A stretch of DNA of 64,000 nt from an uncultured Gammaproteobacteria bacterium (GTDB taxonomy: Bacteria; Patescibacteriota; Microgenomatia; Daviesbacterales; UBA10151). Each line of letters starts with the position of its first letter. Within the stretch, counting starts at the first letter, position 1. Where the stretch lies: NCBI GenBank assembly GCA_964393545.1, contig CAYMUB010000059.1:4571-68570 (forward strand), given 5' to 3'. The notes under the pieces are model-generated. The model saw nothing but the letters and a program-made list of their open reading frames with translations, did not search any database and was not told the origin of the DNA. Position numbers and translations under genes: made by a program. Shown here one piece after another: positions 1 through 64,000 of the stretch.

Positions 1-1
1 G

Positions 2-190
2 GATTTTTTCGGTGATATACTTGTAGTTACTGAAAGGGGTTTTGATAGACCGGCTCTCGAATATGTTGCTGGTAAATATGGTAAATCTACTTTTGAAGTA
101 GAACAAGCATTGATTCGGATGGTACATACTACCAGAATTCATAATAGAAAAGTGATAGATTCAGGTATTAGAGAAGCTTTACTTAGATAA
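2..190 (+). CDS. 3' end of an upstream gene (partial, ...EYVAGKYGKSTFEVEQALIRMVHTTRIHNRKVIDSGIREALLR*); function not recognised
   Basis: Open frame from window edge to TAA at 188-190 (manual translation); no family recognised. Confidence 0.3.
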   Translation, partial: DFFGDILVVTERGFDRPALEYVAGKYGKSTFEVEQALIRMVHTTRIHNRKVIDSGIREALLR

Positions 191-227
191 AGATATTTAG
201 TAAATACTCCTTTGTTAAAAAAAGCTC

Positions 228-761
228 ATGAACCAAGAAAAAGGGTTAGTTATTTTATATACTGGTGAAGGGAAGGGGAAGACAACAGCTGCTTTGGGAC
301 TTGTTTTAAGAGCCTCAGGATATAATAAAAAATGTTTAATTGTTCAATTTGGGAAAGCCTGGTTTACTGGGGAATTAGTAGGGATTAAAAAATTGGGTCC
401 TAATATAAAAATTATCCAAGGAGGTAAGGGGTTTTTAGATATTTTAGGCAGTAAAGTATCTTTATCAGAACACAAAAAAGCAGCCAATGAAGCTTATGAC
501 ATATTATATAAAGAAGTAATATCTGGAAACTGGGATATAGTGGTGGCTGATGAAATTGTGGGAGCAGTATCCTCAAAAGTCTTATCTCTTACCAAAGTAT
601 TAAAGCTTGTTAGGGAAAAAGATGCTACAATGGATTTAGTGCTAACAGGTCATAATGTTTCAAACCAGTTGATAGATATAGCAGATCTTGTAACAGAAAT
701 GAAAGAGGTTAAACACCCTTTTCAAAAAGGAATTCTAGCTAAAAAGGGTATTGACTTTTAG
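228..761 (+). CDS. ATP:cob(I)alamin/corrinoid adenosyltransferase, CobA/BtuR/CobO family
   Basis: N-terminal P-loop YTGEGKGKTTAALG typical of CobA/BtuR; ~177 aa size fits. Confidence 0.75.
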   Translation: MNQEKGLVILYTGEGKGKTTAALGLVLRASGYNKKCLIVQFGKAWFTGELVGIKKLGPNIKIIQGGKGFLDILGSKVSLSEHKKAANEAYDILYKEVISGNWDIVVADEIVGAVSSKVLSLTKVLKLVREKDATMDLVLTGHNVSNQLIDIADLVTEMKEVKHPFQKGILAKKGIDF

Positions 762-788
762 CACTCATCATTTTATACTGCTAATGAT

Positions 789-3203
789 ATGGCTGATTTT
801 ATGAAACCCAGCATTACATCCCCAATAGCTTTAAAGCCTACTATGCCGGTTGGTCCTTTGCGGGACACTGTTATTTTTCCTGGTAACTCAGTTCCTATAA
901 TCTCCGGCAGACCAAAATCCAAAGCTGCTCTGGATTTGGCCTGGAACAGCGATAAATTAATTGTTTTTGTGACTCAAAAAAATTCCCGGATTGAAGACCC
1001 CACAGATAAAGATTTATATAAGGTAGGAACTGTTTGTTTAATAAGAAGGGTGGTTAAAAATCCTGAGGGAGAGTATACCTTGCAAGCAGAAGGATTATCC
1101 AGAGTATTTTTAAAAAACTTTACAAAAACAGAACCTTATTTAGAAGCAGAAATTGAAGAAATTCCAGAGCTTTATGAAAGATCAGATCAAACAGAAGCCT
1201 TAATCAGAACAGTTAGAGAACAGGTCAAAAGATTTTTAGAATTAGGTGGAAATCCTTTCTTTGACCAGACAAATTTTGCCAACTGGTCACTTTTTACCTA
1301 CAGTGATGATCCAAATCAATTAGTCAATTCTGTTGTTCAATCCATAGATTTTAAAACTATAGACAAACAACAAATTCTGGAAATGGTATCTGCCCAGGAA
1401 AGACTGCAAAGATTATCTGAACTGTTAGCCAAAGAAATCAGAATCATGGAAATTTCCCAAAAAATTTCCTCTCAAACCCAGGAAAGAGTTTCCAAAATTA
1501 CCAAAGAAGCCATTTTGAAAGAGCAGATGAAGAGTATTGAAGAGGAATTGGGTGGAGGAGATAGTGAGCATCAGGAAATCCATGAATTTGAATTAAAAAT
1601 CAAAAAAGCTGGCATGCCAAAGGAGGTTTTGGAAAAAGCCAAAAAAGAACTTTCCAGACTGGCTAAGATGTCCTCATATAATCCAGAAGCTGGGTATATT
1701 AGAAATTATTTGGAATGGTTAACAGATTTGCCCTGGATGCTTATAAAAAATGGCAAAATAGATTTGAAAAAATCTGAGGAGATTTTAGATGAAGATCATT
1801 ATGGACTAAAAAAAGTTAAAGAAAGAATTATAGAATATTTGGCAGTTCATAAATTATCAGGTAAAATGAGGGGGCCAATTCTTTGTTTTGTGGGTCCTCC
1901 TGGTGTTGGTAAAACCTCAATTGGTAAATCAATAGCCAGAGCACTGGGCAGAAAATTTGTCAAAATTTCTCTAGGAGGAATTAGGGATGAGGCAGAAATT
2001 AGAGGTCACAGAAGGACTTATGTTGGATCAATGCCTGGAAGAATCATCCAGGGTATTAAGCAAGCTGGTACCAAAAATCCAGTTTTTATGTTGGATGAAA
2101 TTGATAAAATTGGAGCAGATTATAGAGGTGATCCATCTGCAGCTTTGCTTGAAGCATTAGATCCTGAACAAAATGAAGGATTTTCTGATCATTACTTAGA
2201 AGTGCCATTTGATTTGTCAAATGTGATGTTTATCACAACTGCTAATATTTTGGACACTATTCCTCCTGCTTTAAAGGATAGGTTAGAGGTGATCCGTTAT
2301 GCTGGTTATACTGAGGATGAAAAGTTTCACATTGCCAAAAACTTTTTACTCCCCAAACAAATTCCAAACCATGGCTTAAATGCAAATCAAATAGAATTTG
2401 AAGATGAAGCAATTAAAAGAGTAATCAGAGGATATACCAGGGAGGCAGGGGTTAGAAATTTAGAAAGGGAGTTATCTACAGTTATTAGAAAAGTAGCCAG
2501 AAAAGTAGCAGAAGGGAATTTAAGTAAATTTATTATCAAGTCAGAAGATATTCATGGATTCTTAGGTCCAATCAAATTCCTGCCAATACTCGCTGAAAAA
2601 CAGGATGAGATTGGGATGTCTACAGGTTTGTCTGTGACTGAGGCTGGTGGAGAAGTATTATTTATTGAGGTAACTTTGATGCCTGGTAAAGGAAGTTTGC
2701 TTTTAACTGGACAATTAGGGGATGTAATGAAAGAATCAGGTCAGGCTGCTATGTCATATGTAAGATCCCATTGGGCACCTTTAGGTTTACAGGAAAGATT
2801 TTTCCAAAAGATGGATGTTCACATTCATGTTCCAGAAGGAGCAACACCTAAAGATGGGCCTTCAGCTGGAATTGCTTTAACTTCTGCAATTATTTCTGCC
2901 TTTACCAAGATTCCAATTCACAAAGATGTAGCCATGACTGGTGAGGTAACCTTAAGAGGCAGAGTACTGGAAATTGGTGGATTAAAAGAAAAAGTTTTAG
3001 CAGCTCACAGAGCAGGGGTTAAAACTGTCATAGCACCTGCAGATAATGAAAAAGATATGGAAGATATTCCAGACTTTGTCCAAAAAGATCTAAAGTTTCA
3101 CTTTGTCAAACATATGGATGAGGTGCTAAATGTAGCCTTAATCAGGCCTCCAAAACCCCAACAACACAAAGTTGTGCCAATCTCCCCAGCCTATGTAGCT
3201 TAA
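789..3203 (+). CDS. lon: ATP-dependent protease Lon
   Basis: 804 aa; Lon N-domain, AAA+ Walker A GPPGVGKTS, C-terminal proteolytic Ser motif PKDGPSAG. Confidence 0.93.
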   Translation: MADFMKPSITSPIALKPTMPVGPLRDTVIFPGNSVPIISGRPKSKAALDLAWNSDKLIVFVTQKNSRIEDPTDKDLYKVGTVCLIRRVVKNPEGEYTLQAEGLSRVFLKNFTKTEPYLEAEIEEIPELYERSDQTEALIRTVREQVKRFLELGGNPFFDQTNFANWSLFTYSDDPNQLVNSVVQSIDFKTIDKQQILEMVSAQERLQRLSELLAKEIRIMEISQKISSQTQERVSKITKEAILKEQMKSIEEELGGGDSEHQEIHEFELKIKKAGMPKEVLEKAKKELSRLAKMSSYNPEAGYIRNYLEWLTDLPWMLIKNGKIDLKKSEEILDEDHYGLKKVKERIIEYLAVHKLSGKMRGPILCFVGPPGVGKTSIGKSIARALGRKFVKISLGGIRDEAEIRGHRRTYVGSMPGRIIQGIKQAGTKNPVFMLDEIDKIGADYRGDPSAALLEALDPEQNEGFSDHYLEVPFDLSNVMFITTANILDTIPPALKDRLEVIRYAGYTEDEKFHIAKNFLLPKQIPNHGLNANQIEFEDEAIKRVIRGYTREAGVRNLERELSTVIRKVARKVAEGNLSKFIIKSEDIHGFLGPIKFLPILAEKQDEIGMSTGLSVTEAGGEVLFIEVTLMPGKGSLLLTGQLGDVMKESGQAAMSYVRSHWAPLGLQERFFQKMDVHIHVPEGATPKDGPSAGIALTSAIISAFTKIPIHKDVAMTGEVTLRGRVLEIGGLKEKVLAAHRAGVKTVIAPADNEKDMEDIPDFVQKDLKFHFVKHMDEVLNVALIRPPKPQQHKVVPISPAYVA

Positions 3204-3265
3204 GTCTACTTGACTTATTTAGCTTCATATTGTAAATTCTAAGATACTGCTTTAGAAATATTTTC

Positions 3266-5272
3266 ATGGATTTTATTTTAAATAACATAAATTTGTTAAT
3301 CTGGTTTTCAGTAATAGCTGCTGTTGCATATGGTGTTTGGTTAATTTTGGATGTTTTAAAGCAACCTTCTGGTGATGAAAAAATGCAGGAAATTGCCCAG
3401 GCTATCCAAGTTGGTGCCGCAGCTTATCTAAAAAGACAGTATAAAGTTGTTGCCATAGTAGCTTTGCTTATGGCTTGTTTAATCTACTATGGTTTGGGGA
3501 TAAATTCAGCTATAGGATTTTTAATAGGAGCAGTTTTTTCAGCTTTGGCTGGGTTTATTGGGATGAGTGTAGCTGTCCGGGCTAATGTGAGGGTAGCTGA
3601 AATTGCTAAAAAAGGTTTATCCGAAGCTTTTGGATTGGCATATAAAGGCGGGGCAGTTACAGGATTTTTGGTAGTAGGTTTAGCTTTGGGAGCAGTTTAT
3701 GGATTTTATCAATTCACTGGTGGAGATTTAAGGGCTTTAATAAGTTTGGGGTTTGGAGGATCTTTAATCTCAGTATTTGCCCGTTTAGGCGGAGGAATCT
3801 TTACTAAAGGAGCAGATGTGGGAGCAGATTTAGTTGGGAAACTTGAGTTAGGAATTCCTGAAGATGATCCCAGAAACCCGGCAGTGATTGCAGATAATGT
3901 TGGAGATAATGTGGGTGATGATGCTGGTATGGCTGCTGATATTTTTGAAACATATGTGGTAACAGCAATTGCTTCTATGATCTTGGGCCAACTGCTTTTC
4001 CCTGGGTTTAATAATGCAGTAATTTTTCCTCTGGTAATTTTAGCAACCGGAATTTTTGCCTCAATTTTAGGATCATTGTTTGTTAAACTTTCCAACAAAA
4101 ATATTATGGGAGCTTTATACAAAGGAATGATTGTGACAGCCATACTTAGTGCAGTATTATTTTATCCGGTAACGAATCTTCTAATGGTGGGCAACGGTGT
4201 TTTTTCTACTTTAAATTTGTATTTAGCTGCAATTATTGGAGTAGTGGTGACAGCTGGAATGGTGTTGATTACTGAATACTACACAGGTACCCAGTACTCC
4301 CCTGTTCAAAATTTAGCATTTGCTTCTAAAACAGGACATGGCACAAATATTATTGCAGGGTTAGCTTTGTCTATGAGATCTACTTTTTGGCCAATTGTTT
4401 TAATCTCAGCTGCTGTTTTAATTAGCTTTATGTTAGCCGGGCTATATGGGACAGCTTTAGCTGGTGTAACAATGTTATCTTTGGCCGGGATTATTGTGGC
4501 AATTGATGCTTTTGGACCAATTACAGATAATGCAGGAGGAATTGCCGAAATGGCTAATTTGCCTGAAAAGGTGAGAAGAGTAACTGATCCTTTGGATGCA
4601 GTTGGAAACACTACTAAAGCTGTGACCAAAGGTTATGCAATAGGTTCAGCTGCCCTGGCAGCCCTAGTATTGTTTGCATCTTATGCTCAAGAATTTGCAG
4701 CCGGAGGAAGGGAATTAACTTTTCAACTTTCTAATCCAAAAGTAATAGTTGGACTTTTTATTGGTGGATCTTTGCCTTATCTTTTTGCCTCATTTGCTAT
4801 GGAAGCAGTAGGAAAGGCAGCTGGATCAGTGGTTGAGGAGGTTAGACGTCAATTTAAAGAAATCAAAGGAATTATGAAAGGTGAAGCCAAACCAGATTAT
4901 GCAAAATGTGTTGAAATTGTCACAGCAGCTGCTCAAAAAGAAATGTTGATTCCGGCTTTAATTCCTGTTTTAGCCCCGGTTCTAGTGGGATTTTTATTGG
5001 GTCCTGTGGCTTTAGGAGGGATGCTGGTTGGCTCAATTATTACTGGGATTTTTGTGGCAGTTTCTATGACTACCGGTGGAGCTGCCTGGGATAATGCTAA
5101 AAAGTATATTGAAGCAGGTAAGTTTGGGGGAAAAGGTTCTGAGACTCACAAAGCAGCAGTGACAGGAGATACAGTGGGGGATCCCTACAAGGACACAGCA
5201 GGTCCTGCAATAAATCCGATGATTAAAGTGATCAATATAGTCGCTCTGCTGTTAGTGCCTTTCCTTAGATAG
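3266..5272 (+). CDS. hppA: Membrane-bound proton/sodium-translocating pyrophosphatase (V-type H+-PPase)
   Basis: 668 aa polytopic; hallmark GDNVGD...DxxGxxAD motifs ([16 protein letters not shown]). Confidence 0.9.
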
Positions 5273-5705
5273 TACTTACAGGAGTGCCTGTGGGAGTTGG
5301 GCCGCCAGTTGGTGGAGGTGTTGGTTGTCCACCAGCTAAAGCATTTTTTACCTCAGTTACCACCTGATCAGGAGTATATGAAGCTTTGATTAAATATGCC
5401 TGAGCACCTAACTCAAATCCTTCCTTAATTACAGCTTCCTGGCCTAAATTGGTAAGTAAGATAGTAATCATAGGAGAATTAGGATTTTGAGTTTTAAAAG
5501 TTCTTAAAAGTTGCAAACCATTTATTCCGGGCAACATAATATCCAGTAAAAGTAAATCAAAGGGTTCTGCAGTTAACATATTTAATCCAGTCTGCCCATC
5601 AACTGCACTCTTAATCTGAAAGCCTGCTTTGGTTAATTGTCTGACATATAGTTCTCTGATAAAGTCTTCATCCTCAATCAGCAGTATTTTTTTAGTTGGA
5701 TTCAT
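5265..5705 (-). CDS. Single-domain response regulator (CheY-like receiver) with Pro-rich C-terminal tail
   Basis: ILLIEDE...[14 protein letters not shown] receiver motifs; no output domain; adjacent to histidine kinase. Confidence 0.8.
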
Positions 5706-5731
5706 TATGACTTATTGTACCTTATAGATAT

Positions 5732-7183
5732 TTATAAATTCAATGCCCCACCTGCGGTCAAATTATCAATAACGTTATTCTTCCTAACCGTACCACCACT
5801 AATCTTTTCTGCTAAGGGTAAAGTAAAAGAAAACTTACTTCCTTTTCCTGCTTCTGACTCAACCCAAATCTTGCCACCTAATTTGTCTATTATAGATTTA
5901 GAGATATATAATCCTAAACCAGTACCTTTACTGGCTTGCTGCATCTGGTTGGAGACTCTGAAAAATTTATTAAAAAGATGTGACATCGCTTCTTTAGGGA
6001 TACCAACACCTGTATCAGAAACGCTAGTTATTATTTCATTGGGAGAAACTTCTACAGATACAGTTACATTTCCTCCAGCATTTGTATAGTTAATAGCATT
6101 TGCAATAAGATTAATAATAACTTCAGGAGTTCTGATTGGGTCTGCTAATATTTGAGGTAATTGCAAAGGAGGCTCAAAATTTAATACTACACTTTTTTGA
6201 ACAGCCTGGGATTTTAAATCCTCCACCACCTTAGTCACAATAGGTAGATAATCCAAAGCCTGAGGGAATACAGACATTTGCTCCCTTTCAATTTTGTTAA
6301 CATTTAATAGATTTCCGACCAATGTTAAGAGCTGCTTGGCTGATGTTAAGCTTCTTTGCAGAAGGTCTATTTCTGTGTTCTCTATTTTCCCTTTATTCTC
6401 ATCAATAAAGACAGACAAATATCCAATAATAGAAGTTAAAGGAGTCCTGAGTTCATGTGAGGCCATAGAGACAAAATCCAGTCTCATTTTTTCCAGTTCT
6501 TCTTCTTTGGCTATATCATGCATTATCAAGAGACAGGAAACATTGGTTTGAACAGTGCCATTAAGTTGTACAGTTGATAAATTAATCTTAGCTTGTTTGC
6601 CTTGCTTTCCGACTAGTTTAGCTAGTTTATTAAAAGAATTACTGCAATAAGTTTTTGGCAGAATTTCTTCTGAGTCAGTAAAAAGATGGACTAATTGGTC
6701 AACAGGATGACCTGTTAATTCACTTTGAGTAAAACCAGTAATTTCCTCAGCAGCTTTATTGGAAAGAATAATATTTTTATTAAAGTCTATAGCAATAATT
6801 CCATCCACAATTGATGATAAAACCTCACTTAATTTACTCCTGTCAGAAATGGCTATATCTTTTTCTGTTTGTAAATTATGAAATGTCTGAGAAATTTTAT
6901 CAGCCATCAAGTTAAAAGAATTACCAATCTTTTCAAATTCATCACCAGACCTAATATCTACTTTTTGACTAAAGTTTCCATTGCCTAAATTCTCAGAAGC
7001 TGTTATTAAATCCTGCAAAGGTTTTAAAAAGAGAAATATTAAAGTAGAAGAGGTAATCATTGTTAAAATTCCTACCCCAATAGAAATTAATAAATCATGA
7101 ATTAAAAATAGAGAAGTAAAAAGTGGGATAAATGTACTGATTAAAAGAACAACAATAGTTTTTACAAGAAGTGGACGCCCCAT
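5732..7183 (-). CDS. Sensor histidine kinase (TM-HAMP/PAS-HisKA-HATPase)
   Basis: N-terminal TM helices, H-box [12 protein letters not shown]-box motifs (GTGLGL) in C-terminal ATPase domain. Confidence 0.85.
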
Positions 7184-7232
7184 ATAGATTAAGAGTAACA
7201 GAGCTTAGGAATGGAATCAATCTCCCTTTCAG

Positions 7233-7306
7233 TAGCGCGTACGGGAGTTGAACCCGTGATCTTCACATTGAGAACGTGACGTCCTAGGCCACTAGACGAA
7301 CGCGCC
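7233..7306 (-). tRNA. tRNA-Glu (anticodon CUC)
   Basis: Reverse complement reads GGCGCGTTCGTCTAGTGGCCTAGGACGTCACGTTCTCAATGTGAAGATCACGGGTTCAACTCCCGTACGCGCTA: cloverleaf with D-loop typical of tRNA-Glu, anticodon loop TTCTCAA, T-arm GGTTCAACTCC; no encoded CCA. Confidence 0.8.
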
Positions 7307-7328
7307 GTGGTTGAAATTATACAGCAGA

Positions 7329-7357
7329 TTGACTTTATGAACAAATTAAAATAGAAT
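7329..7357 (+). promoter_or_regulatory. Putative sigma70-like promoter for greA (TTGACT-17 nt-TAGAAT)
   Basis: -35 TTGACT 7329-7334, 17-nt spacer, -10 TAGAAT 7352-7357, ~20 nt upstream of greA ATG. Confidence 0.4.
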
Positions 7358-7378
7358 TTGGCCAGCTTGCCCAACTGA

Positions 7379-7873
7379 ATGACAAAGACAAATATCGTGT
7401 CTGCAAAATTTGTAAAAAATACTACTTATCTGACTGCTAAAGGGCTTACTGAGGCAAAATCTGAGTTGGATTTTCTTAAGAAAACTAAAAGATTAGAAAT
7501 TGCCGAAAAAATCCACCAGGCCAGAGAGTATGGAGATTTAGCAGAAAATTCTGAATATGATAGTGCCATAGAAGAACAGTCTTTAACAGAAAATAGGATT
7601 TCTGAGCTGGAGAATATTTTAAAAAAAGTTAAAGTTATTGCAGATAATCACACCGAAGATTTTATCGTAATTGGTTCAACTGTCAAAATTGATATGGATG
7701 GGGAAATTGATCAATTTAAGATTGTTGGTAGAGTTGAGGCAGATCCATCTAAAAAAAGAATTTCCAATGAGTCTCCTTTGGGGATCTCACTATTGGGTGC
7801 CAAAAAAGGAGAGGTGGTTGAAGTTACAACCCCAATTGTCAGATACAAATGTAAAGTATTGGAGATATCATGA
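7379..7873 (+). CDS. greA: Transcription elongation factor GreA
   Basis: 164 aa; N-terminal coiled-coil with conserved EYDSAIEEQ... and C-terminal FKBP-like domain; classic GreA. Confidence 0.9.
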   Translation: MTKTNIVSAKFVKNTTYLTAKGLTEAKSELDFLKKTKRLEIAEKIHQAREYGDLAENSEYDSAIEEQSLTENRISELENILKKVKVIADNHTEDFIVIGSTVKIDMDGEIDQFKIVGRVEADPSKKRISNESPLGISLLGAKKGEVVEVTTPIVRYKCKVLEIS

Positions 7874-9153
7874 ACGATCTACCCTTAATTAAATTTAATC
7901 CCAAACTGCCTAAACTGTCAGCAAATGAAAAAGCTGTATTAAAACTGCTAGTTGAAGCAGGGGAATTAATTGTACCTGTATATGTAGCCCAAGGAGAAGA
8001 TGCGAAAAAGGTAAATAAAGGGGATATTGATAAAGCTGGTAAGAAATCTCCCAATCTAATCTCTCCTTACACCATTGTTGAAAAAGTAGAGGGAAAGCTT
8101 ATAGCCACTCCTTATCATATTAAATACAAAGAACTTCTAAACCCTGTTGCAGAAAAATTAGAAGAAGCAAGCAGGATAACTGAAAATAAGGACTTTAGTA
8201 AAGCTCTCAAAGTTCAAGCAAAGGCATTGTTAACTGGTTTTTACGATCAGGCAACTATAGCATGGCTCAAAGCAAAGCCGTGTATTTTAAATATTTCCAT
8301 AGGTCCGCTTCTCCATTATGATGATCGATTATACTTCTCTAAAGCTTCATACCACGCTTGGGTAGGAGTGATTGATAAAGAAGGAACTGACAAATTGAAT
8401 AATTACAAAAGCATTACCCTAAGTTCCAGGAGAACAGTGCTGGTTCCCAAAGAATGGATTAATCCAGCTAAAATTAAAACAAAAGTACTTGATGTTGTTT
8501 TATTTTCTGGTATTATGGCGAAAACAAGATTTGTAGGAGTAAATTTACCAATTGATATCGATATTATTGAAAAAGATGGAACTGAAGTTACAATTTTTAA
8601 TCAGGCTAATGATTTAAGACTGAAGGAACAAATCTTACCAAGTTTCAATAAGATATTTTCCAAAGGATTTAGACAAGGTTTTACTGAAGAAGATTTGAGA
8701 AAAGGTTATCTGTTAACAACGACTCTTCATGAATTAGCCCATAGTTACCTTAACTATAGATATTCATTTGATAGGCTACAAGATCTATTTACTTGTATTC
8801 AGGAACTTGCTGCAACCATATTAGGGCTTCGTATGGCTGGGTCTCTGCTTTTGAAAGACAGAATTACAAATAAACAATTAGAATCAATGCTTACCGCATA
8901 TATTTCAAGAACCTTCTTCCTTAGGCAAGAAAATAGAAACAATGAATTTATGAGTAAATATATTTTAGGGTGTAATATATTTATTAACTTCATGTTGGAA
9001 AATGGTGCCTTAAAACAACGCGGTAATTTAATTTTTACCAATTTTACTAAAGTATTTGTCTCATTACATGATTTATCTAATCTATTAGAAGACTTACTTT
9101 CAAGTGGGGCTAGAAAAGACGCCCAGTCTTTCGTCATACGATATACAAGATAA
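7870..9153 (+). CDS. Hypothetical protein with HExxH motif (HELAHSY), paralog A of tandem pair; putative metallopeptidase-like
   Basis: 427 aa; start overlaps greA stop (ATGA); homologous along full length to 10218..11534; HELAH motif; family not recognised. Confidence 0.7.
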   Translation: MNDLPLIKFNPKLPKLSANEKAVLKLLVEAGELIVPVYVAQGEDAKKVNKGDIDKAGKKSPNLISPYTIVEKVEGKLIATPYHIKYKELLNPVAEKLEEASRITENKDFSKALKVQAKALLTGFYDQATIAWLKAKPCILNISIGPLLHYDDRLYFSKASYHAWVGVIDKEGTDKLNNYKSITLSSRRTVLVPKEWINPAKIKTKVLDVVLFSGIMAKTRFVGVNLPIDIDIIEKDGTEVTIFNQANDLRLKEQILPSFNKIFSKGFRQGFTEEDLRKGYLLTTTLHELAHSYLNYRYSFDRLQDLFTCIQELAATILGLRMAGSLLLKDRITNKQLESMLTAYISRTFFLRQENRNNEFMSKYILGCNIFINFMLENGALKQRGNLIFTNFTKVFVSLHDLSNLLEDLLSSGARKDAQSFVIRYTR

Positions 9154-9209
9154 AGTTGCCACATTAAGTTGCATTAAAGCTCGATTGTGAGTATAATCTT
9201 TTAAATCTT

Positions 9210-10106
9210 ATGGCAACAACTAGAACTGCTGAACGTATGGGTGAATATATTGGACCGACATCCTCAAGAGTAACAGCTTTAACGTACCAAAGAGGTGAAT
9301 ATATCTATGAAGTGCAAAAGGCGACACGCTCTAATTTAGAGGGTTTAAGAACTAGAGCCATTGGATTTGAAGGACTATTAGAGTATGGGCCCTTCCGTAC
9401 TCCTGCTGAAGTCACTAGCAATATTCAGCCAGGTAGCGAAGTCATTTTTGCAAGCTATAGAGGACGATGGAGAAGAATGTTTGGTCTTCCTGCAAAAGAT
9501 GTTGGAGTAATGACTCTTGAAGTTAAAACAGCGACTATAGAAGGTAGACCAATTAAAGTCATATCTACAGGGGTAAGAGCAGTCGCGGAAAATTTTCAAA
9601 AGCACGGTATAGGCACAGACTTTGTTAGAGATGCAATTCTCAGGCATAGACCAGATGCTGTTACAGGTAGATCTAGGAATTGGAAGGTATATCGCTCGCT
9701 CGAAAAGATTGATCTTTTTAAAAATGGAAGTATTTCTCCAATTGATAAACCATTTCCTCCAGAAGCTCCAAGGGCATTAGAGCAAGTGCTTGCTAGAAGT
9801 AAAATCATAGAGATGGATTTACAAACAGGTCTTGTTAGAGACATTTATCCAAAAAAGAAGCCAAAGGATTTTACTCCTCGTAAAGGTCATGTGGCTGGTT
9901 GGAGAATTCACGATGCATTAATAGCAAAAGGTGTACCCCCAGGAGGAACCAATGGATTAAGATATTGGGTAGAGACTGATCAAGATGCGATTGATGCTGC
10001 GCTTCCTGAGTATCAAAGGCTTTTGGAACCAGAACCTCTAACGCCTAGCAAACGGCCACTTCTACAATCAATTGCAGAGAAGGTAGCAGACTTCCTTCAG
10101 GTTTGA
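9210..10106 (+). CDS. Hypothetical protein (partner X of paralog A)
   Basis: 298-aa ORF, Arg-rich, locally higher GC than neighbours; no family recognised. Confidence 0.55.
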   Translation: MATTRTAERMGEYIGPTSSRVTALTYQRGEYIYEVQKATRSNLEGLRTRAIGFEGLLEYGPFRTPAEVTSNIQPGSEVIFASYRGRWRRMFGLPAKDVGVMTLEVKTATIEGRPIKVISTGVRAVAENFQKHGIGTDFVRDAILRHRPDAVTGRSRNWKVYRSLEKIDLFKNGSISPIDKPFPPEAPRALEQVLARSKIIEMDLQTGLVRDIYPKKKPKDFTPRKGHVAGWRIHDALIAKGVPPGGTNGLRYWVETDQDAIDAALPEYQRLLEPEPLTPSKRPLLQSIAEKVADFLQV

Positions 10107-10113
10107 AAAAAGT

Positions 10114-10146
10114 CTTTTAAAAACCTTCAGTTTCAGATATACTTAA
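10114..10146. repeat. Copy 1 of ~33-bp conserved unit-terminal repeat CTTTTAAAAACCTTCAG(T/C)TTCAGATATACTT
   Basis: Near-identical to 12486..12520; lies at the end of each 2.34-kb duplicated unit. Confidence 0.7.
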
Positions 10147-10221
10147 CACAAAGAAGGAGAAGTGGTTGAGGTTACAACTCCAATTGTCAGATATAAATGT
10201 AAAGTATTGGAGATATCATGA
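10147..10221 (+). pseudogene. Relic of greA 3' end (encodes ...KEGEVVEVTTPIVRYKCKVLEIS*) carried by the tandem duplication
   Basis: ~90% nt identity to 7802..7873; frame intact but no start codon, upstream in-frame TAA at 10144; ends in the same ATGA overlap with paralog B start. Confidence 0.6.
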
Positions 10222-11534
10222 ACGATCTACCCTTAATTAAATTTAATCCCAAACTGCCTAAACTGTCAGCAAATGAAAAAGCTGTATTAAAACTGCTAGT
10301 TGAAGCAGGGGAATTAATTGTACCAATCTATCTTGAACAAGAAAATCAGATCAAAAAAATAGGTAACCTTTATCCTAAAGGAGTCAATAAAGAGAAAATT
10401 AGGATAGCTGCTAAGAAAAATCCTGAGGTTTTATCACCATATACAGTAGTTGAGGAAGTTAATGGGGAGCTGAGAGCAGTACCGTACCATATAAAGTACG
10501 CACAACTTTTAAAACCTGTTGCAGAAAAATTAAATCAGGCAAGTATGATAGCTGACAATAAAGAATTTAGTGAATTTTTAAAGTTGCAAGCAAAGGCTTT
10601 ACTGGATGGAACATATGAAGATGTTTTTGCTTCATGGCAGAAGATGAAACCTTATATTCTAGATATTTCTATTGGACCTGTAGAGCACTATGATGACAGA
10701 GTATTTTTCACCAAAGCAGCTTATCAAGCTTGGGTTGGGGTTGTTGATATGGAGGCAACAAGGAAACTCTATTTTGATAAAACTATAGTTTTAAGTGCTA
10801 GAAGAGATGTTTTAATACCGGGTGAACGGTTAGATAATTATGAGAAAGTCAAGGCAAAAGTGGATGATGTACTCTTGCTCTCAGGATTAATAGCCAGGAC
10901 AAAGTTTGTAGGGCTTAATTTACCTATGAACCTTAAGCTTGTTGAAAAGTATGGATCTGAGGTTACAATATTTAAACAAGTTAATGATTCAAGACTACAA
11001 GAGCAGATACTCCCGACTTTTAAAAAGATTTTTTCTTCGGAGTTTAGAAAAGGATATAGTTCAGAAGATTTAAGAAAAGGTAGTTTACGTTATGTTGCCT
11101 TTCATGAGTTAGCGCATAACTACTTATACTACAAAAGTTCTGCTGAGAGACTTCAGGATTTACTCCCTTCTATCTACGAACTTACTGCTACTCTTTTAGG
11201 TATGAGAATTGCTGGGTCCTTGCTCTTAAAAGATGTCCTTACCAATAAGGAGCTTGAATCAATGATTGTGGCATTCGTTTGCAGAAGCTTTGACCTTATA
11301 GAGAAAAATAAAACTAACAAATTTATGATTAATTATGCTTCCGGGGGGGCTATTTTTATTAACTTTATGCTTGAAAGTGGTGCTTTAAAACAAAAAGGAG
11401 GCATGACTATGCCTAATTTTATGAGGATTTTTGTATCATTACAGGAGTTATCATATATATTAGAACGTTTGTTATCCTCAGGTATCAAAAAAAACGTAGA
11501 GGTTTTCATAAAAAAGTACGGACATTTAAAATAA
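10218..11534 (+). CDS. Hypothetical protein with HExxH motif (HELAHNY), paralog B of tandem pair
   Basis: 438 aa; first ~36 aa identical to paralog A (100% nt identity over ~127 bp), remainder ~50% aa identity. Confidence 0.7.
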   Translation: MNDLPLIKFNPKLPKLSANEKAVLKLLVEAGELIVPIYLEQENQIKKIGNLYPKGVNKEKIRIAAKKNPEVLSPYTVVEEVNGELRAVPYHIKYAQLLKPVAEKLNQASMIADNKEFSEFLKLQAKALLDGTYEDVFASWQKMKPYILDISIGPVEHYDDRVFFTKAAYQAWVGVVDMEATRKLYFDKTIVLSARRDVLIPGERLDNYEKVKAKVDDVLLLSGLIARTKFVGLNLPMNLKLVEKYGSEVTIFKQVNDSRLQEQILPTFKKIFSSEFRKGYSSEDLRKGSLRYVAFHELAHNYLYYKSSAERLQDLLPSIYELTATLLGMRIAGSLLLKDVLTNKELESMIVAFVCRSFDLIEKNKTNKFMINYASGGAIFINFMLESGALKQKGGMTMPNFMRIFVSLQELSYILERLLSSGIKKNVEVFIKKYGHLK

Positions 11535-11598
11535 AACTTCATGCGACTTCTTCGGCATTTTGCAATATGTATGAACAAACGATATAATAACGCCCATT

Positions 11599-12468
11599 AT
11601 GACGATAGAACAAAAAGAGAGAAGGATGTTAACAAGAATGGTTAGTGGAGGAGCTGAACAGCGTGGACCTACAGCTATAGATCTTCCGAAAACAGGATAT
11701 ATTGTAGATATGTATCAAAAGGGATCTTATATTGCAGAAAAGGATGAATTAGCTAGAATAACAAAACGTCTAATTGTAAGCTCCGGTCTTTGGACTCAAG
11801 ATGTAGCAAACCAAATGGTTGAATCGGGTTTAGGTAGCAGTGATCCTGATAATACAAGCTGGCTAGGTTTTAGAAAATCAAATGCACCTCGGGGTGAATA
11901 TGATGGAGTTGCTTGGCAAGAAGAATTATATATTCCTACGGTTAGAGGATACGTGCGACTTCTTCATATGAAATTAAGAGCGTTCGTACCAGATGCTCAA
12001 GGACTTCACCTAGGAAGAACTGGTATGCAGCTTGCTCTCGGTGCACATCCTGAGGTTACTCATATTTCTCATCGAACAGGAAGTGCTGCAGCAGCACGCT
12101 CCTGGTTAGAGTCAGGAGTTTTCAGGGAAGGACGACGTTTTCCTTACGATCTTCCATTTGTTCAAGCTCCCCAGTTGCCCCAAATATTACTATGGCTTTA
12201 TGAGTTATATCATGTAAATGGAGAAAGGCCAAACCTTTCTACGGGAGTAAGTGTGGGTGATTATATCGAACAAAATAAGGCTTATATACCAGATCGAACG
12301 CACCAACCTACAATGGAAATTCTTAAATGGATGGAAGAAAAACCAACAGTATTAGTAGACGGAATGGAAGTAAAAAGGAAAGTATTAGTAGACGGAATGG
12401 AAAAAGATCCATTAGGAATGGATTTACAAAGAGGTGATTCGTTAACTGAGATTGGTGAACTCAGATAA
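11599..12468 (+). CDS. Hypothetical protein (partner Y of paralog B)
   Basis: 289-aa ORF, locally GC-rich (~50% over stretches) versus surroundings; no detectable similarity to partner X. Confidence 0.55.
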   Translation: MTIEQKERRMLTRMVSGGAEQRGPTAIDLPKTGYIVDMYQKGSYIAEKDELARITKRLIVSSGLWTQDVANQMVESGLGSSDPDNTSWLGFRKSNAPRGEYDGVAWQEELYIPTVRGYVRLLHMKLRAFVPDAQGLHLGRTGMQLALGAHPEVTHISHRTGSAAAARSWLESGVFREGRRFPYDLPFVQAPQLPQILLWLYELYHVNGERPNLSTGVSVGDYIEQNKAYIPDRTHQPTMEILKWMEEKPTVLVDGMEVKRKVLVDGMEKDPLGMDLQRGDSLTEIGELR

Positions 12469-12485
12469 AATTTGTTTAATTTCTT

Positions 12486-12520
12486 CTTTTAAAAACCTTC
12501 AGCTTCAGATATACTTTACC
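12486..12520. repeat. Copy 2 of ~33-bp unit-terminal repeat, immediately upstream of lysS
   Basis: CTTTTAAAAACCTTCAGCTTCAGATATACTTTACC vs copy at 10114. Confidence 0.7.
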
Positions 12521-12527
12521 CAATAGT

Positions 12528-14093
12528 ATGTATTGGGCAGATAGGGTTGCTAAAGAAATAATTGATTCAGGCAAATTTAAGCCATATTGGGTTGATGATA
12601 TGTTTACCCCTTCAGGTTATGCCCATATTGGTTCTTTAAGAGGGCCTTTGGTTCATGATTTAATCTATAAAGCTTTAGTTCATCAAAATCAGCAAACTAG
12701 GTTTACCTATGTAATGAATGATTTTGATCCTATAGATGGTTTACCAAAAGAACTGGAAAAAGATTTTTCCAAATACTTAGGTTTTCCCTTAAGAGTAGCT
12801 CCCTCACCTGAAAAAGGATTTGATAGTTTTGCCCAATTTTTTGCTGCTGATTTTAAAAATGTTTTAAATAGTTTAGGTATACAAGCAGAATTTTTATCTT
12901 CTTATGATATGTACAAAGAAGGTAAATTTGATGAAGCTATCAAAATTGCCCTGGACAATGTAGAAAAGATTCAGAATATTTATCAAAAAGTCAGTGGAAG
13001 CAAAAAGGCAGAGCAAGGCTGGTTGCCTTTACAAGTAGTTTGTGAAAATTGTGGCAAATTAGGTACCACCAGAGTTCATAACTTTGATGGGAAAGAAGTT
13101 GAATATACTTGTGAACTTATCATGGTTAAATGGGCTCAGGGTTGCGGATATACTGGTAGAATCTCTCCTTTTGGGGGAAAAGGAAAATTGCCCTGGAAAG
13201 TAGACTGGCCTGCTCATTGGTCAGTAATAGGTGTAACAATAGAAGGGGCTGGTAAAGACCACTCATCTGCTGGTGGTTCAAGAGATATTGCCAAAGAGTT
13301 ATGTAAGAATGTCTTTAAGATCAAGGAGCCATATAATTTGCCCTATGAATTTTTCTTAATCGGTGGTAAAAAAATGGCTTCATCTAAAGGTTTAGGTTTA
13401 AAAGCTAGAGATGCAAAACAACTTTTACCTTCAGAACTGGTCAGGTTTCTATTTGTCAGGACAGATTACAGGCAAGCTGTTGAGTTTGATCCTTTGGGTA
13501 CAATGGCTATTCCAGATTTGTTTGATGAATATGATAGATGTTACTTAGCATTTGCTAAGAAAACGGATCAAGACCTGGCAAGAGCTTTTGAAATGGCACA
13601 AGTTGGAGAATTGCCGGAAGGTGATATTAAAATTTTACCTAGGTTTAGGGATGTAGTTAATTTTGTACAAACCCCTAATGTTGATGTCTGGAAAAAGTTT
13701 GAAGAGATAAAAGGTTCAAAGTTAACTGAAGAAGAAAAAAAGATTTTGGGAGAAAGGGTAGAATACGCCAAAGTCTGGATTGAAAAATATGCCCCGGATG
13801 AATTCAGATTACAAATGTTACCTGAGTTGCCCAATTTAGCAGATACCTTAACGCAAGAACAAAAAAGTTACCTTTCAAGAGTAGTTGAAATTTTAGATTC
13901 AGCAGAGACAGCAGAAAAACTACAACTGGATTTATATAACCTTTCCAAAGAACTCAAAATAGATGCCAAAATTGCTTTTTCTGCAATATATATTTCCATG
14001 ATAGGAAAACAATTTGGACCAAAGGCTGCCTGGTTTTTATTATCTTATCCAAAGGAAAAAGTAATTGAAAGACTAAAAGAGGCAGCAAAATGA
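12528..14093 (+). CDS. lysK: Lysyl-tRNA synthetase, class I (archaeal/spirochaete type)
   Basis: N-terminus MYWADRVAKEII...TPSGYAHIGSLRG matches class I LysRS HIGH-region signature; KMSKS-like GGKKMASSKG; 521 aa. Confidence 0.8.
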   Translation: MYWADRVAKEIIDSGKFKPYWVDDMFTPSGYAHIGSLRGPLVHDLIYKALVHQNQQTRFTYVMNDFDPIDGLPKELEKDFSKYLGFPLRVAPSPEKGFDSFAQFFAADFKNVLNSLGIQAEFLSSYDMYKEGKFDEAIKIALDNVEKIQNIYQKVSGSKKAEQGWLPLQVVCENCGKLGTTRVHNFDGKEVEYTCELIMVKWAQGCGYTGRISPFGGKGKLPWKVDWPAHWSVIGVTIEGAGKDHSSAGGSRDIAKELCKNVFKIKEPYNLPYEFFLIGGKKMASSKGLGLKARDAKQLLPSELVRFLFVRTDYRQAVEFDPLGTMAIPDLFDEYDRCYLAFAKKTDQDLARAFEMAQVGELPEGDIKILPRFRDVVNFVQTPNVDVWKKFEEIKGSKLTEEEKKILGERVEYAKVWIEKYAPDEFRLQMLPELPNLADTLTQEQKSYLSRVVEILDSAETAEKLQLDLYNLSKELKIDAKIAFSAIYISMIGKQFGPKAAWFLLSYPKEKVIERLKEAAK

Positions 14094-14683
14094 ATATAAG
14101 TGATCTTAAAAAAATCTTAAAAGTGTTTTTAACTTTGCAATGGGCTAAAGAATTACCAAGACAGGGTTTTATTGCTTTAGGTTTTAAAAGAAATGAAGCA
14201 GATTCAGTAGCAGCCCACTCTTTTACAACGGCTCTTTTAGGGTATTTCTTGGCCAAACAATTACAAAAAGAAGGTACAAAAATTGACTGTGATAAAGTAT
14301 TGAAAATGGGTCTAGTACATGATATTGGGGAAACAATTGTGGGAGATGTGGGAACTTTTGTCAAAGGTATGGCTGGGGGAGTATTTAAAAATATTGAGGA
14401 AGAAGGGGTAAAAGCCTTAGTTGAGGATTTGGATTCCAAAGATGAGATATTAAAGCTTGTTTCGGAATATAACGGGAGAAATACTTTGGAGGCCAGAGTG
14501 GTTAAAACTGCAGATAATTTAGATGCGCTAGCTCAAGCTAAAGGTGTACCTGGAGCCCAAGATGCGTTAAAATATTTTAAGCAGATGACTCATATTACAA
14601 AATTTGACTGGCATAAAACTGCTATAGATTTAATACTAAGTAATAAGGTGGAGCCGGAAAGAGGCTGGCAGGAAAAAGAATAG
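14090..14683 (+). CDS. HD-domain phosphohydrolase (YfbR-like 5'-nucleotidase family)
   Basis: H...HD motif (HSF...VHDIGE), ~197 aa. Confidence 0.65.
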   Translation: MNISDLKKILKVFLTLQWAKELPRQGFIALGFKRNEADSVAAHSFTTALLGYFLAKQLQKEGTKIDCDKVLKMGLVHDIGETIVGDVGTFVKGMAGGVFKNIEEEGVKALVEDLDSKDEILKLVSEYNGRNTLEARVVKTADNLDALAQAKGVPGAQDALKYFKQMTHITKFDWHKTAIDLILSNKVEPERGWQEKE

Positions 14684-14685
14684 TT

Positions 14686-15918
14686 ATGTTAGACATAAAT
14701 TTTATCAAAGAAAACTTAGCAAAAGTTAAAAAAGATATTGTAGACAGGAAGACAGACGTTGATCTGGATAAACTGTTATCTTTAGATGAACAAAGAAAAG
14801 AATTAATTCAACAAGTTGATGCCATCAGGGCCAGAAGAAATGAAGCAGCCAAAGCAAAAGATATTGAATCTGGTAAGAAAATAAAGACCGAGTTGGGTGG
14901 ACTTGAGAAACAATTAGCAGACATAGAAAAAGAGTGGAATATGTTAATGTTTCAAGTGCCAAATATTCTGCTGGATGAAGTTCCCAGGGGTGATGTAACT
15001 CAAAATAAAATTCTCAGAAAAGAAGGGGAAATACCCAAGTTTTCCTTTATTCCTAAAGACCATATAACACTTGGAAAGCTTTTAAATATTATAGATTTTG
15101 ACAGAGGAGTAAAGGTGGGAGGATTTAGAGGTTATTATTTAAAAAATGAAGGTGCCAGATTGCACTGGGCTATCTTGCAATTTGCCTTTGATCATTTAAT
15201 ACAAAAAGGTTTTAATCCTGTTGTCCCACCGGTAATAAATAAAAGATTTGCTTTAGTTGGAGGAGGACAATTTCCTTGGGGTGAGGAAGATACATACAAG
15301 GTTTCAGAAGAAGATTTTTTAGTTGGGACAGCTGAGATTCCTTTGATGGCCATGCATTCTGATGAGACTTTTGAGTTAAAAGATTTACCAAAAAAATATG
15401 TAGGAATATCTTCTTGTTTTAGAACAGAAATTGGTTCTTATGGCAAAGATACTAAAGGTTTATATAGAGTTCATGAATTTTATAAAGTAGAGCAGGTAGT
15501 CTTGTGTGAGGCGGATGAGCAAGAGTCTTTAGGTTTTTTTGAAGAATTGCAAGATAATTCAGAGGATATTTTGCAGGAATTAGGTCTACCCTATCAGGTA
15601 GTTATTCTATCCAGTCAAGATATAGGTAAAAAATCAGCTTTAACATATGATATAGAAACATATATGGCAGCCAGGAATGGCTATGGTGAAACTCACTCCA
15701 ATTCAATAGTCTTAGACTTTCAAACCAGAAGACTTAAAATTAAATACAAGGATCAAGATGGAAAAGTTAAATTTTGTCACGCCTTAAATAATACGGCTAT
15801 TGCCTCACCCAGAATTTTAATTCCTATTTTGGAAAACTTCCAGACTGAGGATGGATCTGTAAAAATTCCAGAAGTTTTGCAAAAGTACACCGGCTTTTCA
15901 GAGATTAACCCTAAATAG
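14686..15918 (+). CDS. serS: Seryl-tRNA synthetase
   Basis: N-terminal coiled-coil tRNA-binding arm, class II motifs; 410 aa. Confidence 0.88.
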   Translation: MLDINFIKENLAKVKKDIVDRKTDVDLDKLLSLDEQRKELIQQVDAIRARRNEAAKAKDIESGKKIKTELGGLEKQLADIEKEWNMLMFQVPNILLDEVPRGDVTQNKILRKEGEIPKFSFIPKDHITLGKLLNIIDFDRGVKVGGFRGYYLKNEGARLHWAILQFAFDHLIQKGFNPVVPPVINKRFALVGGGQFPWGEEDTYKVSEEDFLVGTAEIPLMAMHSDETFELKDLPKKYVGISSCFRTEIGSYGKDTKGLYRVHEFYKVEQVVLCEADEQESLGFFEELQDNSEDILQELGLPYQVVILSSQDIGKKSALTYDIETYMAARNGYGETHSNSIVLDFQTRRLKIKYKDQDGKVKFCHALNNTAIASPRILIPILENFQTEDGSVKIPEVLQKYTGFSEINPK

Positions 15919-15920
15919 CT

Positions 15921-16718
15921 CTATCTTCCCTGTTGTCTTTGTCTGGCTAAGTCAGCAGCCGAAGTAGCTTGAAGAGAAGCTGATGCACTACCACCTTGTA
16001 GTTGACCAAAATTAGCAGATCCACTTGCAACTGGAGCAGTAGTTTGAGGAATAGGAGTAGCAATAGGAGCAGGAGTTTTTACAGTTGTTTTAGAAACCTC
16101 AGCCGGAAGAGAAGTATTAGTTTTAGGTTGACCTATTCCTAAAATAAAATAGGCTGAAGCACCTATCACAATAATAAGCAAGAGTATTCCTGTTCCAATT
16201 AACCATTTTGGTATACCCCTATGATCTTGAGTTGGAAGGGTTGGTACTTGAGGAGAATTATTGATGGGAGTTGATGGGACAACTAATGTTTCAGGTGCAG
16301 TAGAAAGGTTTTGCCCATTATCTAAAGGAGAATTATTGCTTATTAAGTGTGATAAATCTGTAGGAGCTAATTCTGATTGAACCGGAGCTGGTTCTGCTTG
16401 AACTGGTGCTGATTCAGTTAAAGCAGTTTCCGGTAGGGTTACAGGTAAAGGGGCTGTAGGTGGAGCAGGAGGAACCCAAGTTGGTTGAGGTGAAGAAACT
16501 GGTGGTACAGATGTGCTCCAGGGATTATCTAAAGGAGAGGTAGTTGCAGGTGGGATAAAAGTAGAAACCGGTTCTGGCTGGGTAGTAGGAATAGTTGATG
16601 GTTGAGTGGGAAAAGGATTGGCAGGTGGCGATGTCCAAGTAGGCATAGGAGGAGTAGTGTTTCCTGGTGAAGAAGGATTTGTATTATTTGGCGGATTTGG
16701 ATTGTTCTGATTGTCCAT
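15921..16718 (-). CDS. Pro/Thr/Ser-rich single-pass membrane protein (low complexity), hypothetical
   Basis: 265 aa; P/T-rich N-terminal 170 aa, one TM helix (WLIGTGILLLIIVIGASAYFIL), P/T-rich C-terminus. Confidence 0.5.
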   Translation of the reverse strand: MDNQNNPNPPNNTNPSSPGNTTPPMPTWTSPPANPFPTQPSTIPTTQPEPVSTFIPPATTSPLDNPWSTSVPPVSSPQPTWVPPAPPTAPLPVTLPETALTESAPVQAEPAPVQSELAPTDLSHLISNNSPLDNGQNLSTAPETLVVPSTPINNSPQVPTLPTQDHRGIPKWLIGTGILLLIIVIGASAYFILGIGQPKTNTSLPAEVSKTTVKTPAPIATPIPQTTAPVASGSANFGQLQGGSASASLQATSAADLARQRQQGR

Positions 16719-16760
16719 TGGGCAGACCTTTAACTGTTAGTTTAGTAAAGCAATGATCAG

Positions 16761-16790
16761 TTGTCAATGATTAATAGAGAAAGGTATAAT
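16761..16790 (+). promoter_or_regulatory. Putative sigma70-like promoter for secA (TTGTCA-18 nt-TATAAT), very short leader
   Basis: -35 TTGTCA 16761-16766, -10 TATAAT 16785-16790, secA ATG at 16802. Confidence 0.4.
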
Positions 16791-16801
16791 AAACGAAACT
16801 T

Positions 16802-19489
16802 ATGTTAGGAATCTTGGGAAAGTGGTTGGATTCAAATGAGAGAGAGATAGGGAAACTTAAACCTTTAGTTGAGAGTATTAATAGTTTTGAGAAAAAAACC
16901 TCTAGGTTGACTGATAAACAATTAAAAGGAAAATTTGCAGAGTTTAAGTTGCAACACGAACGTGGTAAAAATTTGGAAGAGCTTTTACCAGAAGTTTTTG
17001 CTGTTGTTCGTGAATCAGCAAAAAGAAACCTTAACCAGCGTCACTTTGATGTGCAACTCATGGCTTCTATTACTTTACATCAAGGTAAAATCGCTGAGCA
17101 AAAAACTGGTGAAGGAAAGACTTTGTCAGCAACTCCGGCGTTATTTTTAAACGCCATTGCTGGGAAAGGTGTACACCTGGTAACAGTTAATGATTATTTG
17201 GCCATGCGGGATTGTGGGTGGATGGGGCCAGTATATTATGCTTTGGGAGCAACTTGTGCAACTATTGTTCACGATGCTGCTTATATTTATGATCCAAAAT
17301 ATAAATCAACTGTTCATGAGGATAAAAGATTACAACATTTAAAACCAATCACAAGAAAAGAAGCATATGCTGCAGATATTACCTATGGTACCAATAATGA
17401 ATTTGGTTTTGATTATTTGCGGGATAATATGGCTTTTAAATTAGCTGATCAATCCCAAACCCGCCTGCCGGACGGACAGGGAGGTCATTTTTTTGCAGTA
17501 GTTGATGAGGTTGATTCTATTTTAATTGATGAGGCAAGAACACCTTTAATCATCTCTCAGCCAGCCCAAGAAGCAACGGATAAGTACTACCAGTTTTCCA
17601 AAATTATAGACTCTCTTTCCCCCTCTGATTATGTAATTGATGAAAAAGCCAGGACTGCTCATCTTACTGAAGAAGGAACATTAAAGATAGAAAAGATGCT
17701 AGGGGTTAATAATCTATATGAAAAAGATTTTTCAACCCTGCATCATTTAGAAGAATCTTTAAAAGCCAAAACTTTGTTTCAAAAAGATAGAGATTATGTA
17801 GTTAAAGATGGGGAAGTAATTATTGTAGATGAATTTACCGGAAGATTAATGTTAGGCCGCCGCTATTCTGAAGGCTTGCATCAGGCAATTGAGGCAAAGG
17901 AAGGTGTAACTATCCAGAAAGAATCTCAAACTCTGGCCACTATTTCTTTCCAAAATTATTTCAGAATGTATAAAAAGTTAGCTGGTATGACAGGTACTGC
18001 TGCAACAGAAGCTGAAGAGTTTAGCAAAATATATAAATTAGAAGTGATTATTATTCCCACTAATAATCCAATGATAAGAAAAGATCATCCAGATACTATT
18101 TATAAAACTCAAGTTGGAAAATATACAGCGGTGGCTGATTTAGTAGCTGAACTTCATGAAAAAGGCCAACCAGTTCTGGTTGGTACGACTTCAATTGAAA
18201 AGAATGAATTTTTATCAGATCTTCTAAAAAGAAAAGGGGTTTCGCATGCTTTACTTAACGCAAAAAATCATGAAAAGGAAGCAGAAATCATTGCCAAAGC
18301 CGGACAAAAAGGAGCGGTGACTGTGGCAACAAATATGGCAGGAAGGGGAGTTGATATTGTGTTAGGAAAAGGAGTAACAAATATAGATGGATTGTATGTT
18401 ATTGGAACAGAGAGGCATGAATCAAGAAGAATTGATAACCAGCTTAGAGGTCGTTCCGGTAGACAAGGAGATCCTGGAGAGACCAGATTTTTTGTGTCTT
18501 TGGAAGATGATTTAATGAGAATTTTTGGAGGAGAACAAGTCTCCAAAGTGATGGATTTTCTAAAAATGCCAGAGAATGTGCCAATTGAACATGGATTAGT
18601 TTCGAAAGCCATAGAAGGAGCACAGAAAAAAGTTGAAGGACACAACTTTGATATCAGAAAACACACTGTTGAGTATGACGATGTAATGAATCAACAGAGG
18701 CAAATTATCTATGAAGTAAGAAAGAAAGTTTTGGAAACAGCAGAGAATAAAGACACTTCTTTAAAGATGGAAATATTGGAAAAAATAACAAGAGAAATCT
18801 CAAGTGTTGTGACTATTCATTCTGAAGAGGGAATTAATCCTCAAAAGATTTTAGAGGAATTTTCATCAATTGTTCCTTTGGATGAAAAAAGCCAAACGGA
18901 TTTGCAAAAACAAATCTCTAATTTTTCCAGTACAGATCAGATAAATAAGTTTTTAGTAGATCTTTCAAGTCATTTCTATAATGAAAGAGAAAAAAATGTG
19001 GGGGATGAGGTAGTAAGGCAAATGGAGGTATTTGTATATTTAAATACCATTGATACTTTATGGATTGAGCATTTGGATACTATGGATGATTTAAGGTCAG
19101 GAATAGGACTTAGAGGCTATGCTCAAAGAGATCCTTTAATTGAATATAAAAGAGAAGGTTTCGAATTATTTGAAAAATTAATGGTGGAGATTGATTACGA
19201 AATTGTTCATAGGATTTATAAAGTTGCCCTTCAAGGGCAAGCTCCATCAATTGCAGAGTCTGAACCAATCAAGATAGAGCAGGCAGTTGAAGTAAGGCCT
19301 AAGATAGATATTTCTTTTGAACAAGAGTCAAGCATTACTAAAGTTAAGATAGAAAAAGACGGAATTGTAACTGAGCAAGTTTATGGTTCACAAGGACAAT
19401 TAAATAATACTCATGGAAAATTAGGCAGAAATGATCCTTGTCATTGTGGAAGCGGAAAGAAATATAAAAAATGTCACTATCCTAATTAA
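16802..19489 (+). CDS. secA: Preprotein translocase ATPase SecA
   Basis: 895 aa; DEAD-like motor motifs, C-terminal zinc-binding CHCGSGKKYKKCH. Confidence 0.95.
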   Translation: MLGILGKWLDSNEREIGKLKPLVESINSFEKKTSRLTDKQLKGKFAEFKLQHERGKNLEELLPEVFAVVRESAKRNLNQRHFDVQLMASITLHQGKIAEQKTGEGKTLSATPALFLNAIAGKGVHLVTVNDYLAMRDCGWMGPVYYALGATCATIVHDAAYIYDPKYKSTVHEDKRLQHLKPITRKEAYAADITYGTNNEFGFDYLRDNMAFKLADQSQTRLPDGQGGHFFAVVDEVDSILIDEARTPLIISQPAQEATDKYYQFSKIIDSLSPSDYVIDEKARTAHLTEEGTLKIEKMLGVNNLYEKDFSTLHHLEESLKAKTLFQKDRDYVVKDGEVIIVDEFTGRLMLGRRYSEGLHQAIEAKEGVTIQKESQTLATISFQNYFRMYKKLAGMTGTAATEAEEFSKIYKLEVIIIPTNNPMIRKDHPDTIYKTQVGKYTAVADLVAELHEKGQPVLVGTTSIEKNEFLSDLLKRKGVSHALLNAKNHEKEAEIIAKAGQKGAVTVATNMAGRGVDIVLGKGVTNIDGLYVIGTERHESRRIDNQLRGRSGRQGDPGETRFFVSLEDDLMRIFGGEQVSKVMDFLKMPENVPIEHGLVSKAIEGAQKKVEGHNFDIRKHTVEYDDVMNQQRQIIYEVRKKVLETAENKDTSLKMEILEKITREISSVVTIHSEEGINPQKILEEFSSIVPLDEKSQTDLQKQISNFSSTDQINKFLVDLSSHFYNEREKNVGDEVVRQMEVFVYLNTIDTLWIEHLDTMDDLRSGIGLRGYAQRDPLIEYKREGFELFEKLMVEIDYEIVHRIYKVALQGQAPSIAESEPIKIEQAVEVRPKIDISFEQESSITKVKIEKDGIVTEQVYGSQGQLNNTHGKLGRNDPCHCGSGKKYKKCHYPN

Positions 19490-19555
19490 GAATGATATAT
19501 TGACAATAAGACTAAATATAGCTATTTTTAGTATTATTATTTACTAAATTAACCT

Positions 19556-20995
19556 ATGACAGATAGTTCAGCCCCGATAAAAAATTTCTTAGAAATCTCC
19601 TACGAACAGCTTGAAGAAATGAATCTCAAGGCCAAAGAAAAACAACAAATTGCAGATCCTAAACAATTAGAAGCAGAATATAGATTATATTTACAAAAAG
19701 AAAAAAAGATTAAAGCTGTAACCTTATGTTTTACTGATATTGAAGGCAGATTCCATATGTTGGATTATGACAAGAAATATTTACTGGAGTCTGCATCTAA
19801 TTTAACATTTGACGGTTCTTCAATCAGAGGTTTCACAGCTCTTCATGAATCAGATCTAAGGCTAGAGGTTGATTGGGGAAGTATTATATGGCTTCCTTCA
19901 GATGTATTTGGAAGCGGTAAGGTGATTATGTTTGCTGACGTATTACAAAGGAATAGATTACCTTATGAGTCAGACTTTAGAAGTCAACTGAAACTATACG
20001 GTAAACAGCTAAAAGACAAAGAAGGCATTACATCTTATACAGCAACAGAAACAGAAGGATTTTTAGTAGAAGGAGTAGGAGCTGAACAGAATTTTGATGA
20101 AGATATTGGATTTAAATTGATTTCTACAGGAGGGTATTATCATTCACTGCCTTTAGATAAATTAAGAAGATTTATTGATGCATCAGCCGAGGCTCAAAGA
20201 GCCATGGGATTTAAAAATGAGAAAGATCATCCAGAAGTTGCCCCTTCGCAATTTGAAGTAAATTATGGTTATACTGAAGTAGTTAGATCTTGTGATCAAA
20301 TTCAACTCTATAAATTAGTTTGTAGACAAGTTGCTAATAATATGGGGATGACAGCAACTTTTCTACCAAAGCCGATTGCCAATATTAATGGTTCTGGGAT
20401 GCATACGAATTTTTCTTTAGGCAAAAATGGCAAAAATATCTTTTATCAAAAAAATGGACTAGATGGTTTATCAAGTTTAGCATGGGATTTCATCCAGAAA
20501 GTATTAAACCATGCTCCAGAAATTTCTTTGGTTTTAAATTCTTCAGTTAATGCTTATAGAAGATTGGATCCACATTTTGAAGCTCCTAACCAGATTAAGG
20601 TTTCCCCAATTGATCGTGGCTCAATGATTAGAATTCCAGCAGGTAATGAAAAAACTGCTAGAATAGAAATTAGATCTGTGGCTCCTGATTCAAACCCTTA
20701 CCTTGTTTTATATACAATTTTGAGAACAGGTTTAGAAGGTAAAAAATTAATCCAACCTAAAAATAGAAGAGAAAGAGCAAGATACTTACCAGGAACTATT
20801 CATGAAGCTCTCAGAATTTTTAAGAGTAGTGATTTTATTGGAAAAATATTAGGAGAAAGTAATAAAGAAAAATATGCAGCTTTCAAAGAAATAGTGGCTG
20901 ATAGGAGTCCAAGGGAGTTAGGAAAAATGGTTAAAACTTCAGAAGTTGTTTACCATCATGAAGTAACAAATCAAGTCTTATGGGGTAAATTTTAA
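19556..20995 (+). CDS. glnA: Glutamine synthetase (type I-like)
   Basis: 479 aa; beta-grasp N-domain FDGSSIRGF, catalytic EVAPSQFEVNYGY region, MHTNFSL. Confidence 0.8.
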   Translation: MTDSSAPIKNFLEISYEQLEEMNLKAKEKQQIADPKQLEAEYRLYLQKEKKIKAVTLCFTDIEGRFHMLDYDKKYLLESASNLTFDGSSIRGFTALHESDLRLEVDWGSIIWLPSDVFGSGKVIMFADVLQRNRLPYESDFRSQLKLYGKQLKDKEGITSYTATETEGFLVEGVGAEQNFDEDIGFKLISTGGYYHSLPLDKLRRFIDASAEAQRAMGFKNEKDHPEVAPSQFEVNYGYTEVVRSCDQIQLYKLVCRQVANNMGMTATFLPKPIANINGSGMHTNFSLGKNGKNIFYQKNGLDGLSSLAWDFIQKVLNHAPEISLVLNSSVNAYRRLDPHFEAPNQIKVSPIDRGSMIRIPAGNEKTARIEIRSVAPDSNPYLVLYTILRTGLEGKKLIQPKNRRERARYLPGTIHEALRIFKSSDFIGKILGESNKEKYAAFKEIVADRSPRELGKMVKTSEVVYHHEVTNQVLWGKF

Positions 20996-22803
20996 TCTAC
21001 ATATCCAAACATTGATTCTGTCAGATTGATATTAGGAGATGACTGACATTTCTTTTCTAAGACATCTTTTGATAATTGTTCCTTAGGGATAATAATTCCA
21101 ATATTTCCAAATTTTTGATCAATTTTATCTAGAGCAAGTTCATAGGGTAATACTATATTGTAGGTTGGAATATTCTCTCCACTTTTTACTGTCTTTAAAT
21201 TATTTAGCCACATAAAATAACGGAATCCAACATTATCACCAATGCTGGTAATATAGTTGATTGCAATGCAAGGAAAATTATTCTGCTTAATATCAGATGC
21301 TATAAACTGAATAACATTCCTTTTTTCCAGATACCCCTTTTTATATTTATTTTGAGTAATAAAATAATAGGAATTTTTTATAACAAGTATGCTTAGTAAA
21401 ACAAATATAAAGTATTTACCAAAACTTTTATTATGATAAATCTTAGAAAAAATTAAACTAACAGATATTATTATAAGAGTATCTAAGGATGCTAAGTAGT
21501 ATTCAGAAACAATAATTGAAGAAAATGTAAAAAACAGAAATACTCCCAAAATCCAGCTATAAAAAATTAGACTTTGCTCTTTCCTCATTACCTTCATTCT
21601 CCAAGCAAAAAAGGGACACAGTAAAATTAATAAAGTTGCAGTATATTTCAAAACTAAAGGTAATCTAAAAGGAGAAAGAAAGATATCATAAATATTTCTA
21701 TTTTCTTTATCTAAGACATTTAGAAACTTATTAACAAAAGTTTTCCAAAAAGGATCCACTGGAATTCTAGCGGAAGCAGTAAGTTTATGAGTGCCTGCTA
21801 AACAACCATTAGTTGACCAGTTAAATTCACCTGAGATACTGCCTATTTCAAATTTCTGGGGTTTACCACAATCTATACTAATAACCATAGTTGAATATTT
21901 AGGGTTTTTTGTAGTTAACTTCAAAACTACATTGTTATTAACTTGAGGGGGGTTTGGTATAATTTCTAAAGCAAATTTTGTTGCAGGGATGAGATTTGAA
22001 GCAGCATAATCTGTTTGTTTATCAAAAGGTATTTCCTTCTCTTCGTAAATGCTATTGCCAGACCCGAAATTAGCGGTGAAATTTCTAATTAAACTTTTGC
22101 TCTGTGAAAAATTATGTCTTGTCTCAAAAACAATAAATGGGGAAGAGGAGATCAACAGTAATATGAGAAAGATTATTATCCCTTTTATTTTAGGAGTTTT
22201 TTTACTTAGAAAAATTGCCAGGGGTAGAGCGATAAGAGTTGGGGTTAAAGCAATATGAATATGCCAGATTAACCCTATCAAAATAGCCAATAGAGGCAAA
22301 ACAGAATAATTGCCTTTGGAAATCATAAAAAGAGAGTACAGGTACCAAATTGCCCATAATTTTGTAGGCAAAGTTGGTACAATCCAACGGTCAAAATTAA
22401 TAGTTGAACTTAAGATTGCATGTAAGAAAGCTGCTATCAAACCAGCAGTCTTGTTGAATATTTTAGTCAGAACAAAATAGTAGCTGAATATTGTAAAAAC
22501 CCCGATTAAAATTCCCAGGATACTTATTCCAATTGGATCCATTCGGGTTAATAGGAAAAAGGGGATTAGCAAATAATAGAAAAATGGCCCAATGAAAACT
22601 CCTGGAGCAGATGTAAGTTGGCCAATCAATCTTGGATGGTGATTTATCAAAATATCTTTAACAATCCAGGAATAAAGATCTGCATCATGGGAAAAATCAA
22701 ACCTCTCAATAATTTGATAAGATCTAAAAAAAATTCCGGTTAGCACTATTACTCCCAGTATTAAATGGGGTTGTTTTTTAAAAAAAGAAACTATAGAGGA
22801 CAT
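20992..22803 (-). CDS. Polytopic membrane glycosyltransferase-like protein (GT-C, ArnT/PMT COG1807-like) with C-terminal extracytoplasmic domain
   Basis: 603 aa; N-terminal multi-TM with LIGQLTSAPGVFIGPFFYYL motif shared with 24575, 26126, 27697, 47456 paralogs. Confidence 0.6.
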   Translation of the reverse strand: MSSIVSFFKKQPHLILGVIVLTGIFFRSYQIIERFDFSHDADLYSWIVKDILINHHPRLIGQLTSAPGVFIGPFFYYLLIPFFLLTRMDPIGISILGILIGVFTIFSYYFVLTKIFNKTAGLIAAFLHAILSSTINFDRWIVPTLPTKLWAIWYLYSLFMISKGNYSVLPLLAILIGLIWHIHIALTPTLIALPLAIFLSKKTPKIKGIIIFLILLLISSSPFIVFETRHNFSQSKSLIRNFTANFGSGNSIYEEKEIPFDKQTDYAASNLIPATKFALEIIPNPPQVNNNVVLKLTTKNPKYSTMVISIDCGKPQKFEIGSISGEFNWSTNGCLAGTHKLTASARIPVDPFWKTFVNKFLNVLDKENRNIYDIFLSPFRLPLVLKYTATLLILLCPFFAWRMKVMRKEQSLIFYSWILGVFLFFTFSSIIVSEYYLASLDTLIIISVSLIFSKIYHNKSFGKYFIFVLLSILVIKNSYYFITQNKYKKGYLEKRNVIQFIASDIKQNNFPCIAINYITSIGDNVGFRYFMWLNNLKTVKSGENIPTYNIVLPYELALDKIDQKFGNIGIIIPKEQLSKDVLEKKCQSSPNINLTESMFGYVD

Positions 22804-22858
22804 CTATTATAGATAGTAACAGCGCCAGATTGAATGTGCAATTGGATGCTGTTAAACT

Positions 22859-23623
22859 ATGTCCTTGATGATTATCAAAGCAATTAAAACAAGAAAATTT
22901 CTACCTCCTAAAGATAATTTAGATGACCTATTGTCGATGATCAAATTTCTAAAAGAGTATTCGATTGTTGCAGTTACTTCTAAAGTAGTAGCTATTTCTG
23001 AAGGAAGATGTATTCCAGTAGATTCAACTACAAAAGATCAGATTGCCATTTCTGAAGCAGAATGGTATATACCTAGAGAGATTTCTCCTAATGGTCAAAT
23101 TCTAAACACTATAAAAAATAATTTACTGGTTGCTTCCTCTGGTGTAGATGAAAGTAATGGTAATGACTATTATATTCTATGGCCAAAAAAACCAAAAGAT
23201 TCTGCTAAAAAAATTTGGAATTATTTAAAGAATAAATTCAAAATTGAGAATTTGGGAGTTATTATTACTGACTCAAGATTGATTCCCCTACGTAGGGGTG
23301 TAGTGGGTCTTGCTATTTCCTATTTTGGTTTTAAACCGATAAAAGATTATAGAGGGAAAAAAGACATATTTGGTAGAAAATTTGTAATGGAAACTTCTAA
23401 TTTTCCTGATAGTCTAGCTTCAGCTGCAGTTTTAGAAATGGGAGAAGGAGCAGAACAGCAACCCATTGCAGTCATTAATCAAATTCCTAATGTTGAATTT
23501 ATTAATAGAGAATACAAGCCTAAATTGGATGACAATTTTGAGATACCTTTAGAAGAGGATATGTTTTCCCCTTTTCTTACTTCAGTTAAATGGAAGAAGG
23601 GTGGGAGCGGAAAAAATCAATAG
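22859..23623 (+). CDS. CofE/FbiB-like (F420-0:gamma-glutamyl ligase family) protein
   Basis: 254 aa; VAVTSKVVAISEGR... resembles CofE core; function in this context uncertain. Confidence 0.45.
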   Translation: MSLMIIKAIKTRKFLPPKDNLDDLLSMIKFLKEYSIVAVTSKVVAISEGRCIPVDSTTKDQIAISEAEWYIPREISPNGQILNTIKNNLLVASSGVDESNGNDYYILWPKKPKDSAKKIWNYLKNKFKIENLGVIITDSRLIPLRRGVVGLAISYFGFKPIKDYRGKKDIFGRKFVMETSNFPDSLASAAVLEMGEGAEQQPIAVINQIPNVEFINREYKPKLDDNFEIPLEEDMFSPFLTSVKWKKGGSGKNQ

Positions 23624-24512
23624 TTTTCTTCAGACCTGAATCCAAGTCTGTTTTGGCGCTCCAGTTTAGTTCATCTCTAATCTTTTGAGACGAGGCTACA
23701 AGAGAAGACACATCTCCTTTTCTTTCGTCTTTATCTTCAATAGGTACTTCATACCCTACAATTTGGAAAATCTTTTTAACAATATCAATTACTTTTGAGC
23801 CGGTTTCAGTTCCTATGTTATATATATTAAATCCGGTTTGATTTAAGGGTGCTATATGAGCATAGGCTAGATCATCTATATAAATAAAATCCCTAATCTG
23901 GTTTCCCTGCCAATAGAGAGGAATTGGTTTTTTATTTAGTACAGCCTTGATAAAATTTGGAATTGCATGAGTTTCCGGAACATGTAGTTCATTAGGACCA
24001 TAAGGGTTAAAATAACGAAGCAGGGTAACATCAAAATTATATAACTTGTGATAAAGTCTACAAAATTGCTCCATGGAAACTTTAGTTAAACCATAAGGGT
24101 TTTCTTGTTCTCCTAGAGGATCATTCTCGGTAATGGGTAATTTTGTTGGTTCTCCATAAACACAGGCACTTGAAGAAAAGATTATTTTCTTAACTCCACT
24201 TTTTCTCATTGCCTCTAAAAGTCTGACAGTTCCTAATATATTATTCTCGGCAAATTCTCCAGCTTTTTTTACTGACTCTCCAACTTCTATCAAAGAAGCC
24301 ATGTGTATAACAACATCATGAGTAGGTAGGATTTGTTCTAGTCTTGTTTGGTCTAGTATGTCGGCCTGGATAAAATTTACTTCAGGATCTATCAATTTCT
24401 GATGTCCTTTGGATAAGTTATCGACAACTGTTACCTGATGGCCGCTTTCTATAAGAAGTTTATTAACATGGGAACCAATAAATCCAGCCCCGCCGGTTAC
24501 TAGTATTTTCAT
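23586..24512 (-). CDS. NAD-dependent epimerase, UDP-glucose 4-epimerase (GalE)-like
   Basis: MKILVTGGAGFIGSH Rossmann N-terminus, YxxxK SDR-e architecture, 308 aa. Confidence 0.8.
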   Translation of the reverse strand: MKILVTGGAGFIGSHVNKLLIESGHQVTVVDNLSKGHQKLIDPEVNFIQADILDQTRLEQILPTHDVVIHMASLIEVGESVKKAGEFAENNILGTVRLLEAMRKSGVKKIIFSSSACVYGEPTKLPITENDPLGEQENPYGLTKVSMEQFCRLYHKLYNFDVTLLRYFNPYGPNELHVPETHAIPNFIKAVLNKKPIPLYWQGNQIRDFIYIDDLAYAHIAPLNQTGFNIYNIGTETGSKVIDIVKKIFQIVGYEVPIEDKDERKGDVSSLVASSQKIRDELNWSAKTDLDSGLKKTIDFFRSHPSSI

Positions 24513-24574
24513 ACGATGAAAATCATTTTAACACAATAGACATAGTCTTTTTAAATCTATATAATTTCCCAACA

Positions 24575-26122
24575 GTGCCTTTTTATATAATAACATCTAA
24601 AAAATTTTTTCTGCTGATTTCAATTTTTGTTTTAGCACTGATTCTAAGATTTTTATATTTTCCGGGTAATATTTACTTTGGTATTGATCAAGCCTCAGGC
24701 TCATTTGCTGTAAAAGAGATATTAGGAGGACAGCCTAAACTGATTGGACCTTCAACTAGTTTTCCAGGTCTACGTCATGGTGTTTTATACTACTATCTTT
24801 ATACACCATTTTATTTAATTGCTAATGGAGATCCGGCCTTAGCAGCAGCTTTTCTAAGGGTTGTAAATGCTTTAGGAATTTTTCTAATCTTTTTTTTAGG
24901 AAAGATTCTGTTCAATGGTTATGTTGGAATCATTGCAAGTTTTCTATTTGCTATTTCGTTTGAACAAACCCAATTTGCTCTTTATTTTAACCATCCCTCA
25001 TTGGCTGTAATTAGTATTCTAATTATGTTTTTAGGACTGAGCATTTTGATATTTCAAAAAAAGCAAATTGGTTTAATACTCGCCTTACTGGGATTGGGAT
25101 TATCAATTCAGTTTGAATTTCTGCTGACTTATTTAAGTGTGCCTTTTGTTTTGATTCTATTAACTTTCAAAAAATCAATACCGGCTTTAAAATTAAGGAC
25201 ACTTTCTTTGGGTCTGATCTTTTTTTTGCTAACAACAGTTACCTTCTTATTTGCTGAAATAAAATTTAATTTTAGATCAGTAAGTTTGCTACCTCAGTTA
25301 CTATTTACCAGTTCACATAAGTCATTATATAAAATAATCTCAACCTATCTTTTTGAGCTTGGACAAGTAATTAAATTTAACCTAGTTGGTTTATCGTCAT
25401 TTGTTTTAGTTATTGGAATAGTTCTCCTTGTTCTATTTATTTTATCCTTCAAAACTAAGGTAAGAAAACAAATGTTTTTTTTGGGTATTTGGTTTTTCTC
25501 CGTCATAACAACCTATATGGTAACCGGGGGTGAAGATATAAGGACAGGCATTTTGCAATATCACCAAAATGTTGGTATCTCCTCAAGTCTAATACTTTTT
25601 GTATCCTACGTATTATATTACCTAGGCAGAAAATTAAGGTATATTACTTATCTAATAATCTTACTGATTGTTTCAGCAAATCTTTACCAGATTACACAAA
25701 TTAATCCTTATGGAAGCATGCCTGAAATTAATGCTCAATCCTTTATGCTTCTTTCAGATGAAAAAAAGGTTTTAGATTTTATATACAATGATGCTGAAGG
25801 TAAACCATTTGCTGTTAAAGGCATTACACTGCCCTTTTATATCAATTCTACTTGGAGCTATCTTTTTGAATGGTATGGTCAGCAAAGATATGGATATTTA
25901 CCAGTCTGGGGAGGAAAAAATGCCATAGGTTATCCAGGTAGCCTTAAAGTGGAAACAGCCCAAAGTAAACTTCCTGATAAAAGATATCTGATAATAGAAC
26001 CAGCTAGAGGCATACCAGTTCATTTAATTAGTGAATATTTAAAAGAAGAAGACTATTTTACGAGTTTACAAAAAGAAGAAAAAATTGGAAATTTTATAGT
26101 GCAAGTAAGAAAAGCAAAGTAA
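24575..26122 (+). CDS. GT-C/ArnT-PMT-like membrane glycosyltransferase paralog
   Basis: 515 aa multi-TM; LIGPSTSFPGLRHGVLYYYLY motif; C-terminal YGYLPVWGG shared with 26126 paralog. Confidence 0.6.
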   Translation: MPFYIITSKKFFLLISIFVLALILRFLYFPGNIYFGIDQASGSFAVKEILGGQPKLIGPSTSFPGLRHGVLYYYLYTPFYLIANGDPALAAAFLRVVNALGIFLIFFLGKILFNGYVGIIASFLFAISFEQTQFALYFNHPSLAVISILIMFLGLSILIFQKKQIGLILALLGLGLSIQFEFLLTYLSVPFVLILLTFKKSIPALKLRTLSLGLIFFLLTTVTFLFAEIKFNFRSVSLLPQLLFTSSHKSLYKIISTYLFELGQVIKFNLVGLSSFVLVIGIVLLVLFILSFKTKVRKQMFFLGIWFFSVITTYMVTGGEDIRTGILQYHQNVGISSSLILFVSYVLYYLGRKLRYITYLIILLIVSANLYQITQINPYGSMPEINAQSFMLLSDEKKVLDFIYNDAEGKPFAVKGITLPFYINSTWSYLFEWYGQQRYGYLPVWGGKNAIGYPGSLKVETAQSKLPDKRYLIIEPARGIPVHLISEYLKEEDYFTSLQKEEKIGNFIVQVRKAK

Positions 26123-26125
26123 GTA

Positions 26126-27670
26126 TTAATATGGTTCCCGAAGTTGGACAGAAATAGTTCCAAACTTCTTTTCTTCGACAATCTTGGTAAAGTATCCCTC
26201 TACTCTTAAGAAATTATCTATATCAAATTTTCTAATTCCTATAGTTGGTTCAATAATTAAAAACTGTTTTTTTGGAAGATTAGATCTAGAGTTAATAGTT
26301 GTAAGATTGCCAGGATATCCTTCAGCTTTAGGACCGATCCAAACAGGAAGATATCCATATTCTTCCTTTCCATACCAATTAAACAAATAATCCCAGGTTG
26401 TATTAATACTAAGTGGTACTGTAAGAGCACCTACTGCAAAAGGCTGACCTTGTAATTGATAATAAATATAATCCAAAACCCTTCTTTGATTTGAGGTAGT
26501 CATACCTGGTTGAATAACCATATCTGAATTTAATCCATTAGGATTGATAGTTGAAATGGAAAATAAGTTATTAGTAATAACAATAACTAGGATAAGAATA
26601 CTTAGAATAACTTTGCCAGAGGAAAAGAGTTTGTTTATTAAATAGGATACAAAAATAAGTAGGCTAACTGAGGTAGCAGGACTATAATAATAACTGTAAA
26701 CACCAGAGAAAATGTAAAGCGACAAACCAAAAACAAACCAAATTATCAAAAAAAGAATCTTTTCTCTTGTTTGTTTTTGGCGGTATAAATAAATTGTTAT
26801 TATCAAAAGCAAAATTCCTAAAAATGGAGTAATTTGATAATTTACTAAAAATGAATCATGTAAGAAACGATTTATAATAAACAAGGTTTCTCTAAAATGT
26901 ACTCCAGAGAAAAAGTGTGATCCTGAGCTATTGGGATATTGGAGAATTAAATTTATCATAAATCTATACTTTAATTCGGTTAAAATAAAGGAGGATGTAG
27001 TTGCGATAAAAATTAGGATGGATAAAACTATCCATTTTATCTTAACTGTTATAATTTTCTTTCTGAAAAAAATAAAAAAGGCAATAAAAGCAGGAACAAG
27101 ATAAGCAAAGCCATAATGAAATTGTATTGATAAACCCAGCCCCAAAACAGATAATAATATTCCCCAAGGTTTCTTCAAAAAAAGATAAAGGCAAAGTCCA
27201 AGATAAAAAAGAAGAACTGTAATAACTGCTAAAGGCTGATGTGAAAGAAATATTGAATATTGTGATTGTTCATACGAAATGGCAAATAAAATAGCAGTAA
27301 TAATGCCGACTCTTTTGTTAAATAAAATTGAAGCAATTGGAAAAACTAGAAATACCCCTAAGGCATTCCAAACTCTAAAGAATGCAGATGCAGCTTCTGG
27401 GCTTTTGTGAAAAAGCAGATAAATGGGTGCATAAAGATAAAATATTAAAGGACCAGGAAAAAGTTTATTGCTTAAAAAAGAAGGAGGACCAATAAGCTTA
27501 AGATCTCCTTTTAGGAGCTCTAAAGAAGTAAATGAATCCCGTGCCTGGTCAAAAGAAAAATGAACATTGTTCGGAAAATACAAGAAGCGTACAATAAGGG
27601 CAATTAGAAAAATAACAAATAAGCAAATAGCAAGCTTATGCTTCAGAAAAAAAATACCCATATGAAACAC
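26126..27670 (-). CDS. GT-C/ArnT-PMT-like membrane glycosyltransferase paralog
   Basis: 514 aa multi-TM; LIGPPSFLSNKLFPGPLIFYLYAP; C-terminal YGYLPVWIGPKAEGYPG. Confidence 0.6.
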   Translation of the reverse strand: MFHMGIFFLKHKLAICLFVIFLIALIVRFLYFPNNVHFSFDQARDSFTSLELLKGDLKLIGPPSFLSNKLFPGPLIFYLYAPIYLLFHKSPEAASAFFRVWNALGVFLVFPIASILFNKRVGIITAILFAISYEQSQYSIFLSHQPLAVITVLLFYLGLCLYLFLKKPWGILLSVLGLGLSIQFHYGFAYLVPAFIAFFIFFRKKIITVKIKWIVLSILIFIATTSSFILTELKYRFMINLILQYPNSSGSHFFSGVHFRETLFIINRFLHDSFLVNYQITPFLGILLLIITIYLYRQKQTREKILFLIIWFVFGLSLYIFSGVYSYYYSPATSVSLLIFVSYLINKLFSSGKVILSILILVIVITNNLFSISTINPNGLNSDMVIQPGMTTSNQRRVLDYIYYQLQGQPFAVGALTVPLSINTTWDYLFNWYGKEEYGYLPVWIGPKAEGYPGNLTTINSRSNLPKKQFLIIEPTIGIRKFDIDNFLRVEGYFTKIVEEKKFGTISVQLREPY

Positions 27671-27696
27671 ACAATCTAGTTTTATTTTATCTTTTT

Positions 27697-29226
27697 ATGA
27701 ATAAAGTTACAAAGGTTATTTTAATTATTCTAATGGCTGGTTTTTTATACCGCTTGTTATTAACTTCAAATGGAAACTTTCTTTTTAATATGGATAATGC
27801 CCGGGATTTTATTGATGTTAGGGAAATGGTATCTTTGCATAAATTAAGATTAACCGGACCAACCTCGGCAATAGCAGGTTTGTATAATGGTCCTCTTTGG
27901 TATTATCTTTTGGCAGTTCCTTATATTATTAGCGGCGGTGATCCATACGGTGCCATTCTCATGGAGATAATTCTTTGGTTTACTGGAGGATTTTTCTTGT
28001 TGAAGCTGATCAGAGGTTTTAGCGGATGGTTAATAATACCTATAGGTATGGTGTGGATTGCTTCAAACTATATAGTTTTAGCAACTTTGTATTCTTTTAA
28101 TCCTAATCCGGTAACATTACTAACTCCTGTTTTCATTTATGGATTAGTGGAATATTTAAAAGGAAAAAGATTATGGATGATCCTGGTTTGGTTTTTAGCA
28201 GGGGCTTTTTTCAATTTCGAAATGAACTTTGGGCTTTTTACTCCACTAATTATTATTCTTAGTTTAATTTTAGCAAACAAGAAATTACTACTGGATAAAT
28301 TTTTCTGGATTGGCATCTTGATATTTATTCTTACTCTTATGCCTCAACTACTATTTGATTTAAAGCATCAATTTATTATGAGTAAAGCTGTAGTTAGTTT
28401 TTTAGCAGAAAATAAAAGCAGCGGATTTAATCCTTTAAGCAGAGTAACAATAATTGGAAAAAGTTATTATGATGTTTTTCAGGGCACAATGATGAATCAA
28501 AAGATTCTTTCCTGGACCATATTACTTTTGGCAATACCAACAGCCATTTTTTTGTTATCAAAAAAAAGTAAGAATATTATTGTTTTAGTTACCTCACTTT
28601 TTATATTAATTCCATTCATAGGGTATCTAATACTTCCTGTAAGTGTTAATTCTTGGCATTTGGGAGGGTTTGCCTCTGCCTCCTTGATATTAATTGCTTT
28701 TATTATTTATAGGTTTTGGACAATTAATTTTTTAGGCAAAATTATCTCACTAATTTTGTTTATGTCCCTAATTTTTTATCCCATAAGGGAGATGACAAAT
28801 ATTTTTGCCCATGATTTTTTTAAATCTTTGGATCCCTCCTTATTTAAAAATGAAATAGCAGCTATTGATTATGTATACAAATATGCAGATGGTAAAAACT
28901 TTAAAGTCTATACTTATTTGCCTTCAGTCATAGATTATCCTTATCAGTATTTAATCTGGTGGCATGGATTAAAAAAATATGGTTATCTTCCAGAAGATTA
29001 TGCTTATGCCCCAAATAAACCAAAATATATCTCAAGTAAGGAAAGCTTTTCAGCTAGTATAGACTCCCTTAAAAAAAGAGAAAATTACAATTTAGTTTTT
29101 CTAATTTCAGAACCAAATCATAACTATACCCGTTATGGTTGGGAAGGTGATTTTATTAAATTAAAAAACGTGGAAGTACAAATGATTGGACCGCTCAGGA
29201 TCGATATTAGGAAAGAGGTTATCTAA
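27697..29226 (+). CDS. GT-C/ArnT-PMT-like membrane glycosyltransferase paralog
   Basis: 509 aa multi-TM; LTGPTSAIAGLYNGPLWYYLL; C-terminal YGYLPEDYAYAP. Confidence 0.6.
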   Translation: MNKVTKVILIILMAGFLYRLLLTSNGNFLFNMDNARDFIDVREMVSLHKLRLTGPTSAIAGLYNGPLWYYLLAVPYIISGGDPYGAILMEIILWFTGGFFLLKLIRGFSGWLIIPIGMVWIASNYIVLATLYSFNPNPVTLLTPVFIYGLVEYLKGKRLWMILVWFLAGAFFNFEMNFGLFTPLIIILSLILANKKLLLDKFFWIGILIFILTLMPQLLFDLKHQFIMSKAVVSFLAENKSSGFNPLSRVTIIGKSYYDVFQGTMMNQKILSWTILLLAIPTAIFLLSKKSKNIIVLVTSLFILIPFIGYLILPVSVNSWHLGGFASASLILIAFIIYRFWTINFLGKIISLILFMSLIFYPIREMTNIFAHDFFKSLDPSLFKNEIAAIDYVYKYADGKNFKVYTYLPSVIDYPYQYLIWWHGLKKYGYLPEDYAYAPNKPKYISSKESFSASIDSLKKRENYNLVFLISEPNHNYTRYGWEGDFIKLKNVEVQMIGPLRIDIRKEVI

Positions 29227-29638
29227 CAGTAATTAAACGCGTATTACCTTCTTCTTTTTTAATTTTTATCCTGGTGGTATTTTTGGGTAGATATTCTTTT
29301 ATTTTTTCCGCCCATTCAATTAATACAATACTATTAGAATTAGACCAAATCTCTTCCAGTCCTAACTGCTTAATATCAGGTATCTTTTCTAATCTATACA
29401 AATCAATATGAAAAAGTGTCCTATTGCTTTTGGATAATTTATGCTGTCTGATTAAAACAAAAGTAGGAGAAATAATTTTTTCTTTAATTCCCAGCTCTTT
29501 AGCAAAGCCTTGTACGAAAGCTGTTTTACCAGCTCCTAAATCTCCACTTAGAGCGATTACCCCTTTAGTTATTTCTTTTGCTAAATTTGCTGCTATTTTC
29601 TTTGTACTTTTAATTGATTTAGATATATATTGTTTCAT
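29219..29638 (-). CDS. tsaE: tRNA threonylcarbamoyladenosine biosynthesis ATPase TsaE (YjeE)
   Basis: 139 aa; Walker A GDLGAGKT and conserved TsaE core. Confidence 0.85.
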   Translation of the reverse strand: MKQYISKSIKSTKKIAANLAKEITKGVIALSGDLGAGKTAFVQGFAKELGIKEKIISPTFVLIRQHKLSKSNRTLFHIDLYRLEKIPDIKQLGLEEIWSNSNSIVLIEWAEKIKEYLPKNTTRIKIKKEEGNTRLITVR

Positions 29639-30918
29639 AATGATTTTCTTCTCAGGTAAATATATCCTAAAAAAGAAACACCAGCAAATACCAGAGTTGC
29701 CCCAATTAATAATGAATAGTTAAATTGCTTTTTATCTTTAACTTCAATTTTGGCTGAAGGTGTGGCTGAGGAAGTGGCTCCAGCAATAGAAGCAACTTGA
29801 TAATTAAATTTAGGAATAGAGGTTGAGTTGGCAAAAGAAGTTTTTGGAAAAGGGGTAGATGAGGTAGCAGAAGGTTTTGCAGTAGAAGATAATGAAGTAT
29901 TGGTGGATGTTCGCTGGTCAGTTCCACCCTGACTATTGCTTACATTTTGAATATTGATATTAGATTCATTGCTCCAAGTCGGACCTGAACCAGAATTTGT
30001 GTATCTGCCTGTTTTAAAAATATAATCTCCTGAACCTGTAAATCCTGAATCTTCACTATCTGGTTGCACTTCTAAACTGCCTGACCAGTTTCCTGCAGAG
30101 TCAGTAGTTATTGGGTATTGCTCAGAATATTTGTTGCCATTTTTAACCCAGTTTCCAGCTACCCTGGTATAGCCAAAATAATTTGAGCCATCAGATTTTT
30201 TAAAAGCACCTTTTAGATAAAATAAGGTATTTGGATTATTTGGTAAGGACAGGTTGATTGAAACATTAAATGATTGATCAGAATTTATTTGAGAAGGGAT
30301 GTTTGAGATGATGAATGAATTGGAATTTGGTGGAGTGGCAGGAGATGGAGTTGTGATAGGGGTAGGAGTTGGGGTTGAGGTTGGAGTTTCTAAGGGTCCA
30401 CCATTACTACTGCCTTTAGAACTAGAAGCAAGCATAGTCCAACTGCCTCCATCCGGACTGCGACCAATGGATTTATTAACTCCAGGATCCGAGCTATATG
30501 AATAATTATCTATGGTGGTGCCACTATCATCTTTAAGATAAATACTGTCTCCAGAATTATTCAAACGATTAGTTACATCAAATGTTGCAAATCCATTAGC
30601 AGTAATATTGCCCGATAGAGTTTTCATTGTTGAAGTGCTGTCAACAAGGATCCAGCTAGTCAAATCAATGGTGTTTGTGGTTGGATTATAAATCTCAATC
30701 CAGTCACTGCCCGGAGAGGGATGAGGCATGAATTCATTCAATACCACAGAATTGGCAAAAATAGATCCAGCTCCAAAAAAGAGGAAAAGGAAGGCAAGAA
30801 TTAGTAGCTTTATTCTCACTACACTAATAGTAGCACTAGAGGATATGCCAGTACAAAGTAACAATGCCATTTTCATGATCAATGACAATCCCTTTACCAA
30901 CAGATGATCCCCCGGCAA
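29635..30918 (-). CDS. Cell-surface protein with lamin-tail domain (LTD), Ser/Thr/Pro-rich stalk and C-terminal TM anchor
   Basis: VLNEFMPHPSPGSDWIEIYNPTTNTIDLTSWIL is a classic LTD signature; true start probably an internal Met (~30876) to avoid overlap with upstream gene. Confidence 0.7.
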   Translation of the reverse strand: MPGDHLLVKGLSLIMKMALLLCTGISSSATISVVRIKLLILAFLFLFFGAGSIFANSVVLNEFMPHPSPGSDWIEIYNPTTNTIDLTSWILVDSTSTMKTLSGNITANGFATFDVTNRLNNSGDSIYLKDDSGTTIDNYSYSSDPGVNKSIGRSPDGGSWTMLASSSKGSSNGGPLETPTSTPTPTPITTPSPATPPNSNSFIISNIPSQINSDQSFNVSINLSLPNNPNTLFYLKGAFKKSDGSNYFGYTRVAGNWVKNGNKYSEQYPITTDSAGNWSGSLEVQPDSEDSGFTGSGDYIFKTGRYTNSGSGPTWSNESNINIQNVSNSQGGTDQRTSTNTSLSSTAKPSATSSTPFPKTSFANSTSIPKFNYQVASIAGATSSATPSAKIEVKDKKQFNYSLLIGATLVFAGVSFLGYIYLRRKSL

Positions 30919-31999
30919 TATTGTAATTGCAGGGTGCTGAAACAGAGTAAGAAATACCTTTCTCAGATGCTAAAATAGCACGGCCTACTCCTTCATATGA
31001 TTTGGGAGCAATATCTAAACCAGTATGGGCAGAAGGAAATCCAAAGATTTTATATACCTCTCCATATTCTGTTGTAATTGTAGTTTCTCCGGAGTATCCT
31101 CTTAAAGGTGGTCCTATTTTGCCATTATCCAAGAAATTATGGGGATTAATTCTTGTTCCTACAACCCTTCCTCCTTCTACTCTTGCATTTTCAAAAACTT
31201 CAAAATGCAGATGAGGCCCTGTTGAGCAACCTGTTGATCCCATGGTAGCAATTACATCCCCTTTATTAACAGGCCCAATCTTTGCGCCCACATTTGAAAT
31301 AGCCTGAGCAATAGAGTTTATCTCAGCTTGTAATTGAGAAATTAAGGATTGATAGCGAACTTCGTCATTTTTGGTAATTCGAAGTAGCTCATCTTTAGAT
31401 TTTTTCTGATCTGCCAGCTGAGACTTATAGGTTTCTAAATCTTTATTTAATTTTTCAGCTTCTGCTTGTCTTGTTTGTTTATCTTGTTTTTGATCGTTAT
31501 AAGAAAGTTTAGTTGCTTGAAGTTCATATAATTTTTTCTTGTCATAGGATTGAGCAACCTGAATATATTTTAGTCTTTCTATTAAATCAGCAAAACCGTG
31601 TGATGAAAATAATAAATCAATTGTAGAAACTGTATTGTTATATTTATATGTTTGGACAATCCTCCGGAGGAGTAGTTCAGATAAAGTATCTAAGGTAACA
31701 CCGATCCTATCAATCCTGGAAGATAGATCAGAAATCTCTCTTTTTAATTTTTCAGTTTTTAAGGCAGTCTCTTCAATTTTTAAAGTTGTAACCTTTGTTT
31801 GTCCATCAATAAGGTTAAGTTGTGAGTTTAAAGTTTTTTCCTGATTTTTGGTGTTTGCAAGCTGTTCTTCCAATTTTTGAATTTCAGCCTGTTTTGCTTG
31901 TAGCTGCTTATTTAACTCATCAGGAGATTGGGCATAGCCAGGGGTTGCTGTAAGACTAAATACTACTAGGATTAATAATAATAACAACTTTTTCATCAA
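30836..31999 (-). CDS. M23 family peptidase with N-terminal coiled coil (EnvC-like murein hydrolase activator)
   Basis: Signal peptide, long coiled coil, C-terminal M23/LytM domain (HLHFEV..., GLDIAP...); adjacent to ftsEX. Confidence 0.8.
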   Translation of the reverse strand: MMKKLLLLLILVVFSLTATPGYAQSPDELNKQLQAKQAEIQKLEEQLANTKNQEKTLNSQLNLIDGQTKVTTLKIEETALKTEKLKREISDLSSRIDRIGVTLDTLSELLLRRIVQTYKYNNTVSTIDLLFSSHGFADLIERLKYIQVAQSYDKKKLYELQATKLSYNDQKQDKQTRQAEAEKLNKDLETYKSQLADQKKSKDELLRITKNDEVRYQSLISQLQAEINSIAQAISNVGAKIGPVNKGDVIATMGSTGCSTGPHLHFEVFENARVEGGRVVGTRINPHNFLDNGKIGPPLRGYSGETTITTEYGEVYKIFGFPSAHTGLDIAPKSYEGVGRAILASEKGISYSVSAPCNYNIAGGSSVGKGIVIDHENGIVTLYWHIL

Positions 32000-32005
32000 G
32001 ATCCA

Positions 32006-32878
32006 TTAAATTTTTAAATAACGCTTGACAGCACTTATTGATCCAAGTCCGCCAATTATTAAAGCAATAGAGATTACAAATCCCAAAAGAGTTAACATAA
32101 AAATAGGATCAAGCGGTAAGAGTTTAACCTCACCTAAATATCCTTGTAAAAATGGGGTAAAATACCAAATCAGACTAAAACATAGTATCCAGGCTAGTAC
32201 TGCTCCTGAAACACCATAAAATATTCCTTCCAGAATAAAAGGGTTCCTGATAAATGAAGGAGAGGCTCCCAGTAGCCGCATGATTTCGATCTCGTTTCTG
32301 CGCAGTCTAATTTTAAACCCGATAATCATAATAATTACTAAGAGAGCAAAGATCATCAAAAATCCAACAGTGGCTGAACCAACTATACGGATTATTTTGG
32401 TAAATGAGGTTAAGGTTTGGACCACATCTTCAGGTACTATTACCTCTGAAATTACCGGTTCTTTTTTTAAAATATCTGCAATAGGGGTTAAATCCTCAGG
32501 ACTTTGAGTAGATATTTCCAATGAAGCAGGTAGAATATTAGCTGTGACGAGTTCCAAAAGAGCAGGATCTTTTTTATTTTTCTCCCTATAGATTTGAAGA
32601 GCATCATCTTTGGAAATATATTTTGTTTTTGCGACCCTACTTTCTTGATGCAAGGCATTTTCTATGGTGGAAATATCTTGAATAGTTGTACCCTCTTTAA
32701 AAAAAGCTATTACCTGAGGTTTACTTTCAAAATATTTCAAGGCAATTTGAGAACCGGCTGCCAGCAAAATAAAAGTTTGGAGTGACAAAAAGGTTAGGAA
32801 CATAATCATAACTGCAGCAATTGCCTGAAAAGGGGTTCGGCGGATATTCCGTTTAGCATAAGATAAGGTTCTACTCAT
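32006..32878 (-). CDS. ftsX: Cell division permease FtsX
   Basis: 290 aa, 4-TM FtsX topology with periplasmic loop; overlaps ftsE. Confidence 0.85.
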   Translation of the reverse strand: MSRTLSYAKRNIRRTPFQAIAAVMIMFLTFLSLQTFILLAAGSQIALKYFESKPQVIAFFKEGTTIQDISTIENALHQESRVAKTKYISKDDALQIYREKNKKDPALLELVTANILPASLEISTQSPEDLTPIADILKKEPVISEVIVPEDVVQTLTSFTKIIRIVGSATVGFLMIFALLVIIMIIGFKIRLRRNEIEIMRLLGASPSFIRNPFILEGIFYGVSGAVLAWILCFSLIWYFTPFLQGYLGEVKLLPLDPIFMLTLLGFVISIALIIGGLGSISAVKRYLKI

Positions 32879-33545
32879 ATTTACCCTCCTTGGTATCTTT
32901 AGAAATTTTGCCGTTTTTCAAAATAACTACTCTTCTTTTTAAAGTATTTACTATTTCTTGATTATGAGTAGCCATCAAAATTGTAGTTCCCCAGGAATTA
33001 ATTTCATTTAAGAGTTGAATTACTCCCCAGGCAGTTTTTGGATCCAAATCTCCGGTTGGTTCATCTGCCAGTAGTACATCAGGTTTTCCCACAACTGCTC
33101 TGGCTATGGCAGTTCTTTGAGCTTCACCTCCAGAGAGTTGTCTGGGGAAAAGATTTCTTTTATCCCAAATTTCTACCAGTTTTAAGATGTGTTCAACTAA
33201 TTTCTCAGTCTCCTCATCTTTTTTACCTTGTACCTCTAAACTCAAAGCTACATTTTCAAAAACTGTTCTATCATCCAACAGCTTAAAATCCTGGAAAACA
33301 ACTCCTACTTTTCTTCGTAAAGATGGAACATCCTTATCTTTTATTTTTGTGATGTCAATGTTTCCAACAGTTACTTTACCTGTGGAAGGTTTTACCTCTT
33401 TTGTCAGGATTCTTAAAAGTGTAGATTTACCAGCCCCAGACGGACCAACAATAAATACAAATTCACCGCTGTTTATTTCCAGGGAAATATTATCTAAAGC
33501 AAAGTTTGCACCAAATTTTTTATTAACTGAGTCGAAAACAATCAT
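32871..33545 (-). CDS. ftsE: Cell division ATP-binding protein FtsE
   Basis: 224 aa ABC ATPase: Walker A GPSGAGKST, signature LSGGEAQR, Walker B LLADEPTG. Confidence 0.9.
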   Translation of the reverse strand: MIVFDSVNKKFGANFALDNISLEINSGEFVFIVGPSGAGKSTLLRILTKEVKPSTGKVTVGNIDITKIKDKDVPSLRRKVGVVFQDFKLLDDRTVFENVALSLEVQGKKDEETEKLVEHILKLVEIWDKRNLFPRQLSGGEAQRTAIARAVVGKPDVLLADEPTGDLDPKTAWGVIQLLNEINSWGTTILMATHNQEIVNTLKRRVVILKNGKISKDTKEGKYE

Positions 33546-33549
33546 TCAT

Positions 33550-33999
33550 TTACTTAATTTCTTCTACTTTACCAACATCCATTAGCCAACCTTCTTTCAA
33601 AGCTTTTTGAGTTTCACCATATATCTTAACTTTTTTACCCTCATATTTTGAAAGATCAACAACAGAGGATGTAAGAGCTACAGGTACTCCAGTTTCACGC
33701 ACTAAAGTGTGAGTACCTTCTACATATTCTCCGGGATCTTTCGGTTGAGGTTTTACTGCAATTTTTCCTTCAGCAAAATCCTTAAAAGTACGTGTGTCTG
33801 TTTGAGCGTTTTTGGCAACCGGTACTCCTAAACCTGCGCTTTTTAAGTCCCCACCACCTTTGTTTGAGAGAATATAACCTGTAATCACTCCTAAAACAAC
33901 TGAGACAACAACCACAGTTAAAAGAAGTTTAGATGGATTATTTGTAGAGATGAAATCTTTGGTTATTTTATTAGCCTTCGAAATAGCAGTATCTTCCAT
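33550..33999 (-). CDS. Hypothetical membrane-anchored protein
   Basis: 149-aa ORF with one TM helix; no family recognised. Confidence 0.45.
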   Translation of the reverse strand: MEDTAISKANKITKDFISTNNPSKLLLTVVVVSVVLGVITGYILSNKGGGDLKSAGLGVPVAKNAQTDTRTFKDFAEGKIAVKPQPKDPGEYVEGTHTLVRETGVPVALTSSVVDLSKYEGKKVKIYGETQKALKEGWLMDVGKVEEIK

Positions 34000-34037
34000 A
34001 TATTAATACTAATATAACAACAAATTGAGTAATTTGT

Positions 34038-35117
34038 CTACCCCGAAGTTTGTAAAGACTTAAGTTCAGATTCAATAAATTGGTTTAAGTCCCCATCTAA
34101 AACAGCATCTGTATCCGATGTTTCAACATTTGTTCTTAAATCTTTAACCATATGGTAAGGATGTAGTACGTAGGATCTTATCTGAGTTCCCCAGGAGGCT
34201 TGGGTTGCTCCACCTTTCAACTGTTTGGTTAGTTGTTGTTTTTCTTGTTCTTGTTTTTCCCAAAGCTTACTCAAAAGCAGTTTCATGGCATTTTCCCTAT
34301 TTTGAAGCTGAGATCTTTCTGTTTGAGCTGTGACAGTAAGTCCGGTTGGAATATGTTTAACTCTAACTGCTGTTGATACTTTATTGACATTTTGTCCTCC
34401 TGCACCTCCTGATCTAAAAGCTTCAAACTCTATATCTGATTCATTTATTTCAACTTCTGAAGGGTTAATCACAGGTAAAACTTCCACCAAAGCAAAAGAG
34501 GTTTGTCTTAGTTTATCAGCATTGAAAGGAGATTGTCTAACCAACCTATGTGTGCCTTTTTCTCTTTTCAAATATCCAAAGGCAAAAGGTTCATGGATAA
34601 TCATTGAGACTGTTTTTATGCCTGCTTCTTCACCTGCATCTTCATCAGTCACCTCGTACTTCCAGTCTTGCCTATCAAAATATCTTTGAAACATCCTAAC
34701 AAGCATTGCTGCCCAATCCATGGCCTCAACTCCTCCTGCTCCTGAGTGAACAGATAAGATTGCCTCACTATCATCATGAGGATTAGATAAAAATAACTTT
34801 AATTCTAATTTATCCAAGATTTGTTCTAATTCTTTAACTTCCTTGTTTAAATCTCCCTGCATAGAGGGTTCTCCTGATATTTCCAAAGCATTATTGATTC
34901 TGGTTTCCAAATCAGTCATTGTGGTCAATGTCTTTTGTTTATTTGACAGCTGACGGCTGATAGCTGAGGACTCTTGAGGATTATTCCAAAACCCCTCTTT
35001 CATAGTCTGAGCTTCAAATTCCCTGATTTCAGTTTGCAACTTATCCTGATCAATCGCCTGAGTAACTTTCCCAAACCTGTCATTTAAATCCTTTAATTCA
35101 TTTTGTATTTCTTCCAT
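34038..35117 (-). CDS. prfB: Peptide chain release factor 2 (no programmed frameshift)
   Basis: 359 aa; SPF tripeptide (RQSPFNA) and GGQ motif ([13 protein letters not shown]); single uninterrupted ORF. Confidence 0.88.
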
Positions 35118-35226
35118 TAGGAGATTATATTACGAATGAAGTGAGTAATACAGTTTTTTGCAACGCAAAAGTATATAACTTATTTTTGATCTGAAATATC
35201 TTTAGCATTCATTGATCTTTGCTAAG

Positions 35227-36471
35227 TTAATAAAATGGCGGTGGGATAGTAAGTAATTGTTTTGTATTATTCTGTTTATCGTTTATAAATTTTTTTATAC
35301 GGGCAGTTATTTTATAAGGAAATTTACTGCTAAGAAAAAGTGGAACATAATTAGGAATAATTATTTTTCTTACCACAATAGCCGAGTTTACAGAGAAATC
35401 TTTCACAAACACTGCTTGCTTTTGGCTTATTATCTCCTGAGTAAGAGAAGAATAAATTGTTCCAGGACTAGTTTTTTTAAAAAAATCTTTTTTGTAATTC
35501 CTACTATCTACTATCTCCCCTTTCAATAAGAAGGCAATGTCTTTGAGAGGTTTTTCCTGAAGCCAATAATTTTTAGTTTCATGAAAAAAGTAATTAAGAG
35601 AAAAGGATTCTGATGTTTCTTCTGAAGGAATCCCTATCTTATAATTTCTACTTTTAACATATAATTTAAAAGCTTCCAGAATAGCTTGAGTTATTGCTAT
35701 TGTAAGATTAGTATGAGTCTTCAATCCAATTGTAACAACCGAATTTTCATCGAAAAGCAGAATACCAATAGTATAAACAGGCAGATCGTATGAAAAATCA
35801 AGTACAACTAGGTATATTTTATAGTTTTGTTTTAAAGATTGGATGAGTTCTTTTAATTCCCTTGATTGTTCGAAATCTATAATTTTTGGCGAAGTTTTTG
35901 TCAAATAGTAAAGCATAAAATTATCCCGTTCTATTACTTCTAATAGACCCGCAAGGAGTGCAGAACTTTCATCAAAATTTGCTGCAGCACCAGTACTTAT
36001 TGGAATTCGGAGTTTAGGTTCATTCGGTGCAAACAAATAGTGTGAATACACAAATTGAGTAGGAATAAGTACCCGTTTTTTCTCACTTTGGGAATAGCTT
36101 TCTGTCCATCTGAATTTTGAGAAAGCGGTGTCTGTTTCTCTTTCGAAAATACTAAATATAGATGGTGAGATACCGGTTCTTGGTTGTTGTAGTAATATTG
36201 TTGCTTCTTTTTGTGTGTAGGTAATTGATAGCCACTCAATCGCTTCCATTACTGCTTTAATGAATGCTCCTTTAAGAGAAGTGTCGTTTGCAGAGCTAAA
36301 GCTATTAGTATCTCCTCTTCTATACTCAATACTTACGATAAAAATATTTTTTTTCTCAGAGAGTGGAAAAATTTCTACAAAAGCCTCTTGTATTATTCCC
36401 TTTCGTTTTAATGAGTGGTAGAGTTTTCTTACTTTTTCGTACATATCAATATTAGATAAAATAGTCAGCAT
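35227..36471 (-). CDS. YcaO-domain protein (ATP-dependent amide-backbone activating enzyme: cyclodehydratase/thioamidation family)
   Basis: 414 aa; canonical YcaO ATP-binding motif ISTGAAANFDESSALLAGLLEVIERD and C-terminal Pro-rich tail ...IPPPFY*. Confidence 0.85.
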   Translation of the reverse strand: MLTILSNIDMYEKVRKLYHSLKRKGIIQEAFVEIFPLSEKKNIFIVSIEYRRGDTNSFSSANDTSLKGAFIKAVMEAIEWLSITYTQKEATILLQQPRTGISPSIFSIFERETDTAFSKFRWTESYSQSEKKRVLIPTQFVYSHYLFAPNEPKLRIPISTGAAANFDESSALLAGLLEVIERDNFMLYYLTKTSPKIIDFEQSRELKELIQSLKQNYKIYLVVLDFSYDLPVYTIGILLFDENSVVTIGLKTHTNLTIAITQAILEAFKLYVKSRNYKIGIPSEETSESFSLNYFFHETKNYWLQEKPLKDIAFLLKGEIVDSRNYKKDFFKKTSPGTIYSSLTQEIISQKQAVFVKDFSVNSAIVVRKIIIPNYVPLFLSSKFPYKITARIKKFINDKQNNTKQLLTIPPPFY

Positions 36472-36991
36472 TCCTAAAGAGAATTTTTTTATTTTTATTT
36501 GGTGATTGTAAAGACCTTTCTATGCTGCTATTAATTCGTTGGGGATTACTAATAAATTCTGCTATCGGGATCGAAGAAAGCGATGAAGTATGAGGAAATT
36601 TTATTTCCTTATCGTCAATATGAAAACAAATGTAAGAGTAGTCACTTTTAATAATTTTTTTAGGTATAAAAATATCGTTGTAAACTTGAAGATCCTCGAT
36701 ATTACAGTTAGGTTTTTGTTTATACCTATTTAAAATACCTTGTTCTAATCCAGTGGGTTCTAATTTTTTGCCCCACCGAAGATTTATTGCCACTCCCTTT
36801 CCATAGTTGAACTCGGGTTTTAGCTTTTCTATAAATAGTTTTGACTTGGGTGCATTACAAATAGGAGAGAAGTCAGTTTGGAGCATCAGAAAAAGAAGTT
36901 TGATTAAATGAAGAGCATTCTTATTAGTTTTTGATTTTTTTGTATATGTCTGTGTTACAAAGGCTTTTAAAAACTCTCGAAGTGCTGTCAT
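36452..36991 (-). CDS. Hypothetical protein, candidate YcaO partner (translationally coupled; RRE/E1-like or TfuA-like role unproven)
   Basis: 179-aa ORF overlapping YcaO start by 20 nt and 21 nt downstream of the 155-aa ORF; no family recognised. Confidence 0.5.
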   Translation of the reverse strand: MTALREFLKAFVTQTYTKKSKTNKNALHLIKLLFLMLQTDFSPICNAPKSKLFIEKLKPEFNYGKGVAINLRWGKKLEPTGLEQGILNRYKQKPNCNIEDLQVYNDIFIPKKIIKSDYSYICFHIDDKEIKFPHTSSLSSIPIAEFISNPQRINSSIERSLQSPNKNKKILFRNADYFI

Positions 36992-37012
36992 GATTTTATA
37001 GGCAAGGAGGTT

Positions 37013-37480
37013 TTATGTACAACAGCAGATTCCACGTTTTTCACGGCTAACATATGATTCGCTTTCTTCAATAGGGCCATTGCCAACACTGCTGTTACTG
37101 CTGTTACTGCTGTTACTTATTGTCCAGTCTATAAGAGGAGTATTGGCATATATTTTTTCTACTAATGCAGGTTTTCCAAGTCTGGTAACTGCAAACCACT
37201 CAAGCGGTACCATAAATGTAAAGGCTGCTTGTACTGCCCGCTCTATAAATGGCTTAAGTCTTCGTGGAATAGTAGTTCCCTGTCCTTCCATAAATGCAAC
37301 CTGATTTTGTGCGCGTTGATGGGTGATTCCCAGGAGGACCACTCCAGCTTGACCAAAACCTCTCTCGTTAAGTGTCCGCAATATTTCGGTAGAGCTATTA
37401 GGAGTTCGATCATGTTTTATGAGTTGAGCCTGATACTGTTCAATAGCAGCTCGGGTGAGCGAACGAAATGGTTCAGTCAT
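37013..37480 (-). CDS. Hypothetical 155-aa protein with Ser/Asn repeat and Cys-rich C-terminus (...SNSSNSSNSSVGNGPIEESESYVSREKRGICCCT*); candidate YcaO substrate/precursor
   Basis: First gene of the three-gene operon; locally GC-richer than neighbours; C-terminal low-complexity plus CCC tail. Confidence 0.5.
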   Translation of the reverse strand: MTEPFRSLTRAAIEQYQAQLIKHDRTPNSSTEILRTLNERGFGQAGVVLLGITHQRAQNQVAFMEGQGTTIPRRLKPFIERAVQAAFTFMVPLEWFAVTRLGKPALVEKIYANTPLIDWTISNSSNSSNSSVGNGPIEESESYVSREKRGICCCT

Positions 37481-37504
37481 ACCTATTAATTATAACACTG
37501 TTTA

Positions 37505-37532
37505 ATTCTAAGAGTTTTATATCGACTGGCAA
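37505..37532 (-). promoter_or_regulatory. Putative promoter of the YcaO operon (minus-strand TTGCCA-16 nt-TAGAAT)
   Basis: Reverse complement of 37505-37532 gives TTGCCA...TAGAAT ~25 nt upstream of the 37480 start. Confidence 0.3.
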
Positions 37533-37682
37533 TTGTCCTTGGGTTTAGAACATCAGCCTAGGGGAGTACTTATTTTGTCATTCTCATAATGCAGCATTCA
37601 CTATATGAAAAACAAGTTTAAAGAACTAAAAAAATTGCAGTACGGAAAATTAGTTTAAACCTCGTAAAGAAAATGGTAGAAT

Positions 37683-39161
37683 TTGAGAATGATTTTGTGT
37701 ATTGATACTAAAGATAAAAAGTTAATTAGTGTTTCATTAAAAAAAATCAGTAAATTTTACAAAGAACGCTATATTTTTTATCTGGTAATTGTATTCTACT
37801 TAATTACATCATCATTATATGCTTTGATGTCGGTTGTAAATCACAGTCATTTTCTAACATTTTCTGACTTAGGAATTTTTAACCAGGCAATTTGGCAGTA
37901 TAGTCAGTTTAAATATCCTTTCAGCACATTTCATCTTAATCGTTTTTTTCTTGGTGATCATTTTCATCCAATTTTGATTTTACTTGCGCCGTTATACTGG
38001 ATTTATCCAGATGAGAAAATTTTACTAGTGGTTCAACCTTTTATAATGCTTTTTGCTATTTTCCCTTTATTTTTAATATCTCTGAAGCTGACAAAATCAA
38101 TATTTTTCAGTTTAAGTATAATTTTTGCTTTTTCGTTTTATATTCCACTACAATATACGATCTTTTACGATTTTCATGAAATTGTTTTTTTACCTCCTTT
38201 ATTTGCATGGGCATATTATTTTTTTCTTTATAATAATAAAAAGCTGCTAACTCTGTTTTTAATTTTATCCTGTATGGTAAAAGAGGAAATAGGATTTTTT
38301 ATTTCAATGTTTGGTTTGTGTTTGTTTCTTTTCCAAACCAAGTGGAGAAAATATGGATTAGCTTTGTTTATATTAGGGATTTTATACACATATTTTATGA
38401 TTTACGTAGGAATACCTTTTTTTGGCGGTAAGTATTTGTATTTAAATTATTTAGGAAGTAAAACAATACTTGATTTGATTAAAAACCCCATGGGTTTAAT
38501 AAATTTGTTTTTTGATGCTCCTCTAAAAATAGAGACCCTTTATCTTACGTTTTGGCCATATGGCTTCCTTCCTATTTTTTCACCAATTGGATTTCTCCTA
38601 TCTTTTGAGCAATTCTTTACTAGGTTTTTAGATCAAAGGACTATAAGCCATTGGACAATTGGCTATCATTACTCTGCTCAGATGACTATTATTGTTTCAA
38701 TAGGCTCAATTTGGTCTGTATATTTTTACACTAAATTTATTCCTAAGTATAGGAAGGCGATCATTATTTGCATAGGTGTGTTACTAATATTTCTCACAAG
38801 AATTGAGCAAATAAATAGGTCAGCAATCTTACTGGTAAAAAGACCTCAGTTTTGGGTGCGTGATATTTGGATGGATAATATTGATCAGGCGATCAGATTG
38901 ATTCCTAAAAATGCATCAGTTGCAGCTCAAAATAATATCATTTCACATTTATCTACCAGAGAAAAGGTTTATCTTCTAAAAGATTTTGATAAAGCAGATT
39001 ATATAATTGTAGATTTGCATACAGGCCAGTCGGATTATAATTTTGCTTTTGGAGATAACCCATCCAAGCTCAAAGAAAAAATTAATTTAGGAATAAGCTC
39101 AGGTAAGTTTAGTCTTTTATTTCATCAGAATGAAGTTTATTTACTAAAAAGCAAAAGGTGA
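37683..39161 (+). CDS. Polytopic membrane protein (GT-C-like/DUF-type), N-terminus resembles a TsaB start
   Basis: 492 aa with >10 TM; first ~20 aa (ILCIDTKDKKLISVSLKK) mimic the TsaB-like ORF at 39175 (VLYINTKEQKSISVSLKK); true start may be an internal Met. Confidence 0.55.
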   Translation: MRMILCIDTKDKKLISVSLKKISKFYKERYIFYLVIVFYLITSSLYALMSVVNHSHFLTFSDLGIFNQAIWQYSQFKYPFSTFHLNRFFLGDHFHPILILLAPLYWIYPDEKILLVVQPFIMLFAIFPLFLISLKLTKSIFFSLSIIFAFSFYIPLQYTIFYDFHEIVFLPPLFAWAYYFFLYNNKKLLTLFLILSCMVKEEIGFFISMFGLCLFLFQTKWRKYGLALFILGILYTYFMIYVGIPFFGGKYLYLNYLGSKTILDLIKNPMGLINLFFDAPLKIETLYLTFWPYGFLPIFSPIGFLLSFEQFFTRFLDQRTISHWTIGYHYSAQMTIIVSIGSIWSVYFYTKFIPKYRKAIIICIGVLLIFLTRIEQINRSAILLVKRPQFWVRDIWMDNIDQAIRLIPKNASVAAQNNIISHLSTREKVYLLKDFDKADYIIVDLHTGQSDYNFAFGDNPSKLKEKINLGISSGKFSLLFHQNEVYLLKSKR

Positions 39162-39174
39162 GTAAAATAGCTAT

Positions 39175-39489
39175 ATGGTTTTATATATTAATACGAAAGA
39201 GCAAAAATCCATATCAGTTTCTTTAAAAAAAGACCTGCCTGAGGGTAAGCAGGTGGTGGCAGAATTATCTGAAATAAATGAATATGGTTCACAAGTTTTA
39301 TTACCTTTGATATTTAAACTGCTAAGAACTACTAACTCCAAACTACAAACTCTTCAAGGAATTGAGGTGGAAACCGGATCAGGATCTTTTACCGGACTTA
39401 GGGTTGGAGTCTCTGTTGCTAATGCTTTAGGGTTTTCTTTAAACACTCCAGTTAATGGGAAAAAAATAGAAACAGAGCTGGTATACTAG
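39175..39489 (+). CDS. tsaB: TsaB/YeaZ-like mini-protein (N-terminal domain only)
   Basis: 104 aa; IEVETGSGSFTGLRVGVSVANALGFSL is the classic TsaB/YeaZ motif. Confidence 0.65.
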   Translation: MVLYINTKEQKSISVSLKKDLPEGKQVVAELSEINEYGSQVLLPLIFKLLRTTNSKLQTLQGIEVETGSGSFTGLRVGVSVANALGFSLNTPVNGKKIETELVY

Positions 39490-39495
39490 TAGAAT

Positions 39496-40368
39496 ATGGC
39501 TCTTAGCAATTGGTTTTTACCTCATAAAGATACACACAAAAAAGCTCATTTAATTTCATGGGAGGCAATGTTAATTTATGTCCTTCTATTTATGTTTCTT
39601 CAGGTAGGATTTTCCATTGTTTCTTACACCAAGCCTGGAATTTTAGGCATTACTGCAAGTATTGATCAAAAAAAACTGATTGAGTTAACAAATATTGAAC
39701 GTGAGAAAAAAGGTTTGGGGAAGGTTTTGGAAAATGAAGCATTGGATAAAGCTGCCAGGCTTAAAGCAGAGAACATGTTTTCAGAAAACTACTGGGCGCA
39801 CTTTGCCCCCTCAGGTAAAACTCCTTGGGACTTTATTTTGGGTTCAGGCTATCATTTTACTTTTGCTGGAGAAAATTTGGCTAAAAACTTTTATACCTCT
39901 GATGAAGTAGTAGTAGCCTGGATGGCATCTCCGACTCACAGGGACAATTTACTAAACTCAAACTATAAAGATATTGGTATGGCTGTTGTAGAAGGAGTGC
40001 TAAACGGACAAAAAACCACTTTAATTGTTCAAGAATTTGGTACCACTGAAATTTTAGTAAATAAACCTAGTGTTAAGGTTCAAGGTAAGGATATCATAGT
40101 GCCTCCAAGTGATTTAGCAAATAGTCCACAAATGGTGGAGGGAGCAACAAAGATAGTTACTACCAAAACCTTTTTTGACCCATATAAAATATCTAAATCA
40201 GCAGGATTTTCAGTCATCCTCCTGATTATTATTCTGCTGGTTATAGACATTTGGATACTTAGGAAGAGAGGTATATTCAGAATATCCTCACACCATATAG
40301 CGCATATGGCAATGCTTTCTTTAGCTGCAGGCAGTCTATTTATGGCACAACCAGGAGTTATTCTATAA
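39496..40368 (+). CDS. CAP/SCP/PR1-domain protein (YkwD-like) with N- and C-terminal TM segments
   Basis: CAP signature GENLAKNFYTSDEVVVAWMASPTHRDNLLNSNYKDIGMAVV. Confidence 0.7.
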   Translation: MALSNWFLPHKDTHKKAHLISWEAMLIYVLLFMFLQVGFSIVSYTKPGILGITASIDQKKLIELTNIEREKKGLGKVLENEALDKAARLKAENMFSENYWAHFAPSGKTPWDFILGSGYHFTFAGENLAKNFYTSDEVVVAWMASPTHRDNLLNSNYKDIGMAVVEGVLNGQKTTLIVQEFGTTEILVNKPSVKVQGKDIIVPPSDLANSPQMVEGATKIVTTKTFFDPYKISKSAGFSVILLIIILLVIDIWILRKRGIFRISSHHIAHMAMLSLAAGSLFMAQPGVIL

Positions 40369-40370
40369 AT

Positions 40371-40520
40371 ATGAAAATGCTTGCAATTGGAATACTGATT
40401 TATTTAATCTGGGCACTAATCCACCATAAACGTAATAAGAGTTTGACTTTTACTATTTTTATAGAGTATCTTTTAACTGCACTTTTATCAATTATTTTAT
40501 TGACAGGAGTAGCATTTTAG
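40371..40520 (+). CDS. Small two-TM membrane protein, 49 aa (not in supplied ORF track)
   Basis: Manual translation MKMLAIGILIYLIWALIHHKRNKSLTFTIFIEYLLTALLSIILLTGVAF*; fills the only gap between CAP gene and rmlA-like gene. Confidence 0.35.
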   Translation: MKMLAIGILIYLIWALIHHKRNKSLTFTIFIEYLLTALLSIILLTGVAF

Positions 40521-41603
40521 ATGAAGGCTATCATACCAACAGGTGGGCGTGGCACTAGGATGCGCCCATTAACATTTTCTACCAATAAACACTTTATTCC
40601 AGTTGCCAACAAACCATTAATTTTTTATCCAATTGAAACAATTGCTGATGCCGGGATTAAAGAAGTGGGAATTACCTACAATCCTGGTGGACTGGAAGAG
40701 GCAAAATCATACCTGGGAGATGGATCCTCATGGGGACTTTCTATAACTTATATTTTACAGGAAAAACCTGCAGGTTTGGCTAACATTGTGGAGGTTTGTG
40801 AAGAATTTCTTGATGGTGACTCGTTTGTTTTTCATCTTGGTGACAACATCTTTGTTGACGGAATAAAAAAGCAGGTGGAATATTTTGAGAAAGAAAAACC
40901 AAACGGTTTGGTAACCATGATTCATCATCAGGAAAACAGAAGAATGGGAGTACCATACTTTAATGATCAGGGAAGACTTATTAAATATGTAGAAAAGCCG
41001 GAAAATCCACCGCATGATTTTGCGGTACCGGGTGTTTATTTTGCCGATAATTCGTTTTTCAAATGTTTCAAAGGAAAAAATCAGATAAAACCATCCCAAA
41101 GAGGAGAATATGAAATCCCAACAGCTTTTCAGTGGTTAATTGATAATGGTTTTAGGGTAGATGTTATGGAATATAAAGGTAAATGGCTGGATCCGGGAAA
41201 ATTTGACGACTGGATTGAGGCTAATCAGTATATTTTGGAAAATAAACTAAAAGAGAGTATAGAATCTAAAGTTGACTCTTCATCCAAGATAGACTTAAAG
41301 GTTTCATTAGGAAAAGACTGTACAGTTATTAACTCAAAAATTAAAGGTCCGTCAATAATAGGCGATAATGTAGTTATTACTAATTCAGAGGTTGGGCCCT
41401 TAACATCTGTTGCAGATAACTGTGAGATTGTAGGGAGTAAGGTGTCGAATAGTGTTTTAATGAGTGGGGTAAAAGTGTTAAATGTGAGAGAGCACCCAGT
41501 TGAAAATAGTTTAATTGGTACAGATTCTGAGGTTATAGGTGCAGATGGCAGAGGGACTGTTACTTCCTTGTTTGTAGGAGAGAAGTGTAAAATTCAATTA
41601 TGA
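40521..41603 (+). CDS. rmlA: Glucose-1-phosphate thymidylyltransferase-like sugar nucleotidyltransferase with C-terminal left-handed beta-helix
   Basis: MKAIIPTGGRGTRMRPLT nucleotidyltransferase signature; hexapeptide-repeat C-terminus; followed by rmlBCD. Confidence 0.75.
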   Translation: MKAIIPTGGRGTRMRPLTFSTNKHFIPVANKPLIFYPIETIADAGIKEVGITYNPGGLEEAKSYLGDGSSWGLSITYILQEKPAGLANIVEVCEEFLDGDSFVFHLGDNIFVDGIKKQVEYFEKEKPNGLVTMIHHQENRRMGVPYFNDQGRLIKYVEKPENPPHDFAVPGVYFADNSFFKCFKGKNQIKPSQRGEYEIPTAFQWLIDNGFRVDVMEYKGKWLDPGKFDDWIEANQYILENKLKESIESKVDSSSKIDLKVSLGKDCTVINSKIKGPSIIGDNVVITNSEVGPLTSVADNCEIVGSKVSNSVLMSGVKVLNVREHPVENSLIGTDSEVIGADGRGTVTSLFVGEKCKIQL

Positions 41604-42604
41604 AGATTTTAGTTACCGGTGGTGCGGGTTTTATTGGCTCAAATTTTATTCACTACTGGTTAGAAAACCATCCTGATGATCAAGTGGTAAACCTGGATGC
41701 TTTAACCTACGCCGGGCATTTGGAGTCTTTAAAAGATATTGAGGGGAATCCAAACTATCAATTTATAAAGGGGGATATTACAAATCTTCAGGATGTAGAA
41801 AAAGCCATGCAAGGGATTGATACTGTGGTCCATTTTGCAGCTGAGTCACATGTTGATAGGTCAGTTATAGATCCTTTTGTATTTGTTAAAACAAATGTTT
41901 TAGGGACGGCAATTTTGCTTGAAGAAGCTCTAAATGCCGGAGTTAAAAGGTTTCATCATATTTCAACAGATGAAGTATTCGGTCATTTGGGAAAAGATGA
42001 CCCACCATTTAACGAAGAAACAAAGTACGCTCCTAGAACTCCTTACTCTGCTTCTAAAGCAGGATCAGATTACCTAGTCAAAGCGTATTATGAAACCTAT
42101 AAGTTGCCAATAACGATTACAAATTGTGCTAATAATTTTGGCCCTTTCCAAGATCCGGAAAAGTTGATCGCCCGTTTTATTACAAATCTTTTGGAAGGTA
42201 AAAAGGTTCCCTTAATGGGTCAAGGTGAAAATATCAGATCTTGGATTCAAGTTGAAGATCATAATAGAGGAGTAGAAAAAGTTTTACAGGATGGGAGGGT
42301 AGGGGAAACGTATTGTATTGGTGGAGAGGAAAAAACCAACTTAGAAGTCACCAAAAAAATACTGGAAATTTTAGGTCAGGATGAAACTTTGATTGAATAT
42401 GTTGAGCACCGGTTAGGTCATGACTTTAGGTATGCAATTGATGATGGGAAATTAAAGACATTAGGTTGGAAACCACAATATGATTTTGGGAAGGGTTTAG
42501 AAGAAACTGTTAACTGGTATAAAAATAATGAATGGTGGTGGAAACCTTTAAAGCTGGATAGACCAAATGTGGATAGGATAGCCCAGAAAGGATATCAAAA
42601 GTAA
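41600..42604 (+). CDS. rmlB: dTDP-glucose 4,6-dehydratase
   Basis: MKILVTGGAGFIGSNF, extended SDR, 334 aa, operon context. Confidence 0.85.
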   Translation: MKILVTGGAGFIGSNFIHYWLENHPDDQVVNLDALTYAGHLESLKDIEGNPNYQFIKGDITNLQDVEKAMQGIDTVVHFAAESHVDRSVIDPFVFVKTNVLGTAILLEEALNAGVKRFHHISTDEVFGHLGKDDPPFNEETKYAPRTPYSASKAGSDYLVKAYYETYKLPITITNCANNFGPFQDPEKLIARFITNLLEGKKVPLMGQGENIRSWIQVEDHNRGVEKVLQDGRVGETYCIGGEEKTNLEVTKKILEILGQDETLIEYVEHRLGHDFRYAIDDGKLKTLGWKPQYDFGKGLEETVNWYKNNEWWWKPLKLDRPNVDRIAQKGYQK

Positions 42605-43152
42605 TGGATGAATCTGTTCAAAAAACTGCCATTGAAGGGTTACTTATTTTAAAAAGACTAACTCATAAAGATGACAGAGGTTTTTTTAAAGAAATATTTC
42701 ATATTGATGAAATAGAAGAAACTTTAGGAATTCAGTTTAAAGGTTTGCAAATGAACCATGCTTTTTCAATGCCCAAGGTTTTAAGAGGAATTCATGCGGA
42801 AAACTGGAATAAAATAATCTATCCTGTTAATGGTAAAGTATATGTGGCAATTGTTGATATCAGACCAGATTCCCCTACCTTTGGAAAATTTGAAACTTTT
42901 ACTATGAGTGATGAAAATAGAATTGGGTTGTTTATTTCCAAAGGTTTAGCAAACTCTTACTGTATAACTGGTGAAGAGGCTGTTGACTATATCTATTTAG
43001 TAGATAGCTATTACGATGGCTCAGATCAAAAAGCAGTTGCTTATGATGATCCTGATTTAAATATTGAGTGGCCAATCAAAGATCCAATTATTTCTGATAG
43101 AGATAAAAATAATCCTAAGCTTCGTGATCTGTTTCCCGAAAAATTCCCATGA
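42604..43152 (+). CDS. rmlC: dTDP-4-dehydrorhamnose 3,5-epimerase
   Basis: 182-aa cupin with RmlC-like motifs (RGIHAENWNKII..., NSYCITGEEAVDYIYL). Confidence 0.8.
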   Translation: MDESVQKTAIEGLLILKRLTHKDDRGFFKEIFHIDEIEETLGIQFKGLQMNHAFSMPKVLRGIHAENWNKIIYPVNGKVYVAIVDIRPDSPTFGKFETFTMSDENRIGLFISKGLANSYCITGEEAVDYIYLVDSYYDGSDQKAVAYDDPDLNIEWPIKDPIISDRDKNNPKLRDLFPEKFP

Positions 43153-44033
43153 AAAAAATATTAGTTTTTGGAGGTAGCGGCTTGGTTGGATCTAAGTTTA
43201 TTGATATTCACAAAACTGAATTTGAAATTAATGCTCCTGATGCAGCTGCTGTGGACATTTTAAACAAAGATCAGATATCAAAAATAGTTGAAGAATTTAA
43301 CCCGGATTCAATTGTTAATTTTGCAGCCTATACTCAAGTAGAAGAGGCAGAGAATCAAAAAGATGATCAAAATGGAATTTGCTTTCAGGTAAATGCAATT
43401 GGAGTAAAAAATATTGCAGCAGTTTCAAAAGATTTTGCCAAACACTTCATCCACATCTCTACAGAATATGTATTTGATGGCACAAAAGAAAATAGTCCAT
43501 ATGTAGAAGAAGACAAGCCAAATCCCATCAATTGGTATGGACAGACTAAATTTAAAGGTGAACAATTTGTTCTGGAAAGTGGCAGTAAGGCAGTAATTGT
43601 TAGATTATCAATGCCCTTTTCATCCCATTATAATTTAAAAAAAGATGTAGCCAGATTCTTTTTAGAGCAATTAAAATCAGGAAAACAGATTAAGGCAGTA
43701 GAAGATCAAAGAATTACACCTACTTTAGTTAATGATGTAGCAGATGGTTTAAGAGTATTACTGGAAAATCAAAGTACTGGAATGTATCATATTAGTAGCA
43801 GGGATTCTGTTAGTCCTTTAGAGTTTGTCAAAACTATTGCTGAAACTTTTCTTCTTAACTATTCCTTAATTTCATCTCTAAAATTGGATGAATTTAATAA
43901 AAACAAAAAGGCAAAATTATTAAAGTATTCCTGGTTAAACCCAACAAAATTTGAGAGAATGTTTGGAGATCAGATTCTACATACGGTCGAAGAAGGCTTG
44001 GCAATTTTCAAACAGGAGATTGACCAAATTTAG
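43149..44033 (+). CDS. rmlD: dTDP-4-dehydrorhamnose reductase
   Basis: 294-aa SDR, MKKILVFGGSGLVGS, position after rmlC. Confidence 0.75.
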   Translation: MKKILVFGGSGLVGSKFIDIHKTEFEINAPDAAAVDILNKDQISKIVEEFNPDSIVNFAAYTQVEEAENQKDDQNGICFQVNAIGVKNIAAVSKDFAKHFIHISTEYVFDGTKENSPYVEEDKPNPINWYGQTKFKGEQFVLESGSKAVIVRLSMPFSSHYNLKKDVARFFLEQLKSGKQIKAVEDQRITPTLVNDVADGLRVLLENQSTGMYHISSRDSVSPLEFVKTIAETFLLNYSLISSLKLDEFNKNKKAKLLKYSWLNPTKFERMFGDQILHTVEEGLAIFKQEIDQI

Positions 44034-44057
44034 TAAATTAGATATAGTAGTTCAAAC

Positions 44058-45071
44058 ATGGTAAACAAAAAAGCGTTTATTACTGGGATTTCGGGTCAAG
44101 ACGGCTCATATTTAACAGAAGTTTTACTGGATAAAGGATATGAAGTAGCGGGATTAGTTAGAAGGAATGCTGGTTTGGATATGGGAAACATTAATGCTCT
44201 AAGGGAGGAAGTAAAAATATACTATGGTGATCTTCAATCAGCAGAATCTATAGCCTTAGCATTATTGGATTTTAAACCGGATGAAATTTATAATTTAGCC
44301 TCATTGTCATCACCTTTAGCATCATTTTCAGATAAGTTTGCCACCATTATGGTAACAGGTGTTGGAGCTTTGCATGTTTTTGAAAGAGCTAAACAAATTG
44401 TACCTGAGGCACGGATATATCAGGCTTCTACATCAGAAATGTTTGGAGCTCCGACTCAATTTCCACAAAATGAAGATACTCCTTTGAAACCAACTAATCC
44501 TTATGCAGCAGCTAAGGAATTTGCTCACCGCATGGCGGTAATTGCCAGAAGTGATAAAAAGCAACCACAATTTATCTCCTGCGGAATTTTATTTAATCAC
44601 GAAAGTCCTAGGCGTGGTCTAAACTTTGTAACAAGAAAAATTACTGCAGCTGTTGCCTGTATTAAAAATAATAAAAAGGAAGGAATTCCTTTAAATGAAA
44701 TAGGTGAGCCGATTGTCAGGGACGGAAAGGTAAAATTAGGAGATCTTGGTGCAAAAAGAGATTGGGGATATGCAAAGGATTATGTAGAAGCTATGTGGCT
44801 AATGTTGCAGCAGGAAAAAGCAGATGATTTTGTAGCTGCAACAGGAGAAGTTCACACTGTTGAGGAATTTGCTAAAGAAGCTTTTGAGGTCGCCGGACTG
44901 AATTTTAAAGACTTTGTAATTACCGATCCACATTTTGTTCCCCCAGTTCAAACAGGACCACTTTGCGGTGATGCAACTAAGGCAAAAAAGGTTCTAGGAT
45001 GGGAATCGAAAACAAAATTTAAAGATTTAGTGAAAATTATGGTTCACGCGGATCTTGCGAAGTTCTCCTAG
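44058..45071 (+). CDS. gmd: GDP-mannose 4,6-dehydratase
   Basis: KKAFITGISGQDGSYLTEVLLDKGYEV N-terminus and GILFNHESPRRG motif are diagnostic of Gmd. Confidence 0.88.
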   Translation: MVNKKAFITGISGQDGSYLTEVLLDKGYEVAGLVRRNAGLDMGNINALREEVKIYYGDLQSAESIALALLDFKPDEIYNLASLSSPLASFSDKFATIMVTGVGALHVFERAKQIVPEARIYQASTSEMFGAPTQFPQNEDTPLKPTNPYAAAKEFAHRMAVIARSDKKQPQFISCGILFNHESPRRGLNFVTRKITAAVACIKNNKKEGIPLNEIGEPIVRDGKVKLGDLGAKRDWGYAKDYVEAMWLMLQQEKADDFVAATGEVHTVEEFAKEAFEVAGLNFKDFVITDPHFVPPVQTGPLCGDATKAKKVLGWESKTKFKDLVKIMVHADLAKFS

Positions 45072-46272
45072 TTTCTACTACAATCGAACAATGAAGAGAG
45101 TTTCAGTTGTTCTTCCCACATTTAATGAAAAGGCCAACATTGAAAGTACTGTAGAAAAAGTTTTGCAGCAAGAAAAAGAGCTGTCTGGTTGGGAAATACA
45201 TATCGTGATCGCTGATGATGTCAGATCTACTGACGGACTAGAACAAGTTGTAAAAAAGATGTCACCTGAAAAGAATATTCATTATATAAAAGTTGAACCA
45301 GGGTTAGGGTTAGGGTTGATAGAAGGACATAAATATGCTCTTGATCATTTACATCCAGATATCTTGGCGCAGTTAGATGCAGATGGGCAGGTAGTGCCTG
45401 ATGTCTTAGTAAGACTAGTTAAAGCGATTGAAGATGGATATAGTTTGGTAATAGGATCAAGATTTGTTGAAGGTGGGAAAAACCAACTGTCTTTTGCAAG
45501 AAGACTTTTCACGATGGGTGCATCAGTATTTTGTAGGCTTATGATAGGTCCATGGGACATTAAAGAGGTTACAAATTCTGCCCGTGCTTTTACACCAGCT
45601 CTTTTTAAGAAAATTAATTTAGAAAGACTCCCTTGGAGAGAAAATTCTTTTATTATTCAACCGGCGTTTTTACATGAGGCAATTTTAGCCGGGGCAAAGT
45701 ATAAAGAAGTACCTTTGATTTTCAAAAACAGACAAGAAGGGTATTCAAAGAATAAAGTTTTCAATTACACATATGATGTAATTACTTATTGTCTTGATGT
45801 AAAGCTTAACAGCTTAGGGATAAATATTCCATTTTTTAGAATTACCAGAAGAGCAAAAACTTTAGTTAAATTTAGTTTAGTAGGGGTAATGGGGACACTG
45901 GTTGATTTTTTCTTTTATAAATTCTTTATCAATTTTCTTGCTTTGGCACCAGCTACTTCAAAAGGATTCTCTGCGGAAATTGCCATCATGAATAATTTTT
46001 TTCTAAATAATTTTTGGATATTTAAATACAGAAAAACAAAAACTAATTTTTGGCAGAAACTGGGAATTTTCAATTTAGTTTCATTGGGGGGATTAATTAT
46101 TGCAGTATTGATAGTCAAATTGTTACATCACACTTATGGTGATGGGTTTATTTTGGTAGGATCAAAAAGCATTGCTTATAATAACTTTTACTTTTTTGCT
46201 ACCATTCCGCCTGTAATGATTTGGAATTTTACTGTAAATCACCTTATTACTTGGCGGCATAAGGAAGATTAA
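45055..46272 (+). CDS. GT2 polyprenol-phosphate glycosyltransferase (DPM1-like) fused to GtrA-like C-terminal TM domain
   Basis: VVLPTFNE...IADDVRSTDG...DADGQ GT2 motifs; C-terminal 4-TM GtrA-like segment. Confidence 0.75.
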   Translation: MRSSPSFYYNRTMKRVSVVLPTFNEKANIESTVEKVLQQEKELSGWEIHIVIADDVRSTDGLEQVVKKMSPEKNIHYIKVEPGLGLGLIEGHKYALDHLHPDILAQLDADGQVVPDVLVRLVKAIEDGYSLVIGSRFVEGGKNQLSFARRLFTMGASVFCRLMIGPWDIKEVTNSARAFTPALFKKINLERLPWRENSFIIQPAFLHEAILAGAKYKEVPLIFKNRQEGYSKNKVFNYTYDVITYCLDVKLNSLGINIPFFRITRRAKTLVKFSLVGVMGTLVDFFFYKFFINFLALAPATSKGFSAEIAIMNNFFLNNFWIFKYRKTKTNFWQKLGIFNLVSLGGLIIAVLIVKLLHHTYGDGFILVGSKSIAYNNFYFFATIPPVMIWNFTVNHLITWRHKED

Positions 46273-47438
46273 TTAAAAGGTGATAAGTTAGGAATTGGGG
46301 CGGTATTTGATAGCAGAAAATTCTGGGTATATAAATAAATTGCCAAAGCAATAATTGGCAAAATAATTTTAAATTCCCTGGATGTTAAAATCTTCTCAAA
46401 GGCAATTAGTAAAAAAGGAAATATTGGTAAAGTGTATCTGCTAATATCCCGGTGAGCAACAAATGCGGAGGCTATCAGATAAGTAAGTACAAAAAATGCC
46501 AGTGGATATATTCTCTTTTGCCACAGGGTAACGGCCCCCAAAAATCCAAGCATAAAAACATAAACAATATCCTCAAGCCAGATATCACCTACCCAGAATT
46601 GATGTTTATTAAATACCTGGAAAGGTGGAAAGGTTAAATGAATATTATCACCTGAATGAAAGTATGCCCAAAAATCCCCAAAAGTATGAGAGTACAGATA
46701 AAATATTCCCAAAAGTCCTAAAGGGATAGAAAGAAACGGAAAATACCTTAAATGATTTAAAAATGCCTTTTTAATACCTAATGTTTTTGACTCCAAATAA
46801 TATTTGTAATGGACAAATATTGCCAAAGAGATAAAAAGCAGAATTCCCGGGGGTCTGGTTAGTTGAGCAAGTAGTCCCAAAAAAGCAGATAAATATAAAT
46901 CCATCTGTTTGTAATTTTTTTCAAACTTTAAGAAAAAATAAAGAGCAGAAATTACAAAAAATATAAACAAAGGCTCGGCAGATCCAACAGAATGTACAAT
47001 TACCCACCTGGCAGGCAAAATTAAAAACAATGCAGACAAAAATAAAGGATAGTGAGTTAATTTAAAATCCCTGACTAAAAAGTAAAAAGCCCAAACTGCC
47101 AAAAGGGTGGATAATAAAGTAACAAATAACATTGATTTTAAATATCCCAAAACAGGTGCAAACGTGCTTATTACTAAAGAATATCCAGGGAAGTGGGAGG
47201 CAAAATACACTGGGTCTTGAGATTGAGGTAAAGAGGTGATTAGACCGGGATTATAATAACTTTTGGCTATAACAATATACTCTAATCCATCAAAATTCCG
47301 GTAAATTGTGGAAAATCCTTCTTTAAAAGATAATCCCCAAAAGCTAGGTAAAGACAACAAGTGTGGTAACCAAACAAGAAAAGTAATAATTATTGTTAGT
47401 GCAGCTAGCAAACTTAAATTTTTAATGGTTTTACCCAT
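46269..47438 (-). CDS. Polytopic membrane protein, GT-C-like (mannosyltransferase/DUF2029-like)
   Basis: 389 aa, ~10 TM helices, family not firmly assigned. Confidence 0.45.
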   Translation of the reverse strand: MGKTIKNLSLLAALTIIITFLVWLPHLLSLPSFWGLSFKEGFSTIYRNFDGLEYIVIAKSYYNPGLITSLPQSQDPVYFASHFPGYSLVISTFAPVLGYLKSMLFVTLLSTLLAVWAFYFLVRDFKLTHYPLFLSALFLILPARWVIVHSVGSAEPLFIFFVISALYFFLKFEKNYKQMDLYLSAFLGLLAQLTRPPGILLFISLAIFVHYKYYLESKTLGIKKAFLNHLRYFPFLSIPLGLLGIFYLYSHTFGDFWAYFHSGDNIHLTFPPFQVFNKHQFWVGDIWLEDIVYVFMLGFLGAVTLWQKRIYPLAFFVLTYLIASAFVAHRDISRYTLPIFPFLLIAFEKILTSREFKIILPIIALAIYLYTQNFLLSNTAPIPNLSPFN

Positions 47439-47455
47439 ACTTTAATCATTCTAGC

Positions 47456-49642
47456 ATGACAAGGTTTGGCTATGCTACACTTTATAACATGAAACTTGAA
47501 CAGCTTTCAGTTTTTTTCCCATCTTTTAATGAAGAAGGTAATATTGAACTTACAGTCAGCAAAGCAATCAAGATTTTAGAGCAATCAGGCCTGCAATATG
47601 AAATTATTATAGTTAATGATGGTTCAACAGACAAAACCGCATTTGTTGCAGAAAATTTATCTAAAAGAAACTCAAAAGTTAGAGTTATCAATCATCCTCA
47701 AAACCTGGGTTATGGAGAGGCCTTAAAGTCAGGTTTCTATAATGCCAAATATGACACTATTGTCTATACAGATGGGGATGGTCAATTTGACTTTGCTGAA
47801 GTTACTAAATTCTTAGAAAAAATACAAAATTTTGATTTGGTAATAGGCTACCGTATCAAAAGACAAGATCCTTTTCTTAGGAGATTATTTGGTAAAGGTT
47901 GGAGATTATCTTTATTAATTTTCTTTGGACTAACTTTAAAAGATGTGGATTGTGGTTTTAAAATGATTAAAAGATCAGTACTTAAGAAAATTCCTCACCT
48001 GGAATCTCAAAGAGGAGCTATGATTAATGCTGAAGTTGCAATTAAAGCTAAGAAATTTGGTTTTAAAGTAGATCAAGTTGGAGTAAACCATTATCCCCGT
48101 ATTTCAGGTAAACCTACTGGAGCAGGTGTTAGGGTGATTATTAAATCTTATCTTGACTTGCTAAGGTTGTGGTGGAAACTTAAAGATCAGAAAATGCTAT
48201 TTATAGCTTTAATCTTAATCTTAGGTTTAGCAGCTTTCTTAAGACTCTACCAAATTCCTGGATATATGACTTTTTTAGGGGATGAGGGTAGGGATGCTTT
48301 AATTATGAAGAAAATATTATCCGGTGATTTGCCTATGATTGGTCCACCCACTTCTGTTGGGAATATCTATTTAGGGCCGCTTTATTACTACATGATGTTT
48401 TTATCCATGGCTCCAACAAATTTAAACCCTATTTCTGCTGCAATTATGAATGCGCTGATTGGGATTTTAATTGTGGCCTTAGTTTATTATTTAGGAAAAA
48501 TCTGGTTTGGTAGGATTGGGGGGATGGTTGCTTCCTTTCTTTATGCTATATCACCAGTGAATATTATCTACTCCCGTTCTTCCTGGAATCCCAACCCGGC
48601 CCCCTTTTTTGCATTACTTGGAATGTTTAGTCTTTATAGGGTACACAAAACAGGTAATTTCTTGTGGCTGGTGCTAACAGGTTTTGCTTTTGCTGCAGCA
48701 GCACAAATGCACTATTTATCCTTAATACTAATTCCAATAGGAGTAATTTTGTTGATATATGAGGTCTGGGCTAGAAAAAATAGTCACATGAATTCTAAAA
48801 ATCTACCCAAGGGGATCATGTTAGGGATGATAACTTTTGCATTAGTAATGTCACCTTTAGTTATTTTTGATTTTAAACATAATTTCTTAAACTATAGAGC
48901 AATTACTGAACTCTTGTCTGGAAATGGTGCTGTTAAAGCAGCTGTTTTCTCAAATTTAGCAAGAATCCCATCTCTTTTTTCCTATAACTTAATTGGTAGA
49001 TATATGACAGGAGAGAACTATATTTTACAAATATTACTTTCCCTGCTTTTGCTCTTACCCTTTTTGTTATTGAGAACCTGGTCAATACTGGCTTTAGGAG
49101 TATGGCTTTTAGTAGGATTGTTTGGAGTCTCTTTTTACCAGCAAGATATATATGATCACTATTTAGGTTTTATGAATCCAGTCCCTTTTTTACTTTTGGG
49201 GTCTATTACTACAATTAAAATAATACCCCGTAAATTTGTAGCCGCTTTAATGATAACTTTAGTTCTCTCTTTAACTTATGTTAATTTTCAAAAAAGCCCT
49301 TTAAGGTTTCCCCCGAATAATCAATTGAAAAGAACAATTGATGTAGCAAAATTTATTATTAACGCATCACAAAATAAGGACTTTAATTTCGCATTAATTG
49401 CAAAAAGCAACTACGATTCTGCCTATCAATTTTATTTAGATAAACTTGGTCATACACCAAAACAAGTCCCATTTGATAAAACCGGTCAATTGTTTGTAGT
49501 TTGTGAAGATGAAAGTTGTGACCCAACTCATAATTCAAAATATGAAATAGTAGCTTATGGTTGGTCAAAGATAGATTGGATGAAAGAATTTGCGGGTGTT
49601 AAAATTTACAGACTTGTTCCTAATCCAACTGGTAAACCATGA
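47456..49642 (+). CDS. Bifunctional fusion: N-terminal GT2 (DPM1-like polyprenol-P-sugar synthase) + C-terminal GT-C/ArnT-like membrane transferase domain
   Basis: 728 aa; N-terminal VNDGSTD...TDGDGQ GT2 motifs; C-terminal multi-TM with MIGPPTSVGNIYLGPLYYYMMFL motif shared with the ArnT-like paralogs. Confidence 0.7.
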   Translation: MTRFGYATLYNMKLEQLSVFFPSFNEEGNIELTVSKAIKILEQSGLQYEIIIVNDGSTDKTAFVAENLSKRNSKVRVINHPQNLGYGEALKSGFYNAKYDTIVYTDGDGQFDFAEVTKFLEKIQNFDLVIGYRIKRQDPFLRRLFGKGWRLSLLIFFGLTLKDVDCGFKMIKRSVLKKIPHLESQRGAMINAEVAIKAKKFGFKVDQVGVNHYPRISGKPTGAGVRVIIKSYLDLLRLWWKLKDQKMLFIALILILGLAAFLRLYQIPGYMTFLGDEGRDALIMKKILSGDLPMIGPPTSVGNIYLGPLYYYMMFLSMAPTNLNPISAAIMNALIGILIVALVYYLGKIWFGRIGGMVASFLYAISPVNIIYSRSSWNPNPAPFFALLGMFSLYRVHKTGNFLWLVLTGFAFAAAAQMHYLSLILIPIGVILLIYEVWARKNSHMNSKNLPKGIMLGMITFALVMSPLVIFDFKHNFLNYRAITELLSGNGAVKAAVFSNLARIPSLFSYNLIGRYMTGENYILQILLSLLLLLPFLLLRTWSILALGVWLLVGLFGVSFYQQDIYDHYLGFMNPVPFLLLGSITTIKIIPRKFVAALMITLVLSLTYVNFQKSPLRFPPNNQLKRTIDVAKFIINASQNKDFNFALIAKSNYDSAYQFYLDKLGHTPKQVPFDKTGQLFVVCEDESCDPTHNSKYEIVAYGWSKIDWMKEFAGVKIYRLVPNPTGKP

Positions 49643-50376
49643 AAAAACTTTCTGTAGTTATTCCTTCATATAATGAGGCAGCTAATCTAAAAAAAGGAGT
49701 ATTAAATCAAGTAGGCGACTATTTTTTCAAAAGTAAGATAGATTATGAAGTTTTGGTGGTAGATGACGGGTCTTTGGATGAGTCAGTAAAACTGATAAAA
49801 AAGTATACTTTAAAAAATAAAAACTTTAAGTTAATCCAAAATAGCCATGGAGGAAAAGCAATAGCAGTATTAACTGGCATGGAGAAATCCAGTGGAGAAG
49901 TAGTTTTGTTTACTGACATGGATCAGGCAACTCCTATTAATCAATTAGCCAAATTCATTCCAAAGTTTGAAGAAGGATATGACATAGTTATTGGATCAAG
50001 GGATGGTAGAAAAGGAGCACCCATTATTAGGAAGTTATCTGCGTGGGGATTTTCAATCCTCCGGAGGATCATTTTAGGCTTGCCTTTTAAAGACACCCAA
50101 TGTGGTTTTAAGGCTTTTTCTAAAGCTTCAATTAACAAGATTCTTCCTGAAATTAAAAGCGAATGGGGAGTAGTTCATTTTCAAGGAGGAGCAGTGAATG
50201 CTGGATTTGATGTAGAGCTTTTATATCTGGCCAAAAAATATGGTTTTAAGATTGCAGAGATAGAGGTAGAGTGGAGTTATGTTGATACTGAAAGAGTACA
50301 AGTGGTTAAAGATGCCCTGGCAGCCATTTATGATATGTTAAGAATTAGAATAAATGATTTCTCAAATAAGTATTAG
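49639..50376 (+). CDS. GT2 family polyprenol-phosphate glycosyltransferase (soluble DPM1-like)
   Basis: 245 aa; VIPSYNE, VVDDGSLDES, DMDQATP motifs. Confidence 0.75.
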   Translation: MKKLSVVIPSYNEAANLKKGVLNQVGDYFFKSKIDYEVLVVDDGSLDESVKLIKKYTLKNKNFKLIQNSHGGKAIAVLTGMEKSSGEVVLFTDMDQATPINQLAKFIPKFEEGYDIVIGSRDGRKGAPIIRKLSAWGFSILRRIILGLPFKDTQCGFKAFSKASINKILPEIKSEWGVVHFQGGAVNAGFDVELLYLAKKYGFKIAEIEVEWSYVDTERVQVVKDALAAIYDMLRIRINDFSNKY

Positions 50377-50381
50377 GATAA

Positions 50382-51899
50382 TTGTATATAATTAAGATAG
50401 TGAAATTTGTTATCAGATATAAAACTGAATTAATTATATTCTCAGTCTTAATAGTTACTTACTTCATATTGAGGTTGCCCAATTTAACTTTGCAGCCAAT
50501 ATTTGCAGATGAGGCAATTTATATTCGTTGGGCTCAGGTAATGAGATCTGAACCTACCTTGCGGTTTTTATCTCTTTCTGATGGGAAAACACCTCTTTTT
50601 ATGTGGATAATGATTCCTTTTTTTAAGATCTTTAGTGATCCTTTATATGCAGGTAGGTTTTTATCAGTAATTTCAGGTTTCTTTACCTTACTTGGAGTAT
50701 TCTTCTTATCAAAAAAGGTATTTAATATTAGAACTGCTCTTTGGGCATCTCTTCTGTATGTAATTACGCCATACACTGTTTTCTTTGACCGCATGGCTTT
50801 GGTTGACCCAATGTTATCGGCGTTTACTATCTGGTCAATTTATTTTGCTATTTGGTTAATAAGAAGTCTCAGGTTAGATATTGCCATGATTTTGGGATAT
50901 TTATTAGGAGGAGCACTTCTGACTAAAACTCCAGCTATGATGAATATACTGGTTCTACCGATTTCACTTTTAGGTCTTAGAAAGAATAAGCAGGATAAAT
51001 ATCCTCTTTTGAGAGCTTTAACACTTTTGGCAGTAGCTGCTTTAATTGCCTTAGTAATATATAACTTGTTAAGGTTAGGTCCAGGATTTCAACAACTTTC
51101 TGCCCGGAATGCTGATTATGTTTTTTCACCCTCAGAATTAAAAGGAAGAATCCTGGATCCTTTTATTCCCCATTTTCATGATATTTCTGATTGGTTTCCT
51201 AAACTTTTTACTACTCCGGTCTTAATTTTTGTATTTGTGGGGATTTTTTACTCCTTGTTAACATTTAATAAAACAGGATTAATTATGTTAATTTGGGTGA
51301 TAGTTCCTTTTATGCTGGAAATGGCTTTTTTGAGAACATTTACAGCCCGTTATCTTTTAACCTCTATTGCTCCATTTTTAATCTTTGCGGCATTTGGTTT
51401 AACTAAAGTTTTAGAAAGAATAAGAATAAAAAATTCTCTAAAATTTACCATAGCATTGATAGTAATTTTACCGTTAGCTTTAAAGTTTGATTACCAGCTA
51501 ATTAGCAGTCCTCCGCCAACTGATTTACCAAAAGAAGAGAGAAGAGGTTATTTTGAAGAGTGGACTGCAGGTTATGGATTAAAACAAATAGGCTTATTTT
51601 TGGATGAAGAGACAAAAAAGAAAAAAGTAGTAGTAGGAACAGCTGGATTTTTTGGAACTTTACCTGATGGATTGTATATTTATCTTGATAAATCAGATAT
51701 TTCAGTTGTCGGAAGCTCAGCGACAGTTTCTGCCCAGATCAGAAAAGCTGCCCAGGAACATCCCACATATTTTGTAGGTAACAAAAAAGATTTAGAAAAT
51801 AGTATTAAGAATGTAAAATTGATCTTTGAATATCCTAAAGCCAAATCATTAGATGATTTAAAACAGGATTCAACTGTCCTTTACCAAGTTTTACCCTAG
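50382..51899 (+). CDS. GT-C glycosyltransferase, ArnT/PMT family (COG1807)
   Basis: 505 aa polytopic; first periplasmic loop carries the DE motif (IFADEAIYIRWAQ) characteristic of GT39/GT83. Confidence 0.7.
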   Translation: MYIIKIVKFVIRYKTELIIFSVLIVTYFILRLPNLTLQPIFADEAIYIRWAQVMRSEPTLRFLSLSDGKTPLFMWIMIPFFKIFSDPLYAGRFLSVISGFFTLLGVFFLSKKVFNIRTALWASLLYVITPYTVFFDRMALVDPMLSAFTIWSIYFAIWLIRSLRLDIAMILGYLLGGALLTKTPAMMNILVLPISLLGLRKNKQDKYPLLRALTLLAVAALIALVIYNLLRLGPGFQQLSARNADYVFSPSELKGRILDPFIPHFHDISDWFPKLFTTPVLIFVFVGIFYSLLTFNKTGLIMLIWVIVPFMLEMAFLRTFTARYLLTSIAPFLIFAAFGLTKVLERIRIKNSLKFTIALIVILPLALKFDYQLISSPPPTDLPKEERRGYFEEWTAGYGLKQIGLFLDEETKKKKVVVGTAGFFGTLPDGLYIYLDKSDISVVGSSATVSAQIRKAAQEHPTYFVGNKKDLENSIKNVKLIFEYPKAKSLDDLKQDSTVLYQVLP

Positions 51900-51900
51900 C

Positions 51901-53598
51901 ATGCCAAAAATTTTTAGCAGAAATTTCATATTTCCTCTATGTTTAGTTATTTTAACAATTCCTCTTTTCTACTTACTAATCCGCCCTGGATTTTTTCCCA
52001 TGCAGGATGATCTGCAAGCTTTTAGAGTTCAACAGATGGTTAAGTGTTTGAAGGATTTTCAAATTCCCTGCAGGTGGATTCCTGATATGGGTTATCAATA
52101 TGGATATCCTCAATTTAACTTTTATCCGCCCAGTGTTTTTTATATTGGTGGACTATTAAATTTAATAGGTATTCAGGTAATTGATGCAGTAAAGATATTA
52201 TTTATTTTAGGATTTATATTATCGGCTTTAACAATGTTTCTTTTTTTAAAAGATTTGCTAGGGAAGTGGCCTGCTTTTGTAGGTGCGATGCTCTATAGCA
52301 TTGTTCCATATAAGGCTACTGAAGTGTATGTTAGAGGGTCCTTGTCAGAGTTTTGGGCTTTTGTATTTTTTCCGCTTATTTTTTGGTCTAGCTTACAACT
52401 AGTTAAAACCGGAAAAATAAAGTATATTGCCTGGCTTGCCTTTTCAGTTGGATTACTGTTGTTGACTCATAATCTGATGTCATTTATATTTTTACCAATC
52501 TTTGGAGTATGGGTAATTACTTTAGCGTTAGTTTGGAGAAAATGGCAAGAGCTGCCAAAAATAATTATCGCTAGTTTACTGGGCTTAGGGGTAGCTGCCT
52601 TTTTTACTATCCCTGTTATTTTTGAGAATAAATATGCTCATATAGAAACTTTAACTAGTGGATATTTTGACTATCGTCAACACTTTGTAGATTTAAAGCA
52701 ATTATTTTTATCTAATCATTTTGGGTATGGGTCTTCCTACTTAGGACCCAATGATGATCTTTCCTTGTCAACAGGAATAGTGCAATGGATACTTGGTTTT
52801 TTAGCAGTAATACTTGTCTTGTTTAATTTTAAAAAAGATAAAAAAATAACTCTCATTACTTTAATACTTGCGATAAGCGTCTTAGGAGTTTTGTTTTTAA
52901 TGCATCAAAAATCATCATTTATCTGGGAGAAACTACCTGGCTTAAATTTATTGCAATTTCCCTGGAGGTTTTTATCAGATAGCACTTTTCTTTTATCTAT
53001 CTTGGATGCTATTGCTATCTATAAAATAAACAGTTTCAGTAAGAATTTAGCTATCGGAGTGGGGGTAATTTCCATAGTTACTCTATTCATCCTGCACGGA
53101 TTTTTCTTTCAGCCAAAATCATGGCTTAATATTTCTGATCAAGATAAATTTTCTGGAGAGTCTTGGGAAAAGCAATTAACTATCAGCATTTTTGATTATT
53201 TACCAATTTATGCCAAATTTCCGCCAAACAAAAAAGCTCCTGAACAACCAGAAACTTTGGAAGGAAAGGTTGAATTTATAAACTACCAAAAGTACAGTGA
53301 TTCTCAAACAGGAGAAATAAAGGTAGAGAAAAATTCTACCTTAAGATTGCCTTTATTTGATTTTCCAGGCATGGAAGTTACAGTAGATGGTGAAAAAGTA
53401 GCCCATTGGCATGATGATTGCAGAGAACAAGAATATTGTCTGGGACTGATTACCTTCATGGTAAATGAGGGCAGTCACAAAATTAAAGCCGCGCTAAAAG
53501 ATACGCCAGTACGATTACTTAGTAATATAATCAGTATTATAAGTATTTCTATTGTGGGAATACTTTTTTTTAAAAAACATGAGAAATATACTAGTTAA
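51901..53598 (+). CDS. Tandem paralog 1 of a polytopic membrane protein family (putative GT-C-like)
   Basis: 565 aa; conserved FQIPCRWIPDMGY...QFPWRFLSD motifs shared with the next three genes. Confidence 0.6.
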   Translation: MPKIFSRNFIFPLCLVILTIPLFYLLIRPGFFPMQDDLQAFRVQQMVKCLKDFQIPCRWIPDMGYQYGYPQFNFYPPSVFYIGGLLNLIGIQVIDAVKILFILGFILSALTMFLFLKDLLGKWPAFVGAMLYSIVPYKATEVYVRGSLSEFWAFVFFPLIFWSSLQLVKTGKIKYIAWLAFSVGLLLLTHNLMSFIFLPIFGVWVITLALVWRKWQELPKIIIASLLGLGVAAFFTIPVIFENKYAHIETLTSGYFDYRQHFVDLKQLFLSNHFGYGSSYLGPNDDLSLSTGIVQWILGFLAVILVLFNFKKDKKITLITLILAISVLGVLFLMHQKSSFIWEKLPGLNLLQFPWRFLSDSTFLLSILDAIAIYKINSFSKNLAIGVGVISIVTLFILHGFFFQPKSWLNISDQDKFSGESWEKQLTISIFDYLPIYAKFPPNKKAPEQPETLEGKVEFINYQKYSDSQTGEIKVEKNSTLRLPLFDFPGMEVTVDGEKVAHWHDDCREQEYCLGLITFMVNEGSHKIKAALKDTPVRLLSNIISIISISIVGILFFKKHEKYTS

Positions 53599-55207
53599 AA
53601 ACTTTCCTATTTTAATTATTCTGGGATTATCGATATTAATCGTCTGGCCTTTATTTTTACACGGCTATTTTTCTCATCATGATGATTTACAGGTCATGAG
53701 AATTTTTGAGATGAGGAAGTGTTTTTTTGATTTGCAGATTCCCTGCCGATGGGTGCCGGATATGGGTTTTGGCAATGGTTTTCCTTTATTTAATTACTAT
53801 GGAGTATTCCCTTATTATATTGGGGCGGTCATAAGTTACTTACTGGGATTTATTGGGGCAGCCAAGGCTCTATTTTTTATCCCTTTGGTTTTCGGAGGTA
53901 TTTCAATGTATTTTCTAGCAAGAGAATTAGCAGGAAAATGGGTTGGTTTAACAGCAGGAGCCTTATATTTATTTGCTCCTTACAGATCTTTAGATACTTA
54001 TGTCAGAGGGGCAGTTTCTGAAAGTTTTTCTTTGGCTATAATTCCTTTAGTTTTTTATTTTGGTTTAAAACTGGCTAGAGAAAAAACAACATATAATTTT
54101 ACTTTATTTTCTTTAACATTAGGAGCTTTTTTAATCACCCACAACATTATGGATATGTTATTTGCTCCTTTATTGGTTCTTTTTTTGATTTATATAAAGA
54201 TCATAGAAAAATCAAAAAATATGAAAAACTTAATCTTTGGTACAATCTTAGGATTTGGTTTATCGGCCTTTTTTTTAATCCCTGCTTTCCTGGAAAAAAA
54301 CTTAATTCAAACAGAAGCTTTAACCAGATTTGATTTAGATTTTAGGGTGCATTTTGTAACAGTTAAACAATTATTCTTAGATAGATTTTGGGGTTATGGA
54401 GCATCAATTTTAGGACCGTTTGATACCATCTCATTTCAGATAGGTTGGCCTCACTGGTGGTTGGTTGTTGTTGGATTCTTGCTAGTTCTAAAAAATAAAA
54501 AACTATTGCCCTTAATATTTGTCTTTTTAGTTTCAATTTTTATGGCTCACAATAAATCTGCTTTTGTTTGGGAAAAAATTGGCATACTAAGATATACCCA
54601 ATTTCCCTGGAGATTTTTATCTATAGCGATATTTTCTTCAAGTCTGATTGGAGGACTTGTGATAACCAGTGTTAAAAAAGAATGGCAAAAGTACCCGGCC
54701 ATCTTAATTGTTATTTTAACTGTGTTGTTAAATTATAGTTACTTTAAACCGGATAAATTTTATTTTGATTTAACAGATGAAAAAAAATTATCAGGAATTT
54801 TATGGGATGATCAAAGAAGAGCAGCTATTTTAGATTATTTGCCAAAGGAAGCTTATGAACCAAAAGAATCTGCACCTGATAAGCCACTGGTGATTGAGGG
54901 GCAGTCTGATATTAGAAACTTTGTGGTCAGATCAAACTCTTGGAGATTCGATGTTGATGTAAAAAAAGCTGCTAAGATTGAGATACCAGTTTTTGATTTT
55001 CCTAATTGGGAGGTTTTTGTAAATGGGAAAAAAGTATCCCACAATAAGGATAATTTACTAAAGAGAATTCAGTTTAACTTGGAGCAAGGGAACTATCAAG
55101 TAACTGGTAAGTTTAAAGATACCTTTATAAGACAAATATCTAATTTATTAACACTATTTTCTTTGGTGGGATTACTGTTATATGTTAAAAAACTTAAAAA
55201 AATCTAA
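53552..55207 (+). CDS. Tandem paralog 2 of the same membrane protein family
   Basis: 551 aa; LQIPCRWVPDMGFGNGFPLFNYY, QFPWRFLS; start may be internal Met ~53579. Confidence 0.6.
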   Translation: MWEYFFLKNMRNILVKNFPILIILGLSILIVWPLFLHGYFSHHDDLQVMRIFEMRKCFFDLQIPCRWVPDMGFGNGFPLFNYYGVFPYYIGAVISYLLGFIGAAKALFFIPLVFGGISMYFLARELAGKWVGLTAGALYLFAPYRSLDTYVRGAVSESFSLAIIPLVFYFGLKLAREKTTYNFTLFSLTLGAFLITHNIMDMLFAPLLVLFLIYIKIIEKSKNMKNLIFGTILGFGLSAFFLIPAFLEKNLIQTEALTRFDLDFRVHFVTVKQLFLDRFWGYGASILGPFDTISFQIGWPHWWLVVVGFLLVLKNKKLLPLIFVFLVSIFMAHNKSAFVWEKIGILRYTQFPWRFLSIAIFSSSLIGGLVITSVKKEWQKYPAILIVILTVLLNYSYFKPDKFYFDLTDEKKLSGILWDDQRRAAILDYLPKEAYEPKESAPDKPLVIEGQSDIRNFVVRSNSWRFDVDVKKAAKIEIPVFDFPNWEVFVNGKKVSHNKDNLLKRIQFNLEQGNYQVTGKFKDTFIRQISNLLTLFSLVGLLLYVKKLKKI

Positions 55208-56858
55208 AAAACTTCTGGGATTTTTGATAGCCGGAATTTTAATAATCCCAGCAGTCTGGGCCTTATTTGTGCCGGGATTTTATGGAGCTTCAGATGATAT
55301 TCATATTGGCTGGTTGTTTGAATTTCACAAAACTTTAATGATGGGACAGATTCCTCCCAGATTTGTACCTGATTTAAGTTTTGGTTTTGGTTATCCTTTA
55401 TTTAATTTTGTTTTTCCATTACCCTTTTATATTGCTGAAATTATTCATCTTTTTTTAGGATTTAATTTAGTTGACAGTATCAAAGCTTTATTTTTTCTGA
55501 CCATCCCTTTATCAGGTTTATTTATGTATTTTTTGCTTCGTGAGTACTCGGGTAGATCATTTAGTCTGGCAGGGGCAGTTTTATATATTTATACCCCATA
55601 TAGATCAGTAGACTTATATATCAGAGGGGCAATAGGGGAGATAGTAAGTTTTGTTTTTCTCCCCCTGATATTATTATCAGTTATTAAGCTATCTAAAACT
55701 AGAGGTTTAAAATGGGTAGGGATAGGTGCTATCTCGCTTGCTTCCCTAGTCTTGTCGCACAATATAACAGGATACATGTTTTTTCCTTTTGTAGCTTTAT
55801 TATTTTTATTCCAAACTTTTTTTATCTCTGCGAAAAAACAGTTTATAACTAACTTTTTCCTAATGATTTTTTTAGGACTTTTAATAAGTATTTATTTTTG
55901 GCTACCGGCAATAGTGGATAGCAACTTAATGAAATATGATACTGTTTTCAATTTTGTAGATCACTTTCCTACCATTTCCCAATTGATAACTCCTTATTGG
56001 GGTTATGGAGCATCTGTACCAGGACCCTATGATGGAATGTCTTTTTTCCTGGGAATAACTAATTTACTGGTCTTGGGAATTGGAATAATTTCTATTTTCT
56101 TGTTTTGGAAAAAAATAGAAAAAGAAAAAAGGATTATTTTTATCTGGTCTTTAATATGTATAAGCTGGTCTATGCTCTTAATGAATTATCGGTCTATCTT
56201 TATATGGTCAATTGTCCCAATGTTGCCATATTTTCAGTTTCCCTGGAGATTTTTGATATTAACTACCTTTGCTATACCAATCCTGATAATAATTCTAGAA
56301 AAACTGCCTTTTAATAAATTTATCCCGGCTGTTTTGATTGTTTTAACACTTGTCACATCTGGAAGTTATTTTAGACCACAAGATTTTTTAGGTAGAAAGG
56401 ATGACTATTTTCTTAACCGGTATATCCCAAGTCCTGTGGCTAGTGATGAATATAAAAAAACGCAGGAAGAATATTTAAGATTACCCATAGGAACTCAGGT
56501 TAGGCCAGATAAAATTTACCCCAGAGTCACAAACAATACTAATATTAAAGAGGTTGTAAGTACTGATGATCTTAATGCTCAGATAAAGGTGGAATCAGAT
56601 AAAGGAGCAGTCATAAGTTATAATAAATATTCTTTCCCAGGCTGGGAAGTAAGAATTGATAATCAGGTTGTAGAACACAAAACAGGATCACCATTCGGCC
56701 AGTTAACTTTCTTTGTTCCTTCAGGCCAACATATGATTGAAGTATCCTTTAAAGAAGGCACATTTAAGAAAATACTTGACGCTATATCTTTGGTTGCCTT
56801 TTTAGTATCATTAAGAATGGCATGGACTCGATTAAAAAAATATGGCCCTTCCTCGTAG
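55182..56858 (+). CDS. Tandem paralog 3 of the same membrane protein family
   Basis: 558 aa; QIPPRFVPDLSFGFGYPLFNF, FQFPWRFLIL. Confidence 0.6.
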   Translation: MLKNLKKSKKLLGFLIAGILIIPAVWALFVPGFYGASDDIHIGWLFEFHKTLMMGQIPPRFVPDLSFGFGYPLFNFVFPLPFYIAEIIHLFLGFNLVDSIKALFFLTIPLSGLFMYFLLREYSGRSFSLAGAVLYIYTPYRSVDLYIRGAIGEIVSFVFLPLILLSVIKLSKTRGLKWVGIGAISLASLVLSHNITGYMFFPFVALLFLFQTFFISAKKQFITNFFLMIFLGLLISIYFWLPAIVDSNLMKYDTVFNFVDHFPTISQLITPYWGYGASVPGPYDGMSFFLGITNLLVLGIGIISIFLFWKKIEKEKRIIFIWSLICISWSMLLMNYRSIFIWSIVPMLPYFQFPWRFLILTTFAIPILIIILEKLPFNKFIPAVLIVLTLVTSGSYFRPQDFLGRKDDYFLNRYIPSPVASDEYKKTQEEYLRLPIGTQVRPDKIYPRVTNNTNIKEVVSTDDLNAQIKVESDKGAVISYNKYSFPGWEVRIDNQVVEHKTGSPFGQLTFFVPSGQHMIEVSFKEGTFKKILDAISLVAFLVSLRMAWTRLKKYGPSS

Positions 56859-58525
56859 GTTTAGCTTTGTCTATTAGTTTGCTCTGGCCTATTTTTGTTG
56901 CCCCAACCTTCACCCGCCACGACGATGTGGAAGTGATCAGATTATATGAAATGGACCGCTGTTTTAAAGATCATCAGATCCCCTGTCGCTGGGTTCCAGA
57001 CTTGGGTGGAATGTATGGGTATCCGCTTTTTAACTACTATGCCCCTTTACCCTATTACTTCGGAGAACTTATCTATTTTATAACTCATAGTTTAATAATT
57101 TCTTCAAAAGTCATGTTTATTGTCTCTTTTTTGGGTGCTTATATTTTTATGTATCTTTTAGCAAGAAAATTCTGGGGTAGTTTGGGTGGCAGTTTATCTG
57201 CCATTTTTTATAGCTTTGCTCCCTATCATGCTTTGGATTTTTATGTCAGAGGAGCAATGGGTGAGATGTGGGGATTAATGTTTTTCCCGGCAGTTTTTTG
57301 GGCAGCGGCTAAGCTTAATGAAGAACTGAAAATTTCTAATTTACTACTACTAGCAATTTTCCTGGCAGCTCTTTTTACCTCACATAATATTTCTGCTATG
57401 GTTTTTTTACCCTTTTATCTAATATGGAATTTAGTATTTTTCTGCAAAAGCAGAAGCAAAAAATTTCTTGTCTATGGGGTTGGGGCACTTATTTTAGGAA
57501 CTTTACTTTCAGCGTTCTATCTTTTTCCGGCCAACTTTGAAAAAGAGTTAGTTCATGTTGAAACAACAGTCATAGGATACTTTTCCTACACAGAACATTT
57601 TAAAGGACTTAGAAGACTTCTTTTGGATAGGGCTTGGGCTTATGGGCCTTCTGTTAGAGAAGTGCCTGGAGGGGAGCGGGATTTATTGTCTTATCAAATT
57701 GGATGGGTTCATCTGTTAGGTTTAGTTTTGGCATTAGTTTCAGTTAAGACCCTTTGGAATAAAAATAGACCACTGAGTTGGGTGATAATCTTTTGCTCCG
57801 CCTCAGTTGTATTCCTTGTTTTTATGATCCATCCCAGATCGGTATTTGTTTGGGGATTAATTGAACCTTTAAAATATTTACAGTTCCCCTGGAGGTTATT
57901 ACAACCTTTAATATTTTTTATCTCACTGGCAGCAGGAAGTATATTTGTTTGGGTAAGAAAGAAGAAGCAAATATGGTTGGTACTGGTTTTCTTGGTTGTG
58001 GTATTTAATTTCTCTTATTTTAAGCCTGAAAAGTTCATTCAAACTAGTGATGAAAAACTTTTAACAGGTAGTGAGTGGGAAAGACAAATAATGCGCTCCA
58101 TCTTTGATTTTTTGCCTAAATCTGCTAAAGAACCTCCTGCCCAGCTTGCTAAAGAAAGGTATGAGGTGTTAACAGGGAATAGTAAAGTCTATGATTTCAA
58201 AGAGGGAACAAACTGGTTAAATTTTAAAACAGAAACACAAACACATACTATCATCCGCTTATCCCAGTATTATTTTCCTGATTGGAAGATTCTTGTTGAC
58301 GGAAAGGAAGTAAAATTCGATTATAAAAACAATAGCTTGGGACTTATGACAATTCTTTTGGGAACTGGTAACCATTTTGTAGAAGCTAGATTATATGATA
58401 CTCCGATTAGGTCTATCTCTAATACGATAACCACTATGGCAATTTCTTTGACTTTAATTATATTTATACTGCATTTTGCAAAAGTAAGAAAATGGGTGGG
58501 ATATTATAGAAAGAGAATAAACTAA
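56822..58525 (+). CDS. Tandem paralog 4 of the same membrane protein family
   Basis: 567 aa; QIPCRWVPDLGGMYGYPLFNYY, LQFPWRLLQ. Confidence 0.6.
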   Translation: MDSIKKIWPFLVGLALSISLLWPIFVAPTFTRHDDVEVIRLYEMDRCFKDHQIPCRWVPDLGGMYGYPLFNYYAPLPYYFGELIYFITHSLIISSKVMFIVSFLGAYIFMYLLARKFWGSLGGSLSAIFYSFAPYHALDFYVRGAMGEMWGLMFFPAVFWAAAKLNEELKISNLLLLAIFLAALFTSHNISAMVFLPFYLIWNLVFFCKSRSKKFLVYGVGALILGTLLSAFYLFPANFEKELVHVETTVIGYFSYTEHFKGLRRLLLDRAWAYGPSVREVPGGERDLLSYQIGWVHLLGLVLALVSVKTLWNKNRPLSWVIIFCSASVVFLVFMIHPRSVFVWGLIEPLKYLQFPWRLLQPLIFFISLAAGSIFVWVRKKKQIWLVLVFLVVVFNFSYFKPEKFIQTSDEKLLTGSEWERQIMRSIFDFLPKSAKEPPAQLAKERYEVLTGNSKVYDFKEGTNWLNFKTETQTHTIIRLSQYYFPDWKILVDGKEVKFDYKNNSLGLMTILLGTGNHFVEARLYDTPIRSISNTITTMAISLTLIIFILHFAKVRKWVGYYRKRIN

Positions 58526-58529
58526 AATT

Positions 58530-59993
58530 ATGGTGGAAAGTGTTGAGCAAATAGACCCAACAGAAGGATTAACAGCGGAGGTTGTAAAGAAAAGGGTTGT
58601 TAAAGGTGCAGCCATACTTACGGCTAGAACCTTTTTGATGCAGGCTATCACTTTTGGGTCTACCGCACTTCTAACCCTGTTCTTAAGTCCTTCTCAGTAT
58701 GGAGTCTTCTTTTTAGTTTCAGCGGTTATTAATTTTTTGGCCTACTTTTCTGATATAGGTTTTGCAGCAGCTTTAATACAAAAAAAAGAACAATTAACAC
58801 AAATAGAATTAAAAACTGTATTTACTACTCAACAGATTTTAATACTATTGCTGATTATTTTAGTTTATATGACGACTCCAATAATCAAAAATATTTACCA
58901 TTTAAATGATGAAGCAATTTACCTACTTTGGGCCCTGACATTCTCACTATTGTTATCTTCATTAAAGGTTATTCCTTCTGTTTTAATGGAAAGAAAATTA
59001 GAATTTAATAAGTTAATTGTTCCTCAACTAGTAGAGACTCTTGTTTTTAATGTTGTGGCAGTATTTCTTGCCTGGAAGGATTTTGGGATAACTAGCTTTA
59101 CTATTGCTGTTTTAGTTAGAGGTTTTGTTGGTTTGCTATCAACCTATCTTATTCAACCATGGATGCCTGCATTAGCTTTTTCAAAAGATTCATTAAAATC
59201 TATTCTTAAGTTTGGAGTTCCTTATCAAATGAATACCTTGCTGGCAATGGTTAAGGATGACGGGATGACAATATTTTTAGGAAGCACATTAGGTCCAAAC
59301 GGGATAGGGCTTTTGGCTTGGGCTCAAAAATGGGCTTTTGCTCCCTTAAGATTTTTCATGGATCAGATTATAAAAGTAACTTTTCCGGCTTTTGCAAGAT
59401 TGCAAGATAATAAAAAAGAATTATCTCAAGCTGTAACTAAGTCTATTCTTTATATTTGTTTATTTGTTTTTCCATCCCTGGTAATGTTAGTACTACTTGT
59501 TCCCTCATTAATAGAAATAATTCCTAAATATAACAAATGGAATCCTGCTCTTTCAGCCCTAATAATTTTAACTGCCAGTTCAGCTTTAGCTGCCATTACA
59601 ACGCCAATTACCAATACTTTAAATGCCATAGGTAAGATTTATGTCACTTTTAAACTAATGATTATGTGGACTGTTCTAACTTGGGCTTTTGTACCAATAC
59701 TAGCGATAAATTATGGAGTGACTGGGGCTGCTTTAGGTTTTTCTCTAGTTGGTTTAAGTTCTATTATTGCTTTGATTATTGCTTTAAAATATATAGAAAT
59801 TGATTATTTAAAGATTTTAGGCAAACCTTTAATTACAGCTGTGATAGTAGGGTTAGTAGTGTTTGTAATTAAGTTATTAATACCCATTTCTTTGCTGCAG
59901 GTAATCGTCATGATAGTTGGGGGGTTAATAACTTTTTTTACATTGGTAGTTTTATTGGAACCTCAGATTTTAAATTATCTGAAAAAAAGATGA
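58530..59993 (+). CDS. Polysaccharide/oligosaccharide flippase, Wzx-like (MOP superfamily)
   Basis: 487 aa, ~12-14 TM, N-terminal region typical of polysaccharide biosynthesis protein family (ILTARTFLMQAITFGSTALLTLFLSPSQYG). Confidence 0.65.
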   Translation: MVESVEQIDPTEGLTAEVVKKRVVKGAAILTARTFLMQAITFGSTALLTLFLSPSQYGVFFLVSAVINFLAYFSDIGFAAALIQKKEQLTQIELKTVFTTQQILILLLIILVYMTTPIIKNIYHLNDEAIYLLWALTFSLLLSSLKVIPSVLMERKLEFNKLIVPQLVETLVFNVVAVFLAWKDFGITSFTIAVLVRGFVGLLSTYLIQPWMPALAFSKDSLKSILKFGVPYQMNTLLAMVKDDGMTIFLGSTLGPNGIGLLAWAQKWAFAPLRFFMDQIIKVTFPAFARLQDNKKELSQAVTKSILYICLFVFPSLVMLVLLVPSLIEIIPKYNKWNPALSALIILTASSALAAITTPITNTLNAIGKIYVTFKLMIMWTVLTWAFVPILAINYGVTGAALGFSLVGLSSIIALIIALKYIEIDYLKILGKPLITAVIVGLVVFVIKLLIPISLLQVIVMIVGGLITFFTLVVLLEPQILNYLKKR

Positions 59994-62900
59994 TTAAAAT
60001 CTTTTATTGTCTAATTTTTTTAGTGTTATCCTTTTTCCTTGACTCAGCAGTCCTTGCTCAAAGTAATAGTTTTGTTTCAGTTGTTAATCCAATCCGTGGA
60101 TCTGATTTTTGGTCTTTAAAAGACCAGGATCCTCAAACTGCCTTTTTTGGGCAAAGGGATATTCTAAAAAAACAAAACATAGAAGCTACCTGGTTAATCA
60201 GATTTGATGCTTTAGCAGATAACAAAATAATTGATTCCTTAAAGACTACGAGTGACGAGAAAGGACTGTTTTTAGAAGTAACCCCTATTTGGACTAAGGA
60301 AGCAGGAGTTGAATACCAAATTTCTGAAAGTTGGCATTCAGCCAAGAGTGCGTTTTTAACTGGATATGAGCCATATCAAAGAGAAAAATTGATTGATGCA
60401 GCATTTGAAAAATTCAAAAACATTTTTGGGAGTTACCCTAAGTCTGTTGGAGCATGGTGGATTGATAGCTATTCGCTTTCCTATATGCACAAGAAATATG
60501 AAATTATTGATGCACTAATTGTGGCTGACCAATATACAACAGATAATTATCAGATCTGGGGTCAGTATTTCTCTACTCCTTATTATCCATCTAGAGTGAA
60601 TGCTTTACATCCAGCACAAACTTTAGAAAATAAACTTCCTGTTGTTATCACTCAATGGGCTGCCAGAGATCCGGTTAATGGTTACGGAAATGGAGTCTTG
60701 GAAAGCACCTACTCGGTTCAAGCCAACGACTACCTGGACTATCACGATCTTGATACAAATTATTTTGAGAAATTAATAGATATTTATACCAAACAAAAAT
60801 TTAACAAGTTTGGCCATATTGTAGTGGGACTGGAGAATTCATATGAGTGGGGAAAGTATGCGAAAGAATATGAAAATCAAATTAAAAAGCTGGCCCAAAA
60901 ACGGAAAAATAACGAGATTTTTATAAGTTCACTGGCAAACTTTGCCAATTGGTATAAGCAAAACTTTCCTGATCTTTCTCCTGCTCAAATAATTATGGCT
61001 GATGATCCATTAGGGTCGGAGAAGAAGGTGGTCTGGTTTATGAACCGATTTTACCGGGCAGGCTGGTTTTATAATGAAGCAGGTTCTGTTTTTAGAGATA
61101 TCAGGCAATATATTGACGGAAAAGAAGAACTATGTTTGCAAAAAAGATGTGATGAGGTTAATTTTGCGACATCAGCTACCAGGGTTTTGGATGAAGTTTC
61201 ATTTGGACACAAATGGCTAATTGATGAGGGGAAGATATCAGATTTTAGATTATCTAAAGAGGGAGAAAAATACCTAATTACCTACGAAAATGAAGCAGAG
61301 AACAGCCGGAAGATAGAGTTTATGCCAAGAGATATTGGTGTTGACGGGAAGATCTTATCAATTGACACAACAATCCTGGACGCTATTAAAAGCGACACTC
61401 AAAATTTTAAAAAGAAAAATAACTTTGAAAAGAGTGGCTTTAATTGGAATATAGGAAGCGTTGTTTCAAAAATAACTAGATTTCTGCTATTTATTTTGAT
61501 TGTATGTTTAGTACCTGGCTTTGTTTTAACAAACAAATTATTCATGGAAGAGAAAATTCTTAAACGGGTTTTTATAGCAACTATTACAGGGTTTGTATTA
61601 ATAACTATTACTTTCTATGTAGCAAGTTTATTGAATTTTAGATTCTTGTTGTTTTTATATGTCTTAGTAAACTTATTTCTATTTTTTAAACTTAAACTCA
61701 CATCTACTTTTAAGATTACTATTCCCGATTTAAAAATAGTAGATCTAGTTATAGGATTGGTAATTATTATTGGTACTATCTTTCAAAATATCCCCAGCTT
61801 CAAAAATGGTTTAGTATTTTCCTTTGGCATGGGTTTTTGGGGGCCCAATACACATGATGGGGTCTGGCATATTAGTTTGATTAATCAGTTAGTTAAGGCG
61901 TTACCCGTACAAAATCCTATTTTTGCAGACAGTATTTTAAAAAATTACCACTTTTTCTATGATTTAATGATTGCGCAAGCGGTTTTTTTCACCCAAATAC
62001 CAGTTATAGATCTTGTTTTCAGGTTCTACCCAATCGTTTTTTCTTTGCTTTTAGGTATAGGCACTTATTACTTAACAAAATCCAAGTTAGCAGCTATTTT
62101 TAGCTTGTACTTTGTATATTTTGCCGGTAGCTTTGGCTGGATTGTTGACTTTATTAAACAAAAGACTTTTGCTGGAGAATCAGCTTTTTGGGCAAATCAA
62201 TCAATCTCCTTTAATCTAAATCCTCCTTTTGCAATTTCTCTTTTAATTATCATCGCCCTTCTTCTAATGCTAAATTCTAAAAAAATAAAATCTTTTAGAG
62301 GAATTATTATTATGGTGATTTTGGCGGGCAGCTTAATTGGGTTTAAATCTTATGCGGCAGTATTATTTTTCATTCCTCTTGCTATACTGGCTTTAATTAA
62401 TGTACTTAAAAAAGATTTTACGCTTCTGAGCGTTTTGGTACTTTCATTTATATTATCTCTTGTATTTTTCATTTCTAATTTTCAAACAAATCAACAGTTA
62501 GTAATCTTTTCTCCGTTCTGGCTAATACATTCCATGGTTGATTCCATGGATAGAGTGGGATGGGTGCGTTTGTCTCAAGCCCGGGTAGCTGGAATTGAGA
62601 CTAATAATTGGTTTAAATTTATTATTGCAGAAACAGTAGGGCTATTAATATTTATAGCAGGCAATCTGGGTATAAGGATTTTGGCTTTCTCTTCACTGTG
62701 GAAAATTAAGGGTATCTTAAAAGATAACAAGCAGTTGTTTTTATTTATTTTTTCTGTTGTTTCATTCCTAATTCCCATTCTTTTTATTCAGTCAGGAAAT
62801 CCCTGGAATACGATTCAGTTTTCTTATTATGGTTTGTATATAGCAGCAATAGTTGGAGGGGGGGTAGCTGCCTCATTTATTATTAAATTACCTAAAATTG

Positions 62901-63391
62901 TGGCAATTGTGGCGACTGTTTTGATTATAGTAATTACTCCAATTAACTCAATTACTACTTCAAGTTACTACCAAGGTTATTTGCCTCATGCCAGAATTGA
63001 CCCTCAAGAATTAAAAGCCCTGGAGTTTTTATCAAAGCAGCCGGAGGGGATAGTTTTGACTTATCCATACAATGATAAGCTTAAACAGTTAATCTTAGAG
63101 CCCTGGCCGCTTTTTGTATATGATAGTACTGCATATGTTTCTGCTTTATCTGATAAACCGGTGTATTTAGCAGATGAAGGGCAAAACCAGATCCTTTTAA
63201 CTGACTATAAGAAAAGATTAGTTGCCTCAAGGGATTTTTTTGGTAACTCAACCCGGGGCTATAAATTCTTAAAAAATAGTAATATAAAGTATATATACCT
63301 ACCAAAAGTTCATAAAGTCTCTTTAGGTAAAATAGATAATGTAAAGATAATTTTTGAAAATGAAGAGGTAATAATTTATAAAACAAAATAA
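59990..63391 (+). CDS. Large fusion protein: signal peptide + ~470-aa extracytoplasmic domain + C-terminal polytopic membrane domain
   Basis: 1133 aa; N-terminal cleavable signal; C-terminal >12 TM helices related to the partial paralog starting at 63391. Confidence 0.6.
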   Translation: MIKIFYCLIFLVLSFFLDSAVLAQSNSFVSVVNPIRGSDFWSLKDQDPQTAFFGQRDILKKQNIEATWLIRFDALADNKIIDSLKTTSDEKGLFLEVTPIWTKEAGVEYQISESWHSAKSAFLTGYEPYQREKLIDAAFEKFKNIFGSYPKSVGAWWIDSYSLSYMHKKYEIIDALIVADQYTTDNYQIWGQYFSTPYYPSRVNALHPAQTLENKLPVVITQWAARDPVNGYGNGVLESTYSVQANDYLDYHDLDTNYFEKLIDIYTKQKFNKFGHIVVGLENSYEWGKYAKEYENQIKKLAQKRKNNEIFISSLANFANWYKQNFPDLSPAQIIMADDPLGSEKKVVWFMNRFYRAGWFYNEAGSVFRDIRQYIDGKEELCLQKRCDEVNFATSATRVLDEVSFGHKWLIDEGKISDFRLSKEGEKYLITYENEAENSRKIEFMPRDIGVDGKILSIDTTILDAIKSDTQNFKKKNNFEKSGFNWNIGSVVSKITRFLLFILIVCLVPGFVLTNKLFMEEKILKRVFIATITGFVLITITFYVASLLNFRFLLFLYVLVNLFLFFKLKLTSTFKITIPDLKIVDLVIGLVIIIGTIFQNIPSFKNGLVFSFGMGFWGPNTHDGVWHISLINQLVKALPVQNPIFADSILKNYHFFYDLMIAQAVFFTQIPVIDLVFRFYPIVFSLLLGIGTYYLTKSKLAAIFSLYFVYFAGSFGWIVDFIKQKTFAGESAFWANQSISFNLNPPFAISLLIIIALLLMLNSKKIKSFRGIIIMVILAGSLIGFKSYAAVLFFIPLAILALINVLKKDFTLLSVLVLSFILSLVFFISNFQTNQQLVIFSPFWLIHSMVDSMDRVGWVRLSQARVAGIETNNWFKFIIAETVGLLIFIAGNLGIRILAFSSLWKIKGILKDNKQLFLFIFSVVSFLIPILFIQSGNPWNTIQFSYYGLYIAAIVGGGVAASFIIKLPKIVAIVATVLIIVITPINSITTSSYYQGYLPHARIDPQELKALEFLSKQPEGIVLTYPYNDKLKQLILEPWPLFVYDSTAYVSALSDKPVYLADEGQNQILLTDYKKRLVASRDFFGNSTRGYKFLKNSNIKYIYLPKVHKVSLGKIDNVKIIFENEEVIIYKTK

Positions 63392-64000
63392 TGCTAACCA
63401 TAATAATAAATATTCTCCTTTTTTTAGTTCTTATTTTTACATTCATTTATCTTCCAGGTTTTTTATTAATTTCAAAGGTTAAGGATGATTTAGATAAGGA
63501 AGAAGTTATTTCTCTTTCACTATGTCTTGGAGCTATTTTTTTAGTTTCAATAGCAGTCATATTTGGGATTCTTCATTTAAGGCTTCTTGTTTTACCTACT
63601 TTAATAGGGGCAAGTTTAATCTCGTTAGTTAAACTTAGGAAGTACATATTTATATATTGGATAAGCATCTTGAGAAATAGATTATTGCTGTCAGTGATCC
63701 TATTAGGCATTTTGATGCAGGGATTTATTAATTTCCCAAGCGGATTTCAATATAAAGAGGGACTACTTTTTTGGAGCTCCCAGGGTTTTGACGGTTTTTG
63801 GCAAATTTCGGTTATTGAAGAGATAAAAAAAGAATTCCCCCCTAAAATGCCCATTTTTTCTGGGGAAAATTTGTTTAACTATCATTATCTAGTTGATGTT
63901 TTAATGGGAGAATTTTCAAGAATTTTTCCGTTTTTTTCTTCATTGGACTTACATTTCAGACTATTCCCTATATTTTTCTCATTTCTTATGGGTGTTAGTA
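63391..64000 (+). CDS. 5' part of another polytopic membrane protein paralog (runs off window end; not in ORF track)
   Basis: Manual translation from ATG at 63391 is open to the window edge; motif WQISVIEEIKKEFPPKMPIFSGENLFNYHYLVD parallels WHISLINQLVKALPVQNPIFADSILKNYHFFYD in 59990..63391. Confidence 0.55.
   Translation, partial: MLTIIINILLFLVLIFTFIYLPGFLLISKVKDDLDKEEVISLSLCLGAIFLVSIAVIFGILHLRLLVLPTLIGASLISLVKLRKYIFIYWISILRNRLLLSVILLGILMQGFINFPSGFQYKEGLLFWSSQGFDGFWQISVIEEIKKEFPPKMPIFSGENLFNYHYLVDVLMGEFSRIFPFFSSLDLHFRLFPIFFSFLMGVS

Follow-up and report, generated by a model that had tools for sequence, protein, structure and literature searches.

In a genome of the Daviesbacteria type (Patescibacteria), a module of two genes occurs twice in tandem between greA and lysS. 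Judged from the sequences, each copy combines a conserved gene for a putative zinc peptidase of the DPP III type with an extremely fast-diverging partner gene, the product of which is predicted to adopt a GNAT fold. The two peptidase–partner pairs, A–X and B–Y, appear to belong to two old module lineages, and B appears to be a mosaic in which a 130-nt tract without differences from A ends at a breakpoint at codon 36. The features of the locus are listed below, with positions given in the window, that is, the whole stretch of 64,000 nt that was analyzed.

greA, 7379..7873, + strand: 164 aa; Pfam GreA_GreB_N (E 4e-22) and GreA_GreB (E 6e-20)
Unit 1, 7801..10147, + strand: 2348 bp; greA 3' end, A, X and 39-bp element; delimited by direct repeats and diagonal offsets
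Identical tract, 7847..7976, + strand: 130 nt, the same as 10195-10324; last 27 nt of greA and codons 1-36 of A/B
A, 7870..9153, + strand: 427 aa; predicted short DPP III-like (M49) zinc peptidase with HELAH and second-motif Glu
X, 9210..10106, + strand: 298 aa; predicted GNAT-fold partner, X-subgroup; motif A Q-K-H-G-I-G
39-bp element, copy 1, 10113..10151, + strand: duplicated lysS-upstream promoter-like element, in front of unit 2
Unit 2, 10148-12523: about 2375 bp; greA remnant, B, Y and 39-bp element
greA 3' remnant, 10149..10221, + strand: 73 bp; last 23 codons, without start codon
B, 10218..11534, + strand: 438 aa; second predicted DPP III-like peptidase, HELAH
Y, 11599..12468, + strand: 289 aa; predicted GNAT-fold partner, Y-subgroup
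Y-specific 33-bp tandem duplication, 12331..12396, + strand: MEEKPTVLVDG / MEVKRKVLVDG; 85% identity
39-bp element, copy 2, 12485..12523, + strand: native lysS upstream promoter-like element, ending 4 nt before the lysS ATG
lysS, 12528..14093, + strand: 521 aa; class I lysyl-tRNA synthetase (PF01921, E 1.5e-92); right-hand anchor of the locus

Duplicated units and their junction

The initial annotation had described a tandem duplication of a unit consisting of an HExxH protein and a partner. The duplication is real, as the self-comparison gives a second diagonal and both unit ends are repeated, and the four genes in the greA–lysS interval, with products A, X, B and Y of 427, 298, 438 and 289 aa, were recovered as described. 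The best diagonal offsets are 2348, 2372 and 2375. A 5' repeat of 218 nt (7801-8018 and 10149-10366) has 89% identity, the bodies of A and B have a nucleotide identity of about 65% at offsets 2372-2375, the X/Y interval lies at the background of about 25%, and a 39-nt repeat (10113-10151 and 12485-12523) has 92% identity. The description of similar unit ends around a very divergent interior thus holds in the self-comparison, and several of its measures required correction: the units are not of equal length but 2348 bp and about 2375 bp, the greA-derived piece measures 73 bp (10149-10221) instead of approximately 45 bp, the terminal repeat is 39 bp instead of approximately 33 bp, and A and B share 60% amino-acid identity instead of approximately 50%.

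The repeated 5' end is itself a mosaic. Positions 7801-7846 are 89% identical to the second copy, and the 130 nt at 7847-7976 contain 0 mismatches, after which the identity falls abruptly at a sharp right-hand breakpoint at 7977. The synonymous-codon identity between A and B is 0.97 inside this tract and 0.48 in the remaining gene, which points to a recent gene-conversion or crossover tract. The remnant of greA in unit 2 is derived from the last 73 nt of the gene, which hold a GGAG ribosome-binding site for the peptidase gene, and the stop of greA overlaps the start of A (ATGA). The remnant matches 7801-7873 at 68 of 73 nt, where four of the five differences are synonymous in the greA frame, and it provides B with the same GGAG site and ATGA overlap.

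At the duplication junction, 10147/10148, the lysS-upstream element is joined to the greA remnant. Both copies of this 39-bp element contain promoter-like hexamers, TTTAAA-16-TATACT (10116-10143 in copy 1), and the element is kept at 88-93% upstream of lysS in many loci. The Logan contig L073 comes from a separate run and matches window 7947-10224 without a single mismatch; it extends across X, the 39-bp element and the remnant of greA into the start of B. A further contig, L071, equals window 10295-15210. Because the independent assembly L073 reproduces the junction exactly, the junction is not an assembly artefact.

Peptidases A and B

A and B are predicted to be short zinc peptidases of the DPP III family (M49), HExxH subgroup, with intact zinc ligands. 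In a comparison with the PDB, the peptidase family profile reached the Caldithrix DPP III, 6eom_A, at E 2.5e-34 (residues 51-429 aligned to 137-524) and 5zum_A at E 3.6e-25. In Pfam, B scores 24.0 bits for PF03571, above the cut-off of 21 bits, and A scores 19.9 bits, below it. The first zinc motif is HELAH in both proteins, which fits the HExxH pentapeptide subgroup of M49. H296, E297, H300 and E321 are invariant in 37 sequences of the family. The zinc ligands of CaDPP III are H379, H383 and E442 (PMC5805324), and invariant residues of the present family align to them. In the alignment with 6eom, E321 falls on the second E of EECKAD; conservation does not extend to the first E or to the C-K-A-D context. 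N-terminal to the part that aligns, about 50 residues are found in A/B and 136 in 6eom. A and B appear to be without the stretch that corresponds to about the first 130 residues of the Caldithrix enzyme (approximately 550 aa), and their activity could therefore differ.

Partners X and Y

The initial annotation had found no detectable similarity between X and Y, which is correct for pairwise comparison only (22% global identity, BLASTP E 0.009) and fails for profile methods. When non-overlapping alignments of the X and Y groups were compared with hhalign, with intermediates drawn from about 60 related loci, a probability of 99.3% was obtained (E 2.3e-20, 207 columns). Leave-out family HMMs matched X at E 8e-14, with 3.8e-12 in a second leave-out. 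Replacement of the partner by an unrelated gene, as had been considered, is contradicted by these values. In addition, all 32 distinct partner proteins fall into a single BLAST component at E<=1e-5. X and Y therefore appear to be distant homologs in one small, previously unnamed GNAT-fold family tied to the greA–lysS locus. The initial annotation had named, as an outcome that would speak against its reading, that X and Y are clear homologues both of each other and of a housekeeping family; the former is the case, and the latter is not.

The AlphaFold model of Y (pLDDT 94) has a GNAT fold, with the mixed beta-sheet and the beta4-alpha3 CoA-binding V of that superfamily; it appears nearest to N-terminal acetyltransferases, and toxin-type structures were absent from the top listed structural neighbours. 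The predicted model of X has a pLDDT of 41 and is unusable, so the fold assigned to X rests on profile homology to the family of Y. In motif A, most partners have R/Q/E-x-x-G-x-G with a nearly invariant last Gly; the sequence in Y is Q-G-L-H-L-G, where His replaces the first Gly. X and Y matched no family in Pfam and NCBIfam, and only 8 of 89 relatives reached Acetyltransf_1 (best E 1.1e-5). The best E of the partner profile against the PDB was 0.0028, and the weak sequence matches of the family are all to GNATs. The family comprises 133 representatives (50% clusters) among 1.84 billion proteins, with a family-wide identity of about 14-23%, and X has only 2 close relatives in 5.8 billion proteins. 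The 33-bp tandem duplication of Y sits in an insertion that is absent from other family members, where the alignment has a gap.

The different base composition previously ascribed to X and Y was misleading, as their GC contents, 41.5% and 40.2%, are alike. X and Y are GC-richer than A and B only at codon positions 1 and 2, with equal GC3, in 32 of 32 related loci. Because the excess is limited to these positions, it points to an effect of amino-acid composition and not to foreign origin. A diversity-generating retroelement target was also considered and rejected: no repeat of any X or Y segment that could serve as a template was found within 7000-13500, and the divergence is whole-protein and between genomes.

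The locus in related genomes

The order greA–peptidase–partner–lysS–HD–serS recurs in about 60 loci. The identity to the window is 70-88% for greA, 68-84% for lysS, 80-96% for HD and 75-87% for serS, with a median of 62% for the peptidase and 23.5% for the partner. Compared with the conserved flanks, the downstream gene is thus a hypervariable slot across genomes, as had been suggested. The lysS slot holds class I in 17 and class II in 23 of 40 related loci, among which no association between lysS class and partner subgroup was evident. Tandem arrays occur in four lineages, the window, L024, L012 and L013. Their junctions fuse differing lengths of class I/II lysS to differing lengths of greA, which indicates that the duplications were independent.

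In the tree, peptidases with X-type partners form one clade including A, and B groups with those of L067 and L068. Codons 1-36 of B equal those of A and follow the phylogeny of the flanks; the remainder of B does not, being closest (77-79%) to the peptidases of these more distant genomes. B is 78.5% identical to the L067 peptidase, and Y is 22% identical to the L067 partner. At this site, other genomes carry the A–X lineage or the B–Y lineage as a single unit. Peptidase and partner divergence correlate weakly (Mantel r 0.22, p 0.001), so part of the apparent shuffling could be rate heterogeneity. An old duplication that diverged in place, as first proposed, is too simple a description: A and B are not mutual closest relatives, B is recombinant, and arrays arose repeatedly.

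Origin and proposed function

The explanation that we consider fairly probable as a whole is a duplicated module of two old lineages with exchanged bodies, in which the peptidase and the GNAT serve one pathway. Illegitimate recombination would have fused the region upstream of lysS with the final 23 codons of greA. Everything from the greA 3' end to the lysS promoter element, with the peptidase and GNAT genes in between, would thereby have been doubled, so that unit 2 would own a copy of the lysS promoter-like element and a ribosome-binding site in the greA remnant. From codon 37 of the peptidase gene to the stop codon of the GNAT gene, the unit body would have been swapped among lineages through homologous recombination within the conserved flanks, and recent gene conversion would have evened out the 130-nt tract at the 5' ends of the two peptidase genes. 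Unit 2 may have been imported, or it may derive from an old in-genome duplication followed by allele replacement.

The peptidase is predicted to strip N-terminal dipeptides off oligopeptides, and in the same pathway, the GNAT is predicted to transfer an acyl group from acyl-CoA to substrates of the peptide or amino-acid type at a free amino group. From strict adjacency only, we infer that the two proteins may be coupled physically or in a pathway. The acceptor-binding half of the GNAT would diversify very fast, and the retention of two different alleles would widen the range of substrates or specificities, which would explain the recurrence of arrays of divergent units.

It is unlikely, in our estimate, that a single ancient in-place tandem duplication, with ordinary divergence, ends kept alike by concerted evolution and single-unit relatives that lost a copy, accounts for the locus without import or exchange. 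The joining of the lysS upstream element to the greA remnant is the expected product of an in-genome tandem duplication, the identical tract shows gene conversion between copies, and the tree together with the weak Mantel correlation gives A–X and B–Y the appearance of two old classes, each inherited as a pair. However, the closest relative by flanks, L024 (HD 96%, serS 87%), differs in its junction and carries units that are not orthologous, and the nearest relatives of B (78-79%) occur in genomes with more distant flanks (HD 84%, serS 75%). The first 36 codons and the body of B differ in their nearest relatives, and four arrays with four different junctions need repeated events anyway. A misjoining in tandem of two strain alleles of one hypervariable locus in a metagenome-assembled genome is scarcely conceivable. 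The source is a metagenome assembly and independent contigs end inside the 130-nt tract, but the unique junction, the 39-bp element followed by the greA remnant, is reproduced in L073 in the order A–X–junction–start of B, and comparable arrays, each with a junction of its own, are present in three further metagenomes.

As for function, we regard as very improbable a variable-cargo cassette that took up an unrelated gene in place of the downstream one and works in the manner of a toxin/immunity or effector/substrate pair. The noise-level pairwise similarity of X and Y and the hypervariable slot would suit such a cassette. GNAT toxins that acetylate aminoacyl-tRNA are known (PMC9177977, PMC7595197), and lysS and serS adjoin the locus. 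Against this, X and Y are homologous within one family of all 32 partners, the upstream gene encodes a 430-aa peptidase with predicted catalytic residues intact instead of a DUF1778/RHH antitoxin, the partners have 250-340 aa compared with about 170 aa for GNAT toxins, and the site is chromosomally fixed, with no mobility genes and with GC3 equal to that of host genes. The toxin/immunity analogy is further weakened by the absence of PADLOC matches and of a small antitoxin-like gene; the ORF list has no small ORF between the module genes, and the upstream gene appears from its sequence to be an active peptidase. A type II GNAT toxin–antitoxin system (TacAT/AtaRT) was rejected since no small DUF1778/RHH antitoxin is present and the partners have 289 and 298 aa compared with about 160-180 aa for the toxins. 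Distinctly improbable, too, is a detoxification of peptide-delivered "Trojan-horse" antimetabolites, in which the peptidase would process imported peptides and the GNAT would acetylate the freed amino-acid-like warhead. The GNATs TTR (tabtoxin resistance), PAT/BAR (phosphinothricin) and MccE (microcin C) are precedents for the acetylation of warheads, and class I and class II LysRS differ in their sensitivity to lysine analogues. The same low probability applies to the extension of this proposal, in which an arms race would drive GNAT hypervariability and the adjacent lysS class I/II polymorphism would belong to the same adaptive island. The extreme diversification of the partner relative to the conserved flanks and the alternation of the lysS slot between class I and class II (17 and 23 loci) are consistent with these proposals; however, the case is wholly circumstantial, no transporter or toxin gene is linked, and lysS class and partner subgroup are not evidently associated.

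It is quite unlikely that the greA–lysS interval is a small adaptive island under diversifying selection, in which the peptidase would be matched in specificity with a GNAT of its own and the two would handle peptide-delivered amino-group compounds. Such a pair might neutralise antimetabolites carried on peptides, or inhibitors of aminoacyl-tRNA synthetases, that hosts or competitors release; protection would be broadened by the exchange of alleles among lineages and their accumulation in arrays, and the class I/class II alternation of lysS in the adjoining slot would be part of the same response.

Comparison with known systems

With the DPP III enzymes of Caldithrix abyssi (PDB 6EOM, HEISH) and Corallococcus (PDB 5ZUM, HELMH), A and B have in common an HExxH rather than an HExxGH motif, the zinc-binding Glu of the second motif and an apparently cytosolic location, no signal peptide being visible. 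They differ in length (about 430 aa compared with about 540-570 aa), in the second motif, which is (Y/Q)-E-L-x-A-T in their family and E-E-C-K-A-D in DPP III, and in their constant pairing with a neighbouring GNAT gene in the greA–lysS interval, an arrangement that has not been described for characterised DPP III enzymes.

The solved GNAT structures that appear nearest to the partner family are the N-terminal acetyltransferases Ard1/Naa10 (4r3k and 4kvm), Naa30 and RimI (5isv), and the loop of motif A (Q/R-x-x-G-x-G/A), which binds the pyrophosphate of CoA, is shared with the GNAT superfamily. The partners, at 250-340 aa, have about 100 additional residues and conserved motifs of their own, P-x-D, T-G-V-S and G-D near the C-terminus. 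Unlike GNATs at large, the family is confined to one chromosomal slot in Daviesbacteria-like genomes.

The type II GNAT toxin–antitoxin modules TacAT, AtaRT, ItaRT and KacAT are likewise two-gene units with a downstream GNAT and also diverge fast. Their link to translation is matched here by proximity to aminoacyl-tRNA synthetase genes; the GNAT of the present module is nearly twice as long, and the module occupies a fixed chromosomal locus and is not mobile.

The pneumococcal capsule locus (dexB–aliA) and O-antigen loci show a similarly sharp drop in identity between conserved anchor genes, and as here, their alleles are incongruent with the phylogeny of the flanks and have mosaic breakpoints. 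Those loci encode pathways for surface structures, whereas the variable content between greA and lysS is just two predicted cytosolic enzymes. Unlike in those loci, the alleles between greA and lysS appear to be all homologous, and two or three of them can be arrayed in one genome.

Structure of the Tandem Duplication

As shown in the following list, the window carries two peptidase genes (A and B), each followed by a partner gene (X and Y), between greA and lysS.

Genes of the greA–lysS interval, from the ORF listing
7379-7873, greA
7870-9153, peptidase A, 427 aa
9210-10106, partner X, 298 aa
10218-11534, peptidase B, 438 aa
11599-12468, partner Y, 289 aa
12528-14093, class I lysS, followed by the HD hydrolase gene and serS

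Two direct repeats obtained by repeat finding mark the unit ends: 7801-8018 against 10149-10366 (218 nt, 89%) and 10113-10151 against 12485-12523 (39 nt, 92%). In the diagonal scan, the gene bodies of A and B align at ~65% nucleotide identity, and the interval of X and Y remains at background. The tandem duplication of an HExxH gene and its partner, proposed in the initial annotation, is borne out by the ORF listing, repeat finding, the diagonal scan and independent assemblies, and the second diagonal is present in the self-comparison of the locus (offsets 2372-2375). Its details are revised as follows. The units, described as equal in length, are 2348 bp and ~2375 bp; the terminal repeat exists, with a length of 39 bp instead of ~33 bp; and unit 2 does begin with the 3' end of greA, where the lysS-upstream element abuts, at the junction 10147/10148, the last 23 greA codons without the start codon, rather than a piece of ~45 bp.

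L073, an independent Logan assembly, matches 7947-10224 with no mismatch and runs through X, the 39-bp element and the greA remnant into the start of B. A second such assembly, L071, matches 10295-15210, also with no mismatch. An assembly artefact is ruled out by the junction-crossing match of L073, and the duplication is a real feature of the DNA. Both assemblies end within the perfectly repeated tract; assemblers commonly break contigs at repeats.

The sole Rfam match in the whole 64-kb window is a tRNA-Glu gene (anticodon CTC; 7232-7306, - strand) just upstream of greA, and the 39-bp element matches no known RNA motif in this search.

Probable Recombination at the Unit Ends

From 7801 to 7846, the two copies are 89% identical, with five differences, of which four are synonymous in the greA frame, and the following 130 nt (7847-7976) show no difference. 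The identity drops abruptly to ~60% at codon 36/37 of the peptidase gene, where synonymous codons go from an identity of 0.97 to one of 0.48. At synonymous sites, A and B are nearest over their first 36 codons to L024, L010 and L029 (0.6-0.76 against a saturated baseline of ~0.5), which are the closest genomes by their flanks, and the body of B is nearest to the related contigs L067 and L068. This difference in the nearest genomes indicates a recombination breakpoint near codon 36, together with recent conversion between the copies, and B has a mosaic structure.

In many genomes, the 39-bp element between the partner stop codon and lysS is kept at 88-93%, and both copies in the window contain the same promoter-like match, TTTAAA-16-TATACT. 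It is the normal upstream element of lysS, a duplicated copy of which now precedes unit 2, where the greA remnant gives B its GGAG site and ATGA overlap. At 12485-12527, a TATACT −10-like hexamer lies ~12 nt before the lysS ATG and no obvious Shine-Dalgarno sequence is present, which suggests that the lysS leader is very short or absent. Both copies of the 130-nt tract also contain a small G+C-rich hairpin with a T-run after it (CTGCTTCAACTAGCAG; 7945-7960 and 10293-10308, - strand), which matches a terminator-like consensus.

Homology and Fold of the Partner Proteins

The direct comparison of X and Y gave a BLASTP E-value of 0.009 and a global identity of 22%, and hhalign with tiny alignments of 3 and 7 sequences gave a probability of 0.6%. 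Close relatives among 5.8 billion proteins numbered two for X and six for Y, and the homology surfaced only after intermediates had been harvested from ~60 related loci, which were gathered by exact look-ups and one metagenome scan. In nearly all of these loci, a gene of 250-340 aa lies between the peptidase gene and lysS, and BLAST at E ≤ 1e-5 links all 32 distinct partner proteins in a single component. The alignments of the X-group and the Y-group, which do not overlap, match in hhalign over 207 columns with a probability of 99.3% and an E-value of 2.3e-20. When X or Y, together with its neighbours, is withheld from the HMM, it is still recovered, at 8e-14 for X and 3.8e-12 for Y with a nominal database size of one million. 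On the evidence of the leave-out HMMs, hhalign and the single BLAST component, X and Y are therefore homologs, and the option in the initial annotation that the partner gene had been replaced is contradicted by the X-group to Y-group comparison.

Among 1.84 billion cluster representatives, searched exhaustively with the profile, the partner family has only 133 members, and one distant member that was checked has the same greA–peptidase–partner context. Pfam and NCBIfam gave no match for X and Y; the sequence-profile matches of the partners are weak and nearly all to GNATs. The AlphaFold2 model of Y, based on an 89-sequence alignment, has a pLDDT of 94.3 and a pTM of 0.89, and with this model Foldseek found 72 PDB matches at E ≤ 1e-3, of which all 50 listed are GNAT-fold proteins. 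The model of X, obtained from 10 sequences, had a pLDDT of 41 and was discarded. As modeled, the partner family has the GNAT fold. The CoA-binding motif A (Q/R-x-x-G-x-G) is found in X and most members, and Y has His for the first Gly. Conservation is highest around β4 and motif A and lowest in the N-terminal 100 residues; the N-terminal region of GNATs contributes to acceptor binding. Y also contains, at 12331-12396, a 33-bp tandem duplication (MEEKPTVLVDG/MEVKRKVLVDG) within an insertion which the other family members lack and in which the model predicts short β-strands.

X and Y had also been described as differing in base composition, which their GC contents of 41.5% and 40.2% do not support. 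The partner gene is richer in GC than the peptidase gene in all 32 loci compared. This excess lies wholly in codon positions 1 and 2 (0.463 against 0.371), with GC3 being equal (0.255 against 0.260), and results from the partners being richer in Arg, Gly and Pro and poorer in Lys. A foreign origin of X and Y was rejected because they do not differ from the neighbours in GC3 and their higher GC is confined to codon positions 1 and 2.

Assignment of the Peptidases

The paralogy of A and B stands, with a measured identity of 60% rather than the ~50% initially estimated. The family profile of 37 sequences matches, along almost the whole length, 6eom_A of Caldithrix abyssi (E 2.5e-34) and 5zum_A of Corallococcus (E 3.6e-25). 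These solved, short enzymes of bacteria define the M49 subgroup with the pentapeptide HExxH zinc motif, and the zinc ligands of CaDPP III are H379, H383 and E442 of EECKAD (PMC5805324; PMC9820243). A and B contain HELAH, and the matching H, E and H, as well as the E of the second motif, are invariant across the family. By profile and motif, A and B are identified as DPP III-type peptidases with the metal ligands, whose N-terminus is ~120 residues shorter than that of the Caldithrix enzyme. The relatives at 60-79% identity number at least 407, the named ones being Candidatus Daviesbacteria or Patescibacteria; an exact-sequence look-up of protein A gave no record.

Divergence among Related Loci

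Identity of the genes of the locus across related loci
greA: 70-88% to the window
lysS (class I): 68-84% to the window
HD hydrolase: 80-96% to the window
serS: 75-87% to the window
Peptidase: 53-79% to the window; median pairwise 62%
Partner: median 23.5%; distinct loci never above 59%

In L024, the closest genome by flanks (HD hydrolase 96%, serS 87%, greA 88%), the peptidase is just 62% identical and the partner is undetected by tblastn. The divergence of the peptidases is only weakly correlated with that of the partners (Mantel r 0.22, p 0.001). Between B and the L067 peptidase the identity is 78.5%, and between Y and the L067 partner it is 22%; in the loci whose partners are Y-like at 55%, the peptidases share just 65-67% identity with B. 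The closest partner pairs are less than 60% identical, with saturated synonymous sites (baseline codon identity ~0.5). These comparisons show a fixed locus in which the divergence of the partner is extreme and partly decoupled from that of the peptidase.

In the neighbor-joining peptidase tree, from which the converted first 40 residues were omitted, the peptidases with X-type partners, including A, form one clade, and B groups with L067, L068 and L009. The window thus appears to carry one unit of each of two old module lineages, each of which is found alone at the same site in other genomes. In L036 (380-2433) and L041 (4477-7426), lysS directly follows the peptidase gene, and the more distant L043, L045 and L047 are also without the GNAT partner. 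Some lineages can therefore dispense with the partner.

Independent Arrays and the lysS Slot

Tandem arrays are also found in L012, L013 and L024. The window junction contains no lysS codons, whereas ~15 class II lysS codons are joined to the greA tail in L024, ~29 class II lysS codons to ~38 greA codons in L012, and 13 class I lysS codons in frame to ~40 greA codons in L013. Because the junctions differ, the arrays are independent events. The units of the L013 array are themselves divergent (peptidases 61% and partners 28% identical).

The junctions at L013:6680-6860, L012:1600-1835 and L024:4390-4500 encode chimeric mini-ORFs, in which N-terminal lysS codons are in frame with C-terminal greA codons, whose end overlaps the following peptidase gene at ATGA, and which may preserve translational coupling. 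The first unit of L024 (1767-4334) consists of a very divergent M49-like protein (32% to B) and a HisG-like ORF (PF01634, E 4e-11), not a GNAT. In L013, a third M49-like gene, which is divergent, lies at 9126-10289.

The lysS slot after the module is occupied by class I in 17 loci and by class II in 23. Class I is present in the window (12528-14093) and class II in its closest relative, L024 (6957-8426), and the 39-bp element is retained with both classes. The slot is a non-orthologous displacement polymorphism, a clear-cut natural case of class I/class II lysyl-tRNA synthetase displacement at a single genomic site.

Mechanism and Significance

The array would have arisen when the 3' end of greA and the region upstream of lysS recombined illegitimately, or alternatively when a circularised fragment spanning the interval between them was integrated, and the unit body would be traded among lineages via the conserved flanks. 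A single ancient duplication in place, with concerted evolution keeping the ends similar, is improbable, as the closest relative has a different junction and the affinities of B are incongruent. We regard the structural and evolutionary account as highly probable.

The peptidase and the GNAT might act in one pathway on the N-terminal or α-amino groups of peptides, and carrying two divergent alleles could widen specificity. This specific biochemical coupling is possible, although doubtful, and the overall explanation, which combines it with the structural account, is reasonably likely. The reading as unrelated cargo or a toxin/immunity-like pair, put forward in the initial annotation, is contradicted by the X–Y homology, by the upstream gene being a DPP III-type peptidase, by the size of the partners and by the lack of any defence or antitoxin signature, PADLOC giving no match for A, B, X or Y. 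A role in Trojan-horse detoxification is an attractive speculation.

Patescibacteria genomes are tiny and contain mostly conserved housekeeping genes and unknowns. In a housekeeping neighborhood (greA, lysS, serS) whose members are 70-96% identical, one family is ~23% identical, is probably swapped among lineages and has undergone at least four independent duplications. Such a pattern of divergence and exchange is usually that of genes which confront a shifting external partner, for example a host, competitor or toxin. The partner now has a predicted fold, GNAT, and a fixed enzymatic companion, the DPP III-type peptidase, which turns what had looked like two unrelated hypothetical genes into a testable enzyme pair, and the family alignment is usable for annotation.

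Literature searches returned nothing relevant on DPP III–acetyltransferase pairing in Patescibacteria or on hypervariable genes in Daviesbacteria. Tandem duplication is ordinary, and both DPP III and GNAT belong to known protein types; the new elements are a locus-bound, hyper-divergent GNAT family that no curated model covers, the fact that it is obligatorily paired with a short DPP III, and the recurrent stacking of divergent alleles.

Follow-up and report, generated by a model that had tools for sequence, protein, structure and literature searches.

A perfect 130-nt repeat at the 5' ends of two stacked peptidase modules between greA and lysS of an uncultured Daviesbacteria bacterium: a recombination footprint, probably of gene conversion

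The DNA analysed here, called the window, is a stretch of 64,000 nucleotides from a member of Candidatus Daviesbacteria, an uncultured bacterium of groundwater. In this window, the genes for the transcript cleavage factor GreA and for a class I lysyl-tRNA synthetase (lysS) enclose two modules, each made of a gene for a HExxH zinc peptidase (A or B) and a partner gene that we call orfX (Table 1). Module 2, which comprises a greA-tail remnant, peptidase B, orfX2 and a copy of the lysS promoter, is joined head-to-tail to module 1 at the trinucleotide CAA. Most of the loci examined have a conserved lysS-promoter-like element ahead of lysS, and in the window this element is found a second time, upstream of module 2.

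Table 1. Features of the greA-lysS interval, in window coordinates
Feature	Position	Strand	Evidence or remark
greA, transcript cleavage factor	7379..7873	+	Pfam GreA_GreB_N, GreA_GreB; last 24 nt within the block
Homology tract copy 1 (greA tail and peptidase A head), 176 nt	7801..7976	+	Repeat family D1, alignment
Identical block copy 1, 130 nt	7847..7976	+	Perfect run and mismatch positions
Peptidase A, 427 aa, DPP III/M49-like HExxH zinc peptidase	7870..9153	+	Weak PF03571, family profile, tree
orfX1, 298 aa, fast-evolving partner gene, no assigned function	9210..10106	+	No Pfam, PADLOC or NCBIfam match
D8a, lysS-promoter-like element (TTTAAA-16 nt-TATACT), upstream of module 2	10113..10151	+	Repeat family, promoter scan
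Module junction, CAA shared by the D8 end and greA 7801-7803	10149..10151	+	Seen also in Logan contig L122
greA-tail remnant, 24 codons including stop, non-functional, before peptidase B	10149..10221	+	Alignment to resident tail
Identical block copy 2, 130 nt	10195..10324	+	Perfect run and mismatch positions
Peptidase B, 438 aa, DPP III/M49-like	10218..11534	+	Pfam PF03571, alignment, tree
orfX2, 289 aa, very divergent partner gene	11599..12468	+	Matches to orfX genes of other loci
D8b, lysS-promoter-like element, usual place	12485..12523	+	Repeat family, promoter scan
lysS, class I lysyl-tRNA synthetase, right conserved flank	12528..14093	+	Pfam tRNA-synt_1f; 85% aa identity to L044

By sequence and by the HExxH zinc motif, both peptidases fall in family M49 (dipeptidyl-peptidase III). 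PF03571 was matched by B with 24.0 bits (cut-off, 21) and by A with 19.9 bits, slightly under the cut-off, and the profile of the peptidase family matched PDB entry 6eom with E = 4e-32 and 5zum, which is named dipeptidyl-peptidase III, with E = 4e-24. H287, H291 and E312 are invariant columns of the peptidase alignment. A and B can be aligned from end to end at 60% identity (57% for the bodies), with the HExxH region conserved, and do not carry the non-homologous alternative C-terminal domains of polymorphic toxins or Rhs-like proteins. The M49-peptidase match was the sole Pfam match on both proteins, and no secretion-associated domain was seen. A reading of the locus as a defence system or toxin was considered and found no support in the A/B alignment or in PADLOC.

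Single-linkage clustering placed 61 of the 76 genes directly downstream of these peptidases in one orfX family, whose members are 24-51% identical, evolve very fast, follow the peptidase gene in every case and covary loosely with the peptidase clades. Because orfX1 and orfX2 match downstream genes of the surveyed loci, we infer that they belong to this family of 61 genes; orfX2, in spite of its divergence, also appears to be a member. Searches of Pfam, PADLOC and NCBIfam for an orfX function gave no match, a homologue search recovered two relatives and no more, and an AlphaFold model built from four input sequences had a mean pLDDT of 36, too low to be of use.

The initial annotation had described a block of about 127-130 bp, identical base for base at the 5' ends of both HExxH genes, with its second copy at 10197..10323. 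The analysis bore out the block at exactly 130 nt, with an offset of 2348 between 7847-7976 and 10195-10324. The 5' part of the block contains the final eight greA codons with the stop, a GGAG ribosome-binding site and the ATGA stop/start overlap, and its 3' part contains codons 1-35 of both peptidase genes and two bases of codon 36. The right edge is abrupt: mismatches start at 7977/10325, the following 52 nt match at 26 of 52 positions, and beyond ...GTACC the identity of copies A and B falls to ~50-60%. On the left, the block is nested in a 176-nt homology tract (7801-7976 and 10149-10324), whose first 46 nt contain five mismatches, at 7805, 7813, 7822, 7831 and 7846. This leftward homology to 7801/10149, where copy B is preceded by the leftover 3' end of a greA gene, had been overlooked.

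Identity between the copies is 130 of 130 positions in the block versus ~62% elsewhere, and the next-longest perfect run that A and B share measures 18 nt. When the columns were permuted 20,000 times, the longest run had a mean of 16.4 and a maximum of 40, and the probability that all 105 coding sites are identical, calculated from site-specific match frequencies in 35 orthologues, was ~10^-23.7. Synonymous differences numbered four in the 15 codons to the left of the block versus none in the 43 codons of the block (Fisher p = 0.003, a heterogeneity built on five differences); by this measure, the block is significantly "younger" than its 46-nt left flank. In both copies, the terminal greA codon is TCA, a derived state that occurs in none of the 35 other greA tails that were scanned. 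The distance of the block to the relatives of A (L038, 77/95) was about the same as to those of B (L039, 76/95). Among ~125 other loci, the best match to the block was at most 86% identical, and the closest heads were those of the in-clade loci L081 and L044 (85-86%).

Selection on the nucleotide sequence could in principle keep such a block identical, and the initial annotation had suggested strong nucleotide-level constraint, for example by an RNA structure or regulatory element, or a targeting or secretion tag shared by variable bodies. The ribosome-binding site and start codon do lie within the block, which might serve as a regulatory RNA at the 5' end, as a translation-initiation region common to both genes or as an N-terminal targeting peptide, and the peptidase head is ~78% identical in amino acid sequence across the family. 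However, the block had no match in Rfam, and the folding check that had been recommended gave a z-score of +0.21 versus shuffled sequences, i.e. no excess stability. Synonymous sites vary as freely in the head as in the body, with third-codon-position identities of 0.48 and 0.52, respectively, in 595 orthologue pairs, whereas A and B agree at 31/32 third positions in the head versus 116/222 in the body. Neither stability nor conservation exceeded background, as they should in a structured cis-regulatory RNA of a 5' region. Moreover, the closest relatives of the block are 85-86% identical and no more, and the heads in the other arrays compared are diverged. The proposed tag proved to be the conserved N-terminus of the whole family, on bodies that are homologous over their full length, and no secretion-related Pfam domain accompanied it. 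We find maintenance by selection hardly credible. Because the block lacks an Rfam match and excess folding, varies freely at synonymous sites in orthologues and reaches at most 86% identity in other loci, it is a recombination footprint and not a constrained element; the tract is without function of its own. Excess identity, phylogenetic discordance and the lack of nucleotide-level purifying selection, all three observed for this block, are features of a gene-conversion tract.

The two HExxH genes had been called paralogs, a term that does not fit their relationships. In 31 of 37 reference-genome loci, a single peptidase copy lies between greA and lysS; the exceptions are three loci with a second paralog downstream that is 26-33% identical (L029, L031 and L032), two with distant homologues away from the greA context (L035 and L036) and one in which the contig ends within the gene (L037). 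The body of A is nearest to P0002/L038 (75%), with which it was grouped in the tree, while the body of B is nearest to P0121/L039 and P0122/L040 (78-79%) and was grouped with these. More than 100 database proteins are nearer to A than B is, and likewise more than 100 are nearer to B than A is. Hence A and B are not each other's closest relatives, as simple tandem duplication with divergence in place would have it, and are heterologous versions, stacked in tandem, of a gene of which most of the related loci surveyed have one copy at this position.

By their flanks, the closest relatives of the window are L081 and L044. Relatedness was ranked by the identity of single flanking genes; a neighbour-joining tree of GreA, HD and SerRS was star-like, with 78-82% identity, and carries no argument of congruence. 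The amino acid identities of L081 to the window are 83% for the histidine kinase (HK), 89% for GreA, 96% for HD and 88% for SerRS, and its greA is ~85% identical in nucleotide sequence and collinear until the greA stop. Across the in-clade relatives, the conserved flanks are ~85-90% identical in nucleotide sequence for greA and the head and 82-96% in amino acid sequence for lysS, HD and serS. The peptidase bodies of L081 and L044 are 55-64% identical to A or B, and their heads are 82-93% identical in nucleotide sequence. The lysS at this position is of class I in some loci and of class II in others. If module 1 had entered via the greA anchor, an ancestry switch within greA would be expected; none was seen, and the window is nearer to L081 than to L038 throughout the gene. 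No close strain of more than 90% identity was found, and an exact-match scan of JGI metagenome contigs with the 23-mer at the identity cliff (GAAGCAGGGGAATTAATTGTACC) gave 0 matches.

Independent heterologous arrays were found in four other assemblies (L041, L059, L071 and L081), which makes five with the window. The junctions in these four arrays follow one design, in which the lysS promoter with 0-65 lysS codons abuts 8-46 codons of a greA tail. Where both parental sequences were readable, the junctions showed microhomologies of 3-9 nt: CAA in the window, A6 in L081, TTCT in L059 and CCTTCTAAA in L071. In the window, the remnant and the resident tail have five differences, four of them at synonymous third positions (codon positions 1/0/4); the corresponding positions are 0/0/9 in L081 and 2/1/13 in L059, and the ratios of synonymous to non-synonymous differences of 4:1, 9:0 and 13:2 total 26:3. 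In these three arrays, the ones open to scoring, almost every difference between remnant and resident greA is synonymous, a pattern that points to stacked modules imported from other genomes. Selection for a translated upstream ORF was rejected as the main cause of the conserved amino acid sequence of the remnants, which it does not account for across the arrays: in L081, the reading frames of the lysS fragment and the greA remnant do not agree, and in L059 and L071 the two are fused in frame. In the window, an in-frame TAA lies ahead of the remnant, and the sole candidate start (GTG) is located 2 nt past the Shine-Dalgarno sequence.

These data also bear on the idea that the interval from the greA tail to the lysS promoter was duplicated in place, and that one interior was then swapped for a foreign peptidase-orfX body by homologous recombination at the conserved head on one side and at the lysS promoter or lysS on the other, leaving the block as a residue of the duplication. 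The junction has the form of the classic tandem-duplication type, the remnant and D8a are 93% and 92% identical to the resident sequences as compared to at most 84% for other loci, and the in-clade comparisons suggest body swaps at the boundary of head and body. Yet decay in place should strike all codon positions, and such frame-blind decay of a non-coding remnant was seen in none of the window, L081 and L059. In addition, the five differences are confined to the left 46 nt, the 130 nt being free of them, and the near-identical modules expected of young duplications occur in none of the five arrays. We therefore judge duplication in place followed by a body swap to be quite unlikely.

Since the source is a metagenome-assembled genome (MAG), we also considered whether a chimeric path in a two-strain metagenome graph could have made the tandem layout or the identity; the initial annotation had asked for a read-level check of this kind. 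Logan per-run contigs L122 (ERR4904393) and L123 (ERR3478687) equal positions 7947-10224 and 10295-15210 of the window, respectively, at 100% identity. L122 starts at the right edge of copy A and ends at the left edge of copy B, L123 starts at the right edge of copy B, and each of these ends lies exactly 30 nt within the block. Logan uses k = 31, hence k-1 = 30, and if this value applies, the ends are read as graph branching at an exact repeat. Because the contigs match at 100% and stop at the block edges, the exact repeat and the junction of lysS promoter and greA remnant are present in the raw data of at least two runs. The pairing of entries and exits across the 130-nt repeat (greA to A, remnant to B), in contrast, comes from the deposited MAG contig alone, the block being an exact repeat that is impassable for short-k assemblies. 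Assemblers, however, do not generate identity, and the per-run contigs match both bodies, the repeat edges and the D8a-remnant junction with its five variant bases. The junction has 3 nt in common with either parent, so k-mer overlap cannot have produced it, and heterologous arrays of like design occur in the four other assemblies, where there is no long repeat. An artefact appears very improbable. Exact-protein look-ups of GreA and peptidase A returned no record, and the contig with the histidine kinase ends short of greA.

The identity might instead have arisen as a side effect of array building, or have been inherited from a recombining population, and not by later conversion within the genome. 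Versions of this idea include a circularised or arrayed module that entered by a homologous crossover in the head with heteroduplex repair as far as homology reaches, unequal crossing-over, and a conspecific donor that shared the segment. In all in-clade comparisons, the right edge of the block lies exactly at the boundary where homology collapses, which is where one would expect a crossover intermediate to stall. Direct repeats around module 1 are the outcome of a Campbell-type single-crossover integration of a circle, and the assembly graph fits a 2.35-kb loop equally well. The identity could also predate the stacking if donor and recipient shared the segment in one recombining population. 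A single reciprocal crossover, however, leaves differences of donor and recipient on both sides, of which there are none over 130 nt, and the remnant to the left of the block is ~10% diverged. No identical block was found in the other comparable arrays, the longest perfect runs of which were 21 nt (L059) and 18 nt (L041). Because these arrays lack a head tract, array formation alone does not create one. Accordingly, we regard a by-product of array building as an unlikely but not negligible source of the identity.

The block is probably the result of a recent non-reciprocal homologous exchange, i.e. gene conversion, that involved the 5' ends of the two heterologous peptidase-orfX modules standing in tandem in the greA-lysS interval. 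Recent conversion or recombination between the copies had already been proposed, and it is supported by bodies of different clades with identical heads, by the shared TCA codon and by the excess of differences to the left of the block (p = 0.003, from five differences). In the history that we propose, the starting point would be a single module, as in most Daviesbacteria loci: greA, a DPP III-like peptidase with orfX, then the lysS promoter and lysS. The peptidase body and orfX vary sharply even among close relatives, with greA, the first ~35 peptidase codons (the head) and the lysS promoter behaving as the conserved flank. A second module would have been added head-to-tail by an illegitimate join at the 3-nt CAA, which linked the end of the lysS promoter to a site 69 nt before the greA stop; the CAA junction is directly shown, and the joining mechanism is inferred. 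The opposite end was presumably resolved via homologous recombination in a conserved flank, and the stacking would thus follow the pattern of homology-facilitated illegitimate recombination. Because its differences from the resident greA are at synonymous sites, the greA remnant probably came from a functional greA of a related genome. Afterwards, as the statistics on the block show, 130 nt were homogenised between the two heads, from a left end at 7846/7847 to a right end in codon 36, where usable homology collapses just ahead of a hypervariable, indel-bearing segment. The resulting perfect direct repeats, 2,348 nt apart, would be a good substrate for the deletion or amplification of module 1.

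Gene conversion is known between duplicated bacterial genes such as tufA and tufB in Salmonella and the rRNA operons. As in those cases, a sharp-edged perfect tract lies in homologous genes, its phylogeny is discordant and selection is unnecessary to explain it. Partners of the tufA/tufB type are old duplicates within a genome and alike along their whole length, whereas the partners in the window are heterologous (57% amino acid identity), were brought together by stacking and were homogenised in no more than 130 nt at their very 5' end. In Neisseria, minimal mobile elements are variable cassettes between conserved genes that are exchanged via flanking homologous recombination. Similar to these, the Daviesbacteria loci have alternative gene content at one site between housekeeping genes, exchanged without dedicated mobility genes; unlike these, the alternatives are divergent versions of one two-gene module plus a class I or class II lysS, and in several genomes they are stacked and not replaced.

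Homology-facilitated illegitimate recombination (de Vries & Wackernagel 2002; Prudhomme et al. 2002; Meier & Wackernagel 2003; as cited in PMC5361080; see also PMC3240628) is, as outlined in these sources, likewise an insertion and not a replacement, in which foreign DNA lies beside a conserved anchor and the other end is joined at 3-9 nt of microhomology. As compared to the cases outlined there, the insert in the window is a homologous module, so that the product resembles a tandem duplication, and the event is read solely from the sequence of an uncultured bacterium of the Candidate Phyla Radiation (CPR). In Vibrio cholerae, T6SS arrays form by sequential insertion of effector-immunity modules, and C-terminal parts of Rhs are displaced (Kirchberger et al. 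2017, PMC5361080). There, an integrase-free hot spot uses the conserved 5' part as an anchor, as may also be the case in the window; in both, variable downstream modules come from other strains, arrays contain remnants of displaced genes and modules of the same genome are not mutual closest relatives (PMC5361080). In contrast to the V. cholerae arrays, the peptidase bodies share homology from end to end and are not alternative toxin domains, the modules are intact and whole, nearly every Daviesbacteria locus surveyed has a peptidase gene at this position, and no evidence of secretion, toxicity or immunity was seen.

The tract alone is an ordinary gene-conversion footprint, clearly documented, and its worth lies in what it documents: homologous and illegitimate recombination acting on the chromosome in an uncultured member of the CPR (Patescibacteria), a group in which direct evidence is scarce. 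Among CPR bacteria, natural competence has been shown in Saccharibacteria only (PMC10633639). The hot spot is recurrent, with five independent heterologous arrays and the alternation of lysS classes, and the synonymous-only divergence of greA remnants offers a simple, reusable test to tell imported modules from duplications in place. For annotation, the two peptidase genes are not lineage-specific paralogs, and the 130-nt direct repeats predict instability of the locus and ambiguous assembly. We tentatively suggest, as a reading that is still doubtful, that the greA-lysS interval of Daviesbacteria is an integrase-free cassette hot spot, in which the peptidase, its partner gene and even the class of lysS are swapped and stacked between lineages, and in which the greA tail with the peptidase head and the lysS promoter with the lysS head would be the recombination anchors. 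If this is true, module 1 would be a unit that can be excised or amplified by way of the 130-nt repeats, and the peptidase-orfX pair would be under diversifying, conflict-type selection, comparable to that on effector-immunity arrays.

The initial annotation described about 127-130 bp of base-for-base identity at the 5' ends of two stacked HExxH peptidase genes, A and B. Alignment of positions 7780-10160 with 10130-12520 (7500-12900 was read) bore this out as a single perfect run of 130 nt, 7847-7976 = 10195-10324. The sharp cliff claimed at its end was also found: to the right, identity drops abruptly to 26/52 in the following 52 nt and is 33-60% in 45-nt windows. To the left, a further 46 nt of homology with five mismatches (7805, 7813, 7822, 7831 and 7846) reaches as far as 7801/10149. 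The second-longest A/B run has 18 nt, no run exceeded 40 nt when the columns were permuted 20,000 times, and P for the identity of the block was ~10^-23.7 given site-specific conservation in 35 orthologues. The 130-nt run far exceeds chance.

Coordinates of the greA-lysS region and content of the identical block
Feature	Position	Remark
greA	7379-7873	left flank
peptidase A	7870-9153	
orfX1	9210-10106	downstream of peptidase A
D8 repeat	10113-10151 / 12485-12523	36/39 identical
peptidase B	10218-11534	
orfX2	11599-12468	downstream of peptidase B
lysS, class I	12528-14093	right flank
block, content 1		eight terminal greA codons including stop
block, content 2		ribosome-binding site GGAG
block, content 3		stop/start overlap ATGA
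block, content 4		codons 1-35 and two bases of codon 36, alike in A and B

Identity between the A and B proteins is 60% from end to end and 57% without the head (the first ~35 codons). Against PF03571, B scores 24.0 and A 19.9 bits, and their family profile matched PDB entries 6eom (E = 4e-32) and 5zum (4e-24); on sequence grounds, both are members of a family akin to M49 dipeptidyl-peptidase III. Named database relatives are nearly all from Candidatus Daviesbacteria (Patescibacteria/CPR). The downstream genes, orfX1 and orfX2, are hardly alignable with each other and had no family match in Pfam, PADLOC or NCBIfam. Single-linkage clustering placed 61 of the 76 genes immediately downstream of these peptidases in one fast-evolving family, and from matches to those genes we infer that orfX1 and orfX2 belong to it. 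The gene 3' of the peptidase is never missing, yet it is 24-51% identical between species with ~80% housekeeping-protein identity. An AlphaFold model of orfX from four sequences failed (mean pLDDT 36). orfX2 contains a 33-nt tandem duplication (12331-12396, 28/33 identical) coding MEEKPTVLVDG / MEVKRKVLVDG.

It had been implied that A and B are diverged paralogs, a view that the ancestry of their bodies (the peptidase genes beyond the head) did not uphold. In similarity to A, B ranks behind more than 100 other proteins, and A ranks likewise in similarity to B. In the body tree, A grouped with locus L038 (75%), next to L001/L002/L021, and B with L039/L040 (78-79%). A and B are thus not paralogs formed by divergence in place. 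Of 37 reference-genome loci, 31 have one family member only, in the order histidine kinase(-) - greA - peptidase - orfX - lysS - HD - serS; the exceptions are three loci with a second paralog downstream, 26-33% identical (L029, L031, L032), two with distant homologues outside the greA context (L035, L036), and one in which the contig end falls inside the gene (L037). A distant paralog, 26-33% identical to A and B, lies in the interval in L081 (5267-6619), L059, L029, L031/L106 and L032, directly after greA in L081, where the window has A, and elsewhere downstream of the ordinary copy.

By flanking genes, the nearest relatives of the window are L081 (HK 83%, GreA 89%, HD 96%, SerRS 88% aa) and L044 (HK 82%, GreA 83%, LysRS 85%, HD 90%, SerRS 86% aa). 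L081 is collinear with the window at ~85% nt identity up to the greA stop and again at ~82% from the HD gene onward. The heads of both relatives are 82-93% identical at the nucleotide level, whereas their bodies share only 55-64% identity with A or B. This suggests that the head is part of the conserved flank in its behaviour, while the body and orfX together act as a swappable cassette. A cliff at about codon 36 was seen in every in-clade comparison; A vs L038 and B vs L039/L040 were without it.

In front of copy B lie 24 codons left over from the greA 3' end. This remnant starts exactly where the D8 repeat ends, with three bases, CAA, common to D8 and greA (7801-7803). The region therefore consists of two modules head-to-tail, each greA tail - peptidase - orfX - D8. 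D8 fits a sigma-70-like pattern (TTTAAA-16 nt-TATACT) and is conserved directly 5' of lysS in most of the related loci compared. It probably serves as the promoter of lysS, with an extra copy now located ahead of module 2. The element, TTTTAAAAACCTTCAGYTTCAGATATACTT, is a non-coding stretch of ~30-40 nt, 80-90% conserved across species with proteins only ~75% identical, whether class I or class II lysS comes next, and has a TTCAG-N-TTCAG repeat at its centre.

Two Logan per-run contigs matched the window at 100% identity, one (L122; ERR4904393, seen in two samples) equal to 7947-10224 and the other (L123; ERR3478687) to 10295-15210. At three of four edges they end exactly 30 nt inside the block, which we took as a sign that the assembly graph forks at an exact repeat. 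The raw data of two or more runs confirm the exact repeat, its edges, both bodies and the junction of the first D8 copy (D8a) and the remnant with its five variant bases; the pairing of entries with exits across the repeat is that of the deposited contig. The short-k graph is also compatible with greA-head-B plus a closed 2,348-nt loop (A-orfX1-D8a-remnant-head), that is, with a deletion variant and a circle, or with extra copies (an amplified form) of module 1. Perfect direct repeats of 130 nt, 2.35 kb apart, predict instability of module 1.

Heterologous arrays occupy the greA-lysS site in four more assemblies (L041, L059, L071, L081). That of L041 (Logan SRR22388256, 7,092 nt) comprises two full modules and, where the contig ends, the greA-tail leader of module 3. 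The leaders ahead of modules 2 and 3 agree with one another at 22/23 positions and differ from the contig's own greA tail at 5/24; between modules 1 and 2 there is an unannotated ORF of 475 aa. In each array the junction has the form [D8 + 0-65 lysS codons] / [8-46 greA-tail codons]. The breakpoints all differ from one another and, where both parents are readable, fall at 3-9-nt microhomologies (CAA, A6, TTCT, CCTTCTAAA). In L059 (~7830-8004) and L071 (~1630-1850), lysS head and greA tail share one reading frame, giving chimeric ORFs of ~54 and ~68 codons with a LysRS N-terminus and a GreA C-terminus; each has an ATGA overlap with the start of the peptidase gene that follows. In L081 the two parts are in different frames, and the window has an in-frame stop ahead of the remnant.

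Between remnant and resident greA tail, synonymous and non-synonymous changes numbered 4:1 (window), 9:0 (L081) and 13:2 (L059). Such nearly exclusive synonymous third-position change indicates that the tails diverged inside functional greA, i.e. in other genomes; in non-coding DNA that decays where it lies, every codon position would be expected to change. This pattern and the clades to which the bodies belong point to import of modules by addition. One module end would have been joined illegitimately, and homologous recombination in a conserved flank presumably joined the other, a pattern described as homology-facilitated illegitimate recombination and proposed for Vibrio cholerae effector-immunity arrays (PMC5361080; PMC3240628). 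Over the left 48 nt, the window remnant and the L081 greA tail each differ from the resident tail at 5 positions, and more distant lineages at 7-13; the remnant being about as far from the resident tail as L081 is, the donor was probably an in-clade relative.

The proposal of gene conversion or recombination between the copies was supported by the distribution of differences within the homologous tract: four synonymous differences in 15 codons of the left 46 nt, and none in the 43 codons of the block (Fisher p = 0.003). Similarly, the terminal greA codon is TCA (Ser) in both window copies (7868-7870 and 10216-10218), and AAA, AAG, GAA, ACA or AGA in the 35 other tails scanned, most relatives having AAA. 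TCA, found in this genome alone among 37 tails, differs from AAA at all three adjacent bases, which lie in the spacer separating the ribosome-binding site of the peptidase gene from its ATG, and is a shared derived state within the block. No comparable tract was found in arrays with comparable 5' ends, whose longest perfect runs were 21 nt (L059) and 18 nt (L041) and whose heads are 62-80% identical; 5' identity is thus no regular property of arrays. These data argue that the block arose by later local homogenisation, a sporadic recent event in the window lineage. Its right edge falls where homology becomes too poor for heteroduplex extension, right before a hypervariable indel stretch.

Nucleotide-level constraint, for example an RNA structure, had been offered as an alternative, and a targeting or secretion tag on variable bodies had also been suggested. 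The block had no Rfam match at E <= 1 and folded no better than shuffled sequences (z = +0.21). At same-amino-acid codons, third-position identity among 595 orthologue pairs was 0.48 for head and 0.52 for body positions, as compared to 31/32 and 116/222 for A vs B, and none of ~125 other loci was more than 86% identical to the block. Constraint is therefore not borne out. Throughout the family, the head forms a conserved N-terminus (mean 24.8/32 residues identical), and a tag grafted onto unrelated bodies was rejected on that ground.

LysRS class alternates at the site (L001-L121), where the gene keeps a constant position after orfX and D8 and before HD and serS: 48 loci carry class II and 17, the window among them, carry class I, and none carries both. 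The window (class I) differs in this respect even from its close relative L081 (class II). Fragments of class II LysRS occur at array junctions in L041, L071 and L081. Elsewhere in the window, five consecutive large membrane-protein genes (50382-58525) match PMT_2 / YfhO / PTPS_related (glycosyltransferase-like); four (51901-58525) are tandem paralogs with ~1.6 kb spacing and overlapping ends, and a Wzx-type polysaccharide transporter gene (58530-59993) comes next. The block itself is an ordinary recombination footprint without a function of its own. Its moderate interest lies in its surroundings, a recurrent hot spot of cassette exchange and stacking from greA to lysS in Daviesbacteria.

Follow-up and report, generated by a model that had tools for sequence, protein, structure and literature searches.

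Our analysis indicates that two paralogous genes in the window (the whole 64,000-nt stretch of contig CAYMUB010000059.1 that we analysed) probably encode compact cytosolic M49 metallopeptidases and form part of a tandemly duplicated unit, the first gene overlapping greA. Both are shortened, divergent CPR members of M49 (dipeptidyl peptidase III, DPP III) and fall in its HExxH (pentapeptide) branch, which has already been characterised (see PMC5805324, PMC9820243), though the compact subfamily to which they belong has not been.

Two paralogous frames and their assignment to M49

Copy A (7870–9153, + strand) encodes 427 amino acids and copy B (10218–11534, + strand) 438. The paralogs are 60% identical in full-length comparison; copy A is the faster evolving, deviating at 14 family-conserved positions, while the more conservative copy B, whose sequence was used for the AF2 model, deviates at 4. 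The initial annotation had placed both frames exactly and given each an HELAH motif, and we find both TTLHELAHSYLNY and VAFHELAHNYLYY. Its view that the proteins lack transmembrane segments and signal peptides also stands, with no convincing example in either copy; peak 19-aa hydropathy (1.39–1.68) falls on an amphipathic helix (model pLDDT 95–99).

Relationship to M49 emerged from sequence and fold alike. A phmmer search of PDB sequences with copy B alone retrieved 6EOM (E=3.8e-26) and 5ZUM (E=4.4e-20), and a profile of the family strengthened both matches (6EOM, E=3.8e-38, residues 49–437; 5ZUM, E=3.5e-29), aligning HELAH with HEISH and YELxAT with EECKAD. The AF2 model of copy B (pLDDT 90.4, pTM 0.90) shows the two-lobed DPP III architecture, with a predicted lower lobe built on a beta core and a helical upper lobe that carries the metal site. 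In Foldseek its best 17 matches were all DPP III, with TM scores of 0.80–0.82 to 6EOM and 5ZUM. The initial annotation was right to see zincin-type HExxH proteins, but the family it did not recognise is M49 by sequence and by fold.

The Pfam signal is faint. PF03571 scores 24.0 bits against copy B (gathering score 21) and 19.9, under that score, against copy A; the weak match spans only profile positions 68–195 of 548, the N-terminal third. At E<=0.01 PF03571 matches 22 of the 49 family members, no other Pfam family is recurrent, and NCBIfam holds no model for this family. The question of CPR restriction can be answered for the members named so far, every one of which is a CPR bacterium (Patescibacteria: Daviesbacteria, Curtissbacteria) and carries the label "hypothetical protein" at NCBI and JGI.

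Metal site and active-site residues

The HELAH pentapeptide lies at 8728–8742 (+) in copy A (H287, E288 and H291, in invariant alignment columns) and at 11103–11117 (+) in copy B (H296, E297 and H300), where it aligns with HEISH of CaDPP III. Since H, E and H are invariant across the 49 family members, this is not a chance HExxH, and the zincin reading, made to depend on conservation of the two histidines, gains from their presence in 49/49. The third zinc ligand that the initial annotation proposed to look for is predicted to be an invariant Glu 20 residues past the second His: E312 of copy A (8803–8805, +) and E321 of copy B (11178–11180, +; 49/49 members). The latter aligns with the zinc-binding E412 of CaDPP III and with the second Glu of the CoDPP III EEAKAD motif.

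Where DPP III carries its catalytic His (CaH460, CoH465, hH568), both copies have Tyr (Y364 of copy A, 8959–8961, +; Y373 of copy B, 11334–11336, +), an equivalence drawn from HMMER and MAFFT alignment with a 4-residue gap close by. Tyr occupies position 373 in 46/49 family members, and the classical M49 catalytic His (human H568, yeast H578) is missing. In the wider superfamily the position is Tyr in 57 of 75 short forms (His in 8) and His in 30 of 44 long forms (Tyr in 6); in sister-clade loci it is Tyr in 70/76 and 11/11. Such swapping of His and Tyr would fit equivalent roles as hydrogen-bond donors, with metal-site geometry and the placement of Tyr373 both resting on alignments rather than on model distances.

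Other signature residues have drifted. The second signature here reads Y/Q/D-E-x-[ATS]-A-T instead of the full M49 E-E-x-R/K-A-E/D, its first Glu being Tyr in 42/49 members and its final acidic residue Thr in 43/49. Glu is kept at the hE316 position in 33/49 members (E156 of copy B), while copy A has Leu148 where hE316/CaE240, the anchor of the substrate N-terminus, aligns. The hN391 position (N234 of copy B) is Asn in 43/49; that of hN394 is Met in 38/49, followed by N or D, with Met or Ile as replacements. At the hY318 position Phe (20), His (15) and Tyr (7) occur across the 49 members, and Gln or His replaces hE329. The family also conserves F-x-x-x-N-L-P, the motif of the peptide-binding strand. 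Some superfamily relatives have dead metal motifs, so catalysis is not needed everywhere in the superfamily.

Comparison with characterised relatives

The closest solved enzymes are CaDPP III (Caldithrix abyssi, 6EOM) and CoDPP III (Corallococcus, 5ZUM), with which the window proteins share 20–23% identity over ~415 aligned residues, an HExxH rather than HExxGH motif, the Glu of the second motif as third ligand, and the conserved IGPxExYxD and F/A-x-N-L-P regions. The window proteins are ~100 aa shorter, however, and lack a ~50-aa segment past the second helix and ~35 C-terminal residues. Spacing from HExxH to Glu is X20 in the window family and X28–29 in the two enzymes (~8 aa fewer), the second motif is [YQD]-E-x-x-A-T against E-E-x-K-A-D, Tyr stands for the catalytic His, and Gln and Met stand for hE329 and hN394. 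CaDPP III has a predicted signal peptide (PMC5805324), which the window proteins do not.

Classical DPP III (human DPP3, yeast, Bacteroides thetaiotaomicron) follows the same metal-ligand logic with an HExxGH hexapeptide, but at 675–738 aa is ~250–300 residues longer; identity is 14–17% and sequence matches are marginal (profile E 9e-4). The pentapeptide branch also includes plant Nudix hydrolase 3, a fusion of NUDIX with an HECCH-type M49 domain (PMC9820243) that reaches 750–800 aa, whereas the window proteins have neither a NUDIX domain nor a NUDIX neighbour. In one short-form relative (L031), an overlapping NUDIX gene lies directly downstream.

Tandem duplication and the partner genes

The two M49-like genes lie within a larger repeat. 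The last 69 nt of greA and the first 110 nt of copy A (7801–7979, +) recur at 10149–10327 with 172/179 nt identical, the tract beginning 69 nt ahead of the ATG. Within this 179-nt tract identity at third codon positions reaches 0.97, against 0.31–0.56 in the remaining gene. The N-terminal 36 aa that had been called strongly conserved are indeed identical, but what is shared is a DNA tract: the identity reflects either the joint of a tandem duplication or a tract of gene conversion, and not selection on the peptide. Directly ahead of copy B, a non-coding remnant of the greA 3' end (10149–10217, +) keeps a GGAG Shine-Dalgarno-like sequence. It is preceded by a 3' repeat (10113–10144, +), a copy of the intergenic stretch ahead of lysS, which matches its second occurrence there (12485–12516, +) at 31/32 nt; the second occurrence holds a promoter-like TTTAAA-16-TATACT. 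The repeat at 10113–10144 and the greA remnant together form the joint of the duplication, confirmed at 100% identity by an independent Logan contig spanning 7947–10224.

The duplicated unit in this genome comprises two genes, the M49-like gene and a fast-evolving partner of ~290 aa: P298 (9210–10106, +; 298 aa), assigned to its fast-evolving family by single linkage and alignment, and its divergent paralog P289 (11599–12468, +; 289 aa). Copy A and P298 cluster with L014/L019, and copy B and P289 with L003/L004/L009; each unit belongs to a Daviesbacteria lineage of its own. In Daviesbacteria the partner family always follows the M49-like gene. We tentatively regard it as GNAT-like: its alignment has a conserved R-A-x-x-x-x-x-x-x-G-[LI]-G core (GNAT motif A being Q/R-x-x-G-x-G/A), Pfam Acetyltransf_1 matches weakly in 5/27 members (best E=3e-4), and the best, weak PDB match of its profile is the GNAT 4rs2 (E=0.013). 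The AF2 model of P298 has a pLDDT of 36.

Linkage to Gre factors

The greA gene (7379–7873, +) encodes a canonical Gre factor (Pfam GreA_GreB_N 3.9e-22, GreA_GreB 6.3e-20) with the acidic tip GDLAENSEY, downstream of a candidate sigma-70-like promoter (TTGACT-17-TAGAAT, 7329–7357, +; 10/12 in a consensus scan, in this AT-rich genome no more than a pattern match). The greA stop codon and the copy A start codon share an ATGA, as the initial annotation had pointed out, and the arrangement proved to be deeply conserved. This is the unexpected element of our data: the short form almost invariably follows a GreA-type transcription factor gene with nothing in between, and in many cases the two overlap. 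A Gre-family gene is the immediate upstream neighbour in 23/23 Daviesbacteria loci and for 69/84 short-form ORFs in sister-clade loci, the exceptions being mostly second tandem copies, and it is directly upstream in a distant HExxE clade too. The placement is near-obligatory across clades at only about 25–40% identity, with genes beyond the pair varying between lineages on both sides. Such a pattern is usually read as a functional link, and a housekeeping peptidase role leaves it unexplained.

One alternative is an accessory factor that works alongside Gre or RNA polymerase: the short M49-like protein might process, regulate or chaperone Gre or act on nascent or stalled complexes, with the peptidase scaffold serving mainly for binding or very specific cleavage rather than bulk peptide turnover. 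Beyond the gene order and the changing flanks, this reading draws on genomes with two Gre paralogs, where the divergent copy is the linked one, on the two long-form M49 genes examined, neither of which has a Gre neighbour, and on members with dead metal motifs, which persist in the same Gre context. Yet all of this is gene order from one radiation (Patescibacteria), whose small genomes retain old operons; the invariant metal site in the window's clade argues for real catalysis, and the condition of the Gre tip shows no covariation with that of the M49 motif. To our knowledge, no physical or functional link between a Gre factor and an M49 protein has been described, and we consider an accessory role rather unlikely. 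We give the same low odds to the idea that short M49-like proteins and Gre factors make up a conserved functional pair across Patescibacteria, in which a DPP III-derived metalloprotein, sometimes as a catalytically dead copy with a live tandem paralog, would act on or with Gre or RNA polymerase; if true, it would be an undescribed connection of a peptidase scaffold to transcript-cleavage factors.

Proposed function

The most likely function for the short M49-like proteins is that of a cytosolic metal-dependent peptidase. A divalent metal, probably Zn2+, would be held by H296, H300 and E321 in copy B (H287, H291 and E312 in copy A) and would activate water via the motif Glu (E297 or E288), while the near-invariant Tyr373 may assume the transition-state-stabilising role of His568 (human numbering) in classical DPP III. 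Peptides would dock as an extra strand beside F-V-G-x-N-L-P, a conserved strand in the lower lobe. The gene is co-transcribed with greA and coupled to it in translation. The enzyme may trim short cytosolic peptides and so supply amino acids to a host that, in common with other CPR bacteria, is probably unable to make its own. Its exact cleavage specificity is uncertain, since the anchors for the substrate N-terminus are only partly kept.

Against a peptidase count the substitutions at several positions that matter in characterised DPP III, an X20 spacing shorter than in CaDPP III and CoDPP III and near that of the non-peptidase PolE, the dead metal motifs of some relatives and the strongly conserved Gre linkage. 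The DUF6421/PolE Fe2+-pterin oxidases have HE/DxxH-X(21–23)-E and no catalytic His (PMC12614342). Like the window family they combine a DPP III-like fold with a compact form (~370 aa), and with X20, Tyr for His and eroded substrate anchors, the HExxH...E triad could by analogy coordinate Fe or a different metal and so act chemically on an amino acid or other small molecule. We regard this as improbable. The two groups differ in taxonomic range and have no detectable sequence similarity: PolE is absent from the PDB sequence and profile matches even at E<=10, neither copy nor any of the 49 family members has a DUF6421 Pfam match, and the peptide-binding strand motif is conserved. As a rule CPR bacteria are considered anaerobic fermenters, which sits poorly with an enzyme of the DUF6421 type. 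DUF6421 is reported to be primarily actinobacterial and O2-dependent (PMC12614342).

The new metallopeptidase-like group outside known families that the initial annotation envisaged, for which the "hypothetical protein" labels, the missing NCBIfam model and the weak Pfam match (below threshold for copy A) could be cited, has almost no chance of being correct and is ruled out by highly significant full-length PDB sequence, family-profile and fold matches to characterised M49 enzymes, metal motifs included.

Implications for M49 and for CPR bacteria

A profile search of the wider superfamily returned 1,276 clusters at 50% identity, and the CPR "hypothetical proteins" that can be renamed compact HExxH-type M49 homologues, with an explicit active-site map (H/E/H, Glu at X20, Tyr replacing His), number several hundred. 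Theirs is the smallest M49 architecture among those compared here, which together with PolE helps to delimit the minimal DPP III core, and the family illustrates the extent of drift open to the catalytic His and the second motif. Constitutive co-expression of a cytosolic peptidase would suit an amino-acid-scavenging lifestyle in CPR bacteria.

Family membership and fold

The two HExxH ORFs picked out in the initial annotation, A (7870–9153, + strand, 427 aa) and B (10218–11534, + strand, 438 aa), are real; both carry the motif HELAH, and a full-length comparison gives 60% identity between them. Their proposed status as a new metallopeptidase group is refuted by sequence and fold alike. The Pfam Peptidase_M49 profile (PF03571) matched weakly and over its N-terminal third only (24.0 bits for B and 19.9 for A, gathering score 21), and an NCBIfam scan of four ORFs gave no relevant match. 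A phmmer search of all PDB sequences with B recovered the dipeptidyl peptidase III (DPP III) structures of Caldithrix abyssi (CaDPP III, 6EOM; E=3.8e-26) and Corallococcus (CoDPP III, 5ZUM; E=4.4e-20), and a profile of 49 family members reached 3.8e-38 and 3.5e-29, respectively, in an alignment that pairs HELAH with HEISH and Y-E-L-x-A-T with E-E-C-K-A-D. Structural comparison, which the initial annotation had recommended, gave the DPP III fold: with the AlphaFold2 model of B (pLDDT 90.4, pTM 0.90), the first 17 Foldseek matches were all DPP III structures, with TM scores of 0.80–0.82 to 6EOM and 5ZUM. Both lobes of an M49 protein are complete in A and B, which belong to the HExxH (pentapeptide) branch, described and characterized previously (PMC5805324, PMC9820243). 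Homology and fold together make their place in M49 essentially certain, and they constitute a new, uncharacterized variant inside this known family. As initially noted, neither protein contains a signal peptide or a convincing transmembrane segment; the top 19-aa hydropathy windows (1.39–1.68) correspond to an amphipathic helix modeled with pLDDT 95–99.

Distribution of the short forms

When 1.84 billion cluster representatives were searched exhaustively with the profile, 1,276 clusters matched at E<=1e-3. About 70 of the best matches were short forms (435–480 aa) matching over their full length, followed by Ca/Co-type long forms (510–600 aa) whose match begins near profile position 50. The short forms fall into four groups: the clade of A and B, a sister clade with HEIxH ... 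DELxA, and groups with 'HExxE ... RELNA' and 'NLPCQ ... ELYCD'; some short forms have dead motifs. The RELNA second motif of the HExxE clade occurs in proteins P0133, P0137 and P0141–P0156, among others, and at L031:5001–6338 and L115:3001–4329.

The clade of A and B has 26 loci (55–70% identity) among the species-representative genomes, all of them in Candidatus Daviesbacteria or Patescibacteria MAGs, and named members of the sister clade belong to Candidatus Curtissbacteria or Patescibacteria. Every named member is annotated as 'hypothetical protein'. No named member was found outside the Patescibacteria radiation (CPR), most sequences being nameless, and the short-form clades are likely restricted to CPR. 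Several loci (L003, L007, L008, L010, L014–L018, L022, L024 and L026) are titled 'uncultured Gammaproteobacteria bacterium isolate binchicken_...'; these MAGs carry a Daviesbacteria-type locus with housekeeping genes 70–85% identical, and their titles appear to be taxonomic placeholders or errors.

Active site

Reference residues were taken from PMC5805324 and PMC9820243 and assigned by alignment rather than by distance (B numbering, counts over the 49 family members; h denotes human DPP3). The HELAH residues H296, E297 and H300 (CaH379, E380 and H383) are invariant (49/49), as is E321, aligned on CaE412 (hE508); E321 is the predicted third metal ligand, for which the initial annotation had proposed to look. 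The second His is separated from this Glu by X20 in the present family, compared with X28–29 in CaDPP III and CoDPP III. Elsewhere the site is partly altered. E156 (hE316/CaE240) is Glu in 33/49 members and Leu148 in A, and Y158 (hY318) is Phe in 20, His in 15 and Tyr in 7. The hE329 position (Q170) is Gln in 43/49, the hN391 position (N234) Asn in 43/49 and the hN394 position (M237) Met in 38/49. In the second motif, Y320 occupies the position of the first Glu (42/49) and T325 that of the terminal Asp (43/49).

The position of the catalytic His (CaH460/CoH465/hH568) is held by Y373 in 46/49 members. Over 127 superfamily representatives, short forms had Tyr in 57 and His in 8, whereas long forms had His in 30 and Tyr in 6, indicating that the two residues interchange here. 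This swap would fit an equivalent hydrogen-bond-donor role.

Tandem duplication and ancestry of A and B

When A and B were aligned together with the DNA 5' of each gene, 7801–7979 and 10149–10327 proved identical at 172/179 nt, with sharp edges. Third-codon-position identity is 0.97 in codons 1–36 and 0.31–0.56 in the remainder. The strong conservation of the N-terminal 36 aa noted initially is a feature of the DNA rather than of protein conservation: the tract begins 69 nt 5' of the ATG, so B is preceded by what is left of the 3' end of greA, non-coding here and including a GGAG Shine-Dalgarno-like sequence. At the opposite end, 10113–10144 matches the intergenic sequence 12485–12516, upstream of lysS, at 31/32 nt. 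With repeats at both unit ends, the layout (greA, [A, partner gene P298, intergenic], joint, [greA remnant, B, partner gene P289, intergenic], lysS) identifies a tandem-duplication joint, at which CAA(A) microhomology is present. An independently assembled Logan contig (run ERR4904393), which ends within the repeats on both sides, is 100% identical to 7947–10224 and crosses the joint, ruling out mis-assembly or a MAG chimera. Among the Daviesbacteria loci the two-gene unit is doubled only here; all the other genomes have a single M49-like copy within the ±5-kb flanks covered.

In a bootstrapped tree built from numpy distances, A and B do not pair as sisters; support for their placement was modest (24–57%). 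A clusters with L014/L019 (57%) and B, weakly, with L003/L004/L006. The partner genes concur, with P298 nearest L014/L019 and P289 nearest L009/L003. Either an old duplication had its unit ends later homogenized by gene conversion, or the interior of one unit was replaced from a different lineage. A is the more derived copy: it deviates at 14 family-conserved positions (B at 4), and no terminal branch of the tree is longer than its own.

Gene context in Daviesbacteria

The ATGA overlap between greA (7379–7873; Pfam GreA_GreB_N 3.9e-22, GreA_GreB 6.3e-20) and A, from which coupling had been proposed, is present. Daviesbacteria share the order PPase, HK(−), greA, M49-like gene, ~250–360-aa ORF, lysS, HD, serS; greA ends −25 to +78 nt from the M49-like start in all 23 loci with enough sequence, and 13 of these overlap.

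The ORFs downstream of the M49-like gene make up a single family that evolves very fast (linked at E<1e-5 by single linkage, mean identity 17%), comprising P298 (9210–10106), P289 (11599–12468) and 25 orthologous ORFs in L001–L028; in the same genomes the M49-like proteins are ~60% and HD and SerRS ~80% identical. A homology search found three database relatives of P298. Weak signals (matches of 5/27 members to Pfam Acetyltransf_1, the best at E=3e-4; partner profile against PDB 4rs2, E=0.013) hint that the family may adopt a GNAT fold; an AlphaFold2 model from four sequences was unusable (pLDDT 36). In the lysS slot between partner ORF and HD–serS, this genome (12528–14093) and some Daviesbacteria encode a class I LysRS (PF01921), and others a class II LysRS (PF00152, ~485 aa; e.g., L001:8352–9809), which looks like non-orthologous displacement in place.

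Gre linkage across clades

Sister-clade and HExxE-clade genes also lie directly behind a Gre-family gene, though their other neighbors vary (RTC or PfkB, tRNA m1G methyltransferase or NUDIX, DUF5667 or a 447-aa ORF). For the sister clades, 80 metagenome loci provided 84 M49-like ORFs with >=450 nt of upstream sequence, and in 69 of these a Gre ORF ends −34 to +99 nt from the start, most commonly with a 4-nt overlap. Almost every exception is an NLPCQ/ELYCD-clade gene that forms the second copy of a tandem. No Gre neighbor was found at the two long-form M49 genes examined.

Two neighbors deserve mention. At L031:6338–6712, a NUDIX gene shares 1 nt with the 3' end of a short M49-like gene of the HExxE type; this echoes both plant Nudix hydrolase 3, a NUDIX-M49 fusion, and the label 'MutT/NUDIX' given to CaDPP III (PMC9820243). 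The 447-aa ORF directly after the Gre-linked gene in L032 (4576–5919) had no Pfam match and no BLAST similarity to M49-like proteins.

The linked Gre proteins are canonical (GDLxENSEY) or have a tip 2 aa shorter, and in genomes with two Gre paralogs the M49-linked one is the divergent copy. In the sister clades (L046, L049–L056, L061–L092), about half of the M49-linked Gre factors have this 2-aa shortening of the coiled-coil tip (SEDL--NPEY or FGEI--EAEY), and in one group, L073–L078, ~20 tip residues are missing altogether. The HExxE-clade Gre is divergent and lacks the acidic tip, with a canonical greA ~3 kb away on the opposite strand.

Where the first M49-like copy is dead (SAIAQ-type), the second is intact (8/8) and the Gre genes are canonical. 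In metagenome loci L097, L099–L102, L106 and L108–L110 the operon runs greA, a dead short form (SAIAQ, SGIVQ, IGIAQ ...) and a 480–520-aa NLPCQ/ELYCD-clade paralog with intact HExxH, suggesting a pseudoenzyme/enzyme pair. Because dead-motif copies adjoin canonical Gre genes, covariation of Gre-tip with M49-motif degeneration is ruled out.

Predicted function

The best-supported reading is that A and B are predicted cytosolic metal-dependent M49 peptidases, of a compact and probably CPR-specific type that would be expressed constitutively together with greA. Whether they share the dipeptidyl specificity of DPP III is uncertain, given the changes at the catalytic His and at the residues that anchor the substrate N-terminus. 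A less likely reading, to which only gene order points, is a role associated with Gre or RNA polymerase. Another, also less likely, is PolE-like non-hydrolytic chemistry: the X20 spacing, the missing catalytic His and the similar fold would suit it (PMC12614342), but it finds no support in sequence.
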